The translations under genes and the position numbers were made by a program. DNA of 64,000 nucleotides from an uncultured bacterium (lineage in GTDB: Bacteria; Patescibacteriota; Microgenomatia; UBA1400; PJMF01): NCBI GenBank assembly GCA_963544615.1, contig CAUUGB010000001.1, forward strand, positions 10,388 through 74,387, given 5' to 3'. The first letter of the stretch is position 1, and every line of letters starts with the position of its first letter. Under the pieces are notes generated by a model that was not told where the DNA came from, ran no database searches, and saw nothing but the letters and a program-made list of their open reading frames with translations. Positions 1 through 64,000 of the stretch are shown here, one piece after another.

Positions 1-8
1 CTTTAAGT

Positions 9-566
9 GTGCTGGTGGCTTTGGTAATTTTGAGCGTTATTTTAGTAGTGGTGGTTCGTCCAGCTTGGGGTAAAATTACTGCTTTAAGTCAAGAAATCCA
101 ACAATTAGCAACTGATTTGCAAGCACTGGAGCGTAAAGAAGCACGAGTTAAACAAGCAGATACTGCTTATACCGGTATTGTGGCAGATTTACCAGTGATT
201 GATGCCGCTGTGCCTACTTATTCGCAGGTGCCAGCAGTCATGCGGGTGATGGAAAAAATTGCCAGTGAAATTATTGAAAGTGGTGGGGCTTTGGTAATTA
301 ACAAAATCACCATTGCCCAAATGCCCAATGATTTGCCCACTGCGAGTGAATCTGGAAGTAGTAATGCCAAATTGCTCCAGCGCACTCCGGTAGAAGTGAG
401 TCTGAGTTTGCATGGTACCTATGAATCAATCCGTGATTATATTAGTCAGTTGCGCTCCCAGCGTCATAATTACTCTTTAGAAAAAATTGTCTTTTTTTCT
501 TCGGGCAATCAAGAGACTCGTTTTTTGGATGCTAATTTAGTGCTGCGCTATTATTATTATGAATAA
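9..566 (+). CDS. Type IV pilus assembly protein PilO-like (PilN/PilO family), possibly 5'-truncated by the window edge. GTG is taken as the start.
   Basis: There is one N-terminal TM helix followed by a coiled-coil segment and a roughly 130-aa periplasmic-type core. This is the architecture typical of PilN/PilO. Prepilin genes occur elsewhere in the window. Assignment is by architecture only. Confidence 0.4.
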   Translation: MLVALVILSVILVVVVRPAWGKITALSQEIQQLATDLQALERKEARVKQADTAYTGIVADLPVIDAAVPTYSQVPAVMRVMEKIASEIIESGGALVINKITIAQMPNDLPTASESGSSNAKLLQRTPVEVSLSLHGTYESIRDYISQLRSQRHNYSLEKIVFFSSGNQETRFLDANLVLRYYYYE

Positions 567-571
567 TTATT

Positions 572-1006
572 ATGGATAGACACTTACTTAACAAATTAAT
601 TATTTTTGCGGTGCTGATTATTTTTGGCTTGGTGGGTTATTTGGTGGTAGTTAACTTACTCATTCCCCCAGAGGTACCAGTGAGTGCCAATGTGGCTCGG
701 GTATTGCAGGGTAATGTTGACCCCCAGCTTAATACTCAAGCTTTAGCACTGATGCGCTCTAGGAGTGATTATCAGCAAGCCAGCTTAGCTGCTTTTGAAA
801 TTTATCTAGAGGATATTATGAATACTGCCAACGATAACACCCAGGTGCTACATTTATTTTTTTTAGATCCCGTCACTCCTTTAGACAGGGATTATCCACG
901 AGTGCTCGAGCATTTGACTGTTGCTACCGCTAGTGGGGCTCCAAGTGAGTGGCAACTGGAGGCAAGTATGGCGGGTAGTTTAATACAGACAGGATTTAAT
1001 AATTGA
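572..1006 (+). CDS. Hypothetical membrane-anchored protein, possibly a pilus-assembly accessory.
   Basis: The ORF has a single N-terminal TM helix (LIIFAVLIIFGLVGYLVVVNLLI). It lies immediately downstream of the PilO-like gene with a 5-nt gap. No recognisable catalytic motif was found. Confidence 0.35.
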   Translation: MDRHLLNKLIIFAVLIIFGLVGYLVVVNLLIPPEVPVSANVARVLQGNVDPQLNTQALALMRSRSDYQQASLAAFEIYLEDIMNTANDNTQVLHLFFLDPVTPLDRDYPRVLEHLTVATASGAPSEWQLEASMAGSLIQTGFNN

Positions 1007-1059
1007 TTGATAGCAAGCTTTGGCTTGCAACAGTAGTAAAATATGATAGAATGATGAAT

Positions 1060-1395
1060 ATGCGTAAATCTGTTTTTATTTTTCTTTTAGCTTTTTTATT
1101 ATCGGCAACTAGTGCTGCCGCTCAGGGGGTGAGTGCTCCAGCGCGGAGTGTGGCTACACCTCCCGCTCGAGCAGTGGCCGCGGCTAATTCTTCCGCAGTG
1201 CCTTTAGCTCCTCCCTCAGTGGTGCCTACTACGCCTACTCCCACCCCAGTGGTAGTGGCGGCTACTCCTACTCCAGTAGCAACTCGTTCAGCTCAGCCAG
1301 TTACAGGAGTGGCTGATTACACTTACGCTTTAATGCTGGTTGGCTTACTGCTTTGTGCTGGAGTGGCTTACCGGGTGTATAGCAAAAATAATTAA
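1060..1395 (+). CDS. Small secreted Thr/Pro-rich surface protein with a C-terminal QPVTG + TM + basic-tail sorting-signal-like sequence.
   Basis: Signal peptide MRKSVFIFLLAFLLSATSAAAQG. Low-complexity linker PTTPTPTPVVVAATPTP. C-terminus QPVTGVADYTYALMLVGLLLCAGVAYRVYSKNN, i.e. an LPXTG-like pentapeptide followed by a hydrophobic span and a positive tail. The ORF track starts at 1003, but M20 (1060) gives a clean signal peptide. Confidence 0.5.
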   Translation: MRKSVFIFLLAFLLSATSAAAQGVSAPARSVATPPARAVAAANSSAVPLAPPSVVPTTPTPTPVVVAATPTPVATRSAQPVTGVADYTYALMLVGLLLCAGVAYRVYSKNN

Positions 1396-1418
1396 ACCAT
1401 TAAGGTGAAAATAAAAAT

Positions 1419-1760
1419 ATGACAAAAAAAATTCTTTTAGCTTTGTTGCTGTTGACTTTAAGCACTCAGGCAGTAGCAGCCCAGACTTCTATTACTCCTC
1501 GCAGTAATACCCAGTTTAGTGCCGCTGCTTCTCCCACTCCCGCCCCAGCGGTAGTCACTCCGGTGCCTACTCCTACTCCGGTGGCGGTAGCCACCACTAC
1601 CAAAGGTGGGGTGGTTACTAGTGCGGTTAATACTGCTAGCACCACCGCTACCACTAAGGGTGGCATGCCAGTGACTGGCACCATGCATCAGGCAGTGTTA
1701 TTAGCTTTTTTAGGTTTGTCACTAATGAGTTGGGCAGCCTACAAAGTGGCGCGCGTTTAA
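1419..1760 (+). CDS. Small secreted Thr/Pro/Ala-rich surface protein with a C-terminal MPVTG + TM + basic-tail sorting-signal-like sequence. It is a paralogue of the upstream gene.
   Basis: Signal peptide MTKKILLALLLLTLSTQAVAAQ. Linker PTPAPAVVTPVPTPTPVAVATTT. C-terminus GGMPVTGTMHQAVLLAFLGLSLMSWAAYKVARV. It has the same architecture as 1060-1395. Confidence 0.5.
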   Translation: MTKKILLALLLLTLSTQAVAAQTSITPRSNTQFSAAASPTPAPAVVTPVPTPTPVAVATTTKGGVVTSAVNTASTTATTKGGMPVTGTMHQAVLLAFLGLSLMSWAAYKVARV

Positions 1761-1919
1761 TCTCGTTTGACTTTTTGTCAGGGTTGATTTTATTAGTGTT
1801 TTTTGCTCGTCTTTATGGGAGTGAAAATTTGCGAGTAGCAGTGCTGGAGTTAAAATAACTTCACTCCTGCGGAAGCAGATTTTACTCTTAAAGAAATTCT
1901 CCAATTCAACCAAAGAAAA

Positions 1920-2453
1920 TTAGCCTTTTTCCATTTGCCACACTGCTTCTCCCCAGGTGTCCCAGCTGAGGCGATTTTCGTCTGGATTTTGGGGATCAAA
2001 TTGCTGGGTAACAGCATAAAACAAAGCCATGGGTCGCTGGTAAATATTAGCGCAGCCGTGAGCCACTCCCTCGGGAATGACCAAGAGTTGATTTTTACCG
2101 GCTCCTAAAACATAAGTAGCATGGTGGTCAAAAGTGGGGCTGTCTTGGCGCAAGTCGTGCAAATTAACTAGCAGTCTGTCATATGGGGGGCAGAACCAAA
2201 CATCTTTTTGGTGGAGATGATAGTGATAGGCTTTAATTGCCCCGGGCATCACATAAGACCAATTAAGTTGTCTAATTACCACCTCTTGTGCTACCCCAGC
2301 AATTTTACCCTCATCATAGCGCAAAATTTCCGCAAAATTACCATCAACGGTATTAAACCAATTATTAACTACAAGTTCCACTCCTTCAATAGTTTGTTTT
2401 TGACTGTAATTTTGTACTTGTGATTGTTGTCGATATTTTTTGTTAATGAACAT
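1920..2453 (-). CDS. rfbC: dTDP-4-dehydrorhamnose 3,5-epimerase
   Basis: The protein is 177 aa with cupin-type RmlC motifs (WFCPPY, IPEGVAHG). It is the last gene of a three-gene rml operon on the minus strand. Confidence 0.85.
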   Translation of the reverse strand: MFINKKYRQQSQVQNYSQKQTIEGVELVVNNWFNTVDGNFAEILRYDEGKIAGVAQEVVIRQLNWSYVMPGAIKAYHYHLHQKDVWFCPPYDRLLVNLHDLRQDSPTFDHHATYVLGAGKNQLLVIPEGVAHGCANIYQRPMALFYAVTQQFDPQNPDENRLSWDTWGEAVWQMEKG

Positions 2454-3333
2454 AGCTTTTTGCCTTTGCTACTGCTTGCTTAATTGTTAATAAAGGAAAA
2501 TCCAGTGCTGCCTTGAGTTTGCTGTTATCCATGGCAGTGTTTTTTTGATAGGGACGCTGGATAGTTTGCAAATATGCTTGCAGATCACCTTTAGTTACTG
2601 AAGCATTAATTTCAAGAGTATCGGCTACCATTTGGGCAAAAGCAAAATCTGACCACTGCTCTCCACTGCTAGCATGATAAATTCCTTGTGGTTGATGTTT
2701 GAGGCACCAAGAAAAAATTTTGACTAAATCATCAATATAAGTGGGACCAAAAAAATGATTGCTGAATTGGGGATAGAGAGTTCCTTGCTGCAAACCATTA
2801 ATCACCCGGTGCAAGGTGTCAGCTTTCTTAAAAGGTAAATGAGTAAAAGGCTGATCAATGCGTAAAATTACATTTTTACCTCCAGCATTAAGAATGGCTT
2901 CTTCGCTGGCTGCCTTGGTTTGTCCATACCATTCAATTGGGGCAGGAGCGTCAGCTTCGGTATATAAACCCTCTTTGTCGCCAGAAAACACAAAAGCGGT
3001 TGAAGTGTAGAGTAAATACCAACCACGTTTTTGGCAAGCCTTGGCAATATGTTGGCTGCCCACCACATTGGTTTGCCAAGCAGGAGCCAACTTATCTCCT
3101 TGCTGTTGCCAAGCAGCATTCACATCGGTAAAAGCTGCCAGGTGGATCATAGCGGTAGCCTGAGGGTATTGCTCCAAAGCGCTCTCTAGTGCCCTTTGGT
3201 CGGTAATATCCACCCGCCCATCGTCAGCGCTGCGCAAAGGAGTTAAAGTATAATCTGCCGCCAATAAAGATAAAGTTCGGCTGCCAATTAATCCACTTGC
3301 TCCGGTAATAATAATTTGTGGTTTACTGTTCAT
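2443..3333 (-). CDS. rfbD: dTDP-4-dehydrorhamnose reductase
   Basis: N-terminal Rossmann motif ITGASGLIGS. Length (296 aa) and position between RmlB and RmlC fit RmlD. It overlaps rfbC by 11 nt. Confidence 0.8.
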   Translation of the reverse strand: MNSKPQIIITGASGLIGSRTLSLLAADYTLTPLRSADDGRVDITDQRALESALEQYPQATAMIHLAAFTDVNAAWQQQGDKLAPAWQTNVVGSQHIAKACQKRGWYLLYTSTAFVFSGDKEGLYTEADAPAPIEWYGQTKAASEEAILNAGGKNVILRIDQPFTHLPFKKADTLHRVINGLQQGTLYPQFSNHFFGPTYIDDLVKIFSWCLKHQPQGIYHASSGEQWSDFAFAQMVADTLEINASVTKGDLQAYLQTIQRPYQKNTAMDNSKLKAALDFPLLTIKQAVAKAKSYVH

Positions 3334-3349
3334 AGATACTCTCTCTAAG

Positions 3350-4360
3350 TTACTGACTAGAAGTCTTAAAATTAGCGGCTCGCTTCAGGAGTGGCTGCCA
3401 CCAACTTTGATGATTTTTATACCAAGCAATAGTTTGGGCAATCCCAGTTTCTAAGCTAACTTGGGGTTGCCAGGAAAGAGTTTGGGCGGTTTGGCTCCAA
3501 TCCACACTGTAACGGCGATCATGACCGGGTCTGTCGGTAACATAGGTAATTTCTTCAGCTGGATTTTTCCCCATTTGGGTAATGATGATTTCTAGCACTT
3601 GGCGATTGGAAACATCTTTTTGCAGCCCTCCTACTAAAAAGGTTTTTCCCTTAACTCCGGCATTTAAGACCGCCTCAATGGCCAAAACGTGGTCTTGTAC
3701 AAACAGCCAATCGCGCACATTGAGTCCATCCCCATATAAAGGCACTTTTTTGCCTTGGAGAAGATTGGTAATTGCCAGGGCAAAAAGTTTTTCGGGGAAT
3801 TGATAAGGGCCATAATTATTAGAACAATTAGTAATGGTGTAACTTAAGCCATAAGTATCACCATAAGCGCGCACCAAGTGGTCGCTACCCGCTTTGCTGG
3901 CAGAATAAGGTGAGTGGGGGTCATAGGCAGAATTGAGGGTAAACTTTTGCTCGCCTTTAAGTGGTAGGGAACCAAAAACTTCATCAGTGCTAATGTGATG
4001 AAAATGACCCACCTTATTTTTAACTACTGCTTCCAGCAGTACCAGCGTTCCTAAAACATTAGTTTGTAAAAAAGCTGTGGGGTTAACAATGGAGCGATCC
4101 ACATGAGACTCTGCGGCAAAGTGAACAATTAAATCGATATTTTGACACAGCTGATTAACCAACTTTTCGTTGGTAATATCGCCATGCACAAAGTGGTATT
4201 GAGGTAGTTTTTCGCAGTCGCTTAAATTAGCTAGATTACCCGCATAGGTGAGAGCGTCTAAGTTAATAATTTGGTCGTGGGGATAAGTTTTTAAGTGATG
4301 GCGAATAAAATTGCTGCCAATAAAACCCGCTCCCCCGGTAACTAAAATTTTTCGCTGCAT
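3350..4360 (-). CDS. rfbB: dTDP-glucose 4,6-dehydratase
   Basis: KILVTGGAGFIGSNF NAD-binding motif. A YxxxK-containing SDR catalytic region is present (YSASKAGSDHLVRAY). The length is 336 aa. Confidence 0.9.
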   Translation of the reverse strand: MQRKILVTGGAGFIGSNFIRHHLKTYPHDQIINLDALTYAGNLANLSDCEKLPQYHFVHGDITNEKLVNQLCQNIDLIVHFAAESHVDRSIVNPTAFLQTNVLGTLVLLEAVVKNKVGHFHHISTDEVFGSLPLKGEQKFTLNSAYDPHSPYSASKAGSDHLVRAYGDTYGLSYTITNCSNNYGPYQFPEKLFALAITNLLQGKKVPLYGDGLNVRDWLFVQDHVLAIEAVLNAGVKGKTFLVGGLQKDVSNRQVLEIIITQMGKNPAEEITYVTDRPGHDRRYSVDWSQTAQTLSWQPQVSLETGIAQTIAWYKNHQSWWQPLLKRAANFKTSSQ

Positions 4361-4569
4361 AGATTTTCTTTCAAAGTTAACTGCTGTTGTAGGACATCAA
4401 TTTTTTCTTGCGCCTTTTCCAGCTTGACTGCTAAATAGCTACTGGTAAAAGCTAAAATCACCAGCCCCATCACGCTCAATCTCCAACACCACCGTCGCCA
4501 TTGTTTGACTTGGGGGTCGTTGGCAGCAGAGTCAATTTGCACTTGTAACACCCCACTATTATATACCAC
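4342..4569 (-). CDS. Small hypothetical membrane protein upstream of and overlapping the rfbB start.
   Basis: The 75-aa ORF has one TM helix (LSVMGLVILAFTSSYLAV). It overlaps the rfbB start by 19 nt. It may be spurious. Confidence 0.25.
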   Translation of the reverse strand: MVYNSGVLQVQIDSAANDPQVKQWRRWCWRLSVMGLVILAFTSSYLAVKLEKAQEKIDVLQQQLTLKENLCSEKF

Positions 4570-4680
4570 CGCGCTGGCAGAGCTAACTTAAATTCCCGCT
4601 ATCATGTTCACTCGAATATTTAACTACCAGTATGGTTTTAGCTTTCCTAGCACTTCAAATTTGCTGTTATAATTTCCCTT

Positions 4681-4899
4681 ATGTCCACTCAAAAAAATTT
4701 ATTGAGACAAATTTTATTGGCCGCTGTAGATAGCGGTGAGTTATTGGCAATTTATAATCAGATAGATAATCTGGATACTTTTTGGGTGGGCAAAGTGATT
4801 AAGTTTGATGAATTAGCAGATACAGTTTTATTTGCAGCATACAATGATGTCGGTTTACGTAGCGGTTGGCGAGTATTGCCATTTGAGCAGATTTGGTAA
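4681..4899 (+). CDS. Hypothetical protein
   Basis: 72-aa ORF preceded by an AT-rich promoter-like region. No recognisable motifs. Confidence 0.3.
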   Translation: MSTQKNLLRQILLAAVDSGELLAIYNQIDNLDTFWVGKVIKFDELADTVLFAAYNDVGLRSGWRVLPFEQIW

Positions 4900-4929
4900 A
4901 TTAATCGCTACGATGATTATGTAAAGGCT

Positions 4930-5292
4930 TTGCAAACTAGTATCACTTTAATTGATAAGGGAGCATTAAATGGATTAATTCAAATGCCTCACCCTCATTT
5001 GCCACCTTTATTGGCACTTAAGTCATTAACTTTGTCGGCAATTTTGCAACTTTGTCAGCAACAGCAGTGGTTTACCGGTATGACCTTAAATTTTAGCGGC
5101 GACCCAGAAATTTATGGCTATCTTAAAGCTGTTTCTCATGATAGTTTTGTCTTGACTGCTTATTCATTGCTGGGAGAATTAGAGGGTGAACAAACTCTTT
5201 TTATCAAAGATATTCAATCACTGGTGTGGCAAAATTATCAGTCTTTAGTGCGCGAGCGTCTGGTTTTGGCTCGCAAACAGTCTGCGGTTTAA
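4930..5292 (+). CDS. Hypothetical protein (TTG start)
   Basis: 120-aa ORF with normal-looking composition. No recognisable motifs. Confidence 0.3.
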   Translation: MQTSITLIDKGALNGLIQMPHPHLPPLLALKSLTLSAILQLCQQQQWFTGMTLNFSGDPEIYGYLKAVSHDSFVLTAYSLLGELEGEQTLFIKDIQSLVWQNYQSLVRERLVLARKQSAV

Positions 5293-5320
5293 ATTCCCGC
5301 TATAGTGAGGGTGATGGCTT

Positions 5321-5746
5321 TTAATTTTTAGGTTGAGTGTCTTTGATTTGATGATAAAATTCTAACAAAGTGCGCCAAACGTTAACAACTTTATCTCTGG
5401 AGGAATTTTTTTGATAAAAAATTAAGTCAGCAGCAAGTAAACACATGGCACCCACATCACTAAAGTCTTTATCCATAAATAAAAATGATAGCTGCGAATT
5501 CAAATTCACATAAGCACTCAGTGATAAATCATTGAGCAAATACGCTTCTAAGAGAAAACAAAAAAGACTTTCTGCTTGTTTTTCATTAATTAATTCTAGC
5601 TGCTTAATTTGGAGAGTTTTTAGGTAAGTGGTGAGTTTTGCTGCTGCTGATTTTGAGACATATTGGTGTGTAACTGGTAGATATTTATTTGGTGGCATAG
5701 TTTGTTTGACATCACCAACACCTCTATTTTGGTAGTTGTGAAGCAT
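5321..5746 (-). CDS. Hypothetical protein
   Basis: 141-aa ORF, convergent with the upstream plus-strand genes. No recognisable motifs. Confidence 0.35.
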   Translation of the reverse strand: MLHNYQNRGVGDVKQTMPPNKYLPVTHQYVSKSAAAKLTTYLKTLQIKQLELINEKQAESLFCFLLEAYLLNDLSLSAYVNLNSQLSFLFMDKDFSDVGAMCLLAADLIFYQKNSSRDKVVNVWRTLLEFYHQIKDTQPKN

Positions 5747-5902
5747 TCCGATTATAGTATATGTTTTAAATTATTAAGGCAATTACTTTATCTTAAGTGA
5801 GTGGAGAGAAAAATTTGCTCAATAATGCGTGTGAGCTAAAACTACCTACTGGTAGCATTGAGCCGGAGTTATGATGAGAGTGTGATATACTCTCTTACAT
5901 CC

Positions 5903-7312
5903 ATGGCAAAAAAACAACCTAATTTACTCCGTCAATATTTATGGATTTTATTGCTAACCGTGGGGTGTTTTTTGCTGGCTTTACCCAGCCGTTTTACTCT
6001 TTGGGGAGTAAATTTTGACAAAAGCCGTCTCCACTTAAAAGTTGGGGAAAAAGATTGGCATTTGGCAGTGCCACTACAATTGGGTTTAGATTTAGCTGGG
6101 GGCGTGCAATTAACTCTCAAAGCAGATATGTCACGCATTGCGCCAGCAGACCGCTTAGCTGCTTTAGAGTCGGCAGTGGAGGTAGTGCGCTCGCGGGTAG
6201 ACGCTTATGGTTTGGCAAGCCCTAATATTCAAACTGCCGTTTATGGCGATGATTATCGGGTGCTAGTGGAGCTGCCAGGATTAAGCGATGTTTCCCAAGC
6301 ATTATCTTTAATTGGCACCACTGCCCGCATGGATTTTCGTCTGCAAAATGCTTCTGCTGCTGCCGCTTTAGCAGCTAGTCCGCCAGCGAGTGGGGCTGCT
6401 GAGCGCTTACAATATTACTTGGATTTTTTGGGTTCTTTTACTCCCACCCCTTTACAGGGCGCCATGCTCAAGCGCGCTACCGCCGGCTTTGACCCCCAAA
6501 CCCATCAGTCGATTATTTCTTTAGAATTTACTCCAGAGGGCAAAGAAATTTTTGCGCAATTAACCAAAGAGCATACGGGAGAAGTGATGGGGATTTTTAT
6601 TGATGGCGTGCCCGTGACCGCGCCCACCATTAATACTCCCATTGTTGATGGTCATGCCATGATCACCGGTAATTTTAGTGTGGCAGAAACTAAACGTTTA
6701 GCGGTGCAACTTAATTCTGGAGCCCTACCCGTTCCTTTAGAAGTGCTCTCTCAATCGCAAGTGGGAGCCAGTTTGGGTGATGACTCCATTCGCCAATCAG
6801 TTTTTGCTGGCTTGGTTGGTTTGGGTTTGGTGGGTCTTTTTATGGTGCTTAATTATGGACGAGCGGGACTGCTGGCAACAGCGGGCTTGCTGATTTATGC
6901 TGCCATTATTATTGCTGTTTACAAGCTCTTTCGCGTTACCCTCACTTTGCCTGCTATTGCCGCTTTAATGATTTCAATTGGGATGGCAGTGGATGCTAAT
7001 ATTTTAATTTTTTCGCGACTGAAAGAAGAGCTGGCTTTAGGTAAAGCTTGGCAGTTAGCTAGAGAAGCGAGCTTTGGTCGAGCATGGGAGAGTATTCGTG
7101 ACGCTAATGTGATTACGATGATGACCGCTTTAATTTTAATTAACCCGGGAGATTTTTCTTTTTTAAATACTTCTGGTACTATCAGAGGTTTTGGGATTAC
7201 TTTGCTTTTGGGGGTAGGAGTGGGACTTTTTACCAGTGTGGTGGTGACGCGAACTTTAATGAGATTGTTTTTACAGGCACCCGCCACCCCTAAATTGGAG
7301 ACCAAGCGATGA
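5903..7312 (+). CDS. secD: Protein translocase subunit SecD
   Basis: N-terminal TM helix, a large periplasmic domain, then a C-terminal six-TM bundle with the SecD/SecF family signature region (GASLGDDSIRQS...LNYGRAGLLA). It is followed directly by secF. The ORF track starts at 5858, but MAKKQPN at 5903 is the more likely start. Confidence 0.85.
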   Translation: MAKKQPNLLRQYLWILLLTVGCFLLALPSRFTLWGVNFDKSRLHLKVGEKDWHLAVPLQLGLDLAGGVQLTLKADMSRIAPADRLAALESAVEVVRSRVDAYGLASPNIQTAVYGDDYRVLVELPGLSDVSQALSLIGTTARMDFRLQNASAAAALAASPPASGAAERLQYYLDFLGSFTPTPLQGAMLKRATAGFDPQTHQSIISLEFTPEGKEIFAQLTKEHTGEVMGIFIDGVPVTAPTINTPIVDGHAMITGNFSVAETKRLAVQLNSGALPVPLEVLSQSQVGASLGDDSIRQSVFAGLVGLGLVGLFMVLNYGRAGLLATAGLLIYAAIIIAVYKLFRVTLTLPAIAALMISIGMAVDANILIFSRLKEELALGKAWQLAREASFGRAWESIRDANVITMMTALILINPGDFSFLNTSGTIRGFGITLLLGVGVGLFTSVVVTRTLMRLFLQAPATPKLETKR

Positions 7313-8238
7313 AATTTTATCGTCACTACTGGATTTATTTTTTGTTTTCGGCGGTCTTTCTTTTGCCAGGATTGGTGGCTTTAGGATATTTTCGTTTGCG
7401 CCCGGGAATTGATTTTACTGGGGGGTCACTCCTAACTATTGCTGCCCTGCCGGCAGCCAGTAATAGTGCCCAGTTATCATCACCTCCAGTTTTAAGTGAA
7501 ACACTGGTACGGGAGAGTTTGGGTAGTGAGGTTTATTTATCCAGTGTGCAGCAAAATAGTCGCGGCGAGTTGATTTTGCGTTTGCCGCCTATTAGCGATG
7601 AGCAAAGGCAGGCAATTTTAGCTTCGGTAAGTGCCCAATTGCCGGTGGAACAAGTTAGTTTTGCGGCCGTGGGAGCGATGATGGGTAAAGAATTAATTAG
7701 TAAAACCTTAATCGCTTTACTGGTGGCTTCCATATTATTAATTATTTACTTAAGGCTGCGTTTCCAAGAAATTTCTTTTGGAGTAGCAGCTTTTACTGGC
7801 GTAGTGCACGATGTGCTAATTATTTGTGGCATTTTTAGTATTTTGGGGGCGTGGTTAGGAGTGGAGGTGGACGTGCTTTTTGTCACGGCTCTTTTAACCA
7901 CTATTTCTTTTTCGGTGCACGATACGGTGGTGATTTACGATCGCATTAGAGAATTAAAAAAGAAATTTCCCACTGCTAATTTAAGGCAGTTAGCAGAAGC
8001 TGCCGTCACTGCCACCATTTCGCGCTCTTTTAATAATTCACTCACGGTAGTTTTTATGTTGGCTGCTTTGCTGCTGTTGGGTGGAGCAAGTTTGCATTAT
8101 TTTGCCCTTGCTTTGCTTTTGGGCGTGATTTTTGGCACCTATTCTTCGCCTTTTCATTCGGTGCCCATGATTTTATTTTTAGCTGATTGCAAGGCGTATT
8201 ATCATCAAAAACGTTTGGCGAGGAAAAAATTATCATGA
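7309..8238 (+). CDS. secF: Protein translocase subunit SecF
   Basis: The 309-aa protein has SecF topology and conserved C-terminal TM bundle. It overlaps the secD stop by 4 nt. Confidence 0.85.
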   Translation: MKFYRHYWIYFLFSAVFLLPGLVALGYFRLRPGIDFTGGSLLTIAALPAASNSAQLSSPPVLSETLVRESLGSEVYLSSVQQNSRGELILRLPPISDEQRQAILASVSAQLPVEQVSFAAVGAMMGKELISKTLIALLVASILLIIYLRLRFQEISFGVAAFTGVVHDVLIICGIFSILGAWLGVEVDVLFVTALLTTISFSVHDTVVIYDRIRELKKKFPTANLRQLAEAAVTATISRSFNNSLTVVFMLAALLLLGGASLHYFALALLLGVIFGTYSSPFHSVPMILFLADCKAYYHQKRLARKKLS

Positions 8239-8465
8239 CTACTCCTTTAAGTAACCGTGAGCGTTTAATTTTACCATTGGCTAACACTGTGGCTGTTTTG
8301 GTGGTTTTGCTTTATTTATATTTAATTTCTTCGGCGGCACCTTTTTGGCAAACTGCGCCGTCATTACCACTGGAGCCCAATTTGCTTGCTAGTGAGAGCG
8401 CTACTTTAAGCTCCTCAGGTTCTTCTCACACTTTGCCAGCTTTAGATAACAGTTCCCAGCAATAA
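8235..8465 (+). CDS. Small membrane protein translationally coupled to secF.
   Basis: Its ATG overlaps the secF TGA stop (ATGA). The 77-aa product has one TM helix (VAVLVVLLYLYLISSAAPF) and a Ser-rich tail. Confidence 0.3.
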   Translation: MTTPLSNRERLILPLANTVAVLVVLLYLYLISSAAPFWQTAPSLPLEPNLLASESATLSSSGSSHTLPALDNSSQQ

Positions 8466-8660
8466 AGTTTTTGGCAGATTTTAGGTACCATGAGCGGCAG
8501 GAGTAGCTGTACTTCTTGATGACGCCACTCCTTTTTGCCACTAGTTTTTGGTGGCAGCCACTTGGAGTTTTTTATCAGTTTAAGAGGGTAATAATTTGGT
8601 GCAGATAAGTTTTTATATCACATTCATACTTTGATGTCTGCTTTATGTTAAAATAATCAT

Positions 8661-10850
8661 ATGGCAAAAAGAAGACGCTCGCGTCATCAACAGTCTTTTA
8701 ATAATGCAGTTTGGGCTTCGGTGGGGGGAGTGTTTTTTTTGGTGACGGCTATTTTAATTATGGCTTCTTTTTCTCGTCAGGGAGTTTTTTTACTGTGGGT
8801 AAATAATTTATTAACTCTTAACTTTGGCACTGGGGCACTGGTGCTGCCTTTTTTGTGTTTGCAACTGGCTCTAATTTGTTTTCAAAGCCGCTGGATTTGG
8901 TCGCGCCCGGCTATGTTGGTGGGAGGAGGACTTTTTTTTGTGGGTGTTACTGGTATTACCCGTGGTGGGGGGATTGGCTCAAGTGCCTTTACTCTTTTAT
9001 CGGCAATGCTCACTGTACCTGGAGCGTGGTTGCTTTTTTTGGGGGTGATTGTGGCAGGCATGTTGATTTTATGGCAAGTATCTTTTAAAGATATGCTCGC
9101 TTGGTGGCACCAATTTACTACTGAGCGGCGCGTGCAGCAAGAAATGGCTAATTTTACCAAAGAGGATGAAGTAGCTTTTGTGCGTCAAGAATTAACCCCC
9201 GTGGATGAATCATCAGGTGAAACTAACCATGATAATGGTAATGACACTACCGACTATCAGCAAGTAGCTGAGTCTCCTGCTGTCGATGAGTCCGCGGCTC
9301 AAGAGGTTGCTTCTCCACCGAGTAACCAATTTGTCAAAATTGATTTACTTGATGAAGAGGTGATGAAAAAACCCGCTGCTAGTCCTACTCCCGAAGTGCC
9401 AGCTGATGGTAAACCCCCGTGGCAGTACCCCACTTTAAGTTTACTAGACGCAGTGGATGGTGGTGAAGCTGACCGAGGTGATATTAATGCCAATGCCCAA
9501 ATTATTGAAAACACTCTTGATTCTTTTGGCATTCGTGCCCGGGTGGTAGAAATTAATCGCGGTCCTTCGGTTACTCAATATGCGCTAGAGATTGCCATGG
9601 GTACCAAGTTATCTAAAATTACTGCTTTAGCTGGCGATTTAGCTCTGGCTTTAGCTGCGCCCACGGGACAAATTAGAATTGAAGCCCCCATTGCTGGCAA
9701 ATCTTTGGTAGGTGTAGAAGTGCCCAATCGTCGGGCGGCTTATGTCACTTTGCGCAAGATGCTGGGTAATAATCAACTCAAAGATCATCCTTCTAAATTA
9801 GCAGTGGCCTTAGGTATTGATGTTAACGGTAAACAGATTGTGGGTGATATTGCCAAAATGCCCCACATTTTAATTGCTGGTGCCACTGGTTCGGGTAAAT
9901 CGGTGGGGATTAATAGTTTTTTATGTTCGCTGTTATTTCGTTGTTCTCCAGAGGAATTGCGCTTAATTTTAGTTGATCCCAAAAGAGTGGAACTTACCAT
10001 GTATCAAGATATTCCTCATTTGCTGACTCCGGTGATTGTGGATGCCGGCAAGGTGGTAGCAGCCCTTAAATGGGCGTGTAGTGAAATGGACAGACGCTAT
10101 AAAGTGTTAGCTCAACATCGAGTACGGAATTTAGCGGCTTACAATGCCCAAGCGGGAGTGGCCAAATTGCCCCAAATTGTGGTGGTGATTGATGAGTTTG
10201 CCGATGTGATGATGTTCTCACCCAGTGATACCGAAGAAGCGGTCACACGGATTGCACAAATGGCGCGGGCAGTGGGAATTCATTTAATTTTAGCTACCCA
10301 ACGCCCCTCAGTAAATGTGATTACTGGTTTAATTAAAGCCAATGTGCCTACCCGGATTGCTTTTAATGTGGCTTCAGCTATGGATTCGCGGGTGATTTTA
10401 GATACCACTGGAGCAGAGAAATTACTCGGTAATGGCGATATGCTCTATGTTCCCCCTGATCAAGCCAAACCAATTAGAATTCAGGGTACTTTTGTCTCCG
10501 ATGCTGATGCTAATAAATTAACCGATTTTCTCAAATCACAGCAGTGGGGAACAGATTATGTTGAAGAAGTGGTTTCCCAGTTTCGCACCACCGGTGGCAA
10601 ACACGCGGCTGTTGATGAAGCTAGTACCAAACGTGATGAGCGTTTTATGGAAGCAGCCCAATTGCTCACGCAGTATGACCAAGCTTCTTCTTCGATGTTG
10701 CAGCGGCGGATGAATTTAGGTTATGCGCGGGCAGCACGACTTTTAGATCAATTGCACGAAGCTGGTTTTGTGGGGCCGGCACGAGGGAGTAAACCACGAG
10801 AAATCAATACTACTGCCTTAAATAATTTTCTCGCTGCGCCCAACTCTTAA
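8661..10850 (+). CDS. ftsK: DNA translocase FtsK/SpoIIIE
   Basis: N-terminal polytopic membrane domain, a Pro/acidic linker, a motor domain with Walker A GATGSGKSVGIN and a Walker B VVVIDEFAD. There is a C-terminal gamma winged-helix (LLDQLHEAGFVGPARGSKPREI). Confidence 0.9.
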   Translation: MAKRRRSRHQQSFNNAVWASVGGVFFLVTAILIMASFSRQGVFLLWVNNLLTLNFGTGALVLPFLCLQLALICFQSRWIWSRPAMLVGGGLFFVGVTGITRGGGIGSSAFTLLSAMLTVPGAWLLFLGVIVAGMLILWQVSFKDMLAWWHQFTTERRVQQEMANFTKEDEVAFVRQELTPVDESSGETNHDNGNDTTDYQQVAESPAVDESAAQEVASPPSNQFVKIDLLDEEVMKKPAASPTPEVPADGKPPWQYPTLSLLDAVDGGEADRGDINANAQIIENTLDSFGIRARVVEINRGPSVTQYALEIAMGTKLSKITALAGDLALALAAPTGQIRIEAPIAGKSLVGVEVPNRRAAYVTLRKMLGNNQLKDHPSKLAVALGIDVNGKQIVGDIAKMPHILIAGATGSGKSVGINSFLCSLLFRCSPEELRLILVDPKRVELTMYQDIPHLLTPVIVDAGKVVAALKWACSEMDRRYKVLAQHRVRNLAAYNAQAGVAKLPQIVVVIDEFADVMMFSPSDTEEAVTRIAQMARAVGIHLILATQRPSVNVITGLIKANVPTRIAFNVASAMDSRVILDTTGAEKLLGNGDMLYVPPDQAKPIRIQGTFVSDADANKLTDFLKSQQWGTDYVEEVVSQFRTTGGKHAAVDEASTKRDERFMEAAQLLTQYDQASSSMLQRRMNLGYARAARLLDQLHEAGFVGPARGSKPREINTTALNNFLAAPNS

Positions 10851-10894
10851 AAGGCAATGATATAATCGGTTAAGTTTAATTAGAAAGGGTCGCG

Positions 10895-11182
10895 ATGACT
10901 CAAGTTTCAATTCAGACAACGGGCTTTGAACTCACCCAGGCTCTCAGTAATACTTGTCAGCAAGCAGCTGCTAAATTGGCACTCAGTGAGGCACAGGGAG
11001 AAAAGTTGGAGATTTTTTTGTCTTTAGAAGGTAAGGGTGATGCTAAACAAACTAGTGCTAAAATTAAAATTACCACTCCAGAGCAAGAAATTTTTGTCGT
11101 CGAAAAAGGTAATGATTTGTATCAAGCCATTCGCGAGGGGTGTAAAAAGGCTCGCCAGCAATATCATGAAAGGCAAAAATAA
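10895..11182 (+). CDS. hpf: Ribosome hibernation promoting factor (short HPF/RaiA, S30AE family)
   Basis: The 95-aa protein shows the pattern I-x-I-T-G-x-x-x-E-x-T-x-A-L...IKI...LYxAI..xxxKxxxQ. This aligns with the HPF/YfiA fold. Confidence 0.7.
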   Translation: MTQVSIQTTGFELTQALSNTCQQAAAKLALSEAQGEKLEIFLSLEGKGDAKQTSAKIKITTPEQEIFVVEKGNDLYQAIREGCKKARQQYHERQK

Positions 11183-11831
11183 TTTTTATCGTGTGGCGGC
11201 AGATTGTCTTTGTCCTAGTTTTTGTCTGCGCTGTGGTGGCTTTGGAGCCACTTTGTGTGCTGCCTGTCAACAACATTTGCCTTTTTTGCCCCAGAGTGAT
11301 TTAAGTAGCGCCCTGTACTCTAGTTGGCAGCAGCACTCCCAACATTGGTGGGTGGACAGCACTCAAGCGCTTTTTTACTACCACAGTTTAATTGCCCGCT
11401 TGATGAAGCGCTGGAAATATCAGGGGGAGCGCGATTGTGCCCGAGTTTTTGCTTTTTATTTGTGGCAGTATTTGTGGTTGCCAGCGGTTGATGTGGTTAC
11501 CTTTACGCCCATGCATTGGCGCCGCCAAAGGGAACGAGGCTACAATCAAGCCGAAGATTTAGCTCACTTTTTAGCTAACTATTTGCAAGTGCCCTGTGTT
11601 GCCTTGCTACAAAAATTCACTCCCACCCCACATCAAGCAGCCTTGGGACGTCAAGAGCGGATGCGCTTAATGCACCAAAAGCTTAAAGTAATTGGCAACT
11701 GTGCTCGCCAGCGCGTTTTGTTATTAGATGATGTAATTACTACTGGGGCTACCATTAACCAAGCTGCCCGTAGTCTTAAATTAGCTGGAGCCCGGCAAGT
11801 AGCAGCATTGGCGGTGGCTTATCGTGAATAA
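11166..11831 (+). CDS. comFC: ComF family protein (ComFC-like phosphoribosyltransferase)
   Basis: N-terminal zinc-ribbon C-x2-C...C-x2-C (CPSFCLRCGG...CAACQQ). C-terminal PRTase motif VLLLDDVITTGATI. The ORF track begins at 11037 and overlaps hpf. The internal ATG at 11166 is preferred. Confidence 0.7.
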   Translation: MKGKNNFYRVAADCLCPSFCLRCGGFGATLCAACQQHLPFLPQSDLSSALYSSWQQHSQHWWVDSTQALFYYHSLIARLMKRWKYQGERDCARVFAFYLWQYLWLPAVDVVTFTPMHWRRQRERGYNQAEDLAHFLANYLQVPCVALLQKFTPTPHQAALGRQERMRLMHQKLKVIGNCARQRVLLLDDVITTGATINQAARSLKLAGARQVAALAVAYRE

Positions 11832-11833
11832 TT

Positions 11834-13630
11834 ATGAGTGATGTGGGCGAGATTAAAGACAGATTGGCTCTTTCCCTAGTGGTAGGAGAAGTGGTTAAAC
11901 TTACTCCTGCCGGTTCCTATTTGCGTGGGCTTTGTCCTTTTCATCACGAAAAAAGCCCTAGTTTTTTTGTTAATGACACCATGGGGTATTACAAATGTTT
12001 TGGTTGTGGGGAGCATGGAGATATTTTCAGTTTCGTGCAAAAATATGAGCACCTAACTTTTCGGGAAGCTTTAGAATATTTGGCCAAGAAAGCGGGGATA
12101 ACTTTAAGCAGCAAAAATTATGACCCGCAAGAAAAACTGCGCCGTGAAGTATTGGCAGCCTTGCAAGAAGCAGCGGAATTTTATCGTGAGTATTTAGCTA
12201 CTCCCGCTGGTGCTCCATTTAGAAAATATTTAACCAAGCGTCACCTTCCTTTGCGGACGCAAAAACTCTTTGGTTTGGGAGCCATTGGCAGTGGCTGGCA
12301 TGATTTGGTGGATTATTTGCGCGCTAAAGGTTATCGTCATGAGGTGATGTTAGCCAGCGGTTTGGCAGGCGAGAGTAAAACAGGTCGCCTGTTTGATCGT
12401 TTTCGCTCGCGGCTGATGTTTCCACTCAAAAACCATCGCGCTCAAGTGGTGGGTTTTTCGGGACGACTGCTGGAGGAAAATCCCCATGAAGGCAAATATA
12501 TTAATACCCAAGAGACCATGGTTTATCACAAAGGCAGCATGCTCTACGGGCTTTCAGAGCTAGCCCGGGAAATTAAAAAAGCTCCTTTTCTTTTAGTTGT
12601 AGAAGGTGAGTTTGATGTGCTCTCGAGTTTAACTGCTAATGTAGCTAATGTGGTGGCGATTAAAGGGAGTGCTTTAACTAGCGAGCAAGCTAAGCTGGCG
12701 AGTCGTTATACGCAAAAAATTGTTTTGGCTTTGGACGCCGATGCTGCCGGCATTAAAGCAACCAAAAAAGCTATTGAAGTACTGCGCCCGCAAGGAGTGG
12801 AGATTGAAGTGTTGCCTTTGCCAGTGGGCAGCGACCCCGATAATTTAGCCAGCAGTAACCCCGCAGCTTGGCGTGAGTTACTGAAAAAAACCATTAATGT
12901 TTATGAGTTTTTTTTGCAAACTACCATTAGCCAACATGATTTAAGTAAAATTAGTGAACAAAAAAAGGTGGTGCAGGAGTGTGCTGGTTTTTTTAAGCTA
13001 ATTGACAATCGCTTAGAATATGAATTTTTTTTGAAAAAACTCTCTGGCTTACTTAAACAGGATCCCGAGATTATTCGTCAAGATTTACTCAGTTGGGGCA
13101 AGCTCTCGCCAGCTGCTTCTAGCAGTGCTACTCAAGTGAAACCCAAAGTAGGGCGCAAATTAAGCAAGTTGCAACGGCTTGAGGCTTATGTGTGGTTTTT
13201 GTTTTTGCACTGCCTGCAACAAGAAACTTTAATTCAAACAGCCAGCTGGTATATAGAAAACACTAAGTGGTCCAATGATTTTTTGCAACACTTGGCTACT
13301 TTTTATCACCAGTATTATCAAAAACATCCCCAGCCTAGTTTGAGTTCTTGGCAAAAAACTCTCCCTGGTGATTATCAAGAAAAAATTGCCCTTTTATTAC
13401 TTCATCCCTCTTTTGTGAAAATTTTTGCTAAAGCTAATTTGGCGACTGAGTGGCAAACGCAAAGTCAACTCCACGAGCGCTTGAGCAAACAAAAACAGGT
13501 GAGCGAATTATCTGCGCAACTGCAAGAGTTAGAAAAAATTGCTGACCCCACTTTAGAGCAAGAGCAAACCAAACAGCAAATTTTGCAGCAAATTCTAGAC
13601 TTGCAAAAATCTCGCTGTGATTATAAATAA
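11834..13630 (+). CDS. dnaG: DNA primase DnaG
   Basis: Zinc-binding domain CPFHHEKSPSF...CFGCGEHGD. A TOPRIM region (LLVVEGEFDVLS, LALDADAAG) is present. The length is 598 aa. Confidence 0.9.
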   Translation: MSDVGEIKDRLALSLVVGEVVKLTPAGSYLRGLCPFHHEKSPSFFVNDTMGYYKCFGCGEHGDIFSFVQKYEHLTFREALEYLAKKAGITLSSKNYDPQEKLRREVLAALQEAAEFYREYLATPAGAPFRKYLTKRHLPLRTQKLFGLGAIGSGWHDLVDYLRAKGYRHEVMLASGLAGESKTGRLFDRFRSRLMFPLKNHRAQVVGFSGRLLEENPHEGKYINTQETMVYHKGSMLYGLSELAREIKKAPFLLVVEGEFDVLSSLTANVANVVAIKGSALTSEQAKLASRYTQKIVLALDADAAGIKATKKAIEVLRPQGVEIEVLPLPVGSDPDNLASSNPAAWRELLKKTINVYEFFLQTTISQHDLSKISEQKKVVQECAGFFKLIDNRLEYEFFLKKLSGLLKQDPEIIRQDLLSWGKLSPAASSSATQVKPKVGRKLSKLQRLEAYVWFLFLHCLQQETLIQTASWYIENTKWSNDFLQHLATFYHQYYQKHPQPSLSSWQKTLPGDYQEKIALLLLHPSFVKIFAKANLATEWQTQSQLHERLSKQKQVSELSAQLQELEKIADPTLEQEQTKQQILQQILDLQKSRCDYK

Positions 13631-14694
13631 ATTGGTTTAGAGAGTACTTGTAGCCACGGGTAAGCTTGAGCGGCATCATTTAGGGCTGGAATACCGTAGA
13701 TAATGGCTAAAACAGCCAGGACAAAAACCAACATAATGTGGCGCAAAAAACTATCTTCCAGCAGCACTCTGGCAGGAGATTCACCTTGATTATGCTCATA
13801 GATTAATTGTAAGTAGCGCATCACCCCTAAAATAGCTAGGGGAATGGTAAACATTAAAAGCTTTTCAGGGCGAATAATTTGGGGTAAATTGTGATAAAGC
13901 AGGGAGAGATTTTGGTCGGGGTGGGTATATTGATACTGAAAGGTAAAAAAGGCGTAAGACATCCAAGTGCTAGTGGCAAAAATACTGGTGTATTGGTCTA
14001 AAAGTCGCTGACTGTAATGGCGCAGGGTGGAGCGGGTTTTACCTAAATTGACGCTAAGATCGGCAATCAGGGTACGCTCACTTTGTCTTTTGCCCACCGC
14101 AATAAATAAAGCTGCCGAAATTACAGTGAGCAAAAACCAAGAGTTAAGCCGCAAATAGCACACGGTGGCACCAGCATAAACTCTAATAATAAAAGCCGAA
14201 GCAATGGTGAAGACATCAATAATGGGGATATGTTTGAGTTTGCTGGTGTAGCTGATTTGTAAAATGACGTAGCAGGCAATCAGCACTTTAAAGAAGTAGC
14301 CTAAGGGCAAGCTTAAAATAGCCACTAAAATAATTCCCACCACACTAATGGTTAATGCTAGTTTGACACTTACCTGACCACTGGCAATGGGACGCTTTTT
14401 TTTGAAAGGATGAGCGGCGTCGGCATTTTTATCTACCACATCGTTAAATAAATAAATGCTCGAAGATAACAGACAAAAAATTACAAAGGCGTAAAGCACG
14501 CTGACAATGTAAGGCAAACCATTATGGGGAGAAATAGAAAACAGCAAACCAGAAATCAGTAGTGGGGCGAACAACACCACGTTTTTTAGCCATTGAGCTG
14601 GGCGAATTGATTTAATAATCGCCAGCAGCAGATGAGTTTGCATGAGTGGATTATTATAGCATTGTTTCTCACTTGCTTTTTGGCGGGGTGTCAT
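13621..14694 (-). CDS. UbiA-family polyprenyl-phosphate transferase, decaprenyl-phosphate phosphoribosyltransferase-like.
   Basis: Polytopic membrane protein with IRPAQWLKN near the N-terminus and the Asp-rich motif NDVVDKNAD (NDxxDxxxD). An alternative start is at 14643. Confidence 0.65.
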   Translation of the reverse strand: MTPRQKASEKQCYNNPLMQTHLLLAIIKSIRPAQWLKNVVLFAPLLISGLLFSISPHNGLPYIVSVLYAFVIFCLLSSSIYLFNDVVDKNADAAHPFKKKRPIASGQVSVKLALTISVVGIILVAILSLPLGYFFKVLIACYVILQISYTSKLKHIPIIDVFTIASAFIIRVYAGATVCYLRLNSWFLLTVISAALFIAVGKRQSERTLIADLSVNLGKTRSTLRHYSQRLLDQYTSIFATSTWMSYAFFTFQYQYTHPDQNLSLLYHNLPQIIRPEKLLMFTIPLAILGVMRYLQLIYEHNQGESPARVLLEDSFLRHIMLVFVLAVLAIIYGIPALNDAAQAYPWLQVLSKPIYL

Positions 14695-14706
14695 TAAAAT
14701 AGCCGC

Positions 14707-15456
14707 ATGCAGTTGCCAGCTAGCGAGGTGAATTACTTTTTACAAAAAATTGCTCGGTGTACTAACCACAGCCCCACTATGCTAGCTTGGGCCAATGAGT
14801 TGGTCTCGGAGCTCACCAGCTTTGCTGGTTTACCTCATTATCGCCAAGTGCGCTTGGGTTTGGCTAACAGCAGTGATCAAGAAAAATTAGCTAAATTAAT
14901 TAAGCTGGCTTTCGCTTGGCGCTATGGTGGCGATGGGCAGCAAGTAGCAGAGAAATTTGCCGCTTTAAGTTTTCAGCCTCATTGTCAAACTTTGGTAGCC
15001 AAGCTTTATGCTCCGCATGCTCGCCAAGTGCTACTTTTAGCTACTTGTCGCCTCACGCGAGCACACCAGCTGCATGATTTAGAGTTAGTCACTTATTACC
15101 GTTTTAGTGATGGCAACAGTTGGCAGCGCTATTTGGCTGATAAAGTTGCCTATGAATTAAGTCACTTGGCTTTTCACCCTTTGTTTGAGCTCGGGCGCTA
15201 CCGCGCGTTGCAATTTAAGCTGACCAGAGAATTGCTGCATCTATGTTTGGGGTTAGCCAGTGAGCCTCAAGCTTGGGTGGGTTTAACCGCTAGACATAAT
15301 GTGGCTAAGTTTTTAACCAAAGCTTCTTGCCAACTTGCCCCCATTGCTAATTTAACCCTACAACCTCAAGTAGCCAAAAGCACTTTAGCCACACTTTTAC
15401 CTCGCTATTTAATTGATTTTTATGCTTATCAATTGCTATCAGCAGCCAAGCCTTAA
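14707..15456 (+). CDS. Hypothetical protein
   Basis: 249-aa soluble ORF, divergent from the UbiA-family gene. No recognisable motifs. Confidence 0.35.
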   Translation: MQLPASEVNYFLQKIARCTNHSPTMLAWANELVSELTSFAGLPHYRQVRLGLANSSDQEKLAKLIKLAFAWRYGGDGQQVAEKFAALSFQPHCQTLVAKLYAPHARQVLLLATCRLTRAHQLHDLELVTYYRFSDGNSWQRYLADKVAYELSHLAFHPLFELGRYRALQFKLTRELLHLCLGLASEPQAWVGLTARHNVAKFLTKASCQLAPIANLTLQPQVAKSTLATLLPRYLIDFYAYQLLSAAKP

Positions 15457-15561
15457 TTTTGTCACTCCTTTGCCCAACTGCCAACATAGGGAAAATTTTA
15501 GTTATCGGCAACCACATGGGGAATTTTTGGCAAAAGCAGGGAAATTATTTATAATGCAGCT

Positions 15562-16896
15562 ATGTGGTTATGGTTAGCGGTAACTTTTACCAGTGTACTT
15601 GCTTTAGCCAGTTTGCTGTGGTGGCAGCTGGCAATTTTTTATCAGCGCCAAAAGTTTGCGGCGCAACTGAAAATTTTTTTAGCCTCAGCTTATCGGCAGT
15701 TAGATTTTAAGCAGTTATTAGCTCAAGTGGTGGCTTTTGTAAAACAATCTTTTGGCAGTGGAAGCTGTGTGTTAATAGGTAACTTTTTAGACGAAGCTAC
15801 TTTTAGTAGTAGTGAATGTGCTTTAAGCAAAAAAGAGCTTCAAGCTTGCTGGCAAACTTTAGCTAAGCATTGGCAGCGTTGTTCTCAGGCGGAAATAATT
15901 TCTTTAGCTGCTTTATATAAGCAACAGCAAAAACAATTAGGACGAGTTTTAGCACAGCAAGAGTTAATTTTGGCTGTGCCGATAGTAATTTTTCAGCAAC
16001 TATCTGGTGCCTTGCTGCTGGGTTGCAAATGTAATCGGCGGGAGTATCAACCCTCTCAATTGGCAGCTCTTCAAGATTTACTTACCCAAGTTGCCCCACT
16101 TTTAAGTCGTGCTGCCATTTATTATCAATCACAAAATTTTGCTAGTTTGCTGCAACGGCGAGTTGATAGAGCCACTGCCAAGTTGCGAGCGCTTAATCAA
16201 CAACTAATTCAAGCTGACCAAATGAAAGATGAATTTGTGTCTATTGCCAGCCACGAGTTGCGCACTCCCATGACAGCGATAAAAAATTATTTGTGGCTGA
16301 TTGCTAAAAATAATCGGGCGGGCAAATACCAAGAAAATCGCCAATATTTGCAAATTGTGAGCAATTCTACCGAGCGCCTAATTGATTTGGTTAACGATAT
16401 GCTCACTATCTCGCGGCTTGATTATGGTAGTTTTACCCTCAATTTAGCCCGCACTAATTTAACCACTTTGGTAGAAACCGCCATTGCTGATTTGGTGCCG
16501 CTAGCTCAAGAGAAAAAAATTAGTCTCGCTCACACTTTACCAAAGGCGGTGATTTTATCATTAGATGAAAAGAAAATTTTGGAAGTTTTGCATAATGTGC
16601 TGGGTAATGCCATTAAGTTTACCAAAAAGGGTGGGGTGAGCATTGCCTTAGAGCGTGACAGTGTCGAGGTGCGTTTGCAAATTATTGATACTGGCAGTGG
16701 CATTGACCCTGCCGACCAAAAATTGCTGTTTCGCAAATTTGCTCGATTGGAGAAATCTTATGTCAAGTTGGCAGAAACTGGTACTGGCTTGGGACTTTAT
16801 ATCTCGCGTGAAATTATGAAAAAGCATGGTGGGGAAATTACTTTTAGTTCTCAGTTGGGAGTGGGTTCAGTGTTTACCCTCCATTTTCCGCGCTAA
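15562..16896 (+). CDS. Sensor histidine kinase (orphan, no adjacent response regulator)
   Basis: N-terminal TM helix. H-box FVSIASHELRTPMTAI. HATPase_c N/G boxes (HNVLGNAIKFT, IIDTGSGI, GTGLGLYISREIM). Confidence 0.8.
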   Translation: MWLWLAVTFTSVLALASLLWWQLAIFYQRQKFAAQLKIFLASAYRQLDFKQLLAQVVAFVKQSFGSGSCVLIGNFLDEATFSSSECALSKKELQACWQTLAKHWQRCSQAEIISLAALYKQQQKQLGRVLAQQELILAVPIVIFQQLSGALLLGCKCNRREYQPSQLAALQDLLTQVAPLLSRAAIYYQSQNFASLLQRRVDRATAKLRALNQQLIQADQMKDEFVSIASHELRTPMTAIKNYLWLIAKNNRAGKYQENRQYLQIVSNSTERLIDLVNDMLTISRLDYGSFTLNLARTNLTTLVETAIADLVPLAQEKKISLAHTLPKAVILSLDEKKILEVLHNVLGNAIKFTKKGGVSIALERDSVEVRLQIIDTGSGIDPADQKLLFRKFARLEKSYVKLAETGTGLGLYISREIMKKHGGEITFSSQLGVGSVFTLHFPR

Positions 16897-16906
16897 AAGT
16901 ACTTGA

Positions 16907-18634
16907 TTATTTTTTATGCTCCACATTAAAATGAGCAAAAGAGTTTTGGGGAATGCGCAAATACCCGGGAGCGCGCAAATTAAAAATTTGCTTAAATTCA
17001 CTCCCACTTAAAACTATTTCCCCCCGATTGGTTTGAAATTTAACTTGAGCAGTTTGCCCTTTGTCAGTATGACTGGTGATAACTTCGCTAATGCTTTCTA
17101 CCGCGCCTCCAGAATGGTTAGCTTTTTCTTTTAATTCTGGCATGGAGTAAGGGTTGCCGCTATTGCCACCCACGCGGCATTTATTAATCGTGATGGGAAT
17201 AATGCGCTCTACTTGGGCGTCTTGAGGGTTGCGGCGGACAATCCAAGCATTGAGTAAATCGGCCATTTCTTCTTGCGAGAGCCAAGGATGATCGCGACCG
17301 CAAGCATCACCACTGGCAGTGTAACCCAAGCGATACCAAGCTTTATAAAACCAGGGTGAGCTAGCTTTAGCTTCCCAGGCTCTATCAGTCCAGCTGCCAC
17401 TGCCATTTTTGTCAGTGGTGTCCCAGCCGCTAGTATTGCTGTAACCGCCGTGGGTAGAAGCATATTGGGTGGAAACTGGTTTATCGCTGTCATCCACCAA
17501 CACCCAGCCGCGGGTTTCAGTGACCGCTTTTTCCCAATCACCGCCCTTTTTACCATTTTTGTAAACTTGGCAAGCCTCACTGGTACAAATAGATTTTTCC
17601 CCATTGTTGGTGTAGCGAATGGCATAAGTGCGGGCGGCAATGGCTTGAGCTTTCAGCACTTCTAAAGGCCAAGAAGCAGGGACTTCGTAAATGCTTTGTA
17701 AATAAGTATCCTCAAAAGACATTTTGCCATGACCTTGGACATTAATTTCTCCCATCACTGGATAATCTTTTTTCAGTTTGGCTTGAGGATAATAGGCTTT
17801 AAGAATTTCTTCGGCACTCTGCCCTGCTTGTGCTCTGGCTTTGGCGCCATATTGACTCATACCATTGCGGTGAGTATAGCCGCCAAAAGAAAACACGGCA
17901 AAAGAATTACTGGGAGCATTAGCCTTCCAAGTAATCGAAGCTTTTGGGTCATCGGTGGTGGGTACTTCTCCCACACTGGTAATTGAACTGCCGGAGCGCT
18001 CATTAATAATGGCTTGTTGTTGTGCTGATAAAGCAGCAATCTGCCCACTTAAATCAGCTTGATATTTTTTGGCAGCGGCAATTTCTTTTTTGAAAAACTC
18101 TGCTTGCTTGGCTAATTGTTTTTCTAAGGCTGCTAGTTTTTGTTCGGTGATTTCCAAAGCCGCTTTATCATCGTTTAATTGTTTAATTTGGGCGACTAAA
18201 TTTTGAATTTGTTGCTGGCTTTGGCTTTGGGCCAGTTGATAATTGGCGGCAGCAATCACCCCATGATAGTTTTGCTGGGGAGCTAAAAGTAGTAGCAGTG
18301 GTGAGCTGGTGCGTGCTGCCTGATAAGATTTTACCACCACTTGATAGAGCAATTGGGTTTGCTCTGCTTGCTCACCCTCGCGCTGTTGGATATTGGCTGC
18401 CAACTCTGCCGCTTGAGCCTTAGCATTTTTAATGCCTACTTGAGCATTGGTAATTTTGCTGGCTAAACTGCGCACTTCTTTTTCTAAAGGTTTGGTGGCG
18501 TCCTGAGATTGTTGGCGCATTTTTTCTAGTTCATCAATTTGTTGTTGCAGCTGTTCCACCGGATCAATGGCAGCACTCAGGTGAGGACTAAAGCATAGCC
18601 AGCCAAAAGTCACTAGCAACAAAATAATTTTCAT
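16907..18634 (-). CDS. Secreted coiled-coil protein with a C-terminal SpoIID/LytB-type domain (peptidoglycan amidase enhancer / lytic transglycosylase family).
   Basis: Signal peptide, then about 200 aa of Gln/Ala/Lys-rich heptad-like coiled coil. The C-terminal domain carries GYTHRNGMSQYGA, AQAIAARTYAI and ICTSEACQVY motifs characteristic of SpoIID/LytB. Confidence 0.7.
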   Translation of the reverse strand: MKIILLLVTFGWLCFSPHLSAAIDPVEQLQQQIDELEKMRQQSQDATKPLEKEVRSLASKITNAQVGIKNAKAQAAELAANIQQREGEQAEQTQLLYQVVVKSYQAARTSSPLLLLLAPQQNYHGVIAAANYQLAQSQSQQQIQNLVAQIKQLNDDKAALEITEQKLAALEKQLAKQAEFFKKEIAAAKKYQADLSGQIAALSAQQQAIINERSGSSITSVGEVPTTDDPKASITWKANAPSNSFAVFSFGGYTHRNGMSQYGAKARAQAGQSAEEILKAYYPQAKLKKDYPVMGEINVQGHGKMSFEDTYLQSIYEVPASWPLEVLKAQAIAARTYAIRYTNNGEKSICTSEACQVYKNGKKGGDWEKAVTETRGWVLVDDSDKPVSTQYASTHGGYSNTSGWDTTDKNGSGSWTDRAWEAKASSPWFYKAWYRLGYTASGDACGRDHPWLSQEEMADLLNAWIVRRNPQDAQVERIIPITINKCRVGGNSGNPYSMPELKEKANHSGGAVESISEVITSHTDKGQTAQVKFQTNRGEIVLSGSEFKQIFNLRAPGYLRIPQNSFAHFNVEHKK

Positions 18635-18695
18635 GCCTTTAGTTTAACATAATCGTCTGGAAAAGAAAAAATTGCCTTAATTTAGAGTAAGCGAT

Positions 18696-18722
18696 AAAAA
18701 AGCCCCCGGCAAAGCCGGGGGC
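18696..18722 (-). terminator. Rho-independent terminator of the high-GC gene
   Basis: On the minus strand this reads GCCCCCGGC-UUU-GCCGGGGGC followed by U6. It lies 23 nt downstream of the stop at 18745. Confidence 0.7.
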
Positions 18723-18744
18723 GAGTTGACAAACTACTTTGGGG

Positions 18745-19659
18745 TTAGCTTTGAGCTAGCACCCCAGTTGCTACAATTCCTACCACCTCCTCCTTGGTGA
18801 GCGCTGAGCTTCTGCCTTGGGGGGAGCCAATGATATTCATCTGCCCACCCCAGGTGAGTCCGTCGTCACAACGCGCCGTTTCCAGCGCGTTGAGCTCGTC
18901 CCTAATTGTTGTCAAATTAATAGGGACAAACTCATTATAGCGGCATACCGTAAACTTCCGGTACGTCCCTTTGCTGGGGTCACGAAAGTCCACCAGCATG
19001 TGGGGGTTATACGCCACCACAATTTGCGCTTTTTGATAGCCAATCTCGGTGGCATACCGGTGAGTGGATTCCACCACCGCTACCTTGCCACCAGCTACCA
19101 TTTCCACAGCACTGCACTGCAGTGCCTTGGCAAATTCCTCTTCGCGCTCACGATTGAGTGCGACGACTTCTTCGCTGTGGGACGCGCTGTCCCCAGCAAG
19201 CAGGTCGGCCACCCAGGCCACCCGCTCCTTGAGCGGAATTTTTGCCATGGCCGCTTTTCTGGCAATGGCAATGGTGAGAGGACGCAGGTCCTCAAAACCT
19301 GTAGCCAAGGGACCGCGCTTGTCCACGGCGGCAATTGCCGCCACCAAGCGCTCATCGCAGCGCCGGTTAGCGCCGCGATTAGCCAATACTGCCATTGCCC
19401 CCACACTGTCAGCGTCGGGGCGCACAGTGGCAATCACTGCCCCATCAACAGGCAGCTCACAAGTGAGCGCCTGCTCTATGGCCGCCGGAGTGGCCATAGT
19501 TGCTCCCTGACCATGATGGTCGAGGTTGGCTACTCCAGCGGGGAGCAGTCGGGGCACCGTTACCTCTATCCCGAGGTTAAACTCGGGATTGCTTGCCCCT
19601 GGACGGGGGTCAAGCTGGACGAAGGAAAACCTGCGGGCGCTGACTGTGCTGGTGTTCAT
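18745..19659 (-). CDS. Hypothetical protein encoded in a high-GC island, of likely foreign origin.
   Basis: The 304-aa ORF has clearly protein-like composition (Ala/Arg/Val/Glu-rich). Its local GC is far above the flanking sequence. The opposite-strand ORF 18817-19857 is His/Cys/Arg/Gly-rich nonsense. DHH-like and PDAD-like tripeptides are present but in non-canonical order, so no family is assigned. Confidence 0.55.
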   Translation of the reverse strand: MNTSTVSARRFSFVQLDPRPGASNPEFNLGIEVTVPRLLPAGVANLDHHGQGATMATPAAIEQALTCELPVDGAVIATVRPDADSVGAMAVLANRGANRRCDERLVAAIAAVDKRGPLATGFEDLRPLTIAIARKAAMAKIPLKERVAWVADLLAGDSASHSEEVVALNREREEEFAKALQCSAVEMVAGGKVAVVESTHRYATEIGYQKAQIVVAYNPHMLVDFRDPSKGTYRKFTVCRYNEFVPINLTTIRDELNALETARCDDGLTWGGQMNIIGSPQGRSSALTKEEVVGIVATGVLAQS

Positions 19660-20027
19660 GATTGCCTCCTTGGGGGATTACCCCATATCACCAGAGTCTT
19701 TTGCTCTGGATGTAGGTTGGCGACTTTTGCGCCGACCCTTTTGGGGGCAGAATTTACCGCCAAAAGGCACGGCACAAAAGTAATCAGTAGTGAACTTAGT
19801 AGTGTTTGTCAAAGAACGTTTTTTGCCGGCAGTAGCTGTGCCCAGCACAGTTGCTAGCTAAAACAGCCTCATATTATATCATATAGGATAATATAGTCAA
19901 GTGGTAAATTGTGAATACCTAGTTATCAGGAAACGCTAGCTTTATGGTATTATTAATGATACATTAAAGGTGATGCCATGGGTAAATAAAGCGCAACATA
20001 TCAAGCAAATATTAAGAAAGGATGGTC

Positions 20028-20342
20028 ATGACTGAAAAAATTACTACAAGACAATTTGATATGGCTAACTATTTGCACAGTGAAGAAGATATCGCGGCTT
20101 ATCTTAAATTTGCTTTTGAATCTGGTGATAATAAAAAAATTAGTCACGCTCTAGCAACTGCGCTCAAAGCTAAAGGGATGTTAGCCACTGCCAAAAAAAC
20201 TAGTCTTAATCGCTCCAGTCTTTATAAAACTCTAATTAGCCATGAGGGTATGCCTAATATAGTTACTGTTAATAAGTTAGTACGTTCCTTTGGCTGTTAT
20301 TTGTCAGTGGTTACCGCCAGACAAAGGCAGCTGAGTGAGTAA
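20028..20342 (+). CDS. Addiction-module antidote protein (HigA/CC2985-like HTH antitoxin), apparently without a partner toxin.
   Basis: The roughly 105-aa protein matches the pattern of the 'probable addiction module antidote' family: ...IAAYLxxAFE.GD...ALxxxAKAKGMxxxAKxTxLxRxSLYKxLSxxGNPxxxTVxKVLxALG. The RBS AAGGA lies upstream. There is no RelE/ParE-like ORF in the 370 nt upstream. Confidence 0.65.
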   Translation: MTEKITTRQFDMANYLHSEEDIAAYLKFAFESGDNKKISHALATALKAKGMLATAKKTSLNRSSLYKTLISHEGMPNIVTVNKLVRSFGCYLSVVTARQRQLSE

Positions 20343-20464
20343 TTTCTTTTTTATCTAGCAATTAAATTGGGTGAATAAAAAACGACTAGTGATTGTTGTT
20401 GTTTGCTTTGTCTAAATCTCTCTTGTTTTCTAGCGGATAAAATCACTCTCACCAAGATTACCAA

Positions 20465-20926
20465 TTAGCTTTTTAATAGAGCCTTAATCCTTTCTCTTAA
20501 TCTCTTGGTCATTTCTTTTAGTTCTTTTGGTTTTGCCAAAGTCTGTTGATTACATCTGATTTCCTTGCTAATATACCAGATTGGTTTATTGGGACAAGGA
20601 TCATCAATGTAGCGAGGATAAAGGTGCCAATGCAAGTGGGCATCCTTATTTCCTAGACATTCATAATTTAGTTTTATTGGCTGAAAACATTCCATAACTG
20701 CCTGAGCAACCAAAGACATTTCCATTAAAAACTTTTGCCGAAAGTTGGGTTCAAGATGATGAAGTTCACTAACATGTCTTTTACAAAGAAATAAACTGTA
20801 TCCTTTATAATACTGATAGTCACCAATAACCACATAACCAGTTGCTAATTCTGTGACAAAATACGGATTTACCCCATTCTTAATTTGGGTAATTCTCCTA
20901 CAGATAAAACAATCTTGACTTTTCAT
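20465..20926 (-). CDS. HIT-family (histidine triad) nucleotide hydrolase/transferase
   Basis: HLHWHLYP His-x-His-x-His-xx triad motif. There is an N-terminal Cys pair (CFICRR). The length is 153 aa. Confidence 0.75.
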   Translation of the reverse strand: MKSQDCFICRRITQIKNGVNPYFVTELATGYVVIGDYQYYKGYSLFLCKRHVSELHHLEPNFRQKFLMEMSLVAQAVMECFQPIKLNYECLGNKDAHLHWHLYPRYIDDPCPNKPIWYISKEIRCNQQTLAKPKELKEMTKRLRERIKALLKS

Positions 20927-21009
20927 TTCAGATTTTTTTCAACTACTTTACCACTTTCATCAGAAAAATAAGCGATTAGAAAGAAGATGGTGATACGCGC
21001 CTGAAACAA

Positions 21010-21085
21010 GGTGCACTCGGCGGGAATTGAACCCACAACCTACGGCTCCGCAAGCCGGCGCTCTATCCAATTGAGCTACGAGTGC
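21010..21085 (-). tRNA. tRNA-Arg (anticodon read as GCG). The 3' CC is encoded; the terminal A is not.
   Basis: Manual cloverleaf. Acceptor stem GCACTCG/CGAGTGC (7 bp). D-stem GCTC/GAGC. Anticodon stem CCGGC/GCCGT with loop TTGCGGA (U33, G37). Variable loop AGGTT. T-stem GTGGG/CCCGC with T-loop TTCAATT. Discriminator A. It resembles bacterial tRNA-Arg overall. Confidence 0.8.
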
Positions 21086-21173
21086 TTGGCAGTTATTATA
21101 CCATTGCCACGGTTCTTTGAGAGCGCTGGCGATGTTTTAGTAAAGACTTAAAAGTGGTTTTTCGAGCCAGATA

Positions 21174-21202
21174 TTGCATATATGTAACTTACAGGTTATA
21201 AT
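21174..21202 (+). promoter_or_regulatory. Sigma-70-type promoter for the LPXTG metalloprotease gene
   Basis: -35 TTGCAT, 17-nt spacer, -10 TATAAT. The RBS AAGGAGG lies 8 nt before the ATG at 21355. Confidence 0.5.
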
Positions 21203-21354
21203 TTGCTCGTTTCTGATAGTTTTGGGCTAACACTTTTGTTGCTTTAATTATTAGAAAGGAGGGGGTTCTCTAACATTTTTTTGCTAAAAATAAGTTAAAC
21301 AAGCGCACGGGGTTTTTGGGAAAAATTTTAATCTAAATAAGGAGGATAATTGTC

Positions 21355-22824
21355 ATGAAAAAATTTGCCCTGGCTTTAGTGAGTGTATTGTGGTTGGCAG
21401 GAGTGAGTGCGGCAGCAGTGCCGGAATGGCATTTGCTCAATGCAGTGGCGACTCAAATGGATGTCACTGTTGACGGACAGCATTATCACACAGAGGTTGC
21501 TGATTCCGAGGTGGCGCTGGTAAATGACTTGATGGTGCAAGTGAGTGATTTTTTACACACTCACACTGCTGGTAGGGTGAAGTTTAGTTTTACTAACTGC
21601 AACACTAGTGAGCCCATTACCAGCCTGTCTGAAGTAGATTACGGGAATTTTGATGTACTCCCACATCCCGCTGATAAGAATTATTATCCTAAAATTAAGA
21701 ACTTACCTGAGGTTATTCGGCGGCAAATGGTTAGCCACGATGTCATGATAGCAACAGTCAGAATGCCGGAAAAGCTGGCGAGTAATTGGCGAGGGTTGGG
21801 ATCTACGGGATATGCAGTCATTAGACTGTTTGATTTTTCGCAGTATCAAAGTGTTGGTTTTGAGCAACTTCATCTGCAATTTTATTTACACGAACTCATG
21901 CATGGTTTTTTGAACTATTTTGCCACGATTGGGTATCAAATTCCCAATATTCATCGTCCCGCTGATTATGGTTATGCCAGTGAGATGGAACTATTTGCTG
22001 CCATTCTCTCTGGGGAAATGCGTGATCCGGCGACAGGGCACAATTTGGGGATTACTGCAGCCATGTGGGCTAAATCTCCTTTATCTCAAATAATTGTGCC
22101 ACCCACTATCGAGTTGGATCTCTCTGATTTACATTTAGTGGAGGGCAAACTAGTATTGCAAGTGGGACAAGAAGTGCATGCTCAGTTGAAAGCTGTAGTT
22201 AGTCCCGACAATGCTGGTTTAGAGGTGACCTATTTTGATGATCACCAATTGCCCCCCGGTCTGACTTTGAGTGAGCAGGGGCTGTTATCAGGCAGACCCA
22301 CTACAGTGGGTAGGCGTTATGTGAGCGTTACTGCCCAAGCTGGCAATGCAATTGATAGTGCCAGTTTTATTATTGAGGTGCTGCCAGCAACGCCTCATCC
22401 TACCCCCACTCCCACTCCTAGCTTAAAGTTGGATGTGGCTGCTTTAGGGGTAGTCAATGGTCAGCTCACGCTGCAGCCAGGACAGAGAGTGCAAGCACAA
22501 GTGCGTACCAATGCCCCTGCTAGCACGGCGGTTACTTTTACCAGTAGCGGCTGGCCCACGGGATTGGCTTTAAGCTCCACTGGCTGGTTGACTGGCTCTA
22601 GCAGGGCGGTAGGGCAGTGGCCAGTTACCATTATTGCCAGAGCTGCAGGGCAACAAGATACCGCCAGCTTCCAGCTGGTGATTGCAGCAAACAATTCTCC
22701 GGCATTGCCTGACCCTCAGTTGCCTGGTACTGGCGGTGATGAGGGTGGCGGTGGTTGTCAGGTGGCAGGCTTAACTTATTTGCTGCTGCCATTGTGGTGG
22801 TTGAGGCGGCAAAAAAAGTGTTAA
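21355..22824 (+). CDS. Cell-wall-anchored (LPGTG) zinc-metalloprotease-like protein with two Ig-like (He_PIG-type) repeats.
   Basis: Signal peptide. HELMHGF (HExxH) motif. Two roughly 95-aa repeats (PPGLTLSEQGLLSGRPTTVGRRYVSVTA... / PTGLALSSTGWLTGSSRAVGQWPVTI...) resembling putative Ig domains. C-terminal LPGTG + hydrophobic span + RRQKK sorting signal. Confidence 0.7.
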   Translation: MKKFALALVSVLWLAGVSAAAVPEWHLLNAVATQMDVTVDGQHYHTEVADSEVALVNDLMVQVSDFLHTHTAGRVKFSFTNCNTSEPITSLSEVDYGNFDVLPHPADKNYYPKIKNLPEVIRRQMVSHDVMIATVRMPEKLASNWRGLGSTGYAVIRLFDFSQYQSVGFEQLHLQFYLHELMHGFLNYFATIGYQIPNIHRPADYGYASEMELFAAILSGEMRDPATGHNLGITAAMWAKSPLSQIIVPPTIELDLSDLHLVEGKLVLQVGQEVHAQLKAVVSPDNAGLEVTYFDDHQLPPGLTLSEQGLLSGRPTTVGRRYVSVTAQAGNAIDSASFIIEVLPATPHPTPTPTPSLKLDVAALGVVNGQLTLQPGQRVQAQVRTNAPASTAVTFTSSGWPTGLALSSTGWLTGSSRAVGQWPVTIIARAAGQQDTASFQLVIAANNSPALPDPQLPGTGGDEGGGGCQVAGLTYLLLPLWWLRRQKKC

Positions 22825-22839
22825 AGAATTATATTTTGA

Positions 22840-22863
22840 CCCCGGGTGACCCCGGGGTTTTTT
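22840..22863 (+). terminator. Rho-independent terminator
   Basis: CCCCGGG-tgac-CCCGGGG followed by T6, 16 nt after the stop. Confidence 0.8.
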
Positions 22864-23044
22864 GTGGTGCTAGCAGATAAACTACTAGCAAGTAATTTTC
22901 CGTTTTCTCCAGTGATGAGATGTGACTCGGTGCTTTGGCAAAATGCTACTTGATTTTCTCGGGAGAAGTGTTTATAGTTAAAGCAACCTTAAAATTGGTT
23001 AGTTTAGTATTTTACTCGCCAACAGTTGAGGTTAAAGTAAATTA

Positions 23045-24493
23045 ATGGCAAGCATGTCTCAAGTACCAATTAAGTCACAGCTGTCAGCTTTTTGGCAGCG
23101 GTTAACCGCCAGTCCGCAAAAACAACGCCGACTATTGGGGGCGGGGTTGCTGCTGGTTTTTTTTGTTTTGGGTTTTTGGGCTTGGTGGTTATGGCGTCAT
23201 CCCGCGAGTGTTTACACCAAACCTCCCAAAAAAGTTGCTACCGAGCGTTTGGCGCAAGTTTTACCTGCTCCCAGTCCGGTGCCAGCCGATAATCAGGCGC
23301 TGCAAGCTGCCGCTTTAATTTTGGCGCATTTTAATCCTCAAGCTGGCAACCCAGGAGTGGTAGACCAGCGTGGTTTTTATGGTGATGAGCGCTATTGCCA
23401 TAATCAGTTTAGTCGCCAAGGTCAACCGGTTTGTAAAGCGGTGTTACATGACATCATGGGTGATTACGAGAGTATGGCCAGTTTTCGCTCTACAGTGCAA
23501 CTGCTTTGGGCACGCTACCGTTATTATTTAGCCAGCAATAATCGCCAGCAGTTGACTCAGCTTCTTTTAGATGTGGATAATTTAGTGAGTAATGTGCTCG
23601 ACTCACCCTCTTATGTACTACAAAATCAAGACTTTAATTGTTTGTTGATGAGAGAGCTATATTTTTCTCCGGTTTTAGATGCTGAAACTAAAGAAAAAGC
23701 TCGCCGTCTTTGCCAAGAATCTCACCCCGAAATGCATCCGGAAAGTTTGTGGGAATATGACCAATATCATCATCCACTTTACTATATTGACGATTTTCTC
23801 CAAGTGGCTATGGTTGACTCCACTCGTCATATTCCAGATTCAGAGAGGGTTACTTACCGTGCTGCCAGTTTGCAGCAAGAGCTTAATCAGGATTTGCTAC
23901 TAATTGCTAACGGGGGAGTGCTACCAGCCACCACTTATGCTCGGATTAGCAGTGAAGATAAATTAATGTTTTTACGCCTAGAAGCTAATGCGGCGCTTGA
24001 TTATTTAGCCCAGAGCGAAATTAATCAAGCTGACGAGTTGCGCTATGAGCAAAGTATGGTGGAGTATTTGCTCACCAGCAAAGAAACACTCAATTGGTTG
24101 CTGACTACCCCCAATGCTTGGTATAGTGATGGCGCTTGTTTGGTGGGAGTGAATATTCGCGCTTACTTAGAGCGCTTTGCTCCTAATTTGCTTAGTGAAA
24201 CTCAATTAGCCGTGCTGCGGAGTAAATTGCCTTTTGTTGATGAAGCCAGCGAGCTGGATTGTGTTTTAGCTGGGAGCATTCTTTTCCCCCAAGATCCTAA
24301 TGTTACCTATCAATTGCACAAGCGTCTTAAATCACTCGCCGCCAGTTATCAGCCAGGTTTACCTTTAGGAGATTTTTTACATCAAAGTGCTGGTGATAAA
24401 CAGCCCAGTTATTATTACCCCACGGTACGTAATGCTTATTACGCCGGTTTATTAAGTGAATATGCCCAACAACAAAATTATGCCCAAAAATAA
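23045..24493 (+). CDS. Membrane-anchored hypothetical protein (N-terminal TM helix, large extracytoplasmic alpha-helical domain).
   Basis: TM helix LLGAGLLLVFFVLGFWAWWLW. It overlaps the start of the giant Cys-rich protein gene, suggesting co-transcription. Confidence 0.5.
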   Translation: MASMSQVPIKSQLSAFWQRLTASPQKQRRLLGAGLLLVFFVLGFWAWWLWRHPASVYTKPPKKVATERLAQVLPAPSPVPADNQALQAAALILAHFNPQAGNPGVVDQRGFYGDERYCHNQFSRQGQPVCKAVLHDIMGDYESMASFRSTVQLLWARYRYYLASNNRQQLTQLLLDVDNLVSNVLDSPSYVLQNQDFNCLLMRELYFSPVLDAETKEKARRLCQESHPEMHPESLWEYDQYHHPLYYIDDFLQVAMVDSTRHIPDSERVTYRAASLQQELNQDLLLIANGGVLPATTYARISSEDKLMFLRLEANAALDYLAQSEINQADELRYEQSMVEYLLTSKETLNWLLTTPNAWYSDGACLVGVNIRAYLERFAPNLLSETQLAVLRSKLPFVDEASELDCVLAGSILFPQDPNVTYQLHKRLKSLAASYQPGLPLGDFLHQSAGDKQPSYYYPTVRNAYYAGLLSEYAQQQNYAQK

Positions 24494-27400
24494 ATTCTTC
24501 TTCACAGTTTTATTAACTCTTACTTTAATTTTGGGGGGAATGGTACTAACTGTTAAGGCTCAACCAACTCCTACCCCTACTGACAAAACTCCATTGCAAA
24601 TTATCAGCAGTGAACAATTTCTCCGACGATTAGAAGAAAATTTGCCAAAAGATACTAAACCGGTTTATGTTTTTTCTGGTGCATATCAGCGGTTGTTTTA
24701 TCGACCCGCAAATAAAAATTGGAGTGGTAACTTGCTGACTATTCCCACTGATGTCCCGGCTCCTTATAAAGGTGGTCAAGATGTGCGTTCAGGAGTAATT
24801 TTGCCTTTAATTCAAAATTTAATCGACAATATTGACCCTGCCACTGATATTGGTGCTAATACTAATGTGTCTTTGCCGGCCTCAGTCACTATCCCTATTA
24901 TTAAAGGTTTAAAAAATGTGTGCGACCAGCAATGCGATGACAGTCGCTATAATAGCAATTTCCAGCTTTGTTTTCTACCTCGATGCACTGGTGGTGGTAA
25001 AGATGAGCCTCCTAAAAAATGTACTTGTGCCAGTAATTTAAGATGGAAAAAAGCTACCGATGTTTGTTACAATCAAACCATGCCCGGTGGCACTGATGGC
25101 TTGTGTGTTTTTAAAGATGAGGAATTAAAAGAGCGCTGTCGTGAATATGAATGTAGTGTTACCGAAGAATGCCCTACTGATGAAAATGGCAATAAAATTG
25201 TGGGTGATGATTGTGATCTCATGCCATATAATAAGAATTTTTCTAGTGAATCATTTAATGAAAATAATGCTTTTATGAATAAATATCGGTCATATAGCTG
25301 GATTAAAGATGCCTATGAGAATTGCTATACAGACAATTTTGTTCCTAGTAATTATCAGCCTACCTGGTGTGATGATAGTGTGTCTGTTTCAGATCCACCC
25401 GAGAATGGAGCTACTGATCCACCTGAAAATAGTGATGATTACAAAAAAGATTTTGCTTGCAATAACGATGATCGGCGTATGATGTGTGTTCATGATAATA
25501 AGGCGATGCCAGCTTTAACTAAAGCGACAGTTGATTGTTTGGCTGCTTTGAAAACCATGTTTTATGATATTGGTTCGCTTGGTGATTTATATAAAGCAAT
25601 TCTTGACATTATGAATGAAATGCTTGATGAATTAGAAAACTATATTTTACCGCCGGTGGTGATTGGTGGCGGGTATAAATGGAGCAAAACTCCAGAAGAA
25701 ACTAACATAATTGATGAGCCGGGCTTTTGTTTGAATAAGAATGTGAGTACTTGTTCTTGTGGACATATTTTACCTTTTAATGGTAGCACCATTACCAATT
25801 TGGGTTTGCGCCGTAAACTTTTGTCTTATGGAGTGGCGGATGCGAATAAATACTGTGTTAATACCGAAGGCGACCCGGCTTGTACCTATAGTTATAGTTG
25901 GGATACCGAAGAGGTGGAGGATAAACCGGTCAGCCGTAATACCAAAGTAGGGATGAGAAACATTTATGCCAGTCGGGCTTCTTATCCGGGTTGGGTAACT
26001 CATAAGGGTGGCTATGTGCATGGAGCCACTTGTGCTAAAAGACCCAAGGGCTCTTCGATTGGTGGTAGTGAATCCGGGAGTAAAACTCGCACTTTTGAGG
26101 TAACTGATAAAGAATTTTTCTTTTTACAAGCGCGCTATTTTGCCGATAAAATTGCCAGAGGAGAGAGCGACGAGCTCTCTTATGGTGGTTGTGATGATCG
26201 CTCTAATATTTTATACAATCATGCCACCGCCGCTCATTGCCAGCGCAAGGGTAAGCGAGGTATTAAATGTCGTTCGGGGTCTCGGCGGCGCTTTAGTAGT
26301 TATGCTTGCGATATTAATGGGGGAGTAATTAATCAGTGCAAAAATGGCAGAGTGGATGGCGGGCGTAACACTATTTGTCAGGTTTGTGGGCCTATTTATT
26401 GTGGTGAGCATGGTCTTTATTCCGATACCAATACAGTGCGCAAAAATTTTAAACTTGGTAATAGTCCTACCAGGCATTATAAATTTTATCGTTATTATCA
26501 TCCTCAGGGTTCCACCAAATATGGTGGTGGTGATGAGGGTGGTGGGGGTACCATAGATGGCTCGGAGATTTTTTACAGCTATAGCAGTCAAATTTGTTTG
26601 GGGGAGCGCTGTAATAGTAGCTACAATGACGCTGTTTTTACTCCACGTGATTTACCAGCTAATTCTGGTCAGGTTTTTGATGACCGCACTTGTCCCGAAG
26701 GAGAGATTGTTGACCCTTGCAAGCAGAGAGCCATTGCTAATAATTGGGGTGGGCACCGGCTGTGTTATGAGAGCTGTTGTGTGAGTAGTGATGGCAGCAA
26801 ATGTGATCGTTTTCCCCATGATTGCCCTCCGGGTGAGTGTTGTGAAGATGACGATAATAGTTGTCGTCAGCCAGCTGATAATTATCATTATGGTGGCGAC
26901 TTATGTTCTATTGGGGATGACACGAGTAAAACAGTTTCCGGAGTAGCAATTCCGGCTGCAGATGCCGAAAAATATGCTAACTACCAGTGTAATGTGGCAG
27001 GTACTTATGACACTCATTATCCAAAAAGCGTGGCTGAAAGTTATACATTCCCACTAAAGGAAAAAAGTGCTTGCTATTTTTGTGGTTGCGCTCCCATAGA
27101 GGGTAATAGCGGCAAAAGCGGTTGGTGGCCCCGTAATGCCAAAATTAAACATGGTGACCAGTGTTTAACTCCTGAACAGAAATGTGCTGCTGAATTTAAT
27201 CAAGTAAAAAATAACAAGCTAGAAATTGGCTATGATGGTTTAGCCCAAGCTATGGATAGGTCTGATGTTGATAGTCCTGTAACTTTGTTAAAAGGCATTA
27301 CTGGTATGACTAATTTAAGATGTGTGCGGTGCCGCTGTGTTGCCGGAGATGGTATTTGTGATGGGTATTCTGGTGATCCTAACGGGGTTTGTAAGAATTA

Positions 27401-30026
27401 TCCTCAGGGGACACTCGATCCAGATTGTGATCCTTTACTTCCATCACCAGGCCCTGAGTCTTGTGGTCCAAGTAATTGCAAAACACCTGGTGCTTGCTCT
27501 TGTAAAGTAAAACCTGGTTATAACTTAACTGAGTATCCTTATGGTGATGATTATGGTAATCATCCTCAGTGTCGTATTTGCATTTACAAATCCAAACCAA
27601 CTGGTTGTGGTGATGGTATTTGCAGTGGTTTGGAAACTTGTGAAAATTGTTCCCAAGATTGTGGTAAGTGTCCGCAGATGAGTGAGTGTCCCGATGGTTA
27701 TAGTAAGCTGTGCACTGGGGAGGGGTATCCTGTTACTGGTCTTGGAGATTGTAAACGCTGCTATGACCCTAATCACCTTGAGCAGCCTCAACATGGTTGT
27801 CAGGACGATGGTTATTGTAATCCTCTCTGCGAAGAAAAAGATGCGGATTGTGAGCCCGAGACAGCTAAGTATTTAACTAATGACAATGGTTGTCCTTACG
27901 GTTATGGCAAAACAAAAGAGTGTGGTTATGGTGAACGTCATCCTCTTTTAAGTGGCTGCTATGCTTGTGGTTGCGAGAGGCGTAAAAAGAACTTTATAGA
28001 AACCAAAATTGATAATCCACAGCTTTGTGATAAAGATGACAATCATGAGGAGGATAACTGTGACATTCATATGAAAGAATTTAGTTGCAGTCCATATGAC
28101 AATCAAAATAATTCTGGTTTACATTGGAAAGTGGTTACCTTAGCGCAGCAGCAGCAAATTTATCGCGATTCCCTCTGTTATGGCTATCAATTTTTTACCA
28201 CTAAAGAAGATAGCAGTGTGGTTACAGTAGGTGTTGATGTCTCTTACTATGATTATCAACAACGTGACGCTTGGATGCTTGATAGTGACGGTAAAGGTTT
28301 TATTTATTCTGACGCTAAAGGTGGTTATCGGCGCTGTCGCCCCGTGCGTATGCCTTATCGCGGTGGTAGCCTTAGCAGTGGCAAAGCTGGTCTGTGCGAA
28401 TATCGCTGTATTCCCGCCATGCATCAAGCCATTGTTTTAAGCTGTAGCGAAATTGATGCTCGTTATCCTCATGAGTACCGGGGTAATCCCAGTGATGAGA
28501 TGGTTTTTATTCCCGATGTTGCCCGCTCGGCTGGTAATAAAGAAGTTTACCTTGGTGGCACTAGTGAGGGCTTGAGTGTGGTGCCGCGTAGTAATGACGC
28601 ACGCTGTGGTCGCTATTATCGCGTCTACCCCAAACATATCGATAAGTCTGAGACTAATGATATTAACGGTGATGGCAAGGTTGACTGGCAAGATGGTAAC
28701 GCTGCCGCCTCTTATTTATTTACTGATTGGTGGCAAGTGGGTGGTAATGCTTACGGTAACGCTGGTGTGAGCAATTACGGCGAAAAAACGGCTTTTGTGG
28801 CAGAGCCGGCAGAAGTAAAAAATCTCAATCCCGCTACTGCCAAACTAGTAGGGAAAATGAAATCTTATCAGTATGCACTAAATGATGGGAGCTGTATTAC
28901 CAGTGGTGGGGAAATTAAGACCGGTGATTGGCAGCCGCCAACTGCTTATAAGCCTTCATCAGGCGCTGGTTTGCAGGTAACAGGTAGTGGCAATCCCACC
29001 ACCCTCATTAATAAACGCACTTATCGTCCATCTAATCAAACTGGCTTGGCGGCTAAAGGTGGTTACCAGTTTAGCTATCAAAAGCAGCGTGCTTTAGACT
29101 TTGAGTATTACCGTACTCTACTTGATTATGAAAAAATACCTAAGAATGGTAGTAGTAGAGTTCAAGTGAAATTAGCCGATGGTAATATAGAGGAAACTTT
29201 TGTCTACCGTTTTTTTGGCAGAAATGTTAAATTCAATGATGATATTAAGCCCATTGTAGATAGTATTGGTGTAGATAAAAAAGTAGTTATCTTTGTAGAA
29301 AGTCAGGGTGCTGAAACAAGTAATGTCGGCGGTAACTTTATTCTCGATGCTAATATGGCAAGTTATGATCCCAATGGTTATTTAGCAGTGATTGCTCAAA
29401 AAGACTTTATTATTGAGCCTCAAGTTGGTTATCATTTAAATACCCAAAATGGCCAAGGTTGTGGTATTAATACTGTCACATTATGCACTCCCTCATTTAA
29501 TGGGGTAGTTATTGCGCGAGGTTTAGTGATGAAGCGCGAGGGTGACGGCAGCGATCCCAGCAGTAACCCTACGTTGGTGGATGGTCTTTTTAATCCCCAG
29601 CTTACTTGTGATAAACGCTTAGTGCTTAAAGGCGCTTATGCTTTTTGGGGCAAGCAACCGGTGGTCTTTACCCGGACTCTTTTGGGCTGTGGTTTGAAAA
29701 AAGGTCCTTTCTCCAATGACAAGGCGAGCTTAAATGTTCACAATGCTCGAGGTAATGCTCATGGAGATGACTTTGAGGGCAGGCGACCAGATGTAAAGCT
29801 TAATAACAAGAATGCCTATGATGATTATTGTCGCACTGGCACAGTTAGGCGCAATGGTAATGGCTACTATAACTATCACTTGAATTGGCCAGATAGTCAG
29901 GGTGGGATGTACAATAACTACAATCGCTTGATTTCTGCTACTCAGTTGGTGGTTAATCAACAGTTAATTAATTTAACTCCTGCTTGGATGAGACAAAACC
30001 TCACCACTCGTTTGGAGGTGCGCTAA
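24480..30026 (+). CDS. Giant secreted cysteine-rich protein (about 1850 aa), a putative surface/adhesion protein.
   Basis: Signal peptide MPKNKFFFTVLLTLTLILGGMVLTVKA. Alternative starts are GTG 24456 and ATG 24462. The N-terminal roughly 1150 aa are extremely Cys-rich with CGDGIC...E.C..C..DCG-type modules and Gly/Asp/Tyr-rich spacers. A dockerin/EF-hand-like loop DINGDGKVDWQD is present. The C-terminal roughly 650 aa are Cys-poor and Gly/Asn/Tyr-rich. Confidence 0.7.
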   Translation: MPKNKFFFTVLLTLTLILGGMVLTVKAQPTPTPTDKTPLQIISSEQFLRRLEENLPKDTKPVYVFSGAYQRLFYRPANKNWSGNLLTIPTDVPAPYKGGQDVRSGVILPLIQNLIDNIDPATDIGANTNVSLPASVTIPIIKGLKNVCDQQCDDSRYNSNFQLCFLPRCTGGGKDEPPKKCTCASNLRWKKATDVCYNQTMPGGTDGLCVFKDEELKERCREYECSVTEECPTDENGNKIVGDDCDLMPYNKNFSSESFNENNAFMNKYRSYSWIKDAYENCYTDNFVPSNYQPTWCDDSVSVSDPPENGATDPPENSDDYKKDFACNNDDRRMMCVHDNKAMPALTKATVDCLAALKTMFYDIGSLGDLYKAILDIMNEMLDELENYILPPVVIGGGYKWSKTPEETNIIDEPGFCLNKNVSTCSCGHILPFNGSTITNLGLRRKLLSYGVADANKYCVNTEGDPACTYSYSWDTEEVEDKPVSRNTKVGMRNIYASRASYPGWVTHKGGYVHGATCAKRPKGSSIGGSESGSKTRTFEVTDKEFFFLQARYFADKIARGESDELSYGGCDDRSNILYNHATAAHCQRKGKRGIKCRSGSRRRFSSYACDINGGVINQCKNGRVDGGRNTICQVCGPIYCGEHGLYSDTNTVRKNFKLGNSPTRHYKFYRYYHPQGSTKYGGGDEGGGGTIDGSEIFYSYSSQICLGERCNSSYNDAVFTPRDLPANSGQVFDDRTCPEGEIVDPCKQRAIANNWGGHRLCYESCCVSSDGSKCDRFPHDCPPGECCEDDDNSCRQPADNYHYGGDLCSIGDDTSKTVSGVAIPAADAEKYANYQCNVAGTYDTHYPKSVAESYTFPLKEKSACYFCGCAPIEGNSGKSGWWPRNAKIKHGDQCLTPEQKCAAEFNQVKNNKLEIGYDGLAQAMDRSDVDSPVTLLKGITGMTNLRCVRCRCVAGDGICDGYSGDPNGVCKNYPQGTLDPDCDPLLPSPGPESCGPSNCKTPGACSCKVKPGYNLTEYPYGDDYGNHPQCRICIYKSKPTGCGDGICSGLETCENCSQDCGKCPQMSECPDGYSKLCTGEGYPVTGLGDCKRCYDPNHLEQPQHGCQDDGYCNPLCEEKDADCEPETAKYLTNDNGCPYGYGKTKECGYGERHPLLSGCYACGCERRKKNFIETKIDNPQLCDKDDNHEEDNCDIHMKEFSCSPYDNQNNSGLHWKVVTLAQQQQIYRDSLCYGYQFFTTKEDSSVVTVGVDVSYYDYQQRDAWMLDSDGKGFIYSDAKGGYRRCRPVRMPYRGGSLSSGKAGLCEYRCIPAMHQAIVLSCSEIDARYPHEYRGNPSDEMVFIPDVARSAGNKEVYLGGTSEGLSVVPRSNDARCGRYYRVYPKHIDKSETNDINGDGKVDWQDGNAAASYLFTDWWQVGGNAYGNAGVSNYGEKTAFVAEPAEVKNLNPATAKLVGKMKSYQYALNDGSCITSGGEIKTGDWQPPTAYKPSSGAGLQVTGSGNPTTLINKRTYRPSNQTGLAAKGGYQFSYQKQRALDFEYYRTLLDYEKIPKNGSSRVQVKLADGNIEETFVYRFFGRNVKFNDDIKPIVDSIGVDKKVVIFVESQGAETSNVGGNFILDANMASYDPNGYLAVIAQKDFIIEPQVGYHLNTQNGQGCGINTVTLCTPSFNGVVIARGLVMKREGDGSDPSSNPTLVDGLFNPQLTCDKRLVLKGAYAFWGKQPVVFTRTLLGCGLKKGPFSNDKASLNVHNARGNAHGDDFEGRRPDVKLNNKNAYDDYCRTGTVRRNGNGYYNYHLNWPDSQGGMYNNYNRLISATQLVVNQQLINLTPAWMRQNLTTRLEVR

Positions 30027-30044
30027 ATTAAATTACCACTCATC

Positions 30045-31754
30045 TTGAGGCTTATGTCTATTAATGGTCGCTATCAGCAATTTTATTCGCCAAAGATGAA
30101 GCGCCTGGTCTTTCCTCAAGGCAATCTTTATGATTTATTGCAGCAAGCTAATCAGGGGAAAGAGAATGAGTATGCACTTGATTATTTTGGTCAGCGCCTA
30201 ACATATGGTTGGCTTTTTAGTGAAATTGAGCGCTGCACTAGTGCACTTTTAGCACTGGGAATTAAGCAAGGTGAGGTAGTGACTGTTTGCTCACTTTTAA
30301 CGCCGGAAACCCTGGCAGTTTTTTATGCGCTCAATCGCTTAGGTGCAATTAGCGATTGGCTCGATCCGCGCTCTAGCGAGCCAAAAATTATTAAAACCCT
30401 CAAACAAACTAAAAGTAAATTATTAATTATCCTCTCACCATTGGCAAAAGTTTTTGCTAAGGCTTTGTCTAAAAGCAGTTGTCGAGTGGTAATTTTATTA
30501 AATCCTCTCACTCAAGCTGGTCTGCCAAGCAAAGTTTTGGGTACCCTTAAAGGTTTATTTACTCCAGCACCAGCTTTTCCCTCCAAAATTCGCTTACTCA
30601 CTTATAAGCAATTGCTTTTATTAGCCCATAAGCAGCCTGCCCCCAATATTCGTCCACGCCTTCATCAGGGGGCGGCTATTGTACATACTGGTGGCACCAC
30701 TGGGCAGCCTAAAGCAGTTTTGCTCACTAATGAGAGTATTAATGCCGAGGTTACCCAAGTGGCTAATTTTCATTTGCGGTTTAAGCGCCAAGAGCGCTGG
30801 CTCTCTTATTTACCGCCTTTTGTGGTGGTTGGTTTAGTAAATGTGATTCACTTACCCTTAATCTTAGGGATGGAGCTTTGTTTAGTGCCCAACTTTCTTA
30901 CCATGACTTTAGCTCAACAGCTTAAAACTTATCGGCCACATCATATTCCCTGCATTTCGCTGCATTGGCGCGAAATTATCAGCGGTAAAAAGTTGCAAAA
31001 TTTTTCTCTTGATTTTGTTAAAAGTATTATTGTAGGAGGGGACGTTTTTTACCGGGGTATGGAAGAGCGCCTGATTGATTTTTTGCGCGCCCATAATTGC
31101 CATATTGCCCCCACCAAATGTTATGGCTCGAGTGAAAGCTCTTCAGTGGCAGTCGCCGGCTGTAATCATCAACCTTATAATAAATTAGGTAGTGTAGGTA
31201 TTCCTTTACCAGGTAATCAGGTTGCCATTTATGAGGTAGAGAAAAAGCAACTGACTGGTCGAGCTGGAGTGATTGGGGAAATTTGTTTAGCCGGACCGGT
31301 TTTAATGAAAGGCTATTATGCCGATGAAACCGCTAGTAAAAAAAGTCTGCGCACTCATGCGGGTAAGCTGTGGTTGCATACCGGAGACTTAGGTTATTTA
31401 GATGATGATGGAGTATTATTTTTAGCGGGACGCAGTAAGCGGATGATTATTAGACGGGGCTTTAAAATTTATTCTTTAATGATTGAACAATTACTTAATC
31501 AGCAAGAGGAGGTTAAAATTGCTGTGGTGGTCGGTAAACCAGATAAAGCTGATGATGAAGTGCCTTGTGCCCATTTAGTACTGCAAGAAGATTACAGTCA
31601 CCGCCCGGCTGAGGTGGAAAAGAAGCTACGCTTGCTTTGCCAACAGCATTTAAGTGATTATCAAGTGCCGGTGCAATGGTATTTTCACCAGTCTTTACCA
31701 CTAACTGCCAATGGTAAAATAGATTATCGTTTTTTAGAAAACTATCATGAATAA
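30045..31754 (+). CDS. Adenylate-forming enzyme (AMP-dependent synthetase/ligase, acyl-CoA/acyl-AMP ligase family).
   Basis: AMP-binding motif I HTGGTTGQPKAV. Core motifs YGSSESS and HTGDLGYLDDDGVLFLAGRSKRMI. No carrier-protein gene is adjacent. Confidence 0.8.
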   Translation: MRLMSINGRYQQFYSPKMKRLVFPQGNLYDLLQQANQGKENEYALDYFGQRLTYGWLFSEIERCTSALLALGIKQGEVVTVCSLLTPETLAVFYALNRLGAISDWLDPRSSEPKIIKTLKQTKSKLLIILSPLAKVFAKALSKSSCRVVILLNPLTQAGLPSKVLGTLKGLFTPAPAFPSKIRLLTYKQLLLLAHKQPAPNIRPRLHQGAAIVHTGGTTGQPKAVLLTNESINAEVTQVANFHLRFKRQERWLSYLPPFVVVGLVNVIHLPLILGMELCLVPNFLTMTLAQQLKTYRPHHIPCISLHWREIISGKKLQNFSLDFVKSIIVGGDVFYRGMEERLIDFLRAHNCHIAPTKCYGSSESSSVAVAGCNHQPYNKLGSVGIPLPGNQVAIYEVEKKQLTGRAGVIGEICLAGPVLMKGYYADETASKKSLRTHAGKLWLHTGDLGYLDDDGVLFLAGRSKRMIIRRGFKIYSLMIEQLLNQQEEVKIAVVVGKPDKADDEVPCAHLVLQEDYSHRPAEVEKKLRLLCQQHLSDYQVPVQWYFHQSLPLTANGKIDYRFLENYHE

Positions 31755-32982
31755 ACAGTCTCCTACCCCCACTACCACTCAGTCTGCAGGTTTATTGGCA
31801 ATCATGCAAGCTTACAGTTGGAGTGTTTACTTTTTTTGCCTGCTACTTTTAGCGGTGGTTTTTAGTAAAACTTTTTTGGGGGAATATCCTTTTGATGTTA
31901 GTGAAGTTTTAATTGCCATGCACGAATTTAGCGGGGGGTTGCTCAGCAATGGGATAGTTGCTGGGTTTTTGTTTTTAGTTTCTTTAGTACCGATAGCGAT
32001 TATGGCTGCCTTAATTCACTCTCAAGGCAAAAAAATTACCGCTGTCAAGCTTACTTCTGCCAACTGGCGAGTACGGCTTTTTTTAGCGCTCTTGTTAGGG
32101 GGTACTTTTTTACTTCATTTACTGCCCACTTTTTCTTGCGCTAATCCTATGTGTGATTATTTACCGGTGGTGGCCAGTTTTCCTGGTTTGCCTTTGGGGG
32201 TGGCTTTAGCCACCACTGTCGATGGTTGGGCTAGCGCTCAGGGTGGGGTGTGGGCACAGCTAGATTATCGCTTTTTAACTATTCTCCCGAATGCTTTGTT
32301 TTTGTTGGTTCTCTCTTTTTATTTTCTCACTCCTAAAGCCCAGTTGCCGCGCTTAATTCGCTCACGTTTGCTGCTTTGTTTGGGTTTGCTGATACTAGTT
32401 TTAGGTTTGCTGGTTTTTTATCTTTATTACTTGTCGCAAATAGTTTTTACTTTAAGTGATAATGATTTAGCCGATTTATTAAATCAGCACGCTCCAGCGC
32501 AAGTGGTAGAAGATTTTCATTTTCAAATTGGTGATGTCCTCATTCATCGTCCCAAAGAAATTGGTCAAGATTTAGTGACTAAATTAAGTGGTACCAATTT
32601 ATCGCATACCGATACTTATTGCGGTGAGAATGAGTTAATCAATGGCAATGGTGATAATTTTTTTCAAACTGGAGGAATTAATATTGATAAGCTTGAGTGG
32701 CAACAGCGTTATGTGCGTGGTTCATTGCCACTGACGGTAGTTTTACGCCATCCCGATCCGCAGGTAGGAGCACAGTTGTGTGCCAAGCTGCGTCGTGCGG
32801 TTAGTGATCCCAAAATTACTTTTGGGGTAGATTTGCTTAATAAGCGGCAAACTTTTAACTGTTCTAATATGGTGTATTATTATTTATATCCCCAAGCGCC
32901 CAATTTTAATTTAGTCACTCCCGATTTACTGTTTGTCACCATGCTCCAGCATGACTGGCGCTTAGTTAATTGGACTAACTAA
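31747..32982 (+). CDS. Polytopic membrane protein fused to a C-terminal permuted papain-fold (YaeF/YiiX, C92 / LRAT-like) domain.
   Basis: About six TM helices in the first 240 aa. The C-terminal domain carries GDVLIHRP, SHTDTYCG and FNCSNMVYYY. These match the Gly-Asp, His and Cys-Ser motifs in the order typical of YaeF/YiiX permuted NlpC/P60 proteins. It overlaps the adenylating-enzyme gene by 8 nt. Confidence 0.5.
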   Translation: MNKQSPTPTTTQSAGLLAIMQAYSWSVYFFCLLLLAVVFSKTFLGEYPFDVSEVLIAMHEFSGGLLSNGIVAGFLFLVSLVPIAIMAALIHSQGKKITAVKLTSANWRVRLFLALLLGGTFLLHLLPTFSCANPMCDYLPVVASFPGLPLGVALATTVDGWASAQGGVWAQLDYRFLTILPNALFLLVLSFYFLTPKAQLPRLIRSRLLLCLGLLILVLGLLVFYLYYLSQIVFTLSDNDLADLLNQHAPAQVVEDFHFQIGDVLIHRPKEIGQDLVTKLSGTNLSHTDTYCGENELINGNGDNFFQTGGINIDKLEWQQRYVRGSLPLTVVLRHPDPQVGAQLCAKLRRAVSDPKITFGVDLLNKRQTFNCSNMVYYYLYPQAPNFNLVTPDLLFVTMLQHDWRLVNWTN

Positions 32983-33018
32983 AATGATGATTATCAAATA
33001 GATATTAAGGAAAAATCA

Positions 33019-33906
33019 ATGAAAAAATCTGTATCATCACCGTCAACTAGTTCTGCCAGCGGTTCCTTGTTAGCGGGCAAAAAAAAAGTTAAAAAAGCAG
33101 CCAAAAAAAATCTTTCTAGTTCAACTACTAACACTGACAGCAAAAAAAATCTGCCCCCCAAAAAAAGTGGTCAGCTGTTTTTTTTAGTTTTAGCTTTAGC
33201 ACTTTTGTTTGCAGTGGCTTGGCGGTTGAAAGGGGGGCTAAATTTAACCAAACCCAGTCAACCCAGCACTCCCTCTGCCGATGAGATAGAAAGCTATGAT
33301 ATTTATGAGGTGGAGGCAGAAATCCTTGAGCAAGAGGCCACCCTTTACAATGATTATTTTGCCTTTAGCTACACACTGCCACCTAGTTACGCTGTTTATG
33401 AATGGTGGGAGCATAATTTAGCTAAAGAGCCGGGTGAAACTGGGCGCTTATCTCAGTTTGAGTTTACCAATGAGGATGGTGAGAGAGATAGTGAGAGTAG
33501 CCCCAATAGTGAGCAAAAATTTATTAGTTTTATTGCTTATGGTAATAAGCGCTACTCCCAGCTGGAGGATCATTTTGATGTCATAGTGGACGCAATTAAA
33601 ATTGCCGGCGCAGATAATCAGGAAACTTTTTTAGACCTTTACGAAAAGAATTTAATTTTTGGGCAAAAATTAGCCGAGGACTATTTGTTGGAGAAAAAAA
33701 CTCCCCTGCAGCTTGCTGGTAGAGATTGGGCGCAGCGCCTTTACCAGAGCGTGGGTGATGAGCGACCAATTTATTTGCTCCGTCTTGCCACACCACTTAA
33801 AAATGGTTATTTTTTGGTGATGCAATCTACTTATTGGGCCAACAATCCTCAGGCTTATGAGCAAGTATTAGCTCATTTTGCTCAAAGCATTAAGTTTAGT
33901 GAGTAA
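33019..33906 (+). CDS. Membrane-anchored hypothetical protein with a Lys/Ser-rich cytoplasmic N-terminus.
   Basis: Basic low-complexity N-terminus, one TM helix (LFFLVLALALLFAVAW), then an acidic soluble domain. It precedes the pilin cluster. Confidence 0.45.
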   Translation: MKKSVSSPSTSSASGSLLAGKKKVKKAAKKNLSSSTTNTDSKKNLPPKKSGQLFFLVLALALLFAVAWRLKGGLNLTKPSQPSTPSADEIESYDIYEVEAEILEQEATLYNDYFAFSYTLPPSYAVYEWWEHNLAKEPGETGRLSQFEFTNEDGERDSESSPNSEQKFISFIAYGNKRYSQLEDHFDVIVDAIKIAGADNQETFLDLYEKNLIFGQKLAEDYLLEKKTPLQLAGRDWAQRLYQSVGDERPIYLLRLATPLKNGYFLVMQSTYWANNPQAYEQVLAHFAQSIKFSE

Positions 33907-33952
33907 TTTGACTCCAGTAGTGTCAACAAGCTGTGGTAGAGGGGGAAAAAAT

Positions 33953-33981
33953 TTGACAAAGGGGTGAATTTTTTCTAAAAT
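33953..33981 (+). promoter_or_regulatory. Consensus-like sigma-70 promoter of the major pilin gene
   Basis: -35 TTGACA, 17-nt spacer, -10 TAAAAT. Confidence 0.6.
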
Positions 33982-34024
33982 TAATTAACTACAAATATCG
34001 GCAAAGTTATAAAAACAGAAAGGC

Positions 34025-34609
34025 ATGATTATGCTTAAAAGAAGCGCTGCATTTACACTAATTGAATTAATGGTGGTAGTGGCTATTATTGCTATTTTAT
34101 CTACTATGGGGGTAGCAAATTTTTCCACCGCCATTAAGCGCTCGCGTAATGCGGTGCGGCAGAATGATGTCTTGGCGGTAAGTAAAGGTTTGGAAGCTTG
34201 TTATGATGTAATGAGTGCGAGGTATTTAAATCCAGCAGGTGGTGCAGCCACTGATTGCCATAAACCATATGAAAGCACTATGACCGGCGGTGCTAATGGA
34301 GTGTTTAAAGCAGATAGTAAAGGTGATCAGTCTTGTCAAAATCGTTGTCTCAATCAGGATATAAAGCCCAATATGAATAATCATAATTATACGGCATTAG
34401 TAGGATTGGTTGATAGTGCAGAAAAGTTTGTTATTTGTGCCAAGTTAGAAAACGTTGGCAATGTGGAAAGCATTGGTAACTCTAAAACAGATTTAGCAGC
34501 ATTGCCTAATATTGAGACGGCAATCGAAACATTGTCAAATTCTACTAATAAGTGTGATGCTGGTGGCGGTACCGGTGGGTGCTTTTTCTGCGTTACTTCT
34601 TCACAATAA
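34025..34609 (+). CDS. Type IV pilin (prepilin-type N-terminal cleavage/methylation domain), a candidate major pilin.
   Basis: KRSAA|FTLIELMVVVAIIAIL class III signal with Glu at +5. The C-terminal region has Cys pairs. A strong promoter lies upstream and a strong terminator follows. Confidence 0.8.
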   Translation: MIMLKRSAAFTLIELMVVVAIIAILSTMGVANFSTAIKRSRNAVRQNDVLAVSKGLEACYDVMSARYLNPAGGAATDCHKPYESTMTGGANGVFKADSKGDQSCQNRCLNQDIKPNMNNHNYTALVGLVDSAEKFVICAKLENVGNVESIGNSKTDLAALPNIETAIETLSNSTNKCDAGGGTGGCFFCVTSSQ

Positions 34610-34635
34610 ATTAAATAAATTTAGCTAAAGCATTG

Positions 34636-34661
34636 CCCCCTCGCTAGCGAGGGGGTTTTTC
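34636..34661 (+). terminator. Rho-independent terminator after the first pilin gene
   Basis: CCCCCTCGC-ta-GCGAGGGGG followed by T5. Confidence 0.8.
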
Positions 34662-34691
34662 TTGACATACACCTGGAAATAATGCTAAAAT
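34662..34691 (+). promoter_or_regulatory. Promoter of the second pilin gene (extended -10)
   Basis: -35 TTGACA, 18-nt spacer, TGc-TAAAAT extended -10. The ATG at 34698 lies only about 6 nt past the -10, so the transcript is nearly leaderless. Confidence 0.55.
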
Positions 34692-34697
34692 GCTTTC

Positions 34698-35231
34698 ATG
34701 AAACACAAGCAAGCCTTCAGTTTAATTGAATTAATGGTGGTTATTAGTATTATTGCGGTTTTGGCAGCCATGGGGGTGGCTAATTTTGCCACTGCAATTA
34801 AAAAATCTCGCGACTCGGTGCGCAAAAGTGAACTGGCTGAATTAACTCAAGCGCTGATGATGTTTCGGGCAGATTGGGGTTCGTATCCATATCGCTATGG
34901 TATGGATGCAGTAAGGCTGACATCAACAGCCATTTTAAATTACGAAGAGCCAGCCAGTAATCCTGTTAAAACACATGAACTAGTTCCTGATTATATCCGC
35001 TCCATGCCTACCGATGAAGCACGTGTTAGTGAGAGTGAGCAATATACTTATAAGTGCATCACGCCAAAAGAGGTCATCATTGATGGTGTAACTTATTGGC
35101 GCTGTGTTGATTTTAGCGTTTGCGCTTATTTAGAAGTGCCGCAGGTGAGTGGGGCAAATGCTAAAGATGGGATAGGTACTCCTTGTCTCAATCCCAACGA
35201 TTGCAAATGGTTTTGTATGTATAGTCCGTAA
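34698..35231 (+). CDS. Type IV pilin (prepilin-type)
   Basis: KQA|FSLIELMVVISIIAVLAAMG N-terminal domain with Glu at +5. C-terminal Cys residues are present. Confidence 0.8.
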   Translation: MKHKQAFSLIELMVVISIIAVLAAMGVANFATAIKKSRDSVRKSELAELTQALMMFRADWGSYPYRYGMDAVRLTSTAILNYEEPASNPVKTHELVPDYIRSMPTDEARVSESEQYTYKCITPKEVIIDGVTYWRCVDFSVCAYLEVPQVSGANAKDGIGTPCLNPNDCKWFCMYSP

Positions 35232-35236
35232 AGTTC

Positions 35237-36178
35237 ATGCCTCAGTCATTTTGCCGCTATCCTCGCTCTGCTTTCACCTTAATTGAGATTTTAATTGTGG
35301 CAGTGATTTTTAGTATTCTTTCACTGGCAGTGGGGCGGTTTTTAATTACTTTCTTAAATTTAAAACTTAGTGCCGAGACAATTCAGCGCATCCGCCAAGA
35401 AGGCAATTATGCCCTCGACCAAATTGATTATTTACTCCGCAGTGGCTTAACCATGCCCGATGTGTGTGTAGGCAGAATTCGCCCGGCTAATCCTCCCTCC
35501 GGCTTTGATTTGCATCACGATCTTCAAGCAGTCAAAGATAATCCTGATCCTAACAACATCATGCCTGCGCCATGTGTTGAGGAGCCAAAAGATCCTGATC
35601 CTCTTAGTGTCATAACCAAAGAACCTATTCACTGTGAACTTAATCCCACTCCTCAGCCCGGCTTCAGCTACTCATCTTATCACTCCAAAATTTATGACAC
35701 TTGCCAAGAAAAATGTCATGTTTATGATCAACTGCGCACCAACACTCAGGGGTTAGATCAGGTTTATTTTGTGCGCAATTTAGTGGCATTAGCAAATTGT
35801 GATGGCAGTGGTGGTAGTAGTGGATGCCGGCAGCCGTCCTCACCTGATGAGGTATCCAGTTTATATTTATTTCGCAGTTTGGCGGCTGACCGGCGTCATG
35901 ACGATTTTGACGACTTTGCCCGTAGTCCTCAGGTGCAAAGAATTCCCTTAACTAATTGGCGCACTGGAGTTGGGGGTGAACCCTTTTCAGTAAATAATTT
36001 GCGCTTTTATTGTTTTTTTGATTATTTTGCCAACAGCTATGTGGTACACACTTCTTTTGACATCACTTATCAGCGCCAATCTTTAAGTGGTCGGTTGCAA
36101 CAAGTTGGCACCAAGCGAATTAATGAGCGCTTTGAGCGCTTGAGTGTGGTGCGCAATCCTTACCCTTTTGAATACTAA
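35237..36178 (+). CDS. Prepilin-type minor pilin / pseudopilin (313 aa)
   Basis: RSA|FTLIEILIVAVIFSIL N-terminal methylation-domain motif. It has a large divergent C-terminal domain. Confidence 0.65.
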   Translation: MPQSFCRYPRSAFTLIEILIVAVIFSILSLAVGRFLITFLNLKLSAETIQRIRQEGNYALDQIDYLLRSGLTMPDVCVGRIRPANPPSGFDLHHDLQAVKDNPDPNNIMPAPCVEEPKDPDPLSVITKEPIHCELNPTPQPGFSYSSYHSKIYDTCQEKCHVYDQLRTNTQGLDQVYFVRNLVALANCDGSGGSSGCRQPSSPDEVSSLYLFRSLAADRRHDDFDDFARSPQVQRIPLTNWRTGVGGEPFSVNNLRFYCFFDYFANSYVVHTSFDITYQRQSLSGRLQQVGTKRINERFERLSVVRNPYPFEY

Positions 36179-36253
36179 AGTTGGGGTTATTATTAACCAT
36201 TAAACTCCAGCTAAACTAACAGCTGGTAAATCTTTGTTAACAATTAATATTGT

Positions 36254-36934
36254 TTATGGAGAAGTCAGACAAGAGCCGTTATAAGGTAATTCATTGGTAA
36301 TGTCTTGGCTAAATTTTTGAGCCACCTGCACTTGTTTATTGTTGCCTTTATAATCTTGATATTGCACGGTTACCACCACGGTAACTTCTTGGGCAGTACC
36401 TGACCCTGACATAAATTTTAAGCGAACTTGGTATTGACCGTGATAACCCAGCTTAAAGTTAGGGTTATTGTCAACCTTGGGTTGACCGCAAATGGTGTCG
36501 TTAACATTACCCCTTGTCTGCCTGCTCCATTCGGTTGTATCAGTAAAAAAGTCTAGCACCGGTTTCTCTGCATACAGACCCGCTGGTCGATTAAGAATAT
36601 CGTAAGCGGGTAATTGATAGGGAAACTCACATTTAATTTCATCTGCCCATCCACTGTTAGGAGTAGTATACTCATTGCTTTTTCCGGCACATTGTTCCCA
36701 AAGCCGCTGGTAAAATTGCCACCACAACATCCCATCACGAGCGGTGCGCCAGCGCTCCAGGCAAGAATTGGCTTGGTCGACTGCCTTAGCCCGCAGCCGG
36801 GCGTCAATAATTACCCGCTGGGTATAAAAAATATTACTGGCTAAAGCTATGAGGACAAAAGAAATCAAGGTCACCGCCACTAGTATTTCAATCAGTGATA
36901 AAGCGCTTTGGTGTGAAGGAGTGGTTTTTAGCAT
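36254..36934 (-). CDS. Prepilin-type minor pilin (PilV/FimT-like)
   Basis: HQSA|LSLIEILVAVTLISFVL N-terminal motif with Glu at +5. Confidence 0.65.
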   Translation of the reverse strand: MLKTTPSHQSALSLIEILVAVTLISFVLIALASNIFYTQRVIIDARLRAKAVDQANSCLERWRTARDGMLWWQFYQRLWEQCAGKSNEYTTPNSGWADEIKCEFPYQLPAYDILNRPAGLYAEKPVLDFFTDTTEWSRQTRGNVNDTICGQPKVDNNPNFKLGYHGQYQVRLKFMSGSGTAQEVTVVVTVQYQDYKGNNKQVQVAQKFSQDITNELPYNGSCLTSP

Positions 36935-37593
36935 GTTTCTGTCTTACATCTCTCTATATTCTCACAAAAACAGCCGTGCGTAAAGGTGCCATTTTCTAGT
37001 AAAAATACATAATAGAGGTCGCCATCAGTTAAAATAAAACGAGCGTTAGCGTGTTTATGGTCAGTTTTCTCCTTTTCTGTGACGGGAGCAGATCCATTTT
37101 TCACATAAATTAAACCATATAAAGAATCAAAAACAAGCGTGTTGCCACCATTCTCATTGTGAATACTTAAGCCCACATCTTGAGGTAGGGTAAAATAGTG
37201 AGTTTTGTTAGTTTTCTCTTCATTAGCACCATCACGGTCTTTTTTACTGTAAAAATAAACTTTGGGTTCCAATTTACTACTCGTGTTACCGCTGTCAGTT
37301 GGAGGCAAGCCAGCAATCTGCCAATGACTCAATTTACACTCGCCTTTGGCGATAGTTGCTTCGTCGGCTGAACTGCAAGATTCTTCACCCCCACCACGAT
37401 TACCCAGACGAGCTTTTTGAGCCATACTGTTAAAATAAACAATTAATTCTCTGGCGGTATTTTCCAGTCGCTGGCGGTCGCGTACTTTTAGATAGTTAAC
37501 CAGTCCCACGGTGAGCAAAAAAACCACAATGGCAACTACGGCTAAAACTTCCACTAAGCTGTACCCTGCCTTCTTGCCCTGCATGAGCATCAT
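36928..37593 (-). CDS. Prepilin-type minor pilin
   Basis: KKAG|YSLVEVLAVVAIVVFLL N-terminal motif with Glu at +5. It overlaps the downstream pilin gene by 7 nt. Confidence 0.65.
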   Translation of the reverse strand: MMLMQGKKAGYSLVEVLAVVAIVVFLLTVGLVNYLKVRDRQRLENTARELIVYFNSMAQKARLGNRGGGEESCSSADEATIAKGECKLSHWQIAGLPPTDSGNTSSKLEPKVYFYSKKDRDGANEEKTNKTHYFTLPQDVGLSIHNENGGNTLVFDSLYGLIYVKNGSAPVTEKEKTDHKHANARFILTDGDLYYVFLLENGTFTHGCFCENIERCKTETC

Positions 37594-37706
37594 TCTAGCA
37601 TTCTCTCCCAGCGCTTGTCAAGCGATTACGCCTGGAAAACTCAGTTTCTCCAGATAATAAGTGCTCACTCATCTTGGTAACAATTTGATATAATACCCAA
37701 AGAGGG

Positions 37707-38750
37707 GTGGGGGTGGTGCAATTTTTTACTGCTGCCGCTAACAAGTTATTTAAGGGTGCTGTTATGTTAACTAAACACTTAGGGAAATTATTATTGTGTT
37801 TAATCACTACTCTGGGAGTGAGTTGGTGGTTTGGTGGCTACTCTCTGCTTGCTCAAGCTGCTCCTTTATCCGCTGGGGTGGCTGATTTGGCGCCAACTTT
37901 TAGAGCGCAAATAGAAGCTAGTGCCAGCACTCAAAGTAGTAATTTGGGTGCTAGTCACGCTGCTTTGGTGGTTAATCCCGACGCCACTCAAGTAATTTTA
38001 GAAAAGAAAAATCAAGATTTAACTGAGGTAACCAGTAGCAAAACGGTGGAGTTAGCCACCCAACTTTTAGAAAAACCAGAGTCAGATATCAAGTGGTATC
38101 ACTTTATGCAAAGCTGGATTAGGCGGGCAATTACCAATGGTTTGCCAAGCAATTTGCTCACTTTGCTCATTTTGTTTCCCATTGTGGCCACCATTATTGC
38201 CTTTTCACGTCACGTTTTGGGTTTGCGCGGTTTTGGCATTTACGCCCCAGCCACCCTAGCCATTGCTTTTCTTTCTACCACTATTACCATGGGAGTAATT
38301 ATGTTTGTGTTTATTGTTTTAGCCACAGTTATCTCTGGGCGAATTTTGCGCCATCTTAATTTGGCTCATTTGCCTAAATCTGCCTTAACCATTTGGTTAG
38401 TGTGTGTTCTAGTGATTGCTTTGCTTTTGGTGATGGCTAATTTACATGTAGAAGAATTTTATGCCCTCACCATTTTGCCTTTGCTGTTTTTGGTTTCTTT
38501 AGCAGAAAACTTTACCAGCACCCAGCTGATGTCCTCCACCAGAGAAGCAGTGCGCTTAACGGTGGAGACAATTTTTTTAGCGGTGATTTCTACTCTCATT
38601 ATTGGCTCCAATCCCATCAGAGTATTTGTCATCTTAAATCCGGAATTAAGTTTGCTGGCAGTGTTTGGGCTTAATTTGTTAATTGGCCGTTATACTGGTT
38701 TGCGCCTGACTGAATTGCTGCGCTTTAAGTTACTGGTAAAAAAGAAGTAA
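37707..38750 (+). CDS. Seven-TM membrane protein of the type commonly paired with RimK-like ATP-grasp ligases (7TM_transglut-like membrane module).
   Basis: An N-terminal roughly 140-aa extracytoplasmic segment is followed by seven hydrophobic helices. It lies 4 nt upstream of the ATP-grasp gene. The family assignment is by architecture and gene context only. Confidence 0.45.
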   Translation: MGVVQFFTAAANKLFKGAVMLTKHLGKLLLCLITTLGVSWWFGGYSLLAQAAPLSAGVADLAPTFRAQIEASASTQSSNLGASHAALVVNPDATQVILEKKNQDLTEVTSSKTVELATQLLEKPESDIKWYHFMQSWIRRAITNGLPSNLLTLLILFPIVATIIAFSRHVLGLRGFGIYAPATLAIAFLSTTITMGVIMFVFIVLATVISGRILRHLNLAHLPKSALTIWLVCVLVIALLLVMANLHVEEFYALTILPLLFLVSLAENFTSTQLMSSTREAVRLTVETIFLAVISTLIIGSNPIRVFVILNPELSLLAVFGLNLLIGRYTGLRLTELLRFKLLVKKK

Positions 38751-38754
38751 ATTT

Positions 38755-40050
38755 ATGGCTTGGCTGCAATTAAATACCCGCGAAATACTGGGAATGAATG
38801 CCAGAAATAGGCTTTATACCAGTAAAAACTCTAAGTTTGCTCGCAGCCTAGCTCATTCCAAATTTTTAACCAAGCAACTGATGAGTAAGCAAAATATTGG
38901 GGTGGCAAAAATTATTACAGTTTTAAAAAATCATGATGATGTTCATGATTTCAACTGGAATTGTTTGCAAGCTAACTTTGTGGTTAAGCCCAGTAATGGT
39001 TCTGGTGGTAAGGGGATTGTGGTTTTTAAGAAACAACTTGGCGATGGTGGTTTTGTGGATACCATTGGCAAAAAATGGACTCTAGAAGCCATTCAGTTTC
39101 ATTGTCTTGATATTTTGGAGGGTAAATTTAGTACTCATCCCGGAGTAGAGACGACAGTGATTTTAGAAGAGCGGGTAGAAGCGCACCCCTTACTGCAAAA
39201 ATATGCTTATAAAGGTACTCCCGATGTGCGGGTGATTGTTTACAACAGTGTTCCAGTGATGGCGATGTTGCGTTTGCCAACACGTGAAAGTGAGGGTCGG
39301 GCTAATTTACATCAAGGTGCCATTGGGGTGGGCATTGATTTAGACACCGGGTTAACTACTTATGCGATTACTGGGGCGGGGCGGGAGATTACCCATTTAC
39401 CTGAGAGTAAAAGAAAGCTTTCAGGAATTTTGGTGCCTTTTTGGGAACAGGCGCTGTTAACTGCCGTTAAAGCTGCCGGAGCTGCCAATCTCCTTTATGG
39501 GGGAGTTGATCTTTTTATTGATAAGCAAAAAGGTCCAATGGTGGTGGAGCTAAATACTAGCCCGGGACTTTCCATTCAATTAGCTAATCATCAGGGTCTT
39601 AAAAGAAGGCTAGAGCGTATTCACGATTTGCAGGTTTTAAGTCCGGAACATGGGGTGAGGATTTCTCGGGCGCTGTTTCGCTCTAATTTAACCGATTGCT
39701 TTATTGACCCTGCTTGTCGGGCAGAAATTTCGGTAGTTAATCCGGGGGAATTAATTTTGGGTAAAAGTAAAAAAGATCGCCTGCCAGTGAGTTTTTTTGT
39801 TAATACCCGGCGTTTTCGCTCCTCAATTTCTCAACAATTAGCTTTGGAGTTAGGGTGGCTGAAACCAGAGGATTTACTTTGGTATCAGCAAACCGAAACT
39901 GGCGAAAAAGCCCCAGTAATTGAGGTGAGCTTTGTGCTCAAGGGTAAAAAAATTAAAACTGAAATGTTGGTTTCCAAACAATTAGACAAAAGCAAAAATA
40001 AAGTTCATTTGGGCAGAAGAGATTTAGGTCAATTTTTGGTGAAAGCTTAA
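38755..40050 (+). CDS. RimK-like ATP-grasp ligase (alpha-L-glutamate ligase-related / 'sugar-transfer associated' ATP-grasp)
   Basis: Pre-ATP-grasp region KFLTKQLMSKQNIGVAKIITV. ATP-grasp motifs VVKPSNGSGGKGIVVF and VRVIVYN...MLRLP. There is an N-terminal extension of about 60 aa. Confidence 0.7.
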   Translation: MAWLQLNTREILGMNARNRLYTSKNSKFARSLAHSKFLTKQLMSKQNIGVAKIITVLKNHDDVHDFNWNCLQANFVVKPSNGSGGKGIVVFKKQLGDGGFVDTIGKKWTLEAIQFHCLDILEGKFSTHPGVETTVILEERVEAHPLLQKYAYKGTPDVRVIVYNSVPVMAMLRLPTRESEGRANLHQGAIGVGIDLDTGLTTYAITGAGREITHLPESKRKLSGILVPFWEQALLTAVKAAGAANLLYGGVDLFIDKQKGPMVVELNTSPGLSIQLANHQGLKRRLERIHDLQVLSPEHGVRISRALFRSNLTDCFIDPACRAEISVVNPGELILGKSKKDRLPVSFFVNTRRFRSSISQQLALELGWLKPEDLLWYQQTETGEKAPVIEVSFVLKGKKIKTEMLVSKQLDKSKNKVHLGRRDLGQFLVKA

Positions 40051-40895
40051 AGATTAGAGGGTTTTACTCGGGGAGCAGCCTTAAAAGTTAACAGGTGAAT
40101 TTTTGGTGGTGAGCCTAAGCGAAAATATGGCGGCACCGTGCCAATACCTGGTGACACTAACATCCGAGCTTGAGGAGTTTCAATCAGTCCCACGCGGTAT
40201 TCCCAGCGAGAAATTTTTTTGGGCAGCAAGGGAGTGTAACGGAACATATTTACTTGAGCGCCATGAGTGTGACCGGCCAAAACAAAATTAATGCCATCGG
40301 CACTGGTAATTTCATCAATAAAATTTGGCTGGTGTGCCAAGAGAATTTTGAAATCATTTTTTTTGGCTAACTTGTTGGCTTGTGCCAAATTAGGCTGACC
40401 ATACCAACTATCTGCCACCCCACTTAAAAAAATTCGCTCCTCACTGCGTCGCAATACTACTCCCTGATTATGGAGTACTTTAATGTGAGCTTGGGCAAAA
40501 GCCCGGATGACTTTGGGGGTGGGCAGACCATAATCGTGATTACCTAAAACTGCATAAATCCCTAAAGCTGGAGGTTGGAAGGCAGCTAAAATTGCCAAGA
40601 GTTGCTTTAAGTCTTTTTCTTGTTGGGTGAGACTGCGACGGAAGGTTTGTAAATAATCACCACCTAAAAGAATTAAATCGGGTTGAGTCTGATTAATTTT
40701 TTTCACCATTTTCTTCAGTCGCAGTTGCGAGGAAAAGCGACCATGATGAATGTCGCTAATAAAACAAACTTTCAGATTATTAAAACTTTTAGGCAACTTG
40801 GGGTCTTTAATAATTAATTGCTCTAGTGAGAGAGAAAAGGTTTCCCCAGCAATATATGAAGCCAGCATCCAGGTAGCAATGGTAGTGGGACTCAT
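40047..40895 (-). CDS. Calcineurin-like metallophosphoesterase
   Basis: Motifs ISDIHHG, GGDYL, LGNHDYG and GHTHGAQ (the D-x-H...GD...GNH[DE]...GH-x-H pattern). Confidence 0.8.
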   Translation of the reverse strand: MSPTTIATWMLASYIAGETFSLSLEQLIIKDPKLPKSFNNLKVCFISDIHHGRFSSQLRLKKMVKKINQTQPDLILLGGDYLQTFRRSLTQQEKDLKQLLAILAAFQPPALGIYAVLGNHDYGLPTPKVIRAFAQAHIKVLHNQGVVLRRSEERIFLSGVADSWYGQPNLAQANKLAKKNDFKILLAHQPNFIDEITSADGINFVLAGHTHGAQVNMFRYTPLLPKKISRWEYRVGLIETPQARMLVSPGIGTVPPYFRLGSPPKIHLLTFKAAPRVKPSNL

Positions 40896-41896
40896 AACTG
40901 ATTGGTTTGTTCAATAATTTTAATCACTTGATGAGCCATCACTTTTTCTTTGGCTAAAGCCGCCAAAAAAGCCAGTAAGGGGTAATTTTGCAGTGGGGCG
41001 ATTTGGGGTAAAACCTGCAAAGTATGAGCACTTTCGGCAGTTTTGCCTTGTTCTTTCATGGCAGCTACAGCAGCACTAAAGCGCTGCCCTTCACCTAAGA
41101 GAACGCCCAAATGATGGTTACGGGTGTCGCTGGTGGCAGACATCACCATATCATTGCCCCAACACTGTGAAGCAAAAGAGAAGGTTTGCTTTTGCGCCCC
41201 CAAACTTAAGGCAAGCTTTTCGCACTCACTGGCTAAAAGAGATAAACCATGAGTTTGCGTGCCGTAGGCAAAGCCCAAGCCCTTGAGGATGCCTACCAAT
41301 ACCGAAATGACATTTTTTAAGCTACTGGCATATTGTACGCCGACGACATCGCTAGAAAGTTGCACCCTCAAATAAGGGTTAGCAAAAATATTTTGCAACT
41401 TTTGCCCAATTTGCTGTTGCCCACAAGCAATGGTAGCCCCTAAATATTCTTCGCCAACCAAAGCGGCAGCAGTAGTGCCGCCAGCAAAAACTGCCGGTGT
41501 ATAGGGAAAATTACCTAGTACTTGTGCCATGGTGTCTGTGAGGGGTCTGCCGGTATTAACGCAGAGGGCTTTCATGGCCGAAAACAAGACCACTTGGGGG
41601 CGCAGGTGAGCTTGTAGTTGACTTAAAACTTCTTCTAGAGCAGTAGAGACCACTGCCAAAACGATAATTTGACAATTTTCTGCCAGCTGTTGGAGAGAAT
41701 TGGCAACTTGAAGATTAGCCGCCAAACTAATAGTGGGGAATAAACGGGGGTGGGTTTGGGTAGCTTGTAGCTGGGCGCGGACATCTGGATTGCGGTCATA
41801 TACCCACAATTGAACCTGATGGTTTTGTTGACGGCTTAAATGCGCTGCCAGTGCAAACCCAAAATTGCCCATACCCACAAAACCAACTTTAATCAT
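40892..41896 (-). CDS. gpsA: NAD(P)H-dependent glycerol-3-phosphate dehydrogenase
   Basis: KVGFVGMGNFGFALAAHL Rossmann motif. The 334-aa length and overall conservation fit GpsA. Confidence 0.8.
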   Translation of the reverse strand: MIKVGFVGMGNFGFALAAHLSRQQNHQVQLWVYDRNPDVRAQLQATQTHPRLFPTISLAANLQVANSLQQLAENCQIIVLAVVSTALEEVLSQLQAHLRPQVVLFSAMKALCVNTGRPLTDTMAQVLGNFPYTPAVFAGGTTAAALVGEEYLGATIACGQQQIGQKLQNIFANPYLRVQLSSDVVGVQYASSLKNVISVLVGILKGLGFAYGTQTHGLSLLASECEKLALSLGAQKQTFSFASQCWGNDMVMSATSDTRNHHLGVLLGEGQRFSAAVAAMKEQGKTAESAHTLQVLPQIAPLQNYPLLAFLAALAKEKVMAHQVIKIIEQTNQL

Positions 41897-42006
41897 GGTT
41901 TAATTATATCATTTTAAGTTGATTATCAATCATGCTAACGGATTTCGTACAGTGAATGAGATAGCAAAGTTATGTAATATTGATGTCATATTAGTGGAAA
42001 AAATTA

Positions 42007-42678
42007 TTAGAGATTTTTATATTTAAAAAAATCATTAACAGGCAGTGAAATGAGCTCACTTGCTTTCTTACCGCTGCTGTTGATTTTATTTTGCACTAGA
42101 TAAAGTCCTAACTGGTAGCCAGCCCAGCGAGGTAATTTCAGTTTTTCATTACCACTAACAAAATAAACTTTTCTTTTTTTTTGCCAAGAGAAATTGTCAA
42201 TAAATAATTCTTTATTAAAAACTGCTTTAATTTTTTCACTATTTCTGCTTGAGCGATTGCTAATAGTTCGGATAAAAAATGAGGGTTGATGGGGATTGAT
42301 TTGCTGTTCAAAGGCACAAGCTAAGCCTTCTAGGATTAATGAGCCAGCTAAGGTATTGTCAAATTTTGGTAGCAAAAACCATCTTTGAGCGTGATTAATT
42401 TCGTGAGCAATCATCGAAATTAAGTTTGCTTGAGTAATTTTATTAGAGTGTTTATTAAGATAAATAATAATTAAATCATCGCTAAGTGTCTCTCCGGAAA
42501 TACCCATCTCAGGAATGGTATTACTTTTTTGATTAGCAATAATGATATTGATAAAGCGGGAAATATTGAGTAGTTTTACAATTCGCTTTTCTGCAATAGC
42601 CACACTTTCTCTCACCATTTTTTCTAATTTTAGTGGTAGAGCGTTCACAAAAAAAGGCGATAAATATGGTTGGGTCAT
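42007..42678 (-). CDS. Putative zinc-dependent peptidase (HExxH; DUF2268-like)
   Basis: MIAHEINHAQRW HExxH motif in a 223-aa soluble protein. No signal peptide. Confidence 0.4.
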   Translation of the reverse strand: MTQPYLSPFFVNALPLKLEKMVRESVAIAEKRIVKLLNISRFINIIIANQKSNTIPEMGISGETLSDDLIIIYLNKHSNKITQANLISMIAHEINHAQRWFLLPKFDNTLAGSLILEGLACAFEQQINPHQPSFFIRTISNRSSRNSEKIKAVFNKELFIDNFSWQKKRKVYFVSGNEKLKLPRWAGYQLGLYLVQNKINSSGKKASELISLPVNDFFKYKNL

Positions 42679-42722
42679 AAAAAATTAGGGGGGAGTGACG
42701 GCATCAAACACTTCCCAATATT

Positions 42723-42836
42723 TTAGTGGCAACCTTTACCACTTCCTCCATTACACGTCCTACCTCCACAGTCGCACACCGTTTCTACAGAAGTGATTAC
42801 TACTTCCAAAATAGCCAAACCTTCATTGTTTTCCAT
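42723..42836 (-). CDS. Candidate small Cys-rich peptide (37 aa), not in the supplied ORF track.
   Basis: Manual translation of the minus strand gives MENNEGLAILEVVITSVETVCDCGGRTCNGGSGKGCH. It is preceded by GGAGAGAGGGTGAGAA (an SD-like GAGGG 6 nt upstream). It sits in a 330-bp intergenic region with strong strand skew. This is speculative. Confidence 0.2.
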   Translation of the reverse strand: MENNEGLAILEVVITSVETVCDCGGRTCNGGSGKGCH

Positions 42837-43007
42837 TTCTCACCCTCTCTCCTATTTTAAATGGATATTTCAATGTAAAGTGATGCCGTAAGAGCAGTCC
42901 TTATTATATCATCAACATAATTAAATATTTATAATAAATCTATCTGTGTATTCTCAAAAAGTATTAATGATAGGTTGTCCTCGTTATGCGGTTTATAATA
43001 TTTACTG

Positions 43008-43979
43008 ATGTCAGTTTTTCGTCGCTCCCAGCCATATTTGTGTTTGAGTCCCATGGATGGAGTGACTGATTCGCCCATGCGACAAATTTGCAAAAAGTAT
43101 GGTCGGGTGGATCTACTCACGAGTGAATTTGTTAATGTAGAGGGTTTGCATTTTGCCAGAGAGCGCTTGGCAAGTGAGTTGCAGTTTAGTCCCGGGGAAC
43201 AACCACTTTTACTGCAAATTTATGGTTTAAATCCAGAGTTTTTTGCTCAGGCAGCCACTCTGGGTTTACAACGCGGTTTTAGTGGTATTGATCTTAACTT
43301 TGGTTGTCCGGCTAAAAGTGTGGTGCATGCTGGAGCGGGAGCGGGCTTAATTGCCAATCCTCACTTGGCGCAAAAAATTTATCAAGCGGTGAGAGAAGCG
43401 GTAGACGCTTGGGCGGCTACTCACCCTGGAACCAAGCCGAGCTTAAGTATTAAAACTCGCTTGGGGGTAGATAAACCAGTGATTGACGAATGGTTTAGTT
43501 TACTGCTTTCTTGGCATCCCGATTTAATTACAGTTCATGGTCGCACTCTCAAGCAAGGTTACACGGGACAAGCCGACTGGCAGGCAATTGGGCAAGTGGT
43601 GGCTTTGCGCTCGCGTCTCTCGCCACAAACTGCCATTTTTGGCAATGGCGATGTTACTAGTCTTAAGCAAGCTTTAGCCCGGCAGCAGCAAACTGGTGTA
43701 GATGGAGTGGTGATTGGGAGAGCTGCTTTAGGTAATCCTTGGGTGTTTACCAGTCATCAGCCCACTTTATCAAAACGTCTTGAGGTGGCACTGGAGCATG
43801 CCCTGCTTTATGAGAAAACGTTTGCGCATCGGGCTAATTATCAATTTTACCCTATGAGAAAGCATTTAGCTGCTTATGCGCATGGTTTTCCTGGGGCTAG
43901 TTTGTTGCGACAGGAACTAGTTAATTGTGGCAACAGTCAACAGGTGGCGGCAGTTGTGAACCGATATCTGCTGTCTTAA
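43008..43979 (+). CDS. dusB: tRNA-dihydrouridine synthase
   Basis: Dus-family motifs LSPMDGVTDSPMRQICKKYG and DLNFGCPAKSV. TIM-barrel FMN-binding pattern. The length is 323 aa. Confidence 0.85.
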   Translation: MSVFRRSQPYLCLSPMDGVTDSPMRQICKKYGRVDLLTSEFVNVEGLHFARERLASELQFSPGEQPLLLQIYGLNPEFFAQAATLGLQRGFSGIDLNFGCPAKSVVHAGAGAGLIANPHLAQKIYQAVREAVDAWAATHPGTKPSLSIKTRLGVDKPVIDEWFSLLLSWHPDLITVHGRTLKQGYTGQADWQAIGQVVALRSRLSPQTAIFGNGDVTSLKQALARQQQTGVDGVVIGRAALGNPWVFTSHQPTLSKRLEVALEHALLYEKTFAHRANYQFYPMRKHLAAYAHGFPGASLLRQELVNCGNSQQVAAVVNRYLLS

Positions 43980-45478
43980 ATTTTTTTTGTTACTTTGTAT
44001 TCTAAATATTTGCCCATCATCAGTCGGGTGTGGGCGTCGAGTCCGGGCAAAGCGGTAAAGAAAAATCCGCAAATTGGCAACAGCACAAATTCCAGTGGTT
44101 GCATGATAATAGATAACCACTTGTGTTGGTGCGGTCGGGGAGGGCGATTAAGGGCGTCAATAATCATAATGGCAAAAAGAGAAATTAAAGCAATGGTGAG
44201 TAGAAAAGATGACACTTGAGGGAGAGTTTTGCCAATGGTGGTGCGATTGAATTCTTGATTTAGTAGTGGTGGCAGCAGAGCGGAAACGGTAATAGCAAAC
44301 CAGTTGACTGGCCAGAGAAAATGATCCTCAATCACTTTGATAATCCGCACAAACCTGTCACCAAAAGGAATGTCGTCGTTGATAATAAATTGTTTAATAA
44401 TGTAGGCATCATCAGAAACACCCCAAGCCCAGCGTTTTAATTGCTCGTATTGATTAATCATGGTACCCCAAAAAGTATCAGTTTCAGGCATATCGGCATA
44501 AATGGGTAAAAAAATTGGGTGCACCGAAAAATTCCCTTTTTTGGCAAAATAAGATTTGAAAAAAAAGCGGTAGTCTTCGGGAATTACATTGGTATCCCAA
44601 AAACCAATTTCATTCATGTGTTTCAGACTAGTAGAATAGGTAGAAAAATTAATTAAGCGATCGCGCCGCATTAAAATATACATTTGATTAACCGAAAAAG
44701 TTGCCCCCAAAACTCTAATCACTGCTGGCACTTTCCAAATATTGTTGTAAAAAACAATACATCCTTGCCAAGTAGCATGATAGCGATCACTGCTTTGTAA
44801 AAAATCAAAAGTTAAATTACTAAAATAGTGGTGATGAAAAATAGCATCGGCGTCTTCGGAAGTAATGGTGATATTTTCTATGGGAATACCGGCTTTATCT
44901 ACCAAAAGTTGTTTAGCTTTTTTACCCCCCCAAGCATTATTGCTTGATTTACCCTTAACTTCACCTTCAATGTCGGGGTGAAAAGTGGTCCACAAATGAC
45001 CAAAACAGTGGCGATAATTTTTTTTCAGCCAAGTGGCTTTTTTGACTGCCGCCTCACCTTCGCGCTGTTCAAAGCTAATCATAATGTGTAAGTTTTGGGT
45101 GGGAAAGGATTGCTGACTTAAATGTTTGAGAGTGCGCTCCAGGGTGCTTAAAGGTTCAGTGTAGGTGGGAATAATAATTAGGTGATGAATTAACTGATAT
45201 TTTTTGGGGAAATGTTTTTTAAGATCTTTGAGCCAATCATTACGACTGCTGGCTTGAAGGCGAAAATGAGCAAAAAAAGCTAAAAAGGCTAAAACAGCAG
45301 AGCGATATAACCAGTAAACCGTAAAGGCAATTACATAGTATGCCACCAGTTGTGGACACAAAAATGAACCCCAAACTGGAAAAGAAATTAAAAACCAAGC
45401 GAAACATCCGGGTAAAATTTCTAAAAATTTTTGCGTTCGCACGGGGTGGCGCAAAAAATAGTCTTTCACTAGTTTCAT
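43976..45478 (-). CDS. Membrane-embedded processive family-2 glycosyltransferase (cellulose/chitin/PNAG-synthase-like)
   Basis: N- and C-terminal TM bundles. GT2 motifs IIIPTYTEP and TSEDADAIF, and the processive Q-x-x-R-W motif (QYEQLKRWAWG). Confidence 0.7.
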   Translation of the reverse strand: MKLVKDYFLRHPVRTQKFLEILPGCFAWFLISFPVWGSFLCPQLVAYYVIAFTVYWLYRSAVLAFLAFFAHFRLQASSRNDWLKDLKKHFPKKYQLIHHLIIIPTYTEPLSTLERTLKHLSQQSFPTQNLHIMISFEQREGEAAVKKATWLKKNYRHCFGHLWTTFHPDIEGEVKGKSSNNAWGGKKAKQLLVDKAGIPIENITITSEDADAIFHHHYFSNLTFDFLQSSDRYHATWQGCIVFYNNIWKVPAVIRVLGATFSVNQMYILMRRDRLINFSTYSTSLKHMNEIGFWDTNVIPEDYRFFFKSYFAKKGNFSVHPIFLPIYADMPETDTFWGTMINQYEQLKRWAWGVSDDAYIIKQFIINDDIPFGDRFVRIIKVIEDHFLWPVNWFAITVSALLPPLLNQEFNRTTIGKTLPQVSSFLLTIALISLFAIMIIDALNRPPRPHQHKWLSIIMQPLEFVLLPICGFFFTALPGLDAHTRLMMGKYLEYKVTKKI

Positions 45479-45521
45479 CTCTGACGATATTGTAACATTG
45501 GCTGATGCGATATAATAGGGT

Positions 45522-45935
45522 ATGGCAAAAATTGCAATTCATCCGGGTTTAGATCTTAAACTCTCCGGCAAGAAAAAAAAGCTCCCCATTATTAGAGCTT
45601 ACTATCGCCCCTTTTTCTTTGCTGCCCTGCCAGCCAATATTTTGTCGCTGACTTTAGCGGTGGTTTTTTTTAAGTTTTTACCTCCGGTAATTCCCCTTTT
45701 AGGTAGTGTTTTAGATCGTCAAGAACGCTTGGTAGATAAAATTTGGATTTTTACTTTGCCGGTTATTGCCACCGTGATTAATTTGGTACATGCAGGGGTG
45801 ATTTATTTTGGTCGCAAGCACAAAGTTACTTTGCTGAGGATTTTTGGTTTAATCACGGTTTTTATTCAGCTGTTACTTTTGGCAGTGTTGCTGCGCTTAA
45901 TTTTGGTTTTGCTTCCCTTGGGAGGACTGCTGTGA
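45522..45935 (+). CDS. Small polytopic membrane protein (4 TM) upstream of the WecA/MraY-family gene.
   Basis: 137 aa. Overlaps the next gene by 4 nt. Confidence 0.4.
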   Translation: MAKIAIHPGLDLKLSGKKKKLPIIRAYYRPFFFAALPANILSLTLAVVFFKFLPPVIPLLGSVLDRQERLVDKIWIFTLPVIATVINLVHAGVIYFGRKHKVTLLRIFGLITVFIQLLLLAVLLRLILVLLPLGGLL

Positions 45936-47029
45936 TATTGGCAGCAGCTGGACAACCATACTTAATTATAGCCACTTTATTTTTAGCTTATGCGGCAGTG
46001 TGGTGGCTCACCCCTTTAGTGATTAAATTATATCGCTGCTGTGGTTGGGACAAACCTCATCAAGGTGAGCGGCAAAAAATTAAAGATACGCATGTGGGTA
46101 ATTTACCGCGAGGTGGTGGTTTAGCCATTGGTGGGGGGTTATTTGCGGTGATTATTGCCGGGGCAATTATTGCCCCCGCATATTTTCTTTTTCCTTGGGT
46201 GGGAGAAGAGTTAGCCGCTACTCATGACGGTTTGCAGTTGGTGCTGAGTATTTACGCTGGAGCTTTAATTTTTATTTTTTTGGGTTGGGGCGATGATGTC
46301 CATGATTTAAGTCCCCTATTTCGTTTAGGGGTGAATGTAGTGGTGGCGCTACTGTTGTGGCGGGCTGGTTTAAGCATTGATTTTGTTACCAATCCCCTGG
46401 GTAGTGGGGTGTGGCATCTTAATCAGGTACCTTTTTTAGCCGCTTTGCTGACGGTAATTTATTTTGTGGCCATGGTTAATATTACCAATTGGGCTAAAGG
46501 AGTTGATGGACAACTGCCGGGAGTGGTGGTGATTGCGGCAATTTTTATTAGTGTGGTGTCATTTCGTTTAACTGGTAAACTCAATTACAATTTGCTTTTG
46601 GGAGCGCTGGTGGCGGGTGGTTATGCAGGTTTTTTGCATTGGAATTTTTTCCCCCAAAAAATTTTACCTGGGTTTGGAGCTGGGGCTTTGGCGGGATATT
46701 TTTTAGCCGTGCTGTCTATTTTAGTGGGGGCGAAGTTAGCTACTTTGTTTATGGTTTTAGCTTTGCCAATTGCTGACGCCATCTTTACAATTTTGCGTCG
46801 CATTCATGCTGGTAAATCAATTTTTTTAGGAGATAGAGGGCATTTACACCACAAGCTTTTAGATAAGTTGGGTTGGAGTCGGCGGCAGATTGCTTTATTT
46901 TACTATGCGGTAACTTTAATTATGGGGGTGCTGGCACTGCTGCTGCCTACTGGGGGTAAAATTATCGCTTTTGCTTTAGTGTTGCTATTGGTTTTTTACT
47001 TTTTAATTTGGGTAAAATTGCACCCTTAG
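45932..47029 (+). CDS. Polyprenyl-phosphate N-acetylhexosamine-1-phosphate transferase (WecA/MraY family, GT4-like)
   Basis: Motifs LGWGDDVHDL (DDxxD), NITNWAKGVDGQLPG and HLHHKLL in a 10-11-TM protein. Confidence 0.75.
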   Translation: MILAAAGQPYLIIATLFLAYAAVWWLTPLVIKLYRCCGWDKPHQGERQKIKDTHVGNLPRGGGLAIGGGLFAVIIAGAIIAPAYFLFPWVGEELAATHDGLQLVLSIYAGALIFIFLGWGDDVHDLSPLFRLGVNVVVALLLWRAGLSIDFVTNPLGSGVWHLNQVPFLAALLTVIYFVAMVNITNWAKGVDGQLPGVVVIAAIFISVVSFRLTGKLNYNLLLGALVAGGYAGFLHWNFFPQKILPGFGAGALAGYFLAVLSILVGAKLATLFMVLALPIADAIFTILRRIHAGKSIFLGDRGHLHHKLLDKLGWSRRQIALFYYAVTLIMGVLALLLPTGGKIIAFALVLLLVFYFLIWVKLHP

Positions 47030-47069
47030 GGCAACTGCTGCTACAGCTTGGGAACCTGAGGCAAATGGT

Positions 47070-47099
47070 TTGACAAGTTTACTTAAGGCTTGCTATAAT
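47070..47099 (+). promoter_or_regulatory. Sigma-70-type promoter
   Basis: -35 TTGACA, 18-nt spacer, -10 TATAAT, located 33 nt upstream of the ATG at 47132. Confidence 0.55.
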
Positions 47100-47131
47100 C
47101 GCTTACTGGGTGATGGAAGTATATTTTCCCT

Positions 47132-47737
47132 ATGTTTAATGCTCATAATTCTGCCGATAGTCAGCAAGCTGCCAGTGATGAGGTAGCCAATGAATTTGAC
47201 CAGCTGGCGGCACAAATGCCTTTAGCTGACTACGAAGACGTGCCTCCCATGGCAGAAGAAGCGCTTTATACTTGGGTCGCCCCAGAGCGAATTTTTCGCC
47301 CTCGCTTGTCAATGGATTTTAAGCGTAATTTAATTTTGCTTTTAGCCTTGATTGTGTTGTTGTTAATTTTTTTAAGCAATCTCTCTCTTTTGATTGTGGT
47401 GTTGTCGCTGATTTTTTTTATGTTTGTGGTAATGAATGTGCCTCCCTTAAAAATTCGCCACACCTTAACCAATTACGGTATTTATGTGGGTGATCACAAA
47501 TTTTATTCATGGAAAGATCGGGGCGCACGCTTTTGGTGGGAGCAAAGTCATGGACAAAATTATGTGGTGGTAGAAACCCGGGTGTTTCCTTATAAGATTG
47601 TGATGCTGGAGGGTTTAGAGGGTAATAAGCAAATTATTAGCAACATTTTAGGCGCTTATTTACTGGAGCAAAAACCACCGCAAACTGAGGCTGATAAATT
47701 GATTAAGTGGCTTCGCGAAACTTTTCCTTTGGAGTAG
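47132..47737 (+). CDS. Hypothetical membrane protein
   Basis: 201 aa. Acidic N-terminus, two adjacent TM helices, and a C-terminal soluble domain. Confidence 0.45.
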   Translation: MFNAHNSADSQQAASDEVANEFDQLAAQMPLADYEDVPPMAEEALYTWVAPERIFRPRLSMDFKRNLILLLALIVLLLIFLSNLSLLIVVLSLIFFMFVVMNVPPLKIRHTLTNYGIYVGDHKFYSWKDRGARFWWEQSHGQNYVVVETRVFPYKIVMLEGLEGNKQIISNILGAYLLEQKPPQTEADKLIKWLRETFPLE

Positions 47738-47739
47738 TG

Positions 47740-48172
47740 GGACAGCGGTGGTGACTGTTTTCCTCTTGACGAGATGGTCAACCGATTATACAATGTCCCC
47801 TCGGTTGCCGTTTGCGTTTGGCAAAAGTGGCGACAAATTTGGCAGGAGGTGGTTGTTTTGTGGTGCCGTTGGAGTAATGAACAGGACAGGAGTACATCGG
47901 AGAAGTTGCGGAGTCTTTTCTTTTGGAAGAGACATTTTTTTGACTCGGACGAGAAAAAACGTGCTTTTGTGTTTTTTTTAGTCTGTCGCTGCTGCAGTAG
48001 TCAGGAGGTAGCTAAATTAACTCCCTCAAAACTGCAGCGAAAAATGTATCGTGACTTTGTGAAAACTTGGGCAAGTAGTCAAGGTTTACTCGCTCAAGTT
48101 TTCGCTCAGCCGACGGTGGCAGTCAACAACATTGCCAAATAATTTTTGCCCCCTTAACTGGGGGCTTTTTAT
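47740..48172 (+). ncRNA. Candidate structured non-coding RNA or decayed gene, roughly 430 nt and terminator-capped, of unknown class.
   Basis: The only ORFs here are two overlapping plus-strand frames with W/R/C-rich, non-protein-like composition. There are no minus-strand ORFs. Several internal hairpins are visible (TTGAC-gagatg-GTCAA; GGGACAG...CAATGTCCCC long-range; CTGCAG...CTGCAG). It ends in an intrinsic terminator. No RNase P, tmRNA or SRP signature motifs were found. Confidence 0.25.
48148..48172 (+). terminator. Rho-independent terminator
   Basis: GCCCCC-ttaact-GGGGGC followed by T5 and ATTATTTTT. Confidence 0.75.
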
Positions 48173-48215
48173 TATTTTTCTTGACTTCATTAAATTTTCT
48201 GTTAATAATTGGGGT

Positions 48216-50150
48216 ATGAATAGGGAAATTAATTCTTTACCTCAAACTGAGGTAGCTCAAGCAACTACTGATATTGTCGCTGTGGGAGCAGAACAGCCAG
48301 AAGTTGAGTCGCCAGAATTAGCTGCAGCCGAGAGAGAAGCTAATTTGCTACCACCAATGCCTCAAACTGAGGAAGCCCCGCCAACAACGAGTGCCGAGTT
48401 AGAGACAGCCAGCAATGAGGACACTCAGCCACCAAACTTGGAGTTAGTTGGGGCAGTTGAGGGAGCAGTTAGTTCACCAGAGCAGTTGCCTCAAGATGAA
48501 GTGGTTCAAGCAACCGCTGAGCTTGCCTCTGCCCCAGCAAGTGAGAGAGAAGCTACTTCATCAGAATTAGCTGCAGCTGAGGAAGAAGTTAATTTATCAC
48601 CACTAGTGTCTCAAACTGAGGTAGCCCCGCCAACATCGAGTCCTAAGTTAGAGACAGCCAGCAATGAGCACACTCAGCCACCAAACTTGGAGTCAGTTGG
48701 GACAGCTGAGAGAGCAGCGAGTTTGCTAGAGCAACAAATTGCTAAGTTGCAAAAAGATATTGCCAATCTTAAAGAAATTTTGGGACGCGAGCATTTTGTG
48801 GCAGCGCAAAATGAATATGACAACTTACAGCAGCAACTCGCTGATATCGAACAATTCAAATGTCTTTTTACTGCTGCTACTTATGCGAGTGAAAGAATTG
48901 ATGCTGATAGAATTGCTATGAACAAAGAAACTTTTGCTAATTATGACCAACTGATGATGCAAAAAGATAATTTAGAAGTAGAAAGAAAACTTTTAGAAAT
49001 TAAGCGCAATTTATTACAAGACTACTTTTTACGTCCTCAGCACCAAGGACAGCAGGAGGCTATAAGAGCCAGCAAAAATCAAGTCAAAATGGAAATTTTG
49101 CGCAAAAAAGCCGCTGATATTTTTGAGTTTTTAACTTACCATGTGATTGAACATGATGATGTTTTTGCTGACAACTTAAACCATGAAGGTCAACCGATTG
49201 AGGATACTGCCGCAGGCAAATTAGAACAAGCTGCTGCTGTGCCCAGCGCTTTGTATGACGATCTTTTCAATGGCGTAGACTGTGTGTTTAAGGCTGGTGG
49301 TCCGGCTTCTTTAAGCAAAGTAGCCGCCTTTGCCATTGACGCGACTACTGGTACTTCTAGTTTTAATTTAGCTAAAAAAGATTTTCATTTAGACAATTTA
49401 GAAAAATCTGGAGAATTATCACAAATTAAATATTTATCTTTAGGCGAAAATTTTCCCTATGTGGGCGAGCTGAAAAATGTTCCTCGCTACACTGTGAGTG
49501 TCGGTGATAATGTAGTGCTATATTTAAGCCAGCACTATCTTGTTCCTGGTTTGGTGGAGCAAAATGAAGCGGCAGTGTCGCGGCAGGCGCACCTCCAAAT
49601 GGAAAACTTAGCCGCCCACATTTTAGTGCAGCTGTGTGTGGAGTCGGCGGTGACTTATTTGTTGAGCAATCACTTGCTTCATCAACATCTTAACGCTCAA
49701 GATTTGTCTGCCGATGAGTTGCAAAAGTATCGTCAGGCAAATTTATGCAGTAAAAATATGTGGCATTATTTTAGTCGGGGTTTAACCAAAAAAATTAATC
49801 AGGCTAATTTAGCTCGCCGTGCCGCCCAGCCAACTGATAGTGACAGTGGGGCAGATGGGGGTATGGCAGGAGTTAGCGCTTACATTAAAAATCTCTCTCT
49901 TGATGTTGCCAGTGCTAAGTTAATTAAACACTATGTGGGTAAAATTTATAATATGGCTGGCAAAGGCATCGCCGACGAGCGCCATCCTTATCGCGGTATT
50001 CGCTTGGTTGATGATAGTCCACAGGAGCAGCAGTATGCTGCTGCCAAAATTGATAATCAATTAATTGAGTTAGTCCTCACCGCTGGCAGAGAGTATGCCT
50101 TGCATACTTTAGATGCTCAAGCTGCTTATTTACGCCAGCACCGCTCTTAG
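48216..50150 (+). CDS. Hypothetical protein with an acidic tandem-repeat N-terminal region, a coiled-coil segment and a roughly 400-aa C-terminal domain.
   Basis: The ORF track begins at 48132, but that stretch spans the upstream terminator. The first ATG after the promoter (-35 TTGACT at 48181, -10 TAATAA at 48203) is 48216, so the transcript is probably leaderless. The N-terminus contains four roughly 41-aa repeat units of type xPQTEVAQ...ELAAAE.E.NL. No signal peptide. Confidence 0.55.
   Translation: MNREINSLPQTEVAQATTDIVAVGAEQPEVESPELAAAEREANLLPPMPQTEEAPPTTSAELETASNEDTQPPNLELVGAVEGAVSSPEQLPQDEVVQATAELASAPASEREATSSELAAAEEEVNLSPLVSQTEVAPPTSSPKLETASNEHTQPPNLESVGTAERAASLLEQQIAKLQKDIANLKEILGREHFVAAQNEYDNLQQQLADIEQFKCLFTAATYASERIDADRIAMNKETFANYDQLMMQKDNLEVERKLLEIKRNLLQDYFLRPQHQGQQEAIRASKNQVKMEILRKKAADIFEFLTYHVIEHDDVFADNLNHEGQPIEDTAAGKLEQAAAVPSALYDDLFNGVDCVFKAGGPASLSKVAAFAIDATTGTSSFNLAKKDFHLDNLEKSGELSQIKYLSLGENFPYVGELKNVPRYTVSVGDNVVLYLSQHYLVPGLVEQNEAAVSRQAHLQMENLAAHILVQLCVESAVTYLLSNHLLHQHLNAQDLSADELQKYRQANLCSKNMWHYFSRGLTKKINQANLARRAAQPTDSDSGADGGMAGVSAYIKNLSLDVASAKLIKHYVGKIYNMAGKGIADERHPYRGIRLVDDSPQEQQYAAAKIDNQLIELVLTAGREYALHTLDAQAAYLRQHRS
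48236..48725 (+). repeat. Tandem coding repeat: about 249-bp period in 2 copies, each made of two related 124-bp half-units.
   Basis: CCTCAAACTGAGGTAGC... recurs at about 48240, 48360, 48489 and 48610. GAATTAGCTGCAGC(C/T)GAG recurs at 48315 and 48564. There is near-identity over about 155 nt between the copies. Confidence 0.75.
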
Positions 50151-50210
50151 TTTCTGGAGGCTGATTATCTGATGTAGTTTGCTCCTTGCTGAGGAAGAAA
50201 AAATCTCCAC

Positions 50211-50239
50211 TTGAATAATATCCTATATTATGTTATAAT
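50211..50239 (+). promoter_or_regulatory. Sigma-70-type promoter with extended -10
   Basis: -35 TTGAAT, 17-nt spacer, TGt-TATAAT. The RBS AAAGGAGGTG lies before the ATG at 50277. Confidence 0.55.
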
Positions 50240-50276
50240 GTGGCACTGCTTGTTCAGCTTAATTTAATTAAAGGAG

Positions 50277-50588
50277 GTGAAGCTAATGACAAGCACTCCA
50301 GCGGCGCCGGTTAATTCCGTCGAGCGATATCAAGGTCTTTATTTCTTGTATCGTCTGGGGAAATTGGGCGGATTGGGGTTTTGTGGCCGAGTGGCCAGCA
50401 ACCTCGTGAAGTTGGTTTGCTGTGAGCCAGATGTCTTCTGGGAGGAGACTGATTATGCCTTAATGGAGAACATTTGGCAGCAGGTGAACCATCGATTGCG
50501 GGTGTGGGGTCAGCCCCCCATTGACCCGATAGACCGCGATGATTTGGTGCGCTGCTGTACCCAGCTGATGAGAATTTATTTTAATTAG
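50277..50588 (+). CDS. Hypothetical small protein (103 aa) with locally elevated GC.
   Basis: It has a strong SD and promoter. It is Cys-containing (CC, CC pairs) and ends at a strong terminator. Confidence 0.4.
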   Translation: MKLMTSTPAAPVNSVERYQGLYFLYRLGKLGGLGFCGRVASNLVKLVCCEPDVFWEETDYALMENIWQQVNHRLRVWGQPPIDPIDRDDLVRCCTQLMRIYFN

Positions 50589-50601
50589 CTCATCAGCTTT
50601 T

Positions 50602-50634
50602 CCCCACCAGAAAAATTTGGTGGGGATTTTTTTT
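50602..50634 (+). terminator. Rho-independent terminator between convergent genes
   Basis: CCCCACCA-gaaaaatt-TGGTGGGG followed by aT8. Confidence 0.8.
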
Positions 50635-51490
50635 AGAGTATTTGAATTTGATAAGCAAATTCAAAAGTAACTGCTGGCGGGAGAACAATGGTGCCCTCTC
50701 TTTGGCTAAAGTCTCCTTGGTAATTGGCAAAGTCTCCATGTCCATGCCAGGGTTCCAGACATAAAAAAGGATCACCGGGTTTAGTCCAGACTCCAAACCA
50801 GGGCACATGAGAAAAACTAAATTTCAAACCACAATGCGGTCCTTGCAAACTGATATAGCGAGAGCGTAAGTTCTCCCACACTAAAGCGTCCTCAGCAAAT
50901 AAATCATAATTAAGTGGCAGGGTTTTTCGCCGGCCGTAAGCTTGACGCTCGGGTATAAAACTACTATCAGCGGGGTTCATTTTCAGCCGCCGCAATTCTT
51001 CTTCTTGAGCAAAAATTAAGCGGTAATCACTAAATTTTTCGCCGGGCAGCAAAGGACAGCGAAAAGCAGGATGTGCCCCCACGCTAAAAAGCAAGTCACT
51101 TTTGCCAGGATTAAAAACTTGAGTAGTAACTTCCAAGCTCGCTTCATTTAATTGATAAGTATTGGTGAGCCGAAAAGCAAAAGGGTAATTAGCGCGAGTT
51201 TGGTTGTTATCTGTTAATCTTAAAGAGAGACTTTGTTGTGTTTGGCTAACTAGGGTAAAGTCGGCATAGCGAGCAAAACCATGATTGCCTAAATGATAGG
51301 TTTTGCCTTGATAAAGATAACTTTCATTTTTAAGTTTCCCCACCACGGGAAAAAGGGTGGGATTGCGACCGCCCCAAGAAGCGTCAGCTTGATAAGCATA
51401 TTCAATTTGTCTTTTTTTATCGTATAAACTAGTCCATTCACTCCCAGCGAGCTTAAAATTAACTCGTAAAAATTCATTTTCCAAGCGCAT
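50633..51490 (-). CDS. Aldose 1-epimerase family protein (galactose mutarotase-like)
   Basis: The 285-aa protein has motifs typical of the YihR/LacX-type aldose epimerase fold (NPTLFPVVGKL, HGFAR, and a GHGDF-containing C-terminus). Confidence 0.7.
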   Translation of the reverse strand: MRLENEFLRVNFKLAGSEWTSLYDKKRQIEYAYQADASWGGRNPTLFPVVGKLKNESYLYQGKTYHLGNHGFARYADFTLVSQTQQSLSLRLTDNNQTRANYPFAFRLTNTYQLNEASLEVTTQVFNPGKSDLLFSVGAHPAFRCPLLPGEKFSDYRLIFAQEEELRRLKMNPADSSFIPERQAYGRRKTLPLNYDLFAEDALVWENLRSRYISLQGPHCGLKFSFSHVPWFGVWTKPGDPFLCLEPWHGHGDFANYQGDFSQREGTIVLPPAVTFEFAYQIQIL

Positions 51491-52056
51491 TAGTTTCCTT
51501 TCTCACCAGGTAGGGCGAATTTTTTCTGCCAAAGGGTGAAAACTTCTACTTGTTGTTTGCCAAAAGCAGCCAATTCTTTTTTAATTGCTGCTGGACTTTC
51601 TTCTATCCACAAAGTGGCGGCTCTTTTAGAAAAAAAACAGTCAGCATAGGTAATAATTTGCTCGCTGAGGCTTTGGGGAGTAAAGTCTTTAGCTGGCAGG
51701 GGTAATTGGCGGCGGCTGATTTCTTCCTTAGTTAGTCCCACTCCCACGTGGCGAGAGGCCACCAGGGCATGTGCCTCTAAACCATGTTGGCGCAAAATTT
51801 TTTCTCCGGCTACACCGTGAGCAATATAAGGCAGCGTTCCACTGCAAGCCATTTTGGCGCTTTTTACTTGGCAAACGCCAATGTCATGCAGCATGGCTGC
51901 TTCTTCAATAAAGGTAAGCTCGTCATCACTTAGGTGCAAGTGTCTGCCAATTTGCAAAGCTTTATTAGTTACCAACACCGCGTGAATGGTAAAAATTCTA
52001 TAAGTGAGAGTACCTGGCTGATAATACTCATTAATGAGGGAAAAATAATCTATCAT
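51490..52056 (-). CDS. HD-domain phosphohydrolase
   Basis: MLHDIGV and the downstream His/Asp residues of the HD motif. The length is 188 aa. Confidence 0.7.
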   Translation of the reverse strand: MIDYFSLINEYYQPGTLTYRIFTIHAVLVTNKALQIGRHLHLSDDELTFIEEAAMLHDIGVCQVKSAKMACSGTLPYIAHGVAGEKILRQHGLEAHALVASRHVGVGLTKEEISRRQLPLPAKDFTPQSLSEQIITYADCFFSKRAATLWIEESPAAIKKELAAFGKQQVEVFTLWQKKFALPGEKGN

Positions 52057-52091
52057 CCCCTCATTATATCACTGGTTAAAAACCCACCAAC

Positions 52092-52535
52092 TTAGCTTAG
52101 CTGATTAAATTTGCGCCACTGTGAACTCAGGTAGCGCCTCACTTTAGAGAGATTATCATCGTCATATTTTTGGGTGAATTGCAATTTTTCTATGACCGAA
52201 TCTACCATATCTTGATAACCAGCTTTATCAATTTTTTTCATTGACTTTTTGAAGGCGCTCACTTGAGCGTCCCAAAAGCGCTGCACATCACGATACAAAG
52301 CAGTAGTTAAAGTATTAACTTCACCAAAAATTTCGGTGATTTTTTCTTCCATGGCGGCGCGTTCTTCTTCAACATACTGATTAAATTCGTTTAACTTTTG
52401 TTTTACCAAAGCACGATTTTGCTTGCCAGAGCGAGGAGACAAAAAATACATTGCTCCAGCACCCAGTAAGCCACCCAAAACTCCAGCAGTAAAAACTGCT
52501 AATCCACTAACTGACCTGTCTTGACTCATAATCAT
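52092..52535 (-). CDS. YtxH-like (DUF948) small membrane-anchored coiled-coil protein
   Basis: N-terminal GxxxG-rich TM helix (GLAVFTAGVLGGLLGAGAMYF) followed by a charged helical region. Confidence 0.5.
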   Translation of the reverse strand: MIMSQDRSVSGLAVFTAGVLGGLLGAGAMYFLSPRSGKQNRALVKQKLNEFNQYVEEERAAMEEKITEIFGEVNTLTTALYRDVQRFWDAQVSAFKKSMKKIDKAGYQDMVDSVIEKLQFTQKYDDDNLSKVRRYLSSQWRKFNQLS

Positions 52536-52613
52536 CTTTCTATCAAGTATTTTACTTGCGCTTTATTATTGGCTATGTTATCATTATGATACTTTATCTG
52601 ATGAAAGTCAAGG

Positions 52614-54740
52614 ATGTTTGCTAACTTTTTCAAACCCAAGCAAGCTATTGTTTGCGGGAGCACAGAGCGTTTTTTTTCGGTGGCAATTAGTGAAACCAAT
52701 GTTCAGGCTGCTTTGTGGCAAGTAGATCAAAATGTTAAAGTTTTAGCTAAATCTAATTTGAAGTCATACGAGAGTGAGCGTGATTTGCTAGTGCAACTGG
52801 ATGGTTGTTTGCAAGAATTGGGTGAAGAGGGTGAGGCGGTACACCAAACTCTTTTTCATTTAGATAGTGCTTTTGTTTCTGGGCAGGAGTTAAGCAAACA
52901 GCAAACTGAGTTTTTTACCCGGATTACCACGGCACTGCAATTAGAGTCACTGGGTTTTGTCACCAATACCGAAGCGGTAATTAATGCCCGCTTAGCGCTT
53001 AATCCTGAGTTTGGCAAACAGTTGGTGGTGGAGTTTACCAAAAGTAAAGTAGTGTTTTCTTTGTATGAACAAAAACGTCTCCTAGAAAGTTTAGCACAGG
53101 ACTTACAAACCGATTTTGCCGGTCAGCTTAAAGCCGCCCTAGTACAGTTGGCGGGACATTTGGGTGCTGATTATGCGAGTTGTTTTCAGCCGCCCCAAGA
53201 ACTCTCCCCAGAGGCAGATGAACCAGCGGCTTTATTTATTAATTACATTTCGCTGTCTTTAAGTAGTGAGGAATTGGGTAAAATTATTGCGCAATTACCC
53301 GAAGCCCTGCCAGCACGCAATGAAATTTTAGGCAGTGAGATTTTACTCAATTATATTTTATTGCCTTCAGCAACTATTATTTCTCGCTCTTTAGGTTTGC
53401 TGCCTAAAGATGAGGAAGAATTGGCTCCTGCCAGCGAGCCACCACTGGAGCGAGTGGAAACTCCAGAGGAACCCCCCTTAGTGCTGTCGCGGCAAAAGCT
53501 TGCTCAGGCTAATCAAGCAGTGGCACATGCAGGCGAAAATATGACTGCCAATGAGCCAGCTGCTGTTACTTTGGAGCCAGCTTTAGTCAAAAAAATCGCT
53601 ATTCTTGGGGTAATTTTGGGTGTGACTGTGGCAACTTTGCTAGGTTTTTATCTGTATTTACGTCGAGCTCGGGTGCAAGTAATTTTGGCACCCAAAACTT
53701 CGGTGTTGTCTAAGAGTTTAGAGGTGATAATTGACCCTAAGGCGAGTAAAGCCGATTATGAGAATTTTGTTTTGCCGGGGGAACTTAAAGAAGTTAGTGT
53801 CACTCACACGGTAGAATTAGCCACCACAGGTAAAAAAGATTTAGGTGATCCGGCTAAAGGTAAGGTAGAAATTATCAATACCAAAACAGAACAAGTGCAT
53901 TTGAAAAAGGGTTTAGAAATTGAAAATGGGGTCTTATCTTTTGCGCTAGATGAAGATGTTACTTTGGAGCCAGCTAAAAGAAAAGATGATAACAGTGGGA
54001 TTGATTTTAGCAAAAAAACTGTGGGGGTGACTGCTAACACCAAGGGCAAAGCTGGCAATAATATTAAAAAGGGCGCCTCATTGCGGGTGGGCTCTTATGC
54101 TAAAGAAGTTATTGAAGCGGTGGCCGTGGAAGATTTTTCTGGTGGAGTGGAAAAACTAGTGAGTGTTTATAGTAGCGATGATGAGAAAAAAGCTTTAGCT
54201 ACTTTAAACGAAGAGCTCCCTGCTCAAGTGAGTAAACAAATTAATCCCCGTGAAGGCAACAGCTATGTCACCCCGCAATTGGGTAAGATTAAAATTACCA
54301 AAACTAGTGCTTCTTTGAAAGTGGGTGATGAGGGTGAGACGGTCAAAGTAGAAGCGGTGGCAAAAGTACCGGTGATTGTTTATCAGTTGAGTGAATTAGA
54401 GCCCTTAGCCACTGCTTTTTTGGATAAAGAATTACAACCAGGCTGGGAATTTAATCAAAGTACTCCAGAAATTCTTTCGGGAGAAAACGCGGCTAAAACG
54501 GCTCAAGCTGAGGGAAAAATTTATTTAGATGTGGATTTGTCTCGTGGTGTAGTGCGGCAAATAGATAAAGATTTAATTTTGCACGAAATTTTGGGACAAA
54601 AATTAACCAAGGTCAATAATTACCTGCAAGCTAATGATGCTTTAAAAAGTTACCAGTTGATTTGGAGTAGTCAGTTAGCGGCTAAATTGTTAGGCAAGCT
54701 GCCAAACAGTGTTAATCAAGTGCAGCTTGACACACCATAA
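52614..54740 (+). CDS. Hypothetical bitopic membrane protein (708 aa) with a cytoplasmic N-domain, a central TM helix and a large extracytoplasmic C-domain.
   Basis: TM helix IAILGVILGVTVATLLGFYLYL near residue 325. No recognisable catalytic motifs. It lies upstream of the sortase gene. Confidence 0.5.
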   Translation: MFANFFKPKQAIVCGSTERFFSVAISETNVQAALWQVDQNVKVLAKSNLKSYESERDLLVQLDGCLQELGEEGEAVHQTLFHLDSAFVSGQELSKQQTEFFTRITTALQLESLGFVTNTEAVINARLALNPEFGKQLVVEFTKSKVVFSLYEQKRLLESLAQDLQTDFAGQLKAALVQLAGHLGADYASCFQPPQELSPEADEPAALFINYISLSLSSEELGKIIAQLPEALPARNEILGSEILLNYILLPSATIISRSLGLLPKDEEELAPASEPPLERVETPEEPPLVLSRQKLAQANQAVAHAGENMTANEPAAVTLEPALVKKIAILGVILGVTVATLLGFYLYLRRARVQVILAPKTSVLSKSLEVIIDPKASKADYENFVLPGELKEVSVTHTVELATTGKKDLGDPAKGKVEIINTKTEQVHLKKGLEIENGVLSFALDEDVTLEPAKRKDDNSGIDFSKKTVGVTANTKGKAGNNIKKGASLRVGSYAKEVIEAVAVEDFSGGVEKLVSVYSSDDEKKALATLNEELPAQVSKQINPREGNSYVTPQLGKIKITKTSASLKVGDEGETVKVEAVAKVPVIVYQLSELEPLATAFLDKELQPGWEFNQSTPEILSGENAAKTAQAEGKIYLDVDLSRGVVRQIDKDLILHEILGQKLTKVNNYLQANDALKSYQLIWSSQLAAKLLGKLPNSVNQVQLDTP

Positions 54741-54750
54741 ATTAGGGGGC

Positions 54751-55461
54751 ATGAAAATAGCGAGTTGGTTTTATGGGGGAGTGTTTTTATTAGGTTTAGT
54801 CATGATTGCGATTGGTAGCGCCCCTTTTGTGTGTGGCTGGTGGCATAATGCTTTTGAGGCAGGAGGTAGGGTTGTTTATCCACTTGATCTTAATGCCTAT
54901 TTACAAAAGTTAGCTAATACTCCCCAAATTATTGCTGATTTCTCCAGTGTCCAATTTTATCGTGAGCAATTGGTAGATTATGATAAAATTGAAAATTGGT
55001 TTGGTCATAAAGCAGTCACAGTCGCCAACAGTAGTGAAGAAAGTTATCTGTTAAATATTCCCAAATTAGAAATTGCTAATGCTTTAGTGCAAGTGGGTGG
55101 GGGTGATATTAATCACCATTTATTGCACTTTAATCCTGAAGTGAAAATCGGCGGTTTAGGGGCAGCGGTAATTTTTGGTCACTCGACTCTAAGACAGTTC
55201 TACAATCCTAAAGAATCAAATAAAAATCGCTATAAATCAATATTTTCTACTATTATGACTTTGCAAAATGGCGATGAAATTCGCCTCAACTTGGGAGAGA
55301 TTGTTTATGTTTATACTGTGGTGGGTAAAAAAGAAGTTCAGCCTGATGATGATGAAATTCTCTCTCAAGATTTAAGTAAGCGGCAAATTAAATTAATTAC
55401 TTGCGTACCTGAGGGTACTTTTTTACGTCGGGGGATTGTGACCGCAGAGCTCAAGCTATGA
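54751..55461 (+). CDS. Sortase (cysteine transpeptidase)
   Basis: N-terminal TM anchor. Conserved His (VIFGHSTL), active-site TLxTC-like IKLITCVPEG, and a downstream Arg (FLRRGIV). The RBS AGGGGG lies upstream. The ORF track starts at 54709 within the upstream gene; the ATG at 54751 is preferred. Confidence 0.7.
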   Translation: MKIASWFYGGVFLLGLVMIAIGSAPFVCGWWHNAFEAGGRVVYPLDLNAYLQKLANTPQIIADFSSVQFYREQLVDYDKIENWFGHKAVTVANSSEESYLLNIPKLEIANALVQVGGGDINHHLLHFNPEVKIGGLGAAVIFGHSTLRQFYNPKESNKNRYKSIFSTIMTLQNGDEIRLNLGEIVYVYTVVGKKEVQPDDDEILSQDLSKRQIKLITCVPEGTFLRRGIVTAELKL

Positions 55462-55835
55462 AAATTTTAGGTATTGATTACGGTCGCAAAAGAGTGGGGG
55501 TGGCAGTTTCTTGCGCTTGTTTAGCTGAGCCCTTACTAATTTTAGAAAACAATCCAGAGCTTTTTGCTCATTTGCAAGAAATTATTACCGCTCATCGGGT
55601 GCAAGAGCTAGTGGTGGGCATCAGCGAGGGGGAAATGGCGCAGGTTTCTTTAGAGTTTGCCACTAAATTGCAGCAGCAAACTGGCTTGAGAGTCCATTTG
55701 GTTGATGAAACTCTCAGCACCCACCAAGTGCGTGAATACTTGAGGCAATTGCCGGCAAAAAAAAGGCGCGGACGCATTGACCACTATGCTGCGGCGGTAA
55801 TTTTACAAAACTATTTGGACGATTTATTCATTTGA
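55458..55835 (+). CDS. ruvX: Putative pre-16S rRNA nuclease / Holliday junction resolvase-like YqgF
   Basis: MKILGIDYGRKRVGVAVS N-terminal motif with RNase H-like fold residues. The length is 125 aa. Confidence 0.8.
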   Translation: MKILGIDYGRKRVGVAVSCACLAEPLLILENNPELFAHLQEIITAHRVQELVVGISEGEMAQVSLEFATKLQQQTGLRVHLVDETLSTHQVREYLRQLPAKKRRGRIDHYAAAVILQNYLDDLFI

Positions 55836-56185
55836 ATGGCTTTGCCCACGCGTATCATTCCCAGAGTCACTAAAGTCCAACCGCTTAAATACAGTAGCAG
55901 TGGTAATAAGTGATAAAAGCCTACCTTTACCAACCACTGCGTGCGGTAGTAACTCCCAGTAGTAAAAAGCACATCGGCGGTTTGTTCGGCTAAATTGTCT
56001 ACAATGTGTTTTTGATATTCAAAATGTAAAATTAACAACAAAAAGCCAACGAAAAAAAACACCATGGTGCGACTAGGTTTTTTGATTAAAAAAACCAAGC
56101 TAACTGCTGTCATCACACTAAAGCCCAGCACTTGGTAGTTATGTAAAAAAGTAAAATATAGCAGTTTGGCAAAATTAACTATCAT
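55811..56185 (-). CDS. Small polytopic membrane protein, hypothetical
   Basis: 124 aa with 3-4 TM helices. Confidence 0.4.
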   Translation of the reverse strand: MIVNFAKLLYFTFLHNYQVLGFSVMTAVSLVFLIKKPSRTMVFFFVGFLLLILHFEYQKHIVDNLAEQTADVLFTTGSYYRTQWLVKVGFYHLLPLLLYLSGWTLVTLGMIRVGKAIQMNKSSK

Positions 56186-56996
56186 GATATTTTTTTCTTT
56201 TGCCTCTTTTGCCGTAAGGTTGCTGTTTGAATTTAATTAAAATTGCGGTCAAAATGATGCCAGCAGCCAACATGAGAGGCAAATATTTTAGTTCTCCACC
56301 AGTTATAGTAGTCGCGGGAGGAGCATTGCCACTCACCACCTCGCCTGCTAAAACTAATTCCCCAGTATTACTATTATACCTTGAGAGTTGCGGCAGGGAA
56401 CTTTGATGAGTGTGAGGTTGGGCATAAAAGCAGACAATCAGCACTATGGGTTGTTTCCCAATCATCCCCTCCACCACACCTACTCCTAATTGCGAAAAAT
56501 TACCGTTGAGAATATTAGCGCGGTGAGTGGGGCTAGCCATCCAGGCTGCCACTAAATCTTTTTCGTTAGTAAAATCACGAGCCAAATTTTCTCCGGCAGA
56601 GAGATAAAAATAATTCTGTTGCTGAATAAATTGCCAAGGTTCCACCCCATCGGGAGAAACATGCGCCCAGTAATTATGTTCCAGCATAAACTTACCTTTA
56701 TCAAGTGCAGCTTGAGTCAGTTGTTCTTGAGGAGTGAGAGCCCCTAAAGCATGTTTGGCGCGCTCAAGGTTGAGCAAATTGACAATAGTGTTAGTATCCA
56801 GATGAGTGGTGGTGGTAATTCCCAAAACTTGTGGTGGGGTGAGCGTTTGCCACCATTTACCAGCAGAATAACCAGAGATAAGTAAAACTAACATTGCTAA
56901 AATAATTTTGCCGCCAATACTGGCACTGCAAAACATTTTATTATTTTTGCCAGAGCTAATAATTTGCCACCAATGATTTTCCGACGCTATCACCAC
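56175..56996 (-). CDS. Secreted/membrane-tethered CAP-domain protein (SCP/PR-1/YkwD-like) with a C-terminal TM helix and basic tail.
   Basis: CAP-domain motifs (HNYWAHVSPDG, GENLA, ASPTHRANIL). N-terminal signal/TM (the start may be the internal ATG at 56936). C-terminal LPLMLAAGIILTAILI + KRGKRKK. Confidence 0.65.
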   Translation of the reverse strand: MVIASENHWWQIISSGKNNKMFCSASIGGKIILAMLVLLISGYSAGKWWQTLTPPQVLGITTTTHLDTNTIVNLLNLERAKHALGALTPQEQLTQAALDKGKFMLEHNYWAHVSPDGVEPWQFIQQQNYFYLSAGENLARDFTNEKDLVAAWMASPTHRANILNGNFSQLGVGVVEGMIGKQPIVLIVCFYAQPHTHQSSLPQLSRYNSNTGELVLAGEVVSGNAPPATTITGGELKYLPLMLAAGIILTAILIKFKQQPYGKRGKRKKYHDS

Positions 56997-57147
56997 CTCA
57001 TTAAAACACCCCCCAGTGCAAAAGTCAATTATTTGCAGGGTGTTGGAGTTGACTGAGTGCTAAAGCTGTGGGTGATAAGCTAATGGTTTAAGTGACTTAA
57101 TTCACTGGGTTTTTTGGGTAACCATAGCTTTTTTAGCCTGGTAGCGC

Positions 57148-57176
57148 TTGACAAAAATGTTAGCTGTAACTATAAT
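57148..57176 (+). promoter_or_regulatory. Consensus sigma-70 promoter upstream of rny
   Basis: -35 TTGACA, 17-nt spacer, -10 TATAAT. This would give a roughly 150-nt leader. Confidence 0.55.
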
Positions 57177-57302
57177 AAATCCCATTAGAGAAGTTACTGT
57201 CTTATTAATTAATTATGAAATTTTCACCTCAGTTACCATTTTGCTCTTTTAGCAAATGGGGAAATTTTTTTCTCCTGAAATAATTTGTGGGGCAAGTAGC
57301 TT

Positions 57303-57330
57303 CTCTTTCTATAATTTAGTATAGAAAGAG
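57303..57330 (+). promoter_or_regulatory. Perfect 11-bp inverted repeat overlapping the rny ribosome-binding site
   Basis: CTCTTTCTATA-atttag-TATAGAAAGAG ends 3 nt before the ATG. The right arm contains the SD-like GAAAGAG. Confidence 0.5.
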
Positions 57331-57333
57331 TAT

Positions 57334-58920
57334 ATGGCATTTTTTAATAATCTCTCTTCGCTTTTTAATGCTAAAGCGCGACAACAGCGCGGTGGCAAGG
57401 CTGCTATTGGCAGTAAAGCACCCGCCAATTTACCTCCTAGTAAATTAGTTAAGCAGCGCCAAGTTGCCACTCCATCAACTAAACAGGTGGCAACTCATTC
57501 AGGAGCTAATTTTGACAATCTTAAGCGAGTGGCTCAAGCACAAGCTAAAGAAATTGTGGTAGAAGCCAAAGCTCAAGCCCTTAATATTCGCACTCAAGCA
57601 GAAGCTCATGCTAGTCAGGTTTTAAAACAAGCTGAAGAGCAACAGCGCCTGATTGCCCAAAAACTTGATCGAATTGATTTGCGCCTGGAGCAAATGGATC
57701 AAAAAGAAGCTAATTTGGAGCGAGAAAAAAATCATTTGCAAGATTTGCAAGTGCAAGTAGAGCAAACTAAACAAAAAGTTCTAGCCCGGTTAGAAGAATT
57801 GGCAGGTATGACTAAAGATGAAGCACGCGAGTATTTACTGGAGCAAACCAAGCGTCGAGCCATCAAAGATATGGCACAGATTGTGCGACAAAAAACTGAG
57901 GAGATGAAAGCTGAGGCGGATAGTCAAGCTAAAGAAATTTTAATTGAAGCGATGAAATATGGGGCCACCGACTATGTGGCAGAGTACACCATGTCGACAG
58001 TCACTTTGCCCAGTGAAGATGCTAAAGGCAAAATTATTGGCAAAAGTGGCCGCAACATTCATGCCTTTGAAAAGATTACCGGGGTAGATGTAGATTTAGA
58101 TGTTTCCCCCACGGAAGTTAAGCTGTCTTGTTTTGATCCAGTGCGGCGCGAAATTGCCAAAATTTCTTTAGAGCGTTTAATTAAAGACGGCAGAGTGCAA
58201 CCAGCTAAAATTGAAGAAATTGTGGCTAAAACTAAAACTGAATTAGACAAAGTGATGTTTGAAGAAGGCAAAAACTTATGTCATGCAGTGGGTGTTTATA
58301 ATTTGCCTAATGAGTTAATGCAACTTTTAGGCAGATTTAAGTATCGCTTTTCTTATGGACAAAATTTAATTATGCACACTTTAGAAGAAACTCGCATTGG
58401 GATTAAAATTGCTCACGAGTTAGGACTAAATGTGAATGTGGTGAAGTTGGGGTGTTTATTGCACGATATTGGCAAAGTGAGTGATGAAGTTGACGGTTCT
58501 CACGTGGAGTTGGGGGTAAAAATTGCCAAAAAATATAATTTACCTCAGCCAGTTATTGACGCGATTGCCCAACACCATGAAGATGAACCATTTACCGGTC
58601 CGGAACAAGTAGCAGTTTTTATTGCTGACGCTATTTCTGGAGCCAGACCTGGAGCGCGTTATGAAAACTATGATGAATATGTACAGCGGTTGCAAAAGTT
58701 AGAAAAAATTGCTACCTCTCACGGCGAAGTTGCTAAAGCATATGCAGTGGCAGCTGGTCGTGAAGTGCGGGTAATTTTAGAACCAGCATCATCTAAAGAC
58801 GATGACGTTTTGGTGTTAGCTGAGCGAATTCGCGATGAAATTAAAGAGCAATTAACCTATCCCGGTACAGTGACCGTGACAGTGATTAGAGAAACTCGCT
58901 CTCAAGCAGTAGCTAAATAA
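57334..58920 (+). CDS. rny: Ribonuclease Y
   Basis: Coiled-coil N-region. KH domain (IIGKSGRNIHAFEKITGVDV). HD domain (LLHDIGK...HHE). There is no N-terminal TM helix in the called ORF. Confidence 0.85.
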   Translation: MAFFNNLSSLFNAKARQQRGGKAAIGSKAPANLPPSKLVKQRQVATPSTKQVATHSGANFDNLKRVAQAQAKEIVVEAKAQALNIRTQAEAHASQVLKQAEEQQRLIAQKLDRIDLRLEQMDQKEANLEREKNHLQDLQVQVEQTKQKVLARLEELAGMTKDEAREYLLEQTKRRAIKDMAQIVRQKTEEMKAEADSQAKEILIEAMKYGATDYVAEYTMSTVTLPSEDAKGKIIGKSGRNIHAFEKITGVDVDLDVSPTEVKLSCFDPVRREIAKISLERLIKDGRVQPAKIEEIVAKTKTELDKVMFEEGKNLCHAVGVYNLPNELMQLLGRFKYRFSYGQNLIMHTLEETRIGIKIAHELGLNVNVVKLGCLLHDIGKVSDEVDGSHVELGVKIAKKYNLPQPVIDAIAQHHEDEPFTGPEQVAVFIADAISGARPGARYENYDEYVQRLQKLEKIATSHGEVAKAYAVAAGREVRVILEPASSKDDDVLVLAERIRDEIKEQLTYPGTVTVTVIRETRSQAVAK

Positions 58921-58981
58921 ACTCAGTTGCTTGGTCTTTTAAATTGTGGGGGAGTGTTTGGTGCGCTTATTGATGAGTGGT

Positions 58982-60241
58982 TTACTTGGTAAACAGGCGC
59001 ATGGAATTAATCATGCCTAGCGAGTAACGAGAGCTAAAGTCCAAATCAGCCCCATACCAAGGGTCATGCATTTTATAGTGGCCATCCTCGCCACTAATAA
59101 TGACTACAAAGTGACCACCATAGCCATTTTTAACCGATACATGCACAATTACTGGTCTACCCTCACGGAGCTCTTTGTCTAGGGTGTCTTTGTTAAAGTA
59201 GTCTTGTCTTTTATAGGTATAACCACTGGGAGAGGGGGGCGTGAGCATAAAAGCGGTGTTAGCAAAAAAGTGGCTGCGATTTTTGGCAAAACTACTGGGA
59301 TCCATGCTGGAGCCATATTTTTTATGCACCATGGTGACTGCAGAAATATAACAGCCCACTTTACCAATGGTCATATTGGAACCACCAATATATTGCTTAC
59401 ACCAGCGCGGATCACGTTGGGAAAAAAACCACCCATTTTCCCCATTACCCGGAGAACTATCTAGGCATGAACCGCCACCGGCAGTGGCAGCAAAGCGCAA
59501 AAATGAATCGGCTTCTTTTTTAGCTTCTTCAATTAATCTTTGAAACTCTTTTTCTTTATTTTGTGTCTGCTTGAGCAGAAGAGCTTTTTGCTCTTTTTGC
59601 TGTTCTAAATCTGTTTGCTGTTTTTTGAGTTGTTGGGTTTTTTTCTCTAGTTCTTCTTGTTGTTTTTCCCTTTGTTTTTTTTGATCATCATAATTTTGTT
59701 TGTCTTGAGCAGCTTTGAAAAGTAGTTTGGAGGTTTGCAGACTTACTACTTCTTCGCGTTGTTTCTGATGCATGCCAGAGGTAAAACTCTCGCTTTGCAA
59801 AAACATTTCCAAATCAGAAAGATGTTGGGTTTTGTAGGAAGAAACTACTAATTGAGTTAATAGTTCTGCCAAGTGTTGCATTGATTTATCTAGATTTTCA
59901 ATGCGACTACTTAAAATTTCTGCTTCTTTGCTCGCCCGCACAATTTCTAAGCGGGTTTTTTCAATTTGTGCTTCGTGGTAGGCAATGCGATTATCAATAA
60001 TTTTCAGTTCGCTGGAGAGAGTCTTTTTTTCCTCTCCTTTTTCTGCTAGCTTAGCTTCTAAGCAAGCCACTTTTTTATTGACACATTCTAGTCGCTCGCC
60101 ATCATCTTTAATACTCGCGCAAGCAAATTCTTGGCAGTCTTGAGCATAAATAGTTACTGGTAGCCAACATAAAAAACACCCGCCCAAAACCAAGAGCCAA
60201 ACTACTTTAAGCTTACCAAGGGAGCAAAAGTCATTAAGCAT
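58982..60241 (-). CDS. Secreted coiled-coil protein with a C-terminal C39-like/CHAP-like cysteine peptidase domain (a PcsB-like candidate effector of FtsEX).
   Basis: Signal peptide, about 230 aa of coiled coil, then a domain with DPRWCKQY, catalytic-type Cys (GKVGCYISAV) and His (GYGGHFVVI). It lies directly downstream of ftsE-ftsX on the same strand. Confidence 0.6.
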   Translation of the reverse strand: MLNDFCSLGKLKVVWLLVLGGCFLCWLPVTIYAQDCQEFACASIKDDGERLECVNKKVACLEAKLAEKGEEKKTLSSELKIIDNRIAYHEAQIEKTRLEIVRASKEAEILSSRIENLDKSMQHLAELLTQLVVSSYKTQHLSDLEMFLQSESFTSGMHQKQREEVVSLQTSKLLFKAAQDKQNYDDQKKQREKQQEELEKKTQQLKKQQTDLEQQKEQKALLLKQTQNKEKEFQRLIEEAKKEADSFLRFAATAGGGSCLDSSPGNGENGWFFSQRDPRWCKQYIGGSNMTIGKVGCYISAVTMVHKKYGSSMDPSSFAKNRSHFFANTAFMLTPPSPSGYTYKRQDYFNKDTLDKELREGRPVIVHVSVKNGYGGHFVVIISGEDGHYKMHDPWYGADLDFSSRYSLGMINSMRLFTK

Positions 60242-60249
60242 GATTAAGT

Positions 60250-61119
60250 TTATTTTTTAATTAATCTCGATACTGCCACCCAAGCAGAAAAAGAAGCTAA
60301 ACAAGCAGCAGTAAGAATTCCCACCCCAGCTTGAATAAGTAAAAATTCTCCCGAAAGTGGCAAGACTTTAATCTCTCCCAAGAAACTATTAATTTGGGGT
60401 TGAAAATAATAAAGTCCGCCATGGACAATGGCAAAAGAGAGTAAACTGCCAAAACAGCCCAGCCACATGCTTTCTCTAATAAATACTCCCCTAATAGTGC
60501 TTCTGGGAGTTCCCAGCAAACTCATAATGTTAATGTTGCGTCTTCTGTTGGCAACTTTCATGCTGGTAATCACCATAATCACTAGGACAAATTGTCCCGT
60601 GAATAAACCACACACCAACAAGCCGGCATTGCGAATCATTGCTGTCCAATGTAGAAAAGCACTCACCGCGTCTTCACGATAATCAATTTTATCAATATCA
60701 GCAATTTTATTTAATTGCTCGCGAATTTTTTCTAACCCTTGCGGCGAGGTAGCAGTAATACTTAAACTGGCGGGGAAAAGTTCGGCAGTGAGTAATTCCA
60801 GCAGTAATGGCTCGTCTTTGTTTTCACTTTTGTAAATCTCAAAAGCTTCATTTTTAGTAGTGACTACCACCTCATCTACATAAGCTAGCTGTTTAATTGT
60901 GGCCGCGGCACTCGCTGCTTGTTCATCGCTAACTTTGGTGGCAAAAAAAACCAAAATGGGTGGGCGAGTTTCAAAATAAGTAATTACTTGGTGACCTACA
61001 TAAACTAAAGTAGAAAATAAATAAATAACTAAAAAAGTAGTAATCACCACTAACAGGGCGGTAAAGCTCTGGTATGGGGTACGGCGCAAATTAGTCCAGC
61101 TAGAAAAAACATTATTCAT
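60250..61119 (-). CDS. ftsX: Cell division ABC-transporter permease-like protein FtsX
   Basis: Topology is TM1, a large extracellular loop, then three C-terminal TM helices. It is adjacent to ftsE. Confidence 0.8.
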   Translation of the reverse strand: MNNVFSSWTNLRRTPYQSFTALLVVITTFLVIYLFSTLVYVGHQVITYFETRPPILVFFATKVSDEQAASAAATIKQLAYVDEVVVTTKNEAFEIYKSENKDEPLLLELLTAELFPASLSITATSPQGLEKIREQLNKIADIDKIDYREDAVSAFLHWTAMIRNAGLLVCGLFTGQFVLVIMVITSMKVANRRRNINIMSLLGTPRSTIRGVFIRESMWLGCFGSLLSFAIVHGGLYYFQPQINSFLGEIKVLPLSGEFLLIQAGVGILTAACLASFSAWVAVSRLIKK

Positions 61120-61933
61120 GATGACTTTCTTGATTATCTCTCGCTGACTTGGGGGTTGATTTCTTTTTGTTATCTACTGGTTTGGAATTGGCAGCGGTTT
61201 TTCTGTTTTCAGCGCCAGACTCGCTTTTGATGTTTTTGTTTTTAGGTGGAGTTTTTTTGCTGGGGGCTTGATCGGCAATGAGCTCACCTTGTTCTAAAAC
61301 TAAATGACGGGCATTAGCTACTAGAGGAATTATCTCTAAATTATGAGTAGCGACAATCACAGTTGTCCCATAGTGATTAATGTTGCCGAGTAAAGAAATA
61401 ATTGTTTGGCTGTTTTCGGCATCTAAATTACCAGTGGGTTCGTCGGCAAAAATTACTTTGGGGGCAATTGCTAAGGCACGGGAGAGCCCCACCCTTTGCG
61501 CTTCACCACCAGAAAGTTGGGCGGGAAATTTATTTTCCAAGCCTGCCAATTTGAGGAGTTTCACTAGCTCGTTAATACGTTTGCTAATTTCACTTTTAGG
61601 CAGCTTAGCAATTTGCATGGGTAAGGCAATGTTTTCCCAGACAGTTAAATCATCAAGTAGTTGATAATCTTGAAATACTACCCCTACTTTTTGGCGGTGC
61701 TTGGCTACTTTTCGTGGTGAAAGCAAACTTAAATTATCTCCCAAAAACTCCACCGTGCCCACTGTGGGCAGCAGTTCCCGCAACAGTAAACGCAGTAAAG
61801 TAGTTTTACCACAGCCAGAGTGACCGGTAATAAAAACAAATTCCCCCTCATCAATGGTTAAAGAAATGTTTTTTAAGGCTGGTTTATTGGTGCAACCAAA
61901 GTGGTGAGAAACATTGTTAAACCTAATCATCAA
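61112..61933 (-). CDS. ftsE: Cell division ATP-binding protein FtsE with a roughly 50-aa basic low-complexity C-terminal extension
   Basis: Walker A GHSGCGKTT, ABC signature LSGGEAQRV, Walker B VIFADEPTGNLD. The C-terminal Lys/Pro/Ser-rich tail is atypical. Confidence 0.85.
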   Translation of the reverse strand: MMIRFNNVSHHFGCTNKPALKNISLTIDEGEFVFITGHSGCGKTTLLRLLLRELLPTVGTVEFLGDNLSLLSPRKVAKHRQKVGVVFQDYQLLDDLTVWENIALPMQIAKLPKSEISKRINELVKLLKLAGLENKFPAQLSGGEAQRVGLSRALAIAPKVIFADEPTGNLDAENSQTIISLLGNINHYGTTVIVATHNLEIIPLVANARHLVLEQGELIADQAPSKKTPPKNKNIKSESGAENRKTAANSKPVDNKKKSTPKSARDNQESHHE

Positions 61934-61968
61934 TCATAAGTTTACGCAAAAAAATATCGCTTGTCAAG

Positions 61969-62640
61969 ATGAGACGCCCTGTATATAATAGCCTTATGTC
62001 GGAAAAACAATTTGGAGATAATTTGCAGTATCAAAATATTACCATTTCTGGTTTACCAGGATGTGGTTCCACCACTTTGCTTAATGGTTTGCGTCAATTG
62101 CTATCTCCCTATGGTTGGCGAGGTTTTTCTGGGGGTGAGTTTATGCGCGCTTATGCTCAAGAAAAAGGTTTGTGGGATAAAAAAAATGCCGCTCATCATG
62201 ACGCTAATGTTTACAGTGATGAATTTGACCGGGAGGTAGATTTTGGTATTAGAGAAAAATTACAGCAGCAAAAGCAGTGGATTATAGAATCTTGGTTGTC
62301 AGGATTTATGGCACAACAATTACCGGGAGTGCTTAAAGTGTTACTAGTTTGTCACAGTGATGATGTGCGTATTGACAGGGTGATGAACCGTGATCAAGTT
62401 AGTGCTGAGACAGCTAAAGAAAACACTCTTTATCGTTATCAAACTAATTTAGACAAATTCTCTCGTCTTTATGCGGCACAGTGGCAAGAATGGTTGGTGG
62501 ATACTGGTAAATTAAGTGCCAGTGAGGCAATTGATTTTTGGCGCCATGAACTTTATGATGTGGTGATTGATACCTACTATTTGTCTAAAGAAGAAAGTGT
62601 GGCTAAAGTATTAGCTGCTCTTAGGGGAGAAGAGACTTGA
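61969..62640 (+). CDS. Cytidylate-kinase-like P-loop nucleotide kinase
   Basis: P-loop ITISGLPGCGSTT. The length is 223 aa. The family call is tentative. Confidence 0.5.
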   Translation: MRRPVYNSLMSEKQFGDNLQYQNITISGLPGCGSTTLLNGLRQLLSPYGWRGFSGGEFMRAYAQEKGLWDKKNAAHHDANVYSDEFDREVDFGIREKLQQQKQWIIESWLSGFMAQQLPGVLKVLLVCHSDDVRIDRVMNRDQVSAETAKENTLYRYQTNLDKFSRLYAAQWQEWLVDTGKLSASEAIDFWRHELYDVVIDTYYLSKEESVAKVLAALRGEET

Positions 62641-63317
62641 AATATTTAATTGCTAATTGGAAAGCTAACTTAAACAGTGATCAAGTGGCCACTTTTTGTC
62701 GCAGTTGGCAAGATTTACTGCAAACTCAGCCCTTAGCTTTAGATAAACAAGCCATTGTTTTGCCCAGTAGTATTTTTTACCAATCTCTTTGCGCGGCAAA
62801 GCGGCAATTTGCCGTGGGTTTGCAAGACATTAGCTGTTTTGATGGTGGCGCACACACTGGTGAAGTGACCATTACTAATTTAGTAAATTTGGTTCCAAAG
62901 TATGTCCTCATTGGTCATTCGGAGCGGCGTCGTGATTATGGGGAAACCAATCAGCAAGTTGTGCGTAAAGCCAAACTGTTGTGGCAGTTGGGGAGTATCC
63001 CGATGATTTGTTTTGATTTACCCGAACTCCCTGAGCTGGCTCAATTAATGCAGCCTTTTTTGTCACACCCGGCTATCATGGCATATGAACCAGTGAGTGC
63101 AATTTCTACTTCTGGTGGAGCCGGGAATTTACCTCCAGAGCAGCTTCGAGAAATTATTGCTCAAGTACGGCCTCATTTCGCCGATTATCCTTTAATTTAT
63201 GGTGGCAGTGTGAAAGCAGCCAATGCTTCTTTGTATAGTCAAATTGTCGACGGTTTATTGGTGGGGAGTGCTTCACTTCAGGCAGAGAGCTTTTATCACA
63301 TTGCTCAAGCTTTTTAA
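62637..63317 (+). CDS. tpiA: Triosephosphate isomerase (TTG start overlapping the upstream stop)
   Basis: LIANWKAN, IGHSERR and AYEPVSAISTSGG motifs. Confidence 0.85.
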   Translation: MKYLIANWKANLNSDQVATFCRSWQDLLQTQPLALDKQAIVLPSSIFYQSLCAAKRQFAVGLQDISCFDGGAHTGEVTITNLVNLVPKYVLIGHSERRRDYGETNQQVVRKAKLLWQLGSIPMICFDLPELPELAQLMQPFLSHPAIMAYEPVSAISTSGGAGNLPPEQLREIIAQVRPHFADYPLIYGGSVKAANASLYSQIVDGLLVGSASLQAESFYHIAQAF

Positions 63318-63325
63318 GCTTTAAG

Positions 63326-64000
63326 TTAGAGTAGCTCTCGTCCCACAATCATACTTAAGTATAGCAGATAAGTACTAAGTAAAATAATTCCTTGATAATG
63401 AGTTAACTTTGGCTTTTTTTGACCGCGCACCATTAGCAGTACCAAACTAAAGGTGAGCAAATTAATCCACAAATCAAAGTGTAATTCACTATTTATTTTA
63501 ATGGGGGCAATCATGCCGGCTACACCTAAAATTAACAAAGTGTTTAAAATACCACTGCCGACAATATTACCCACAGCCAAATCGGCTTCTTTTCTTAAAG
63601 CGCAGATAATGCTAGTAACTAATTCTGGTAAACTGGTGCCTACGGCCACAATAGTTAAACCAATCAAAACTTGAGAAATCCCCAGTTGGGTGGCAATGAT
63701 TTTTGCTCCTTCTACTGTGATAGTGCCGCCAAAAATTAAAACTACTAGTCCCACCACAATTAAATAAACATCACGTCCCAGCCAGCCAATTTTGAGTTTG
63801 GGGTGAGATTTACTGGTGGGGCACTTTTTATTGGTTGATGGCGCCTTAGTTTTGCCAGCATAAATAGTATAAGCTAAATAGCTAGCGGCGCCAAAAAGCA
63901 GAATGACAGCGGGGATAGTGCCAATTTGCCCTAAATGATAAAAAAGTAGCAGTAGTAAAGAGGCAGCTATGGCCACTGGTGTGTCAACCATTACGGTGGA
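63326..64000 (-). CDS. Ca2+/Na+ antiporter (CaCA family, YrbG-like), C-terminal portion. The N-terminus lies beyond the window end.
   Basis: Alpha-repeat motif GTSLPELVTSI and multiple TM helices. The ORF runs to the window edge. Confidence 0.7.
   Translation of the reverse strand, partial: STVMVDTPVAIAASLLLLLFYHLGQIGTIPAVILLFGAASYLAYTIYAGKTKAPSTNKKCPTSKSHPKLKIGWLGRDVYLIVVGLVVLIFGGTITVEGAKIIATQLGISQVLIGLTIVAVGTSLPELVTSIICALRKEADLAVGNIVGSGILNTLLILGVAGMIAPIKINSELHFDLWINLLTFSLVLLMVRGQKKPKLTHYQGIILLSTYLLYLSMIVGRELL

Follow-up and report, generated by a model that had tools for sequence, protein, structure and literature searches.

The window analysed here, a 64,000-nucleotide stretch of DNA from an uncultured bacterium, contains a tight convergent group of prepilin-like genes, and this locus raises the question of whether they encode the subunits of a single type IV filament and, if so, which of them is the major pilin. 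Between positions 34025 and 37593 lie five adjacent intact ORFs, each beginning with an N-terminal prepilin (class III) motif followed by a hydrophobic helix, while a six-frame motif scan of the 64 kb turned up no further N-terminal prepilin motif. An earlier note on this DNA had proposed five prepilin-type genes, and motifs and HMM matches bear this out for all five. Its two minus-strand genes stand (p4 and p5), its count of "two or three" on the plus strand is settled at three (p1, p2 and p3), and the layout is a convergent 1+2+2. The range given in that note started at 33019, but the ORF at 33019–33906 (295 aa) lacks a prepilin motif, has no Pfam or NCBIfam match and is not a pilin. Promoters included, the cluster proper spans about 33953–37621 and consists of the following features:

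33953–33981, plus strand: p1 promoter, TTGACA-17-TAAAAT, with a leader of about 37–43 nt that holds a GAAAGG Shine-Dalgarno-like element
34025–34609, plus strand: p1, pilin of 194 aa (or 192 aa with 34031 as start), leader ending RSAA, cleavage motif A/FTLIE, 8 Cys
34635–34656, plus strand: p1 intrinsic terminator, 9-bp stem with 7 G-C pairs, then a T-run
34662–34691, plus strand: p2-p3 promoter, TTGACA-18-TGcTAAAAT, ATG 6 nt after the −10
34698–35231, plus strand: p2, GspG/PilA-like pilin of 177 aa, leader MKHKQA, cleavage motif A/FSLIE, motif FRADWGSYP
35237–36178, plus strand: p3, GspJ/PilW-class minor pilin of 313 aa, leader ending PRSA, cleavage motif A/FTLIE
36179–36253, no strand: gap between the convergent units, containing a short hairpin, CCAGCT...AGCTGG (z −2.3 and −2.8)
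36254–36934, minus strand: p4, putative PilV/GspI/ComGE-class minor pilin of 226 aa, leader ending HQSA, cleavage motif A/LSLIE
36928–37593, minus strand: p5, minor pilin, weakly GspH/PpdA-like, leader ending KKAG, cleavage motif G/YSLVE
37592–37621, minus strand: p5-p4 promoter, TTGACA-18-TGcTAGAAT, with ATG 37584 lying 7 nt after the −10

The five leaders are 6–17 residues long, with Ala or Gly at −1, Phe, Leu or Tyr at +1 and Glu at +5. The models for type IV pilins and class III signal peptides (PF07963, TIGR02532, IPR012902) include the N-methylation domains to which the earlier note had pointed, and every pilin exceeds the cut-off on PF07963 or TIGR02532. With PF07963 (gathering score 21.2) the scores were 31.3 bits for p1, 32.7 for p2 (E = 4.8e-8), 27.7 for p3 and 21.9 for p4, with p5 below at 18.8; with TIGR02532 (cut-off 16.3) p1–p3 were above, as was p5 at 17.2, and p4 was not listed. 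Predicted structures showed the lollipop fold, in which a long N-terminal alpha-helix packs against an antiparallel beta-sheet. Neither frameshifts nor internal stops interrupt p1–p5, and full-length orthologues are present in related contigs, which answers the concern about pseudogenes raised earlier. The five are genuine but unremarkable type IV pilin genes, coding for subunits of a retractable surface fibre.

As had been proposed, four of the five pilins (p1–p4) have Ala at −1, with Gly in p5. The suggestion that this is unusual was not upheld: prepilin peptidase is documented to cleave "at a glycine or alanine" (PMC3244431), and Ala is the majority residue in the families of p1 (31 of 35), p3 (16 of 22) and p4 (17 of the 28 members whose motif is recognisable). 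Orthologues interchange Ala, Gly and Ser at this position.

The genes form three transcription units (p1; p2-p3; p5-p4), each behind a near-consensus sigma-70-type promoter. The two promoters and the p1 terminator that had been noted earlier are present as described and kept in relatives, and a third promoter, for p5-p4, had been missed. The hexamers and spacing of the p1 promoter are kept in related contigs L001, L006 and L008, as is the 6-nt gap between the p2 promoter and its ATG; the p5-p4 promoter is kept in these three and in L002, with ATG or GTG 6–7 nt downstream. At the position of the p1 terminator, whose T-run reaches into the −35 hexamer of the p2-p3 promoter, related loci have their own G+C-rich hairpin and T-run with a different stem sequence in each. 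The pattern TTGACA-N17-18-TARAAT occurs three times in the 64 kb, every time at a pilin unit, where 0.09 sites are expected, and none of 100 shuffles of the sequence reached three. Judged from sequence alone, the pilin cluster would carry the strongest promoters in the window. The hairpin between the convergent units is a possible weak bidirectional terminator; this region (36179–36253) has no clear U-tract and was not called by the terminator scan.

The p2-p3 and p5-p4 mRNAs are predicted to be leaderless. The near-leaderless start that had been noted for p2 is present, but not as a peculiarity of pilins: a −10 hexamer ends 5–8 nt before the start codon in 11 of the 55 genes of the window (0.5 expected), a habit of the whole window. 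Since the −10 of the p5-p4 promoter overlaps the first ATG of p5, the true p5 start is probably ATG 37584, giving a protein of 218 aa that begins MQGKKAG/YSLVE; p5 orthologues likewise begin MKK or VKK directly after the −10.

The structure model of p1 shows a confident pilin fold, and its C-terminus carries a conserved C-x-F-C-x3-Q. It is the only pilin with both its own promoter and a terminator, forming a monocistronic unit, and among the five it differs most from one closely related strain to the next (62% amino acid identity to L006). On account of its transcriptional independence and this divergence, p1 is probably the major type IV pilin and a better candidate than p2. We consider it likely that the locus as a whole specifies, in three units, the subunits of a type IVa-like pilus filament, with p1 as the major subunit beside p2-p3 and p5-p4.

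A tentative alternative, raised in the earlier note and in our view less probable, is that p1 and p2 are alternative or co-polymerising major subunits, forming two filaments or one heteropolymer. Both are G-type pilins with a near-consensus promoter before each, and they share 55% identity over the first 53 residues or so. By profile scores p2 resembles GspG and PilA4, yet lies outside the GspG equivalog (TIGR01710: E = 1.2e-10, 41.6 bits over residues 6–106, below the equivalog cut-off of 88.85), and a profile of its orthologues matches the major subunits PilA4 of Thermus (8e-8) and PulG (9e-8), over about 95 residues. There are precedents both for two different filaments (PilA1 and PilA2 in Nanosynbacter TM7x; PMC11623550) and for a heteropolymer (PilE1 and PilE2 in Streptococcus sanguinis; PMC6916266). 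However, the likeness of p1 and p2 is confined to the N-terminal part and their globular domains are unrelated, unlike the similar PilE1 and PilE2. Furthermore, p2 ends 5 nt upstream of the GspJ-class minor pilin p3, with which it is presumably co-transcribed, and p1 is the sole stand-alone unit with a terminator. A more distant relative (L007) does have two tandem p1-type genes, but these are p1-type paralogues and not p1 plus p2.

The remaining pilins, p3–p5, resemble minor subunits. In the model of p3 the pilin helix is followed by a GspJ-like globular domain of two sheets, and its structural matches include GspJ/XcpW/EpsJ. In sequence, p3 matched TIGR02532 and, weakly, ComGC and ComGD and nothing else, with no match to TIGR01711 (gspJ) or PilW models at E ≤ 0.01. 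It carries a strain-variable insert of about 125 residues at roughly residues 85–210. The start of p4 overlaps the stop of p5 by 7 nt, and translational coupling of p5-p4 is therefore suggested. While p4 itself reached 18.6 bits on TIGR02523 (cut-off 52.2), its family (n = 34) matched PilV in 20 members (best 3e-15), XpsI in 19 and ComGE in 18, by E-value and with family cut-offs not applied (models TIGR02523, TIGR01707 and NF041013); a profile search of PDB sequences gave no matches for p4. It is thus a putative PilV/GspI-class minor pilin on the matches of its relatives rather than its own. Sub-threshold matches point to p5 as a weakly GspH-like minor pilin (NF007800: E = 3.6e-10, 39.9 bits, below the cut-off of 158; TIGR01708: E = 0.0095), and its PDB profile match was confined to the N-terminal helix. 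No GspK/PilX-class subunit was recognised among the five. The larger minor pilins had been described as divergent, and their families are indeed small, with 22 matches in 5.8 billion sequences for p3 and 35 clusters among 1.84 billion representatives for p4.

The earlier note proposed a complete T4P system split over distant loci, which is at most a candidate reading here. Domains of PilB, PilC, PilD, PilM or PilT were absent from every scanned ORF of the window, as were Peptidase_A24, T2SSE and T2SSF domains, and we assume that a working assembly machine is encoded elsewhere in the genome. The ORF at the window start (3–566) has a sub-threshold T2SSM/PilO match. Its full-length orthologue on L089, a relative with 99% identity, scored 25.0 on T2SSM against a gathering score of 27.8, and the gene upstream of it scored 20.7 on PilN (PF05137) against 22.8; the contig ends before any pilM. 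The PilO-like reading of the window-start ORF is slightly strengthened by this PilN match just upstream, the PilN-like then PilO-like order being that expected for pilM-N-O. From the names of distant relatives and the gene content, the organism is probably an ultrasmall bacterium of the Patescibacteria/CPR type.

Could the five genes instead encode a competence (Com-type) pseudopilus for DNA uptake, equivalent to ComGC-GG of monoderms? Com-type pilins of Gram-positive bacteria are reported to have Ala at −1, a set of five would correspond to one major and four minor subunits, and a ComF-like phosphoribosyltransferase-domain gene lies at 11037–11831. Weak matches to ComGC, ComGD and ComGE models (NF040999, NF040982 and NF041013), the last shared by the p4 relatives, also fit, but the scores are far under the cut-offs (best for ComGC 23.5 against 75 bits). 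The genes are not arranged as one operon downstream of comGA/comGB, they have neither an ATPase nor a platform gene next to them, and p1 has 194 aa with 8 Cys where ComGC has about 100 aa. A PilN/PilO-like pair of the kind typical for T4aP lies in the same part of the genome, and overall a Com pseudopilus is unlikely.

Type II secretion pseudopilins (GspG/H/I/J) are a highly improbable identity. The best named HMM or structural matches do include GspG (p2), GspJ/XcpW/EpsJ (p3), XpsI/GspI (p4 family) and GspH (p5), but every score lies under the family cut-offs, and because the core minor pilins of T4P are homologous to GspH-K (PMC11623550), such matches are equally expected for a pilus. The window has no GspK, secretin or GspC/L/F/E, and Patescibacteria reportedly have neither an outer membrane nor PilQ (PMC6851277). 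That the motifs are fortuitous or the genes decaying pseudogenes, in line with p5 falling under the Pfam gathering score and p4 barely passing it, has a negligible chance of being correct, contradicted as it is by intact ORFs whose order and length are conserved in at least four related contigs, invariant N-terminal helices, conserved cysteines, confident structure models and conserved promoters.

As subunits of a type IVa-like pilus, the five proteins can be placed beside known systems. In Saccharibacteria, T4P are encoded with several pilin loci and combine one small major pilin, expressed at a high level, with minor pilins of elaborate build (PMC11623550). The present locus resembles T4P-1/T4P-2 of Nanosynbacter lyticus TM7x in its probably Patescibacteria-type organism, in pilin loci set apart from the machinery genes, in a small major pilin with larger minor pilins resembling T2SS pseudopilins, and in low similarity to pilins outside the group with predicted lollipop folds. 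It differs in the convergent 1+2+2 layout with three near-consensus promoters and in the lack of a recognised PilX-type subunit that has a large C-terminal domain; the likeness described here is one of general features. Identity to the Thermus thermophilus cluster pilA1-pilA2-pilA3-comZ-pilA4 (TTHA1219, TTHA1222, PilA4; PDB 5g23, 5g2f, 6xxd) is 8–25%, and here there is no ComZ-like gene and gene orientation and regulation differ. In the series GspH/I/J(/K) = FimU/PilV/PilW/PilX = ComGD/E/F/G, p5, p4 and p3 would fall into H, I and J by HMM or fold, and their occurrence in pairs near a G-type pilin fits a priming or tip complex, although a K member is missing, scores are below curated cut-offs and p3 has its variable insert.

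The convergent five-gene layout and the flanking genes are common to L001–L003, L006 and L008. Between related strains, amino acid identity is 42–84% for the pilins and 92–99% for flanking housekeeping enzymes. The nucleotide profile against L008 has sharp boundaries near 31.5 kb and 38.7 kb, and that against L006 dips locally in the C-terminal part of p1 and in the p3 insert. The variable block also includes two membrane proteins and a neighbouring 1856-aa protein. Such a pattern points to surface alleles that are exchanged or are diversifying. Hypervariable major-pilin loci of diderm bacteria, among them the pilA allele groups of Pseudomonas aeruginosa and pilE of Neisseria, likewise combine a conserved N-terminal helix with a divergent exposed C-terminal domain and sharp recombination boundaries. 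Here, in contrast, the variable block includes minor pilins, and no silent pilin cassettes were found in the 64-kb window.

Observed at this locus are the genes with their motifs and folds, the promoters, the synteny and the pattern of variability. For expression level, processing, subunit roles and biological function, we infer an account that follows established type IV filament biology. The prepilins would insert into the membrane, where a PilD-type peptidase encoded elsewhere would cleave after the Ala or Gly at −1 and methylate the freed N-terminus. Assembly would be primed by the minor pilins of the H, I and J classes (p5, p4 and p3), possibly with p2; these would end at the tip, with p1 polymerising beneath them. 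The parts exposed would be the p1 globular domain and the p3 insert, which differ strongly between otherwise near-identical strains, and their divergence would fit diversifying selection or allele exchange at a surface attachment structure. With the pilus the bacterium may attach to host or partner cells, and motility or DNA uptake are possible further roles.

The locus is a clean, conserved example with assignable pilin subunit classes and leaves the current understanding of type IV filaments unchallenged. Ala at −1 and the leaderless start are habits of the whole lineage or genome, which is useful to know for genome annotation, where the p5 start can be moved and pilin predictors made to accept A, G or S at −1. 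What is new is the strain-level divergence pattern of the pilin block. In ultrasmall episymbionts, few surface structures besides type IV pili have been linked by experiment to host attachment (PMC11623550), and the strain variability makes the p1 head and the p3 insert candidate determinants of partner specificity. A speculative extension, in our view rather doubtful, is that some 7 kb of DNA, bounded by the membrane protein at 31747 and the 7TM protein at 37707 and including the five pilins, forms an exchangeable host-recognition cassette together with the 1856-aa protein. If so, strains of one species would swap whole pilus tip and shaft alleles through homologous recombination in the AMP-binding and ATP-grasp genes that make up the conserved flanks, and would thereby change which host cell the episymbiont can attach to.

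When the ORFs were listed and all six frames scanned for the motif, five ORFs, and no others in the 64 kb, proved to start with a prepilin-type signal. The Pfam N_methyl gathering score was exceeded by p1-p4, and p5, slightly under that score, passed TIGR02532, in agreement with the earlier note's description of five prepilin-type genes. These genes and their associated signals are as follows.

Prepilin-type genes, promoters and terminator (window positions; the arrow marks the predicted prepilin cleavage site)
33953-33981, plus strand, p1 promoter, TTGACA-17-TAAAAT
34025-34609, plus strand, p1, 194 aa, …RSAA↓FTLIELMVVVAIIAIL
34635-34656, terminator, 9-bp stem with 7 G-C pairs, then a T-run
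34662-34691, plus strand, p2 promoter, TTGACA-18-TGcTAAAAT
34698-35231, plus strand, p2, 177 aa, MKHKQA↓FSLIELMVVISIIAVL
35237-36178, plus strand, p3, 313 aa, …YPRSA↓FTLIEILIVAVIFSIL
36254-36934, minus strand, p4, 226 aa, …SHQSA↓LSLIEILVAVTLISFV
36928-37593, minus strand, p5, 221 aa, …GKKAG↓YSLVEVLAVVAIVVFL
37621-37592, minus strand, p5 promoter, TTGACA-18-TGcTAGAAT

The N-terminal helix was the only element common to all five proteins; p1 and p2 were 55% identical across their first 53 residues and unrelated in the rest. Pseudogenes were excluded for p1-p5. An additional ORF at 33019-33906 (295 aa), whose N-terminus is rich in lysine and serine and which has a single membrane helix, was considered as a sixth pilin and rejected: it lacked a prepilin motif and Glu at +5, matched no HMM or family, and thus lies outside the pilin set. 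The start of the cluster previously placed at 33019 is therefore wrong, and both this coordinate and the ORF count are corrected here.

The two promoters and the strong terminator 3′ of p1 described in the earlier note were recovered, in addition to a third promoter, upstream of p5, which had been overlooked and is built like those of p1 and p2. The −10 hexamer of this promoter overlaps the ATG that opens the p5 ORF, and the ATG at 37584 lies 7 nt past the hexamer; translation therefore most likely starts at 37584, giving MQGKKAG↓YSLVE and revising the p5 start as well. The pattern TTGACA-N17-18-TARAAT occurred three times in the whole window, in each case at one of these promoters (0.09 expected), and three matches were reached in none of 100 shuffles; relaxing the pattern to N16-19 and TANAAT added just two sites in 64 kb. 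Near-perfect promoters of the form TTGACA-N17-18-TATAAT were found elsewhere in the window only at 47070-47099, ahead of a hypothetical gene of 201 aa (47132-47737), and at 57148-57176, about 160 nt upstream of the RNase Y gene. The three promoters and the terminator divide the locus into three units: monocistronic p1, whose leader is about 40 nt long and which has a GAAAGG element and its own terminator; p2-p3, separated by a 5-nt gap; and p5-p4, overlapping by 7 nt. The latter two units are convergent, and the 75-nt spacer between them contains a weak hairpin only.

Two features of these genes had been regarded as unusual. Alanine at −1 is the majority residue in the p1 (31 Ala, 4 Gly), p3 (16 Ala, 4 Gly, 2 Ser) and p4 (17 Ala, 10 Gly, 1 Ser) families, and so is no oddity. 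The residue also switches among orthologues, p3 having Ala in the window, Ser in the related contig L001 and Gly in L008, and p5 having Gly in the window and Ala in both L001 and L008. Given these observations and the reported cleavage by PilD at glycine or alanine (PMC3244431), there is no need for a peptidase with special specificity. The near-leaderless start is likewise a genome-wide habit rather than a pilin peculiarity. A TA[ATC]A[AC]T hexamer ended 5-8 nt before the start codon in 11 of 55 window genes, at exactly 6 nt in seven of them, with 0.5 expected from motif frequency, or 1.8 if the hexamers were uniformly distributed through the upstream region. In the window, Shine-Dalgarno-like motifs were sparse. 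This distribution of sequence motifs suggests that leaderless mRNAs are common in the source organism; a literature search on leaderless translation in CPR yielded nothing usable. Examples of the −10-like hexamers, in the forms TATAAT, TAAAAT and TAAACT, are at 8661, 14707, 15562, 45522 and, on the minus strand, 16907, 40892 and 51490.

The five genes, their orientation and their neighbours were all kept in related metagenome contigs (L001-L003, L006 and L008): upstream come a giant ORF, the gene for an AMP-binding enzyme and two genes for hypothetical membrane proteins, and downstream lie 7TM_transglut and ATP-grasp genes. The three pilin promoters were also kept in the syntenic contigs: the p2 ATG again lay 6 nt past its −10, and the −10 of the p5 promoter was followed at 6-7 nt by an ATG or GTG. 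Each related locus had its own G+C-rich hairpin and T-run 3′ of p1, as read straight from the sequences, since RNAalifold on the p1-p2 spacer mis-registered the hairpins. The p1 family comprised about 37 full-length homologues, in which the first 60 residues are invariant, cysteines are conserved and the C-terminus carries C-x-F-C-x3-Q(Q). A profile search of genome contigs with the p1 family alignment returned mostly N-terminal-helix matches from unrelated phyla, and a single full-length relative, L009, from a Patescibacteria group bacterium (31% identity). The window layout was not kept in the distant relatives L007 and L004. In L007, two p1-type genes stood in tandem, and a few kb away the other strand carried a PilM gene with neighbours not assigned to any family; L004 had one p1-type gene plus a separate three-pilin group. 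The p1-type gene of L004 (GCA_017431625.1; 1-162, 11548-13068) stands among T4SS_pilin, CdiA_C toxin-domain, ParE toxin and AAA_14/DUF4143 genes, in what looks like a mobile or defence-rich neighbourhood.

Conservation of layout was accompanied by a feature that the earlier note had missed, strong divergence of the pilins between strains. Window housekeeping proteins fell into 90%-identity clusters of 16-28 members that included the L006 and L008 copies; p4 and p5 were singletons.

Protein identity to the window in two related contigs
AMP-binding: L006 97%, L008 97%
ATP-grasp: L006 99%, L008 99%
Metallophos: L006 99%, L008 98%
GpsA: L006 96%, L008 96%
p1: L006 62%, L008 58%
p2: L006 81%, L008 59%
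p3: L006 78%, L008 55%
p4: L006 83%, L008 57%
p5: L006 84%, L008 43%

In 300-nt windows, nucleotide identity to L008 fell from 96% to 33-86% between about 31.5 and 38.7 kb, then returned to 93-99%. Identity to L006 was 85-98% over most of this block, except in p1 (89% and 60% across 33925-34524, with the trough in the C-terminal half), the p1-p2 junction (77%) and the p3 insert (35425-35724; 59%). In L008 and L001, the upstream 1856-aa ORF and both hypothetical membrane proteins diverged in parallel with the pilins. A tblastn search of the window found no silent pilin cassettes. Such a pattern would be expected if exposed subunits at the cell surface were subject to diversifying selection or exchanged as alleles. 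Between the closest strains p1 diverged more than the other four pilins, which would single it out as the shaft subunit.

Several neighbouring genes deserve mention. The 1856-aa ORF (24456-30026), directly upstream of the variable pilin block, had no Pfam match and was 75% (L006) and 50% (L008) identical at the amino acid level, with indels; its product is probably a giant surface protein. The membrane-protein ORFs 31747-32982 (411 aa) and 33019-33906, both without family matches, were 61-65% and about 50% identical in amino acids in L001 and L008 and 96-98% in L006, and may be functionally part of the pilus locus. At 37707-40050, a 7TM_transglut protein and an ATPgrasp_ST/RimK-like (alpha-L-glutamate-ligase-like) ligase form a conserved pair immediately 3′ of the pilins in all related loci, the 7TM gene lying partially within the variable block (80% amino acid identity to L008). 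The AMP-binding gene (30045-31754) was 96-98% identical in nucleotides to L001:6224-7933, other L001 genes being just 40-80% identical to the window (GpsA 67% and Metallophos 65% in amino acids), which indicates either a recent single-gene exchange between diverged lineages or extreme constraint.

All named-family scores of the pilins lay under curated cut-offs and therefore denote class resemblances, not family memberships: residues 6-106 of p2 matched the GspG model (E=1.2e-10), and as a profile p2 matched Thermus PilA4 and PulG at about 1e-7; p4 family matches were to PilV (20 of 34, best 3e-15), XpsI/GspI (19) and ComGE (18); and p5 matched NF007800 (E=3.6e-10) and, weakly, GspH. The p4 family is a small one: a search of 1.84 billion representatives yielded 35 clusters. 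Profiles from p4 and p5 orthologue alignments gave no match to PDB sequences, or matched the N-terminal helix alone, and no K/PilX-class member was recognised in the pilin set. Judged by these resemblances, the set would comprise a major pilin, a further pilin of the G type, and minor pilins of the H, I and J classes.

PilB/T, PilC, PilD and PilM domains were found on no ORF in the window. The ORF at 3-566, cut by the window start, encodes a protein whose C-terminal part is alpha/beta and which also has a coiled coil and a membrane helix; its T2SSM/PilO match is sub-threshold. Its full-length, 99%-identical orthologue in the related contig L089 (locus at 125-1531) scored 25.0 bits against T2SSM/PilO (cut-off 27.8), and the gene directly upstream scored 20.7 against PilN (cut-off 22.8); the L089 contig ends 826 nt upstream of the PilO-like gene. 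With two adjacent near-threshold matches in canonical order, a pilMNO operon is plausible. The small ORFs downstream of the PilO-like ORF (572-1006 and 1003-1395) had no matches, and BLASTP of all three against the proteins neighbouring PilM in L007 found no similarity. Elsewhere in the window, 11037-11831, between the FtsK and DnaG genes, encodes a 264-aa protein with a C-terminal phosphoribosyltransferase domain, an architecture of the ComF type; it may belong to a DNA-uptake apparatus. A 708-aa hypothetical protein followed by a sortase gene (52614-55461) is likely a sortase-anchored surface protein pair. Gene content fits the Patescibacteria type (many small hypotheticals, sortase, RNase Y, FtsEX, few metabolic genes), and the distant relatives are named ‘Patescibacteria group’, ‘Candidatus Daviesbacteria’ or plain ‘bacterium’.

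Most likely, the locus encodes type IVa-like pilus subunits of a Patescibacteria-type bacterium. The reading offered in the earlier note is borne out in part. The earlier proposal of p1 and p2 as two major subunits has precedents in TM7x PilA1/PilA2 and S. sanguinis PilE1/PilE2, but it is more likely that p1 is the major pilin and that p2 is either a low-abundance subunit or the fourth subunit in priming. Support is poor both for a competence pseudopilus and for a T2SS pseudopilus. The closest studied system to such a type IVa-like pilus is that of Saccharibacteria, in which pilins are encoded in several loci, with a small, highly expressed major pilin and elaborated minor pilins, and the pili mediate twitching and host binding (PMC11623550). 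The modest interest of the locus lies in the presence, in an uncultured and probably ultrasmall bacterium, of a strain-variable pilin cassette with predicted strong promoters, whose products are candidates for determining partner specificity.

Follow-up and report, generated by a model that had tools for sequence, protein, structure and literature searches.

A 7TM membrane protein gene paired with the gene of an ATP-grasp ligase that carries a fused, degenerate retropepsin-like domain in a CPR bacterium

We analyzed a 64-kb stretch of DNA from a CPR bacterium (hereafter, the window), in which the gene for a 7TM membrane protein is directly followed by that for an ATP-grasp ligase (Table 1). 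In agreement with an earlier note on this DNA, exactly 4 nt ('attt') lie between the stop codon TAA at 38748-38750 and the ATG at 38755; the motif VVKPSNGSGGKGIVVF quoted in that note is located at 38980-39027. The same note placed pilin genes beside the pair and a metallophosphoesterase gene converging on it; both are present, with an overlap of 4 nt between the latter and the ligase gene at its stop codon. Envelope genes, Glycos_transf_4 and a 500-aa membrane protein without annotation, were also observed in the neighborhood.

Table 1 Features of the locus, with positions in the window.
Feature	Position	Strand	Basis or remark
Pilin cluster, five ORFs with N_methyl prepilin motif	34025-37593		Upstream of the 7TM/ligase pair
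7TM ORF (mechanical)	37707-38750	+	GTG start, 347 aa
RloB-like 7TM protein without transglutaminase domain	37764-38750	+	PF14402, RloB membrane half, homologue starts
Extracytoplasmic N-terminal region of the 7TM protein (predicted)	37764-38147	+	
7TM core and conserved cytoplasmic C-terminal amphipathic helix (predicted)	38148-38747	+	
ATP-grasp ORF: RloC-type ATP-grasp amidoligase fused to a C-terminal retropepsin-like pseudo-protease (predicted)	38755-40050	+	431 aa
ATP-grasp catalytic domain, residues 17-290	38803-39624	+	PF14397
C-terminal retropepsin-like domain, residues ~326-431	39730-40047	+	AF2, Foldseek, profile link
Degenerate active-site motif V-N-T-R-R-F-R-S, residues 349-356	39799-39822	+	Translation, motif alignment of 86 loci
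Membrane-anchored calcineurin-like metallophosphoesterase, YaeI/LpxG-like	40047-40895	-	PF00149, E 2.6e-16
gpsA	40892-41896		Overlaps the metallophosphoesterase gene by 4 nt

Residues 149-343 of the 7TM protein matched PF14402 (7TM_transglut) with an E-value of 2.2e-26 and 93.3 bits against a cutoff of 25, covering profile positions 54-247 of 248. The length of 347 aa given in the earlier note agrees with the ORF from GTG 37707, but 33 homologues start at the position of an internal Met. Thus, ATG 37764 is likely the true start, and the protein is likely 328 aa long. The predicted topology is N-out and C-in, with a basic cytoplasmic tail (...LVKKK). The N-terminal region consists of a signal-peptide-like hydrophobic start, a variable, disordered linker rich in Ala/Ser/Thr, and a short conserved helical segment (..ILEKKNQDLTE..). 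Conservation of this region in the alignment was confined to the segment before the first TM, and the AF2 pLDDT was below 50 at model residues 34-69 and 80-94 in the core. RloB has its inactive transglutaminase domain at this place. The earlier note had proposed looking for such a domain in the N-terminal 140 aa; none was found in the N-terminal ~130 aa by Pfam, alignment, or AF2, and a Pfam search with the N-terminal 152 aa gave no match at E<=10.

Similarity to RloB lies in the membrane half. The RloB model NF052267, the best NCBIfam match, scored 72 bits against a cutoff of 900, with only profile positions 314-507 of 508 aligned. By BLASTP, the core was 30% identical to the membrane half of the RloB-type protein from a Legionella rloABC-type operon (E 2e-18), and the alignment was confined to Legionella residues 314-507. 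The loop after TM1 carries the conserved sequence S-R-H..G-L-R-G-F-G, and the C-terminal amphipathic helix carries G-R-Y-T-G-L-R..E..R-F; together they likely form a putative docking surface for the ligase. Fold comparison of the 7TM protein yielded no convincing transporter relative, which makes a role in export speculative.

The ligase matched PF14397 (ATPgrasp_ST) at E 4.1e-61, with 207.1 bits against a cutoff of 31.4, over profile positions 3-277 of 278. Both families were thus matched far above their gathering cutoffs in the HMM search that the earlier note had suggested, in agreement with its assignment of the pair to the 7TM plus RimK-like ATP-grasp class. The best NCBIfam match was TIGR02291 'alpha-L-glutamate ligase-like' (profile positions 4-297 of 317), below its curated cutoff at 243.1 versus 314.2 bits. 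The annotated RloC-type ligase of the Legionella operon was 37% identical (E 9e-56). Judged by these matches, the ligase is closest to the RloC-type/TIGR02291 family, as a divergent member or a relative. Its Gly-rich loop, VVKPSNGSGGKG, and the Mg-ligand triad D252/E265/N267 are intact, and GVD..VVELN and RANLHQG align with GVD..VMEVN and RSNLHRG of E. coli RimK. The Gly-rich loop, RANLHQG, and the triad are invariant in 42 homologues. The enzyme therefore has the residues expected of a catalytically competent ATP-grasp, as far as sequence can tell. The Pfam name of its family, 'sugar-transfer associated', leaves room for a non-peptide acceptor.

The most informative feature of the locus is the C-terminal 106 aa of the ligase, a domain absent from the earlier note. 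It was modeled by AF2 with a pLDDT of 93.3 as a single-lobe beta-barrel of the retropepsin fold. When the predicted structure was used as the Foldseek query against the PDB, 39 of 39 matches with E<=1e-3 were retropepsins, including RloA (9g58) and RloA2 (9g59), with TM-scores of 0.5-0.63. The domain of the window gave no match to Pfam at E<=10, and the profile of its clade did not match a Legionella RloA-type protein significantly (hhalign, E 0.11). Relatives that bear the motif DTGA matched PF05618 in 10 of 10 cases (best, 1.5e-11) and the RloA2 and RloA structures at 4.4e-8 and 1e-4, respectively. The profile of the window clade in turn matched that of the DTGA-bearing relatives with 99.8% probability (E 1.6e-28). 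Predicted fold and transitive profile homology suggest that the domain is a degenerate member of the RimB/RloA family (PF05618).

In the window, V-N-T-R-R-F-R-S stands in place of [IV]-D-T-G-A-x-R-S; DTGA has become NTRR, with N350 replacing the catalytic Asp. The D48N variant of RloA served as a catalytically inactive control (PMC11957051), so by analogy the domain is predicted to be a catalytically dead pseudo-protease. It is nevertheless under purifying selection: dN/dS against the closest relative was 0.044 for the dead domain and 0.079 for the ligase domain, and nine residues of the dead domain are invariant among 42 homologues. DTGA relatives keep a Lys at the second position ahead of the catalytic Asp, as well as a D-R pair near the C-terminus; both are replaced in the window. 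Residues in the motif context of RloA were reported to coordinate poly-Glu (PMC11957051). Binding of an acidic chain by the window's domain is thus not assured.

The comparison covered 86 related loci, every one of them from CPR/Patescibacteria. In 85, the ligase gene was accompanied by the 7TM gene, at measured distances between -38 and +114 nt, and the retropepsin domain was present in 84; the loci without one or the other are truncated. The pair are therefore conserved as immediate neighbors. Basal relatives retain DTGA. The sister clade has the dead motif together with Glu-rich 7TM tails and an adjacent MATCAP-family carboxypeptidase, whose HExxxH and EEGLA motifs are intact. From this distribution, the subclade of the window appears to have lost the peptidase, extra ligases, and the acidic tail. 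No MATCAP gene, second ATP-grasp, or active retropepsin was found within the 64-kb window, so a ligase/peptidase cycle cannot be closed there.

The pilin and metallophosphoesterase genes appear to be bystanders. The earlier note took the pilin placement as a hint of surface-structure modification, and the ligase would then modify pilins or other surface structures of the adjacent type IV pilin-like cluster. The five N_methyl genes are directly upstream, the closest relative shares this arrangement, and other clades carry different small membrane or surface proteins at this place (T4SS_pilin arrays in 19 DTGA-clade loci and Phage_holin_4_2 in 22 MATCAP-clade loci). However, N_methyl homologues were near the pair in just 2-3 of the 86 loci, the two nearest pilin genes are on the opposite strand, and neither the window pilins nor the T4SS pilins and holin-like proteins have the acidic C-termini that a RimK-like ligase would need. 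CPR genomes are dense in pilin genes, and thus such adjacency is expected by chance. Because it is not conserved, surface modification lacks comparative support; we consider it very improbable, and the adjacency appears coincidental. The phosphoesterase, which the earlier note listed with the pair, scored below the cutoffs for LpxG (111 bits versus 350) and YaeI (99.8 versus 188) and is classed by its PF00149 score (61 bits versus 21.5) as a generic Metallophos member. A functional three-gene module of 7TM protein, ligase, and phosphoesterase would agree with the overlapping stop codons and with its presence near the pair in 8 of 8 members of the window's subclade. Yet the gene is convergent and hence not co-transcribed with the pair, it forms its own operon with gpsA, rmuC separates it from the ligase gene in 6 of 7 relatives, and its occurrence near the pair is limited to 7 of 86 loci, all of one subclade, and it is missing from the remaining 79. 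Such a module is extremely improbable. The idea that the ligase is a housekeeping RimK glutamylating ribosomal protein S6, with an incidental 7TM neighbor, is barely credible: a RimK-domain match (E 9e-17) and RimK as the best sequence match among solved structures speak for it, but the curated cutoffs of the RimK, glutathione synthetase, and Ddl families were not reached (TIGR00768, 61.5 bits versus 143.4; S6-Glu ligase NF007764, 32.3 versus 331), the RloC-type family is much nearer, and the 7TM gene is an invariant immediate neighbor. The earlier note had named a housekeeping ligase and an unconserved pair as findings that would speak against its assignment; since the pair is conserved and the housekeeping cutoffs were not reached, neither was found.

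Systems of a 7TM protein and a RimK-like ATP-grasp were reportedly predicted by comparative genomics by Iyer, Abhiman, Burroughs and Aravind in 2009. The window resembles them in its two Pfam families and in the adjacency of the genes, which the Pfam descriptions also mention, and differs in lacking the inactive transglutaminase and in having the fused pseudo-retropepsin.

The RloABC operon is known from Pseudomonas aeruginosa and other Gammaproteobacteria (Lormand et al. 2025; PMC11957051 / PMC12239564). Two of its modules, a 7TM_transglut protein (RloB) and a cytoplasmic ATPgrasp_ST/TIGR02291-like ligase (RloC), recur in the window, where the ligase gene likewise comes straight after the 7TM gene; the third, the retropepsin RloA of the PF05618 family, has a probable counterpart in the C-terminal domain of the ligase. 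Unlike RloABC, the window lacks the ~300-aa periplasmic inactive-transglutaminase domain of RloB. Its retropepsin-like domain has no catalytic Asp and forms the C-terminal part of the cytoplasmic ligase, whereas RloA is made on its own and secreted by means of a signal peptide. The host also differs, a CPR bacterium, whereas 96% of RloB matches are in Proteobacteria (PMC11957051 / PMC12239564). The coupling of a cytoplasmic ATP-grasp glutamate-type ligase to a RimB-family retropepsin recalls RimK and RimB. RimB binds RimK and raises its ATPase activity and poly-alpha-Glu synthesis about fourfold (PMC11957791), a second, non-proteolytic role as ligase activator. Natural RimB-RimK hybrids (RimBK) are known, chiefly from Flavobacteriales and Rhodobacterales (Little et al. 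2025; PMC11957791). These hybrids carry a proteolytically active retropepsin at the N-terminus of a true RimK and have no 7TM partner; in the window, the retropepsin is C-terminal, degenerate, and on an RloC-type ligase always paired with a 7TM protein.

A further parallel is the eukaryotic tubulin tail cycle, in which TTL/TTLL ATP-grasp ligases are opposed by MATCAP/TMCP carboxypeptidases (PMC10499314). At the sequence level, the sister CPR clade resembles it, with a MATCAP-family protein in an ATP-grasp operon and a partner membrane protein with an encoded C-terminal oligo-Glu tail. Unlike both, the window has neither a MATCAP gene nor an acidic tail.

An RloB core next to an RloC-type ligase fused to an RloA-like pseudo-protease suggests an Rlo-type system. 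We regard it as an even call that the locus is a reduced, CPR-specific Rlo/Rim-type ATP-grasp amino-acid ligase system whose pseudo-protease has a non-proteolytic role. In such a system, the two genes would be co-transcribed and probably translationally coupled, and the ligase would dock on the 7TM protein at its conserved cytoplasmic loop and C-terminal helix; the 7TM protein might act as scaffold, acceptor, or exporter. With ATP, the ligase would join amino acids (most probably L-glutamate) by alpha linkage, either onto a C-terminal carboxylate or into a free oligo/poly-glutamate chain at the membrane. The pseudo-protease would no longer cleave this product and may have been kept for a RimB-like role, binding and stimulating its partner ligase, and/or to hold the acidic product or dimerize the enzyme. 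We infer that the ligase most likely carries out (poly)glutamate-type ligation while docked at the membrane, and that the pseudo-protease was kept to activate it or to bind. Glutamate is suggested indirectly, by analogy: poly-Glu is cleaved by both RimB and RloA (RloA: PMC11957051), the MATCAP family of the sister clade trims C-terminal Glu/Tyr and polyglutamate chains, and Glu runs are encoded on the 7TM tails of that clade. The basic 7TM tail of the window (...VKKK) counts against the Rlo/Rim-type reading; it is the sister clade that is Glu-tailed.

Two other acceptors were considered. As proposed for the MATCAP-bearing sister clade, the substrate of the ligase may be its own 7TM partner, whose cytoplasmic C-terminal tail would be extended and whose activity would thereby be regulated. 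The sister clade argues for this, since 27 of its 33 7TM proteins have encoded acidic ends, typically ...IEEEE, against a background of 11%, a correlation that amounts to about one clade-level event, and a carboxypeptidase acting on C-terminal tails is adjacent; three of seven close relatives of the window also end in KKD, KED, or KKE. The Pfam description of PF14402, which we take to predict that the ATP-grasp modifies the 7TM module, agrees. However, the tail of the window has no terminal carboxylate-bearing side chain, and tails in the DTGA clade are basic (1 of 42 acidic), so for the window we regard this acceptor as unlikely. It is distinctly unlikely that the ligase amidates a non-protein acceptor, for example a carboxylated sugar or lipid-linked envelope precursor, that the 7TM protein handles. 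ATPgrasp_ST as the best Pfam family, the envelope genes nearby, and conserved polar or charged intramembrane residues in the 7TM core (e.g., E248/N249 and E268/T269) are consistent with it, but all characterized partners in the lineage, RimB/RloA-type retropepsin domains and MATCAP carboxypeptidases, are peptide-directed, and clustering of 83 loci gave no glycosyltransferase among the conserved neighbors.

Returning to the Rlo-type reading, we tentatively propose, as a scenario more doubtful than probable, that CPR Microgenomates hold an undescribed Rlo-type lineage in which the trimming enzyme was replaced stepwise and the cycle was stripped down in the window's subclade. An active RimB/RloA-type retropepsin would first have been fused to the ligase and later inactivated, with a MATCAP-family carboxypeptidase taking over its function at the same node as the gain of the encoded oligo-Glu 7TM tail. 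The subclade of the window would be left with ligase, pseudo-protease, and 7TM protein, and the dead retropepsin would be a purely allosteric activator or chain-holding module of a membrane-docked poly-alpha-glutamate synthase. If true, the lineage would provide a bacterial counterpart, acting on a membrane protein, of the cycle that glutamylates and deglutamylates tubulin tails, and the pairing of TTLL with MATCAP would have a candidate forerunner in prokaryotes.

For the window, neither the pilins nor the phosphoesterase should be linked to the pair any longer, and the annotation of the ligase should show two domains. In Pseudomonas, RloB and RloC have been associated with tolerance to antibiotics, with the formation of biofilms, and with osmotic stress, and the CPR variant offers natural 'experiments' on their biochemical function. 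The Rosetta-stone fusion argues that an RloC-type ligase and an RloA/RimB-type retropepsin act on one molecule in one compartment, and the minimal RloB suggests that the partnership of ligase and 7TM protein can do without the transglutaminase domain. [quoted passage not shown]

The genes that the earlier note placed at this locus, namely a 7TM protein, an ATP-grasp ligase, a phosphoesterase, and pilins, were all present in the window. The intergenic gap between the 7TM and ligase genes was exactly 4 nt. The translational start of the 7TM gene is likely the ATG at 37764 (328 aa) and not the first codon of the ORF, because 33 homologues begin at this internal Met in the alignment. Reading by eye, we found a GGG-containing purine stretch upstream of this ATG and an extended −10-like element further upstream. 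A consensus promoter/terminator scan was at background level, with 10 promoter-like sites against 8.5 expected. On the complementary strand, the annotated ATG of a pilin-like gene coincides with the end of a promoter close to consensus (TTGACA, 18 nt, TG-n-TAGAAT; 11 of 12 matches), which implies a leaderless transcript or a later start at a Met codon in MMLMQ.

Features of the locus and its surroundings in window coordinates
Feature	Position	Strand	Description
Pfam-unmatched ORFs	24456-30026, 21355-24493, 31747-33906		1856-aa ORF and several 300-490-aa ORFs
AMP-binding enzyme	30045-31754		acyl/aryl-adenylating
Five prepilin ORFs	34025-37593		N_methyl motif
Pilin-like gene	36928-37593		annotated ATG at end of promoter
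Near-consensus promoter	37592-37621	−	upstream of pilin-like gene
Extended −10-like element	37685-37694		TGATATAAT
7TM ORF	37707-38750	+	347 aa; PF14402 7TM_transglut, E 2.2e-26
Ligase ORF	38755-40050	+	431 aa; PF14397 ATPgrasp_ST, E 4.1e-61; secondary RimK match, E 9e-17
Ligase peptide quoted in the earlier note	38980-39027		VVKPSNGSGGKGIVVF
Retropepsin-like motif	39799-39822		V-N-T-R-R-F-R-S
Phosphoesterase ORF	40047-40895	−	282 aa; PF00149 Metallophos
gpsA ORF	40892-41896	−	NAD-dependent glycerol-3-phosphate dehydrogenase (GpsA); 4-nt overlap with phosphoesterase ORF
Interval at indel	41897-42006		~110 nt
Membrane protein ORF	43976-45478	−	500 aa, multi-pass; no Pfam match
Glycos_transf_4 gene	45932-47029	+	MraY/WecA-type

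The best NCBIfam match of the ligase was TIGR02291, ‘alpha-L-glutamate ligase-like protein’ (243 bits; curated cutoff, 314). The possibility that it is a housekeeping enzyme was checked with the same library; its scores stayed well short of those required for RimK, S6-glutamate ligase, glutathione synthetase, Ddl, and cyanophycin synthetase. When aligned with E. coli RimK, its Gly-rich loop, RANLHQG motif, and Mg-ligand positions (GVD252...E265-x-N267) matched and were invariant in 42 homologues; thus, the ligase looks catalytically competent. It shares 37% identity (E 9e-56) with an ‘alpha-L-glutamate ligase-like protein’ encoded on a Legionella adelaidensis plasmid (L087, NZ_LR134414.1), where the ligase gene follows genes for an ‘inactive transglutaminase family protein’ and a small RimB/RloA-type protein. 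These three genes (3005-7018) form a canonical rloABC-type operon. Convergent with it are two genes for C1-family (papain-like) peptidases, so that here too an Rlo-type ligase has a peptidase of another type as its neighbour.

The 7TM protein matched the membrane half only of the NCBIfam RloB model (positions 314-507 of 508; 72 bits, cutoff 900) and the same half of the Legionella protein (30% identity, E 2e-18). The transglutaminase-like domain sought in its N-terminal 140 aa was absent by Pfam, alignment, and AF2 analyses, and single-sequence Pfam (E ≤ 10) and PDB searches with the N-terminal 152 aa gave no match. In the alignment, this region opens like a signal peptide, continues with a linker of variable length rich in Ala/Ser/Thr, and has a short stretch that is conserved (consensus IQEKKDQDITE). 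In the AF2 model, residues 34-69 were disordered (pLDDT < 50) and the membrane core was confident.

We collected 86 related loci, six by exact-protein look-up and 80 from species-representative genomes. All are from Patescibacteria/CPR, labeled Woesebacteria, Shapirobacteria, Pacebacteria, or Microgenomates, and a goat-jejunum MAG is among the closest relatives. Many pair-bearing MAGs have the title ‘uncultured Pseudomonadales’ or ‘uncultured Gammaproteobacteria’, for example the 810,692-bp ‘chromosome’ OZ246419.1 (L074); since both their genome size and their gene content are those of CPR, the labels are probably placeholders or errors. A 7TM gene lay near the ligase gene in 85 of the 86 loci, with a gap of −38 to +114 nt where measurable, so the pair is conserved as neighbours elsewhere. 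The links drawn in the earlier note to the other neighbours did not hold. N_methyl pilin homologues were near the ligase gene in only 2-3 of the 86 loci. The phosphoesterase and gpsA were near it in seven, all in the window's subclade (the window and seven relatives), and rmuC was inserted between ligase and phosphoesterase in 6 of these 7. These counts and the rmuC insertion indicate that the 7TM and ligase genes are a strict two-gene unit, and that the pilins and phosphoesterase are bystanders.

Other small membrane proteins accompany the pair in its relatives. At 19 Shapirobacteria-type loci (e.g., L053, L063, L071, L078, and L084), four to five tandem paralogues of a ~110-aa T4SS_pilin (PF18895) are divergently oriented on the opposite strand, ~1-2.5 kb ahead of the 7TM gene, and a Phage_holin_4_2 gene directly precedes the pair at 22 loci of the MATCAP clade described below. 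Thus, together with the pilins, three small membrane-protein families flank the pair in three clades. No acidic C-terminus was found on any of these upstream proteins (pilins, T4SS pilins, or holin-like proteins), which speaks against them as ligase substrates.

Several further genes surround the locus. Immediately upstream of the pilins lie the ORFs without a Pfam match (E ≤ 1e-3), on either side of the AMP-binding enzyme gene; L001, an 88%-identical relative, shares this arrangement. Between gpsA and a DUF2268 gene, L001 carries a 712-aa YcaO-nitroreductase fusion gene of the RiPP cyclodehydratase/dehydrogenase type (13461-15599), where the window has only the short interval listed in the table, a gene-sized indel between close relatives. 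The genes for the 500-aa membrane protein and Glycos_transf_4, which adjoin each other a few kb away from the 7TM and ligase genes, may have a role in envelope synthesis.

Pfam covered only residues 17-290 of the ligase. Its homologues are uniformly ~425-430 aa long and conserved over residues ~326-431, with invariant T351, R355, S356, W376, P387, G420, and R421. Single-sequence Pfam and PDB searches with the C-terminal 146 aa gave no match, and profiles of the full-length ligase and of the C-terminal clade found no protease among PDB sequences; the sole near-threshold PDB profile matches, to homeobox proteins (E ~0.2), were rejected as spurious. Weak matches to retroviral-type aspartyl protease families were obtained with 9 of 20 domains. 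The AF2 model of the domain was confident (pLDDT 93.3, pTM 0.84), and all 39 Foldseek PDB matches at E ≤ 1e-3 were retropepsin-like, including Ddi1 RVP domains, Rickettsia APRc, retroviral proteases, RloA (9g58), RloA2 (9g59), and Legionella Lpg0085. This domain was present in 84 of the 86 loci, the exceptions being truncated.

Distant orthologues carry a canonical DTGA motif in this domain. All ten DTGA-bearing domains tested matched PF05618, the RimB/RloA family (best E 1.5e-11), and their profile found RloA2 (4.4e-8) and RloA (1e-4). Direct hhalign comparison of the window-clade domain with a Legionella RloA-type protein was not significant; the profile of the DTGA relatives aligned with that of the window clade at 99.8% probability (E 1.6e-28). 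By sequence comparison, the window's domain is thus linked to the RimB/RloA family via its DTGA-bearing relatives and not directly. A search with the domain profile returned 187 clusters in 1.84 billion representatives; therefore, the lineage is small.

Judging from its motif, the window's domain is almost certainly not a protease, since RloA D48N served as a catalytically dead control (PMC11957051). The domain is nevertheless not decaying: against the closest relative, the only one for which dN/dS was usable (synonymous sites are near saturation there and saturated beyond), dN/dS was 0.044 for the retropepsin-like domain and 0.079 for the ligase domain.

The state of the motif goes together with the accompanying genes. 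The canonical DTGA clade (43 loci, 39 with enough flank) has no MATCAP gene, and 37 of the 43 carry one to three extra RimK-type ATP-grasp genes downstream (e.g., L051 7321-9173, L073 7275-10010, and L078 7429-9397), a cluster designated C2 (RimK E 1.6e-28). This suggests that the ancestral form was a multi-ligase peptide-building operon. Among 38 degenerate-motif loci (N/K/H-T-G-R or D-T-[GK]-R) with enough flank, 30 have a MATCAP gene (PF08014) directly downstream, often with a 4-nt overlap, and further ATP-grasps; this MATCAP clade comprises L003, L005, L006, and L011-L059 (e.g., L003, 7TM 6034-6993, MATCAP 8281-9234). The eight loci of the window's subclade have a degenerate motif and neither MATCAP nor extra ligases. 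All the extra RimK-type genes of the DTGA clade are absent from the window, and nothing comparable to them or to MATCAP was found elsewhere in its 64 kb.

The CPR MATCAP homologues conserve the family's HExxxH and EEGLA metal/catalytic motifs, as defined in PMC10499314, at ≥ 90%, and this carboxypeptidase following the ligase is apparently active. MATCAP enzymes trim C-terminal Glu/Tyr and shorten polyglutamate chains; this is the same chemistry as that of RimB and RloA, which cleave poly-Glu. The cytoplasmic C-terminus of the 7TM protein co-varied with these traits: it was acidic at 27 of 33 MATCAP-clade loci (an encoded oligo-Glu tail, typically ...IEEEE), 1 of 42 DTGA loci, and 3 of the window's 7 relatives, against 11% for neighbouring genes; the Fisher p-values for these tails carry no phylogenetic correction, and the counts describe a clade-level pattern and not independent replicates. 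As such a pattern, the arrangement in the MATCAP clade looks like a bacterial, membrane-protein counterpart of the glutamylation/deglutamylation cycle of tubulin tails. The window's 7TM protein ends in ...VKKK.

In an NJ tree computed from only the ligase domain, with the Legionella ligase as root, DTGA forms were basal and paraphyletic, and degenerate forms made one clade with the window's subclade nested within it. The correlations therefore correspond to roughly two events: motif decay with gain of MATCAP and the acidic tail, then a loss. The 39:0 versus 0:30 split between motif and MATCAP was accordingly not taken as strong independent evidence.

The evidence best supports reading the pair as an amino-acid ligase of the Rlo type that docks at the membrane and probably adds glutamate, and in which the fused retropepsin has become a pseudo-enzyme. 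Retropepsins are obligate dimers, and the domain may thus dimerise the ligase. A non-proteolytic role has precedent, as RimB binds RimK and raises its ATPase activity and poly-alpha-glutamate synthesis about fourfold; natural RimB-RimK hybrids also exist (PMC11957791). The window's domain has other residues at positions conserved near the active site of DTGA relatives (Lys at −2 and a D-R pair), which weakens the idea that it holds an acidic chain relative to a role as ligase activator or dimeriser. In the sister MATCAP clade, the obvious candidate substrate is the tail of the 7TM protein itself. For the window, synthesis of free oligo/poly-glutamate or modification of another acceptor presented by the 7TM protein is equally possible, given the basic tail and the lack of a visible trimming enzyme.

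This class of system is already known from the Pfam families of comparative genomics and from RloABC in Pseudomonas. The known ligase-retropepsin fusion differs in having the opposite domain order, an active protease, a true RimK, and no 7TM partner. New here are the RloB core without a transglutaminase domain, the RloA/RimB-type domain placed C-terminally on an RloC-type ligase, the predicted natural inactivation of this domain, which is kept under selection, and, among related loci, the co-occurrence with MATCAP and with 7TM proteins that have Glu tails. The occurrence in CPR is also new; RloB has been reported as 96% proteobacterial. The window's copy is more reduced, and tells less, than any other member of this family.

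Follow-up and report, generated by a model that had tools for sequence, protein, structure and literature searches.

A probable FtsEX-controlled peptidoglycan hydrolase with a C39-like peptidase domain in Patescibacteria

Cleavage of the cell wall under the control of FtsEX is a central step of bacterial division and is under structural study. Which enzyme would FtsEX govern in a bacterium whose ftsEX genes are followed by a coiled-coil protein that ends in a peptidase-like domain? We addressed this question in a window of 64,000 nucleotides (GCA_963544615.1 CAUUGB010000001.1:10388-74387), the host of which is an uncultured ultra-small bacterium of the Patescibacteria/Microgenomates. A sequence-only reading of the window had described ftsE, ftsX and then a secreted coiled-coil protein as an operon mirroring the FtsEX-PcsB/EnvC paradigm. 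The likeness is borne out by conserved synteny, by a coiled coil that matches EnvC, by fold matches to EnvC and RipC and by conserved Cys, His and Asp residues, and we consider it probable that ftsE, ftsX and the gene at 58982-60241 form an operon whose third gene encodes a peptidoglycan hydrolase under the control of FtsEX.

All three genes lie on the minus strand, as do all features given below unless stated otherwise. ftsE (61112-61933, with a TTG start) encodes the ABC ATPase subunit of 273 aa and ftsX (60250-61119) the membrane subunit of 289 aa, and their reading frames share 8 nt (ATGAATAA). The stop codon of ftsX is followed after 8 nt by the start of the gene for the coiled-coil C39-like hydrolase, a protein of 419 aa. 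Within this unit the only promoter-like site, TTGACA-17-TAAACT (61939-61967), is immediately upstream of ftsE and is a consensus match only. Back to back with it, a promoter-like site on the plus strand faces a divergent kinase-like gene.

The gene order was then compared across 80 species-level genomes, 74 of which were informative in having enough upstream DNA. Adjacent, same-strand ftsE, ftsX and hydrolase genes were found in 73 of these 74 loci, and because the arrangement recurs to this extent it is not due to chance. The loci are all apparently patescibacterial and the order is kept across Microgenomates; the genes that flank the unit in the window (RNase Y and the kinase-like gene) are not conserved at related loci. 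One related locus (L077) is without ftsEX within 2 kb upstream of the hydrolase, and two have gaps of 1-1.5 kb in the arrangement. Most relatives encode a membrane protein of ~160 aa right before ftsE. For an M23 coiled-coil protein of another lineage (P0082), a position after ftsX was sought on its short contig, where the upstream fragment has no FtsX match.

FtsE matches TIGR02673 (E 4e-73; 245.5 bits, just under the cut-off of 264.85) and PF00005 ABC_tran (E 1.9e-34), and its motifs are intact: Walker A GHSGCGKT, signature LSGGE, Walker B ADE and the H-loop His. FtsX matches the Gram-negative model TIGR00439 (E 2.2e-40; 138.7 bits, cut-off 255), the Gram-positive model NF038347 (E 7e-35; 120.8 bits, cut-off 225), PF02687 (E 2.3e-11) and PF18075 FtsX_ECD (E 9.7e-14). 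The FtsE and FtsX models are by far the best-matching for this ABC pair, though the scores fall below the NCBIfam equivalog cut-offs, and the diagnostic domain, FtsX_ECD, is above its Pfam cut-off. Judged by these matches, the two proteins are divergent orthologues of FtsE and FtsX, as expected in CPR. The extracellular domain of FtsX (residues 55-145; 60685-60957) is where the coiled coil is expected to dock, by analogy with EnvC, PcsB and RipC (PMC11627006). The C-terminal tail of FtsE, which had been singled out as unusual, is indeed present as a low-complexity stretch (residues 217-273; 61115-61285) rich in K, S, A, N, E and P (19, 12, 10, 10, 9 and 9%). Comparison of FtsE homologues does not define it as a new element, since tails in relatives range from 0 to 250 aa and have no conserved sequence; both length and sequence vary across the lineage.

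The 419-aa protein begins with a putative Sec-type signal peptide (residues 1-33; 60143-60241), assigned from the sequence and from alignment A1, which conserves the ..A|[DEQ] context of cleavage. LGGC (residues 19-22) was rejected as a lipoprotein motif, since its Cys, unlike the cleavage context, is not conserved. A cap with four cysteines (C36, C41, C53 and C60; 60062-60142) precedes the coiled coil; of 75 homologues, 41-43 have all four, and most others lack the whole set. C259 and C281, a predicted linker disulfide, behave similarly, being present together 48 times, both absent 26 times and single once. The signal peptide and the paired cysteines show that the protein is exported, as far as can be judged from its sequence. 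Total Cys counts among homologues are mostly odd, which indicates one free Cys.

Does the long helical region of this protein belong with the coiled coils that bind FtsX? A coiled coil had been proposed from the sequence, and the AlphaFold2 model (pLDDT 86) places helices at residues 47-68, 75-139, 153-226 and 230-254, about 200 aa of helix in all, with a heptad contrast, a crude measure, of 0.38 compared with 0.28+-0.03 in shuffles. Searched as a single sequence against PDB sequences, the protein found nothing beyond noise (a retron protein at E 0.3), so that profiles were needed. With the family profile, E. coli EnvC is matched at E 2.4e-11 over 207 residues without a gap, covering the whole FtsX-binding coiled coil and extending into the start of the EnvC restraining arm, followed by EnvC of V. 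cholerae (1.2e-7) and P. aeruginosa (2.5e-4) and by PcsB (4e-3). Generic coiled coils in the same search stand at 1e-3 or worse with two exceptions, a phage tail-needle protein (5.4e-5) and a membrane protein (1.7e-4), each matched over only about 75-100 residues. Some members of the hydrolase family match PF24568 CC_PcsB, and fold searches match the structures of EnvC and RipC determined in complex with FtsEX. On the strength of the profile comparisons, the antiparallel hairpin (residues 61-254; 59480-60061) and the coiled coil by which EnvC binds FtsX are homologous. A word-indexed search of a database, run with just the coiled coil, gave a single trivial match.

Two segments of the hairpin stand out. 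Its tip (..SSYKTQHLSDLEMFLQSESF.., residues 130-160; 59762-59854) aligns with EnvC 121-151, in the FtsX-contacting region, which a review places at EnvC 114-160 (PMC11627006), and is the least conserved segment of the coiled coil (1.89 bits). The FtsX extracellular domain and the coiled coil have diverged to a similar degree, with median identities of 34% and 30%, and the divergence of the two gives a Spearman correlation of 0.56, the highest of any pair, a value confounded by shared phylogeny. Together with the conserved gene order, the similar divergence speaks indirectly for binding between the two. The last helix (residues 226-254; 59480-59566; consensus TKNDExxYQxLL...F) is highly conserved instead, at 3.04 bits compared with 2.1-2.3 in the remaining coiled coil, with Q234 and F250 invariant in alignment A1. 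Because of its analogy with the EnvC restraining arm, we regard this helix as a candidate regulatory or 'restraining' element.

The C-terminal domain (residues 271-419; 58985-59431) is modeled as a papain fold with pLDDT >90. The motifs by which it had been picked out, DPRWC, GCYISAV and GGHFVVI, are found at residues 277-281, 296-302 and 375-381, and the proposal that the module is C39-like, and not CHAP or M23, is upheld by several lines of evidence. PF13529 Peptidase_C39_2 is matched at 29.9 bits, above its cut-off of 24, and in 32 of 35 family members (best E 6.3e-12); CHAP (PF05257), NlpC/P60 (PF00877) and M23/LytM (PF01551) give no Pfam match at E<=0.1 in the 419-aa protein. Fold searches match C39-type papain folds, and the domain-only profile against PDB sequences gives marginal matches at E about 0.01-0.02 (CdiA-CT, PeiR, 3erv about 0.01). 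The putative catalytic residues are strongly conserved as well. Cys297 (codon 59351-59353), the predicted nucleophile and, by Cys parity, the one unpaired Cys, is kept at 80 of 80 loci; His377 (59111-59113), the predicted general base, at 79 of 80; and Asp393 (59063-59065), the predicted third member of the triad, at all 80. Gln275 (59417-59419), within the invariant SQRDxRW motif, may line the oxyanion hole. It is 22 residues ahead of Cys297, farther than in papain, and the four residues, each invariant in alignment A1, follow the papain order along the sequence.

Because its catalytic residues are intact, the 419-aa protein should itself be a hydrolase, as are PcsB, CwlO and RipC, rather than a mere activator in the manner of EnvC. 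The opposite case can be made from the coiled coil, whose best sequence matches are to EnvC, an activator, ahead of PcsB, and continue into the start of the restraining arm; the protein would then be an adaptor, moved by FtsEX to activate a separate amidase or other hydrolase, with the C39-like domain as a docking module. [quoted passage not shown]

What would such a hydrolase cut? By analogy with relatives in lytic contexts, we infer that peptidoglycan is the substrate of the C39-like domain. The N5 domain of mycobacteriophage LysA matches a C39-like peptidase of B. anthracis (PMC3314691), and PF13529 is among the catalytic domains of endolysins (PMC12597775). Elsewhere in the PF13529 family, we observed a GH25+C39_2 combination in a cluster of small ORFs, one of them with a faint holin match, and one protein with two C39_2 copies and a phage tail lysozyme domain. 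Structural matches include a tape-measure protein, a 'peptidase' and a 'lysozyme', all three from phages.

A protease with no role in the wall, one that removes leader peptides or matures pilins or surface proteins next to a MacB-type exporter, has some appeal on structural grounds. Bacteriocin-processing C39 domains and a CdiA-CT toxin are among the nearest solved folds, C39_2 genes have been noted near transporters (PMC10318531), and FtsX is in the MacB-like type VII ABC class. We nonetheless think it has very little chance of being correct. Identity as a bacteriocin-processing C39 was rejected, since PF03412, the true C39 family, reaches 16.3 bits against a cut-off of 22, and the domain belongs to a separate, secreted protein, not to the N terminus of a transporter, and is placed extracellularly at the end of a 10-nm stalk that is homologous to EnvC's. 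The ABC pair is best matched by the FtsE and FtsX models, with FtsX_ECD present, and no small substrate gene is conserved in the operon.

We return to the reading of the 419-aa protein as a directly FtsEX-activated, catalytically active wall peptidase, a prediction for which the solved FtsEX-EnvC and FtsEX-RipC complexes and PcsB supply a model by analogy. The hairpin tip, at about residues 130-160, would dock between two FtsX extracellular domains. In the absence of ATP, the catalytic domain would be kept inactive against the coiled coil, and the conserved last helix (226-254) may serve as the brake. Binding or hydrolysis of ATP by FtsE would squeeze the FtsX extracellular domains, the movement would pass along the hairpin, and the cysteine peptidase would be freed about 10 nm from the membrane. 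Once freed, it could cut peptide stems or cross-links of the wall, leading to separation of daughter cells or to wall expansion.

Those two outcomes differ in what the machine is for. An autolysin of growth, expanding the wall as FtsEX-CwlO does in B. subtilis in place of splitting the septum, would be in keeping with the naming of relatives by the JGI pipeline ('peptidoglycan hydrolase CwlO-like protein') and with the use of FtsEX in either role by Gram-positive-type envelopes, and nothing in the sequence specifies location. We judge this job unlikely, though not negligibly so: neither an Mbl/MreB link nor SweC/SweD-like partners were seen in the conserved neighbourhood, and many CPR cells are tiny cocci or rods, for which division would be the obvious need.

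If correctly read, the 419-aa protein would work like PcsB, CwlO and RipC, with a C39-like module replacing CHAP or NlpC/P60. Like the members of the group that these proteins form with EnvC, it is exported and has a long N-terminal antiparallel hairpin homologous to FtsX binders. The closest parallel in layout is PcsB of S. pneumoniae (4CGK), likewise secreted and of about 400 aa, with a long N-terminal coiled coil, a short linker and a C-terminal papain-fold Cys/His hydrolase; besides the CC_PcsB and profile matches noted above, Foldseek matches 4cgk, and direct activation by FtsEX is predicted here as well. In contrast to PcsB, whose module is CHAP and whose gene is outside the ftsEX operon, the protein has the PF13529 module, is nearly always encoded inside the operon and adds the four-Cys cap and linker disulfide. 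CwlO of B. subtilis and RipC of M. tuberculosis (8IDC) carry NlpC/P60, unlike the 419-aa protein; a Pro-rich linker is a feature of RipC, and CwlO requires SweC/SweD, for which ftsEX-C39 loci have no visible counterpart. EnvC of E. coli, V. cholerae and P. aeruginosa (6TPI, 8HD0, 8TZL, 8I6O) has at its C terminus a LytM (M23) domain that is degenerate and inactive, and it activates AmiA and AmiB, whereas the C-terminal domain here is of another fold with intact catalytic residues. The C39 domains of PCAT1, ComA and LahT differ in being cytoplasmic, N-terminal in ABC exporters and specific for double-glycine leaders, compared with the predicted extracytoplasmic position on a coiled coil. Among C39-like wall-lytic domains, LysA N5, B. 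anthracis 3ERV and PeiR (a pseudomurein endoisopeptidase, MEROPS C71, that acts on archaeal pseudomurein), none has an FtsX-type coiled coil or a link to ftsEX.

The modules of the FtsEX partners covered by a 2024 review are CHAP, NlpC/P60 or degenerate LytM (PMC11627006). In the literature that we searched, a C39-like module under FtsEX control is not described, and no paper ties FtsEX of CPR/Patescibacteria to a partner or connects SpoIID with Patescibacteria. In the reading given here, a large radiation that is uncultured and poorly understood would keep the mechanical transmission of the known FtsEX systems, a hairpin homologous to that of EnvC and built into the ftsEX operon, with a different papain-fold peptidase plugged onto it. 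This would extend the list of catalytic modules that a coiled-coil 'brake' can govern, suggest a probable physiological role for part of the largely uncharacterised Peptidase_C39_2 family and put forward a specific candidate, open to test, for the enzyme that separates Microgenomates cells.

Might the same FtsEX serve a second enzyme? The sequence-only reading had pointed to a paralogous architecture at 16907-18634 (minus strand), and this too was recovered: a 575-aa protein with a signal peptide, a hairpin of EnvC type (residues 24-214; 17993-18565) and a SpoIID/LytB domain. Its AlphaFold2 model is of low confidence (pLDDT 66.8) and was used for secondary structure only, giving helices 25-109 and 123-214. 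A BLASTP comparison between the two coiled coils is not significant (E 0.21); hhalign aligns them with Prob 98.3 and E 2.5e-14, reversed controls giving E 0.07-0.12, and a scan of the window with either coiled-coil HMM picks out the other protein and nothing else. From these profile alignments, the coiled coils of the SpoIID and C39-like proteins are homologous.

With this homology, an enzyme that cleaves glycan becomes a second, testable candidate for control by FtsEX, a hypothesis for which the shared coiled coil is the basis; neither in the window nor in two further genome contexts that were examined is its gene linked to ftsEX. It is tempting to speculate that in Microgenomates one FtsEX has two clients with EnvC-type coiled coils, the C39-like peptidase and a very conserved, circularly permuted SpoIID lytic transglycosylase, which would 'strip peptides, then cut glycan' of the septal wall in two steps through ATP hydrolysis by FtsE. 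We advance this tentatively and think it rather doubtful. If true, it would be a vegetative, FtsEX-powered counterpart of the SpoIIP/SpoIID machine of sporulation and provide the first lytic transglycosylase tethered directly to FtsX.

The SpoIID assignment comes from PF08486 (E 2.6e-16; 60.5 bits, cut-off 23), TIGR02669 (111.7 bits, cut-off 83.3) and a profile match to 4rwr (E 9e-15), with the two conserved SpoIID blocks in swapped order. As in SpoIID of B. subtilis, B. anthracis and C. difficile (4RWR, 5I1T), the SpoIID/LytB domain has the Glu of the E-M-P motif, here the invariant Glu317, which in the alignment falls on the E of the E-M motif of 4rwr and 5i1t. SpoIID proper has a membrane anchor only and acts with SpoIIP and SpoIIM in engulfment, whereas the protein at 16907-18634 has an EnvC-type coiled coil in front of this domain.

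Judged by profile comparison, the coiled coil of the 419-aa protein (58982-60241, minus strand) is of the EnvC type, and this is the key result of our analysis. When a family profile was searched against all PDB sequences, the top match was E. coli EnvC (E 2.4e-11), with profile positions 35-241 aligned gap-free to EnvC 32-238. Further EnvC entries followed (a second E. coli construct, 2.3e-8; V. cholerae, 1.2e-7; P. aeruginosa, 2.5e-4), as did PcsB (4e-3). Unrelated coiled coils appeared from about 1e-3 on, with two partial-length exceptions, a phage tail-needle protein (5.4e-5) and a membrane protein (1.7e-4). Residues 114-160 of EnvC are the FtsX-contacting segment (PMC11627006), and they align with the hairpin tip of the 419-aa protein at about 125-165, SSYKTQHLSDLEMFLQSESF. 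At 1.89 bits, this tip has the lowest per-position conservation in the coiled coil. Helix 226-254, the last one (TKNDExxYQxLL...F), is on par with the catalytic core (3.04 bits; domain mean 2.85), and by analogy with the restraining arm of EnvC we propose that it may be a regulatory element.

The gene lies head to tail with ftsE (61112-61933, minus strand, 273 aa) and ftsX (60250-61119, minus strand, 289 aa), downstream of the latter. An overlap of 8 nt, ATGAATAA, joins ftsE to ftsX, 8 nt separate the ftsX stop from the start of the third gene, and a predicted sigma-70-like site, TTGACA-17-TAAACT, identified by consensus match, stands directly 5' of ftsE. An RNase Y gene is convergent with the operon and a cytidylate-kinase-like gene divergent from it. 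FtsE matches TIGR02673 (E 4e-73) with Walker A, signature, Walker B and H-loop motifs all intact, and FtsX carries the diagnostic FtsX_ECD (PF18075, E 9.7e-14) together with a permease domain; both score under the NCBIfam equivalog cut-offs, which we attribute to a divergent lineage. Every motif quoted in the sequence-only reading was found at the locus, and its observation is confirmed.

Scanning GTDB with one genome per species gave 151 relatives, and in the best 80 loci, which were fetched, neighbouring genes were located by tblastn. FtsX is encoded immediately upstream on the same strand in 73 of these 80; six are uninformative because their upstream DNA is shorter than 500 nt, gaps of 1-1.5 kb occur at loci L060 and L068, and L077 is the only locus with about 2 kb upstream and no ftsEX. 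None of these 80 neighbourhoods contains RNase Y, the kinase-like gene or the SpoIID protein; the triplet is therefore kept and its surroundings are not. The likeness to the FtsEX-PcsB/EnvC scheme, first drawn from gene order and the coiled coil, is upheld by both the EnvC profile match and the 73 loci. Against the window, FtsE and the catalytic domain have median identities of 48% and 50%, and the FtsX ECD and the coiled coil of 34% and 30%; the top rank correlation in the divergence matrix is that between FtsX ECD and coiled coil (0.56), a rate match suggestive of co-evolution and confounded by phylogeny. Where a locus carries an informative name, it belongs to Patescibacteria (Shapiro-, Woese-, Roizman- and Pacebacteria, 'Microgenomates group'). 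Among TPA MAGs with the operon, many (L009, L011, L014 and others) bear the title 'uncultured Gammaproteobacteria' or 'uncultured Pseudomonadales', and L062 that of 'Candidatus Methanoperedens sp.'; placeholder or wrong labels, or contaminant contigs, are the probable reason.

The catalytic module is C39-like rather than CHAP or M23, as had been anticipated from the sequence. In Pfam, residues 293-395 match Peptidase_C39_2 with 29.9 bits (cut-off 24), the true C39 and C70 models stay under cut-off, and CHAP, NlpC/P60 and M23 give no match at E<=0.1. A database search returned about 80 full-length relatives, each of about 400 aa, from sources named 'Microgenomates group bacterium' and 'Moranbacteria'. 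Across an alignment of 35 relatives, spanning 24-69% identity, residues Q275, R276, D277, W280, C297, H377 and D393 are among those invariant in the C-terminal domain. Among the 80 species-level loci, C297 is present in 80, H377 in 79 and D393 in 80; since the search pattern included the QRD..W motif, its conservation in that set is uninformative. An AlphaFold2 model built from the 35-relative alignment (pLDDT 86.2) places a signal-peptide helix before helices 47-68, 75-139, 143-149, 153-226 and 230-254, then an alpha/beta domain that spans about 262-419 (pLDDT >90). Structural comparison of this domain gave a CdiA-CT toxin (11.8), the B. anthracis 'C39-like peptidase' 3erv (11.7), the pseudomurein endoisopeptidase PeiR (11.3), the PCAT1 C39 domain (11.3) and Staphopain C (10.4); its sequence-profile match to those folds is marginal (E ~0.01-0.02).

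In our view the 419-aa protein is likely a wall peptidase of the PcsB/CwlO/RipC type, catalytically active and directly activated by FtsEX; it would serve septum splitting or wall expansion. The intact catalytic triad disfavours an 'inactive activator' like EnvC. A role in leader-peptide or other protein processing is likewise disfavoured: the C39 score is sub-threshold, the stalk is extracytoplasmic, and a conserved substrate gene is absent from the neighbourhood. The FtsEX partners reviewed to date are EnvC, PcsB and CwlO/RipC (PMC11627006), with LytM, CHAP and NlpC/P60 modules respectively, whereas the wall peptidase proposed here has a C39-like one. Annotation pipelines already name the family 'CwlO-like' (in the JGI pipeline, 'peptidoglycan hydrolase CwlO-like protein'); in the literature on FtsEX/FtsX of Patescibacteria/CPR, on C39-like domains and peptidoglycan, and on PF13529, we found no description of a C39-like/FtsEX pairing.

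Other occurrences of the domain family lend support to peptidoglycan as the putative substrate. The catalytic-domain profile matched 7478 50%-identity clusters at E<=1e-3 (92 at E<=1e-30), and most of the best 150 share the same ~400-aa architecture. The one 2903-aa protein scanned, P0323, combines two C39_2 copies with a phage tail lysozyme domain, and a GH25+C39_2 protein is encoded among clustered small ORFs, one with a faint holin match. Structural neighbours from viruses comprise a tail tape-measure protein (E 1.3e-5) and two phage proteins labelled 'peptidase' and 'lysozyme'. In mycobacteriophage LysA, the N5 cysteine-protease domain was matched by Payne and Hatfull with the C39-like peptidase of B. 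anthracis (PMC3314691), and one list of catalytic domains in endolysins includes PF13529 (PMC12597775). FtsX goes unmentioned in a 2023 classification of papain-like enzymes, where C39_2 members are single-domain peptidases that often lie near transporters (PMC10318531). P0323 also has a BtrH_N-like region, and 2-4 copies of a domain closely related to the C39-like one occur in each of five giant proteins (P0231, P0297, P0307, P0316 and P0323; 2903-5477 aa).

The cysteines are consistent with export. Four (Cys36/41/53/60; 60062-60136) form a cap ahead of the coiled coil and are gained or lost jointly across homologues, and the Cys259/281 pair (59399-59467) bridges linker and catalytic domain, with both present in 48 of 75 sequences, neither in 26 and just one in 1. 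Totals past the signal peptide are mostly 3 or 7, that is, pairs plus one, a pattern that fits an oxidising, extracytoplasmic site with Cys297 as the lone free thiol. In some relatives lacking the C259/C281 pair a C..SCGT insert replaces it; cap, pair and insert look like alternative disulfide staples.

The unusual FtsE tail noted earlier is real, as an extension (residues 217-273) rich in K/S/A/N/E/P, but is not a defined feature: relatives carry about 0 to about 250 K/E/S-rich residues beyond the ABC core, with no conserved sequence across those compared. It is presumably a disordered, lineage-variable appendage. The tails of the window and of its closest relatives L002-L004 end in ..HE (SHHE, GQHE, DEHE, KEHE; 61115-61126 in the window), and many Shapirobacteria-like relatives end in ..SKKHDHS or similar; such endings may be a short C-terminal motif.

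The SpoIID protein (16907-18634, minus strand) has a signal peptide, a predicted hairpin (helices 25-109 and 123-214; low-confidence model, pLDDT 66.8) and a SpoIID/LytB domain over cut-offs, in which Glu317 aligns with the Glu of the E-M motif in solved SpoIIDs. The paralogous architecture proposed for it holds, the two coiled coils being homologous: hhalign gave Prob 98.3 and E 2.5e-14 over 148 columns, in register at the tip motif ..YK..r..SPL..L, against E 0.07-0.12 for reversed-sequence controls. Within the window each coiled-coil HMM matches only the other (E 1.8e-9 and 1.5e-8), and neither matches the RNase Y coiled coil. The best PDB match of the SpoIID-protein coiled coil is V. cholerae EnvC (E 8.4e-4, full length). 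This protein is far more conserved than the C39 protein, its best 120 matches being 59-75% identical and its coiled coil about 50% identical even in Woese- and Pacebacteria; the two share contigs in three other genomes. Neither in the window nor in the two further genome contexts consulted does the SpoIID gene adjoin ftsEX, and no second FtsX or FtsE was found within the 64-kb window. Control of the SpoIID protein by FtsEX is a reasonable hypothesis. A possible second, glycan-cleaving FtsEX client adds some interest.

The conserved SpoIID blocks of this protein (residues ~245-291 and ~311-402) stand in reverse order relative to solved SpoIIDs: the first, G-H-G-V-G-M-S-Q-Y-G-A...YY, is C-terminal (277-323) in 4rwr/5i1t, and the second is the catalytic-Glu block (4rwr 70-178), which suggests a circular permutation of the SpoIID domain in this Patescibacteria family. 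In the two other contexts, from other Patescibacteria genomes (L081 24-2359; L084 4433-4873), the SpoIID gene is bordered by a divergent run of small T4SS_pilin-like genes and has a RecF-like (SMC_N) gene after it; in the window it has neither neighbour and adjoins a histidine kinase. Beside the window's SpoIID gene, a GC-rich island at 18800-19800 (55-62% G+C; window 42%), which may be foreign DNA, contains a long antisense ORF as well as a 304-aa ORF (18745-19659, minus strand) that matches nothing in Pfam.

Two further genes drew our attention. Of 67 related loci, 59 (L014 3951-4442; L009-L023 and others) encode, 5' of ftsE and in the same orientation, a ~150-165-aa protein with no Pfam match; it has a TM helix at its N terminus and an outside domain of ~110 aa (G-E-G-T-H..L.R.GG..Q....SS..DL..F....V.V.GE....GW.MDVG). 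Its gene lies at most 100 nt from ftsE in about 50 of the loci, usually with a release-factor-2-like gene 5' of it. Absent throughout the 64-kb window and about 2 kb off in the closest relatives L006 and L007, it may be a fourth operon component. Directly 5' of the sortase gene (54709-55461), and overlapping it, lies a 708-aa ORF (52614-54740, plus strand) with no Pfam match, whose product could be a sortase substrate or surface protein.
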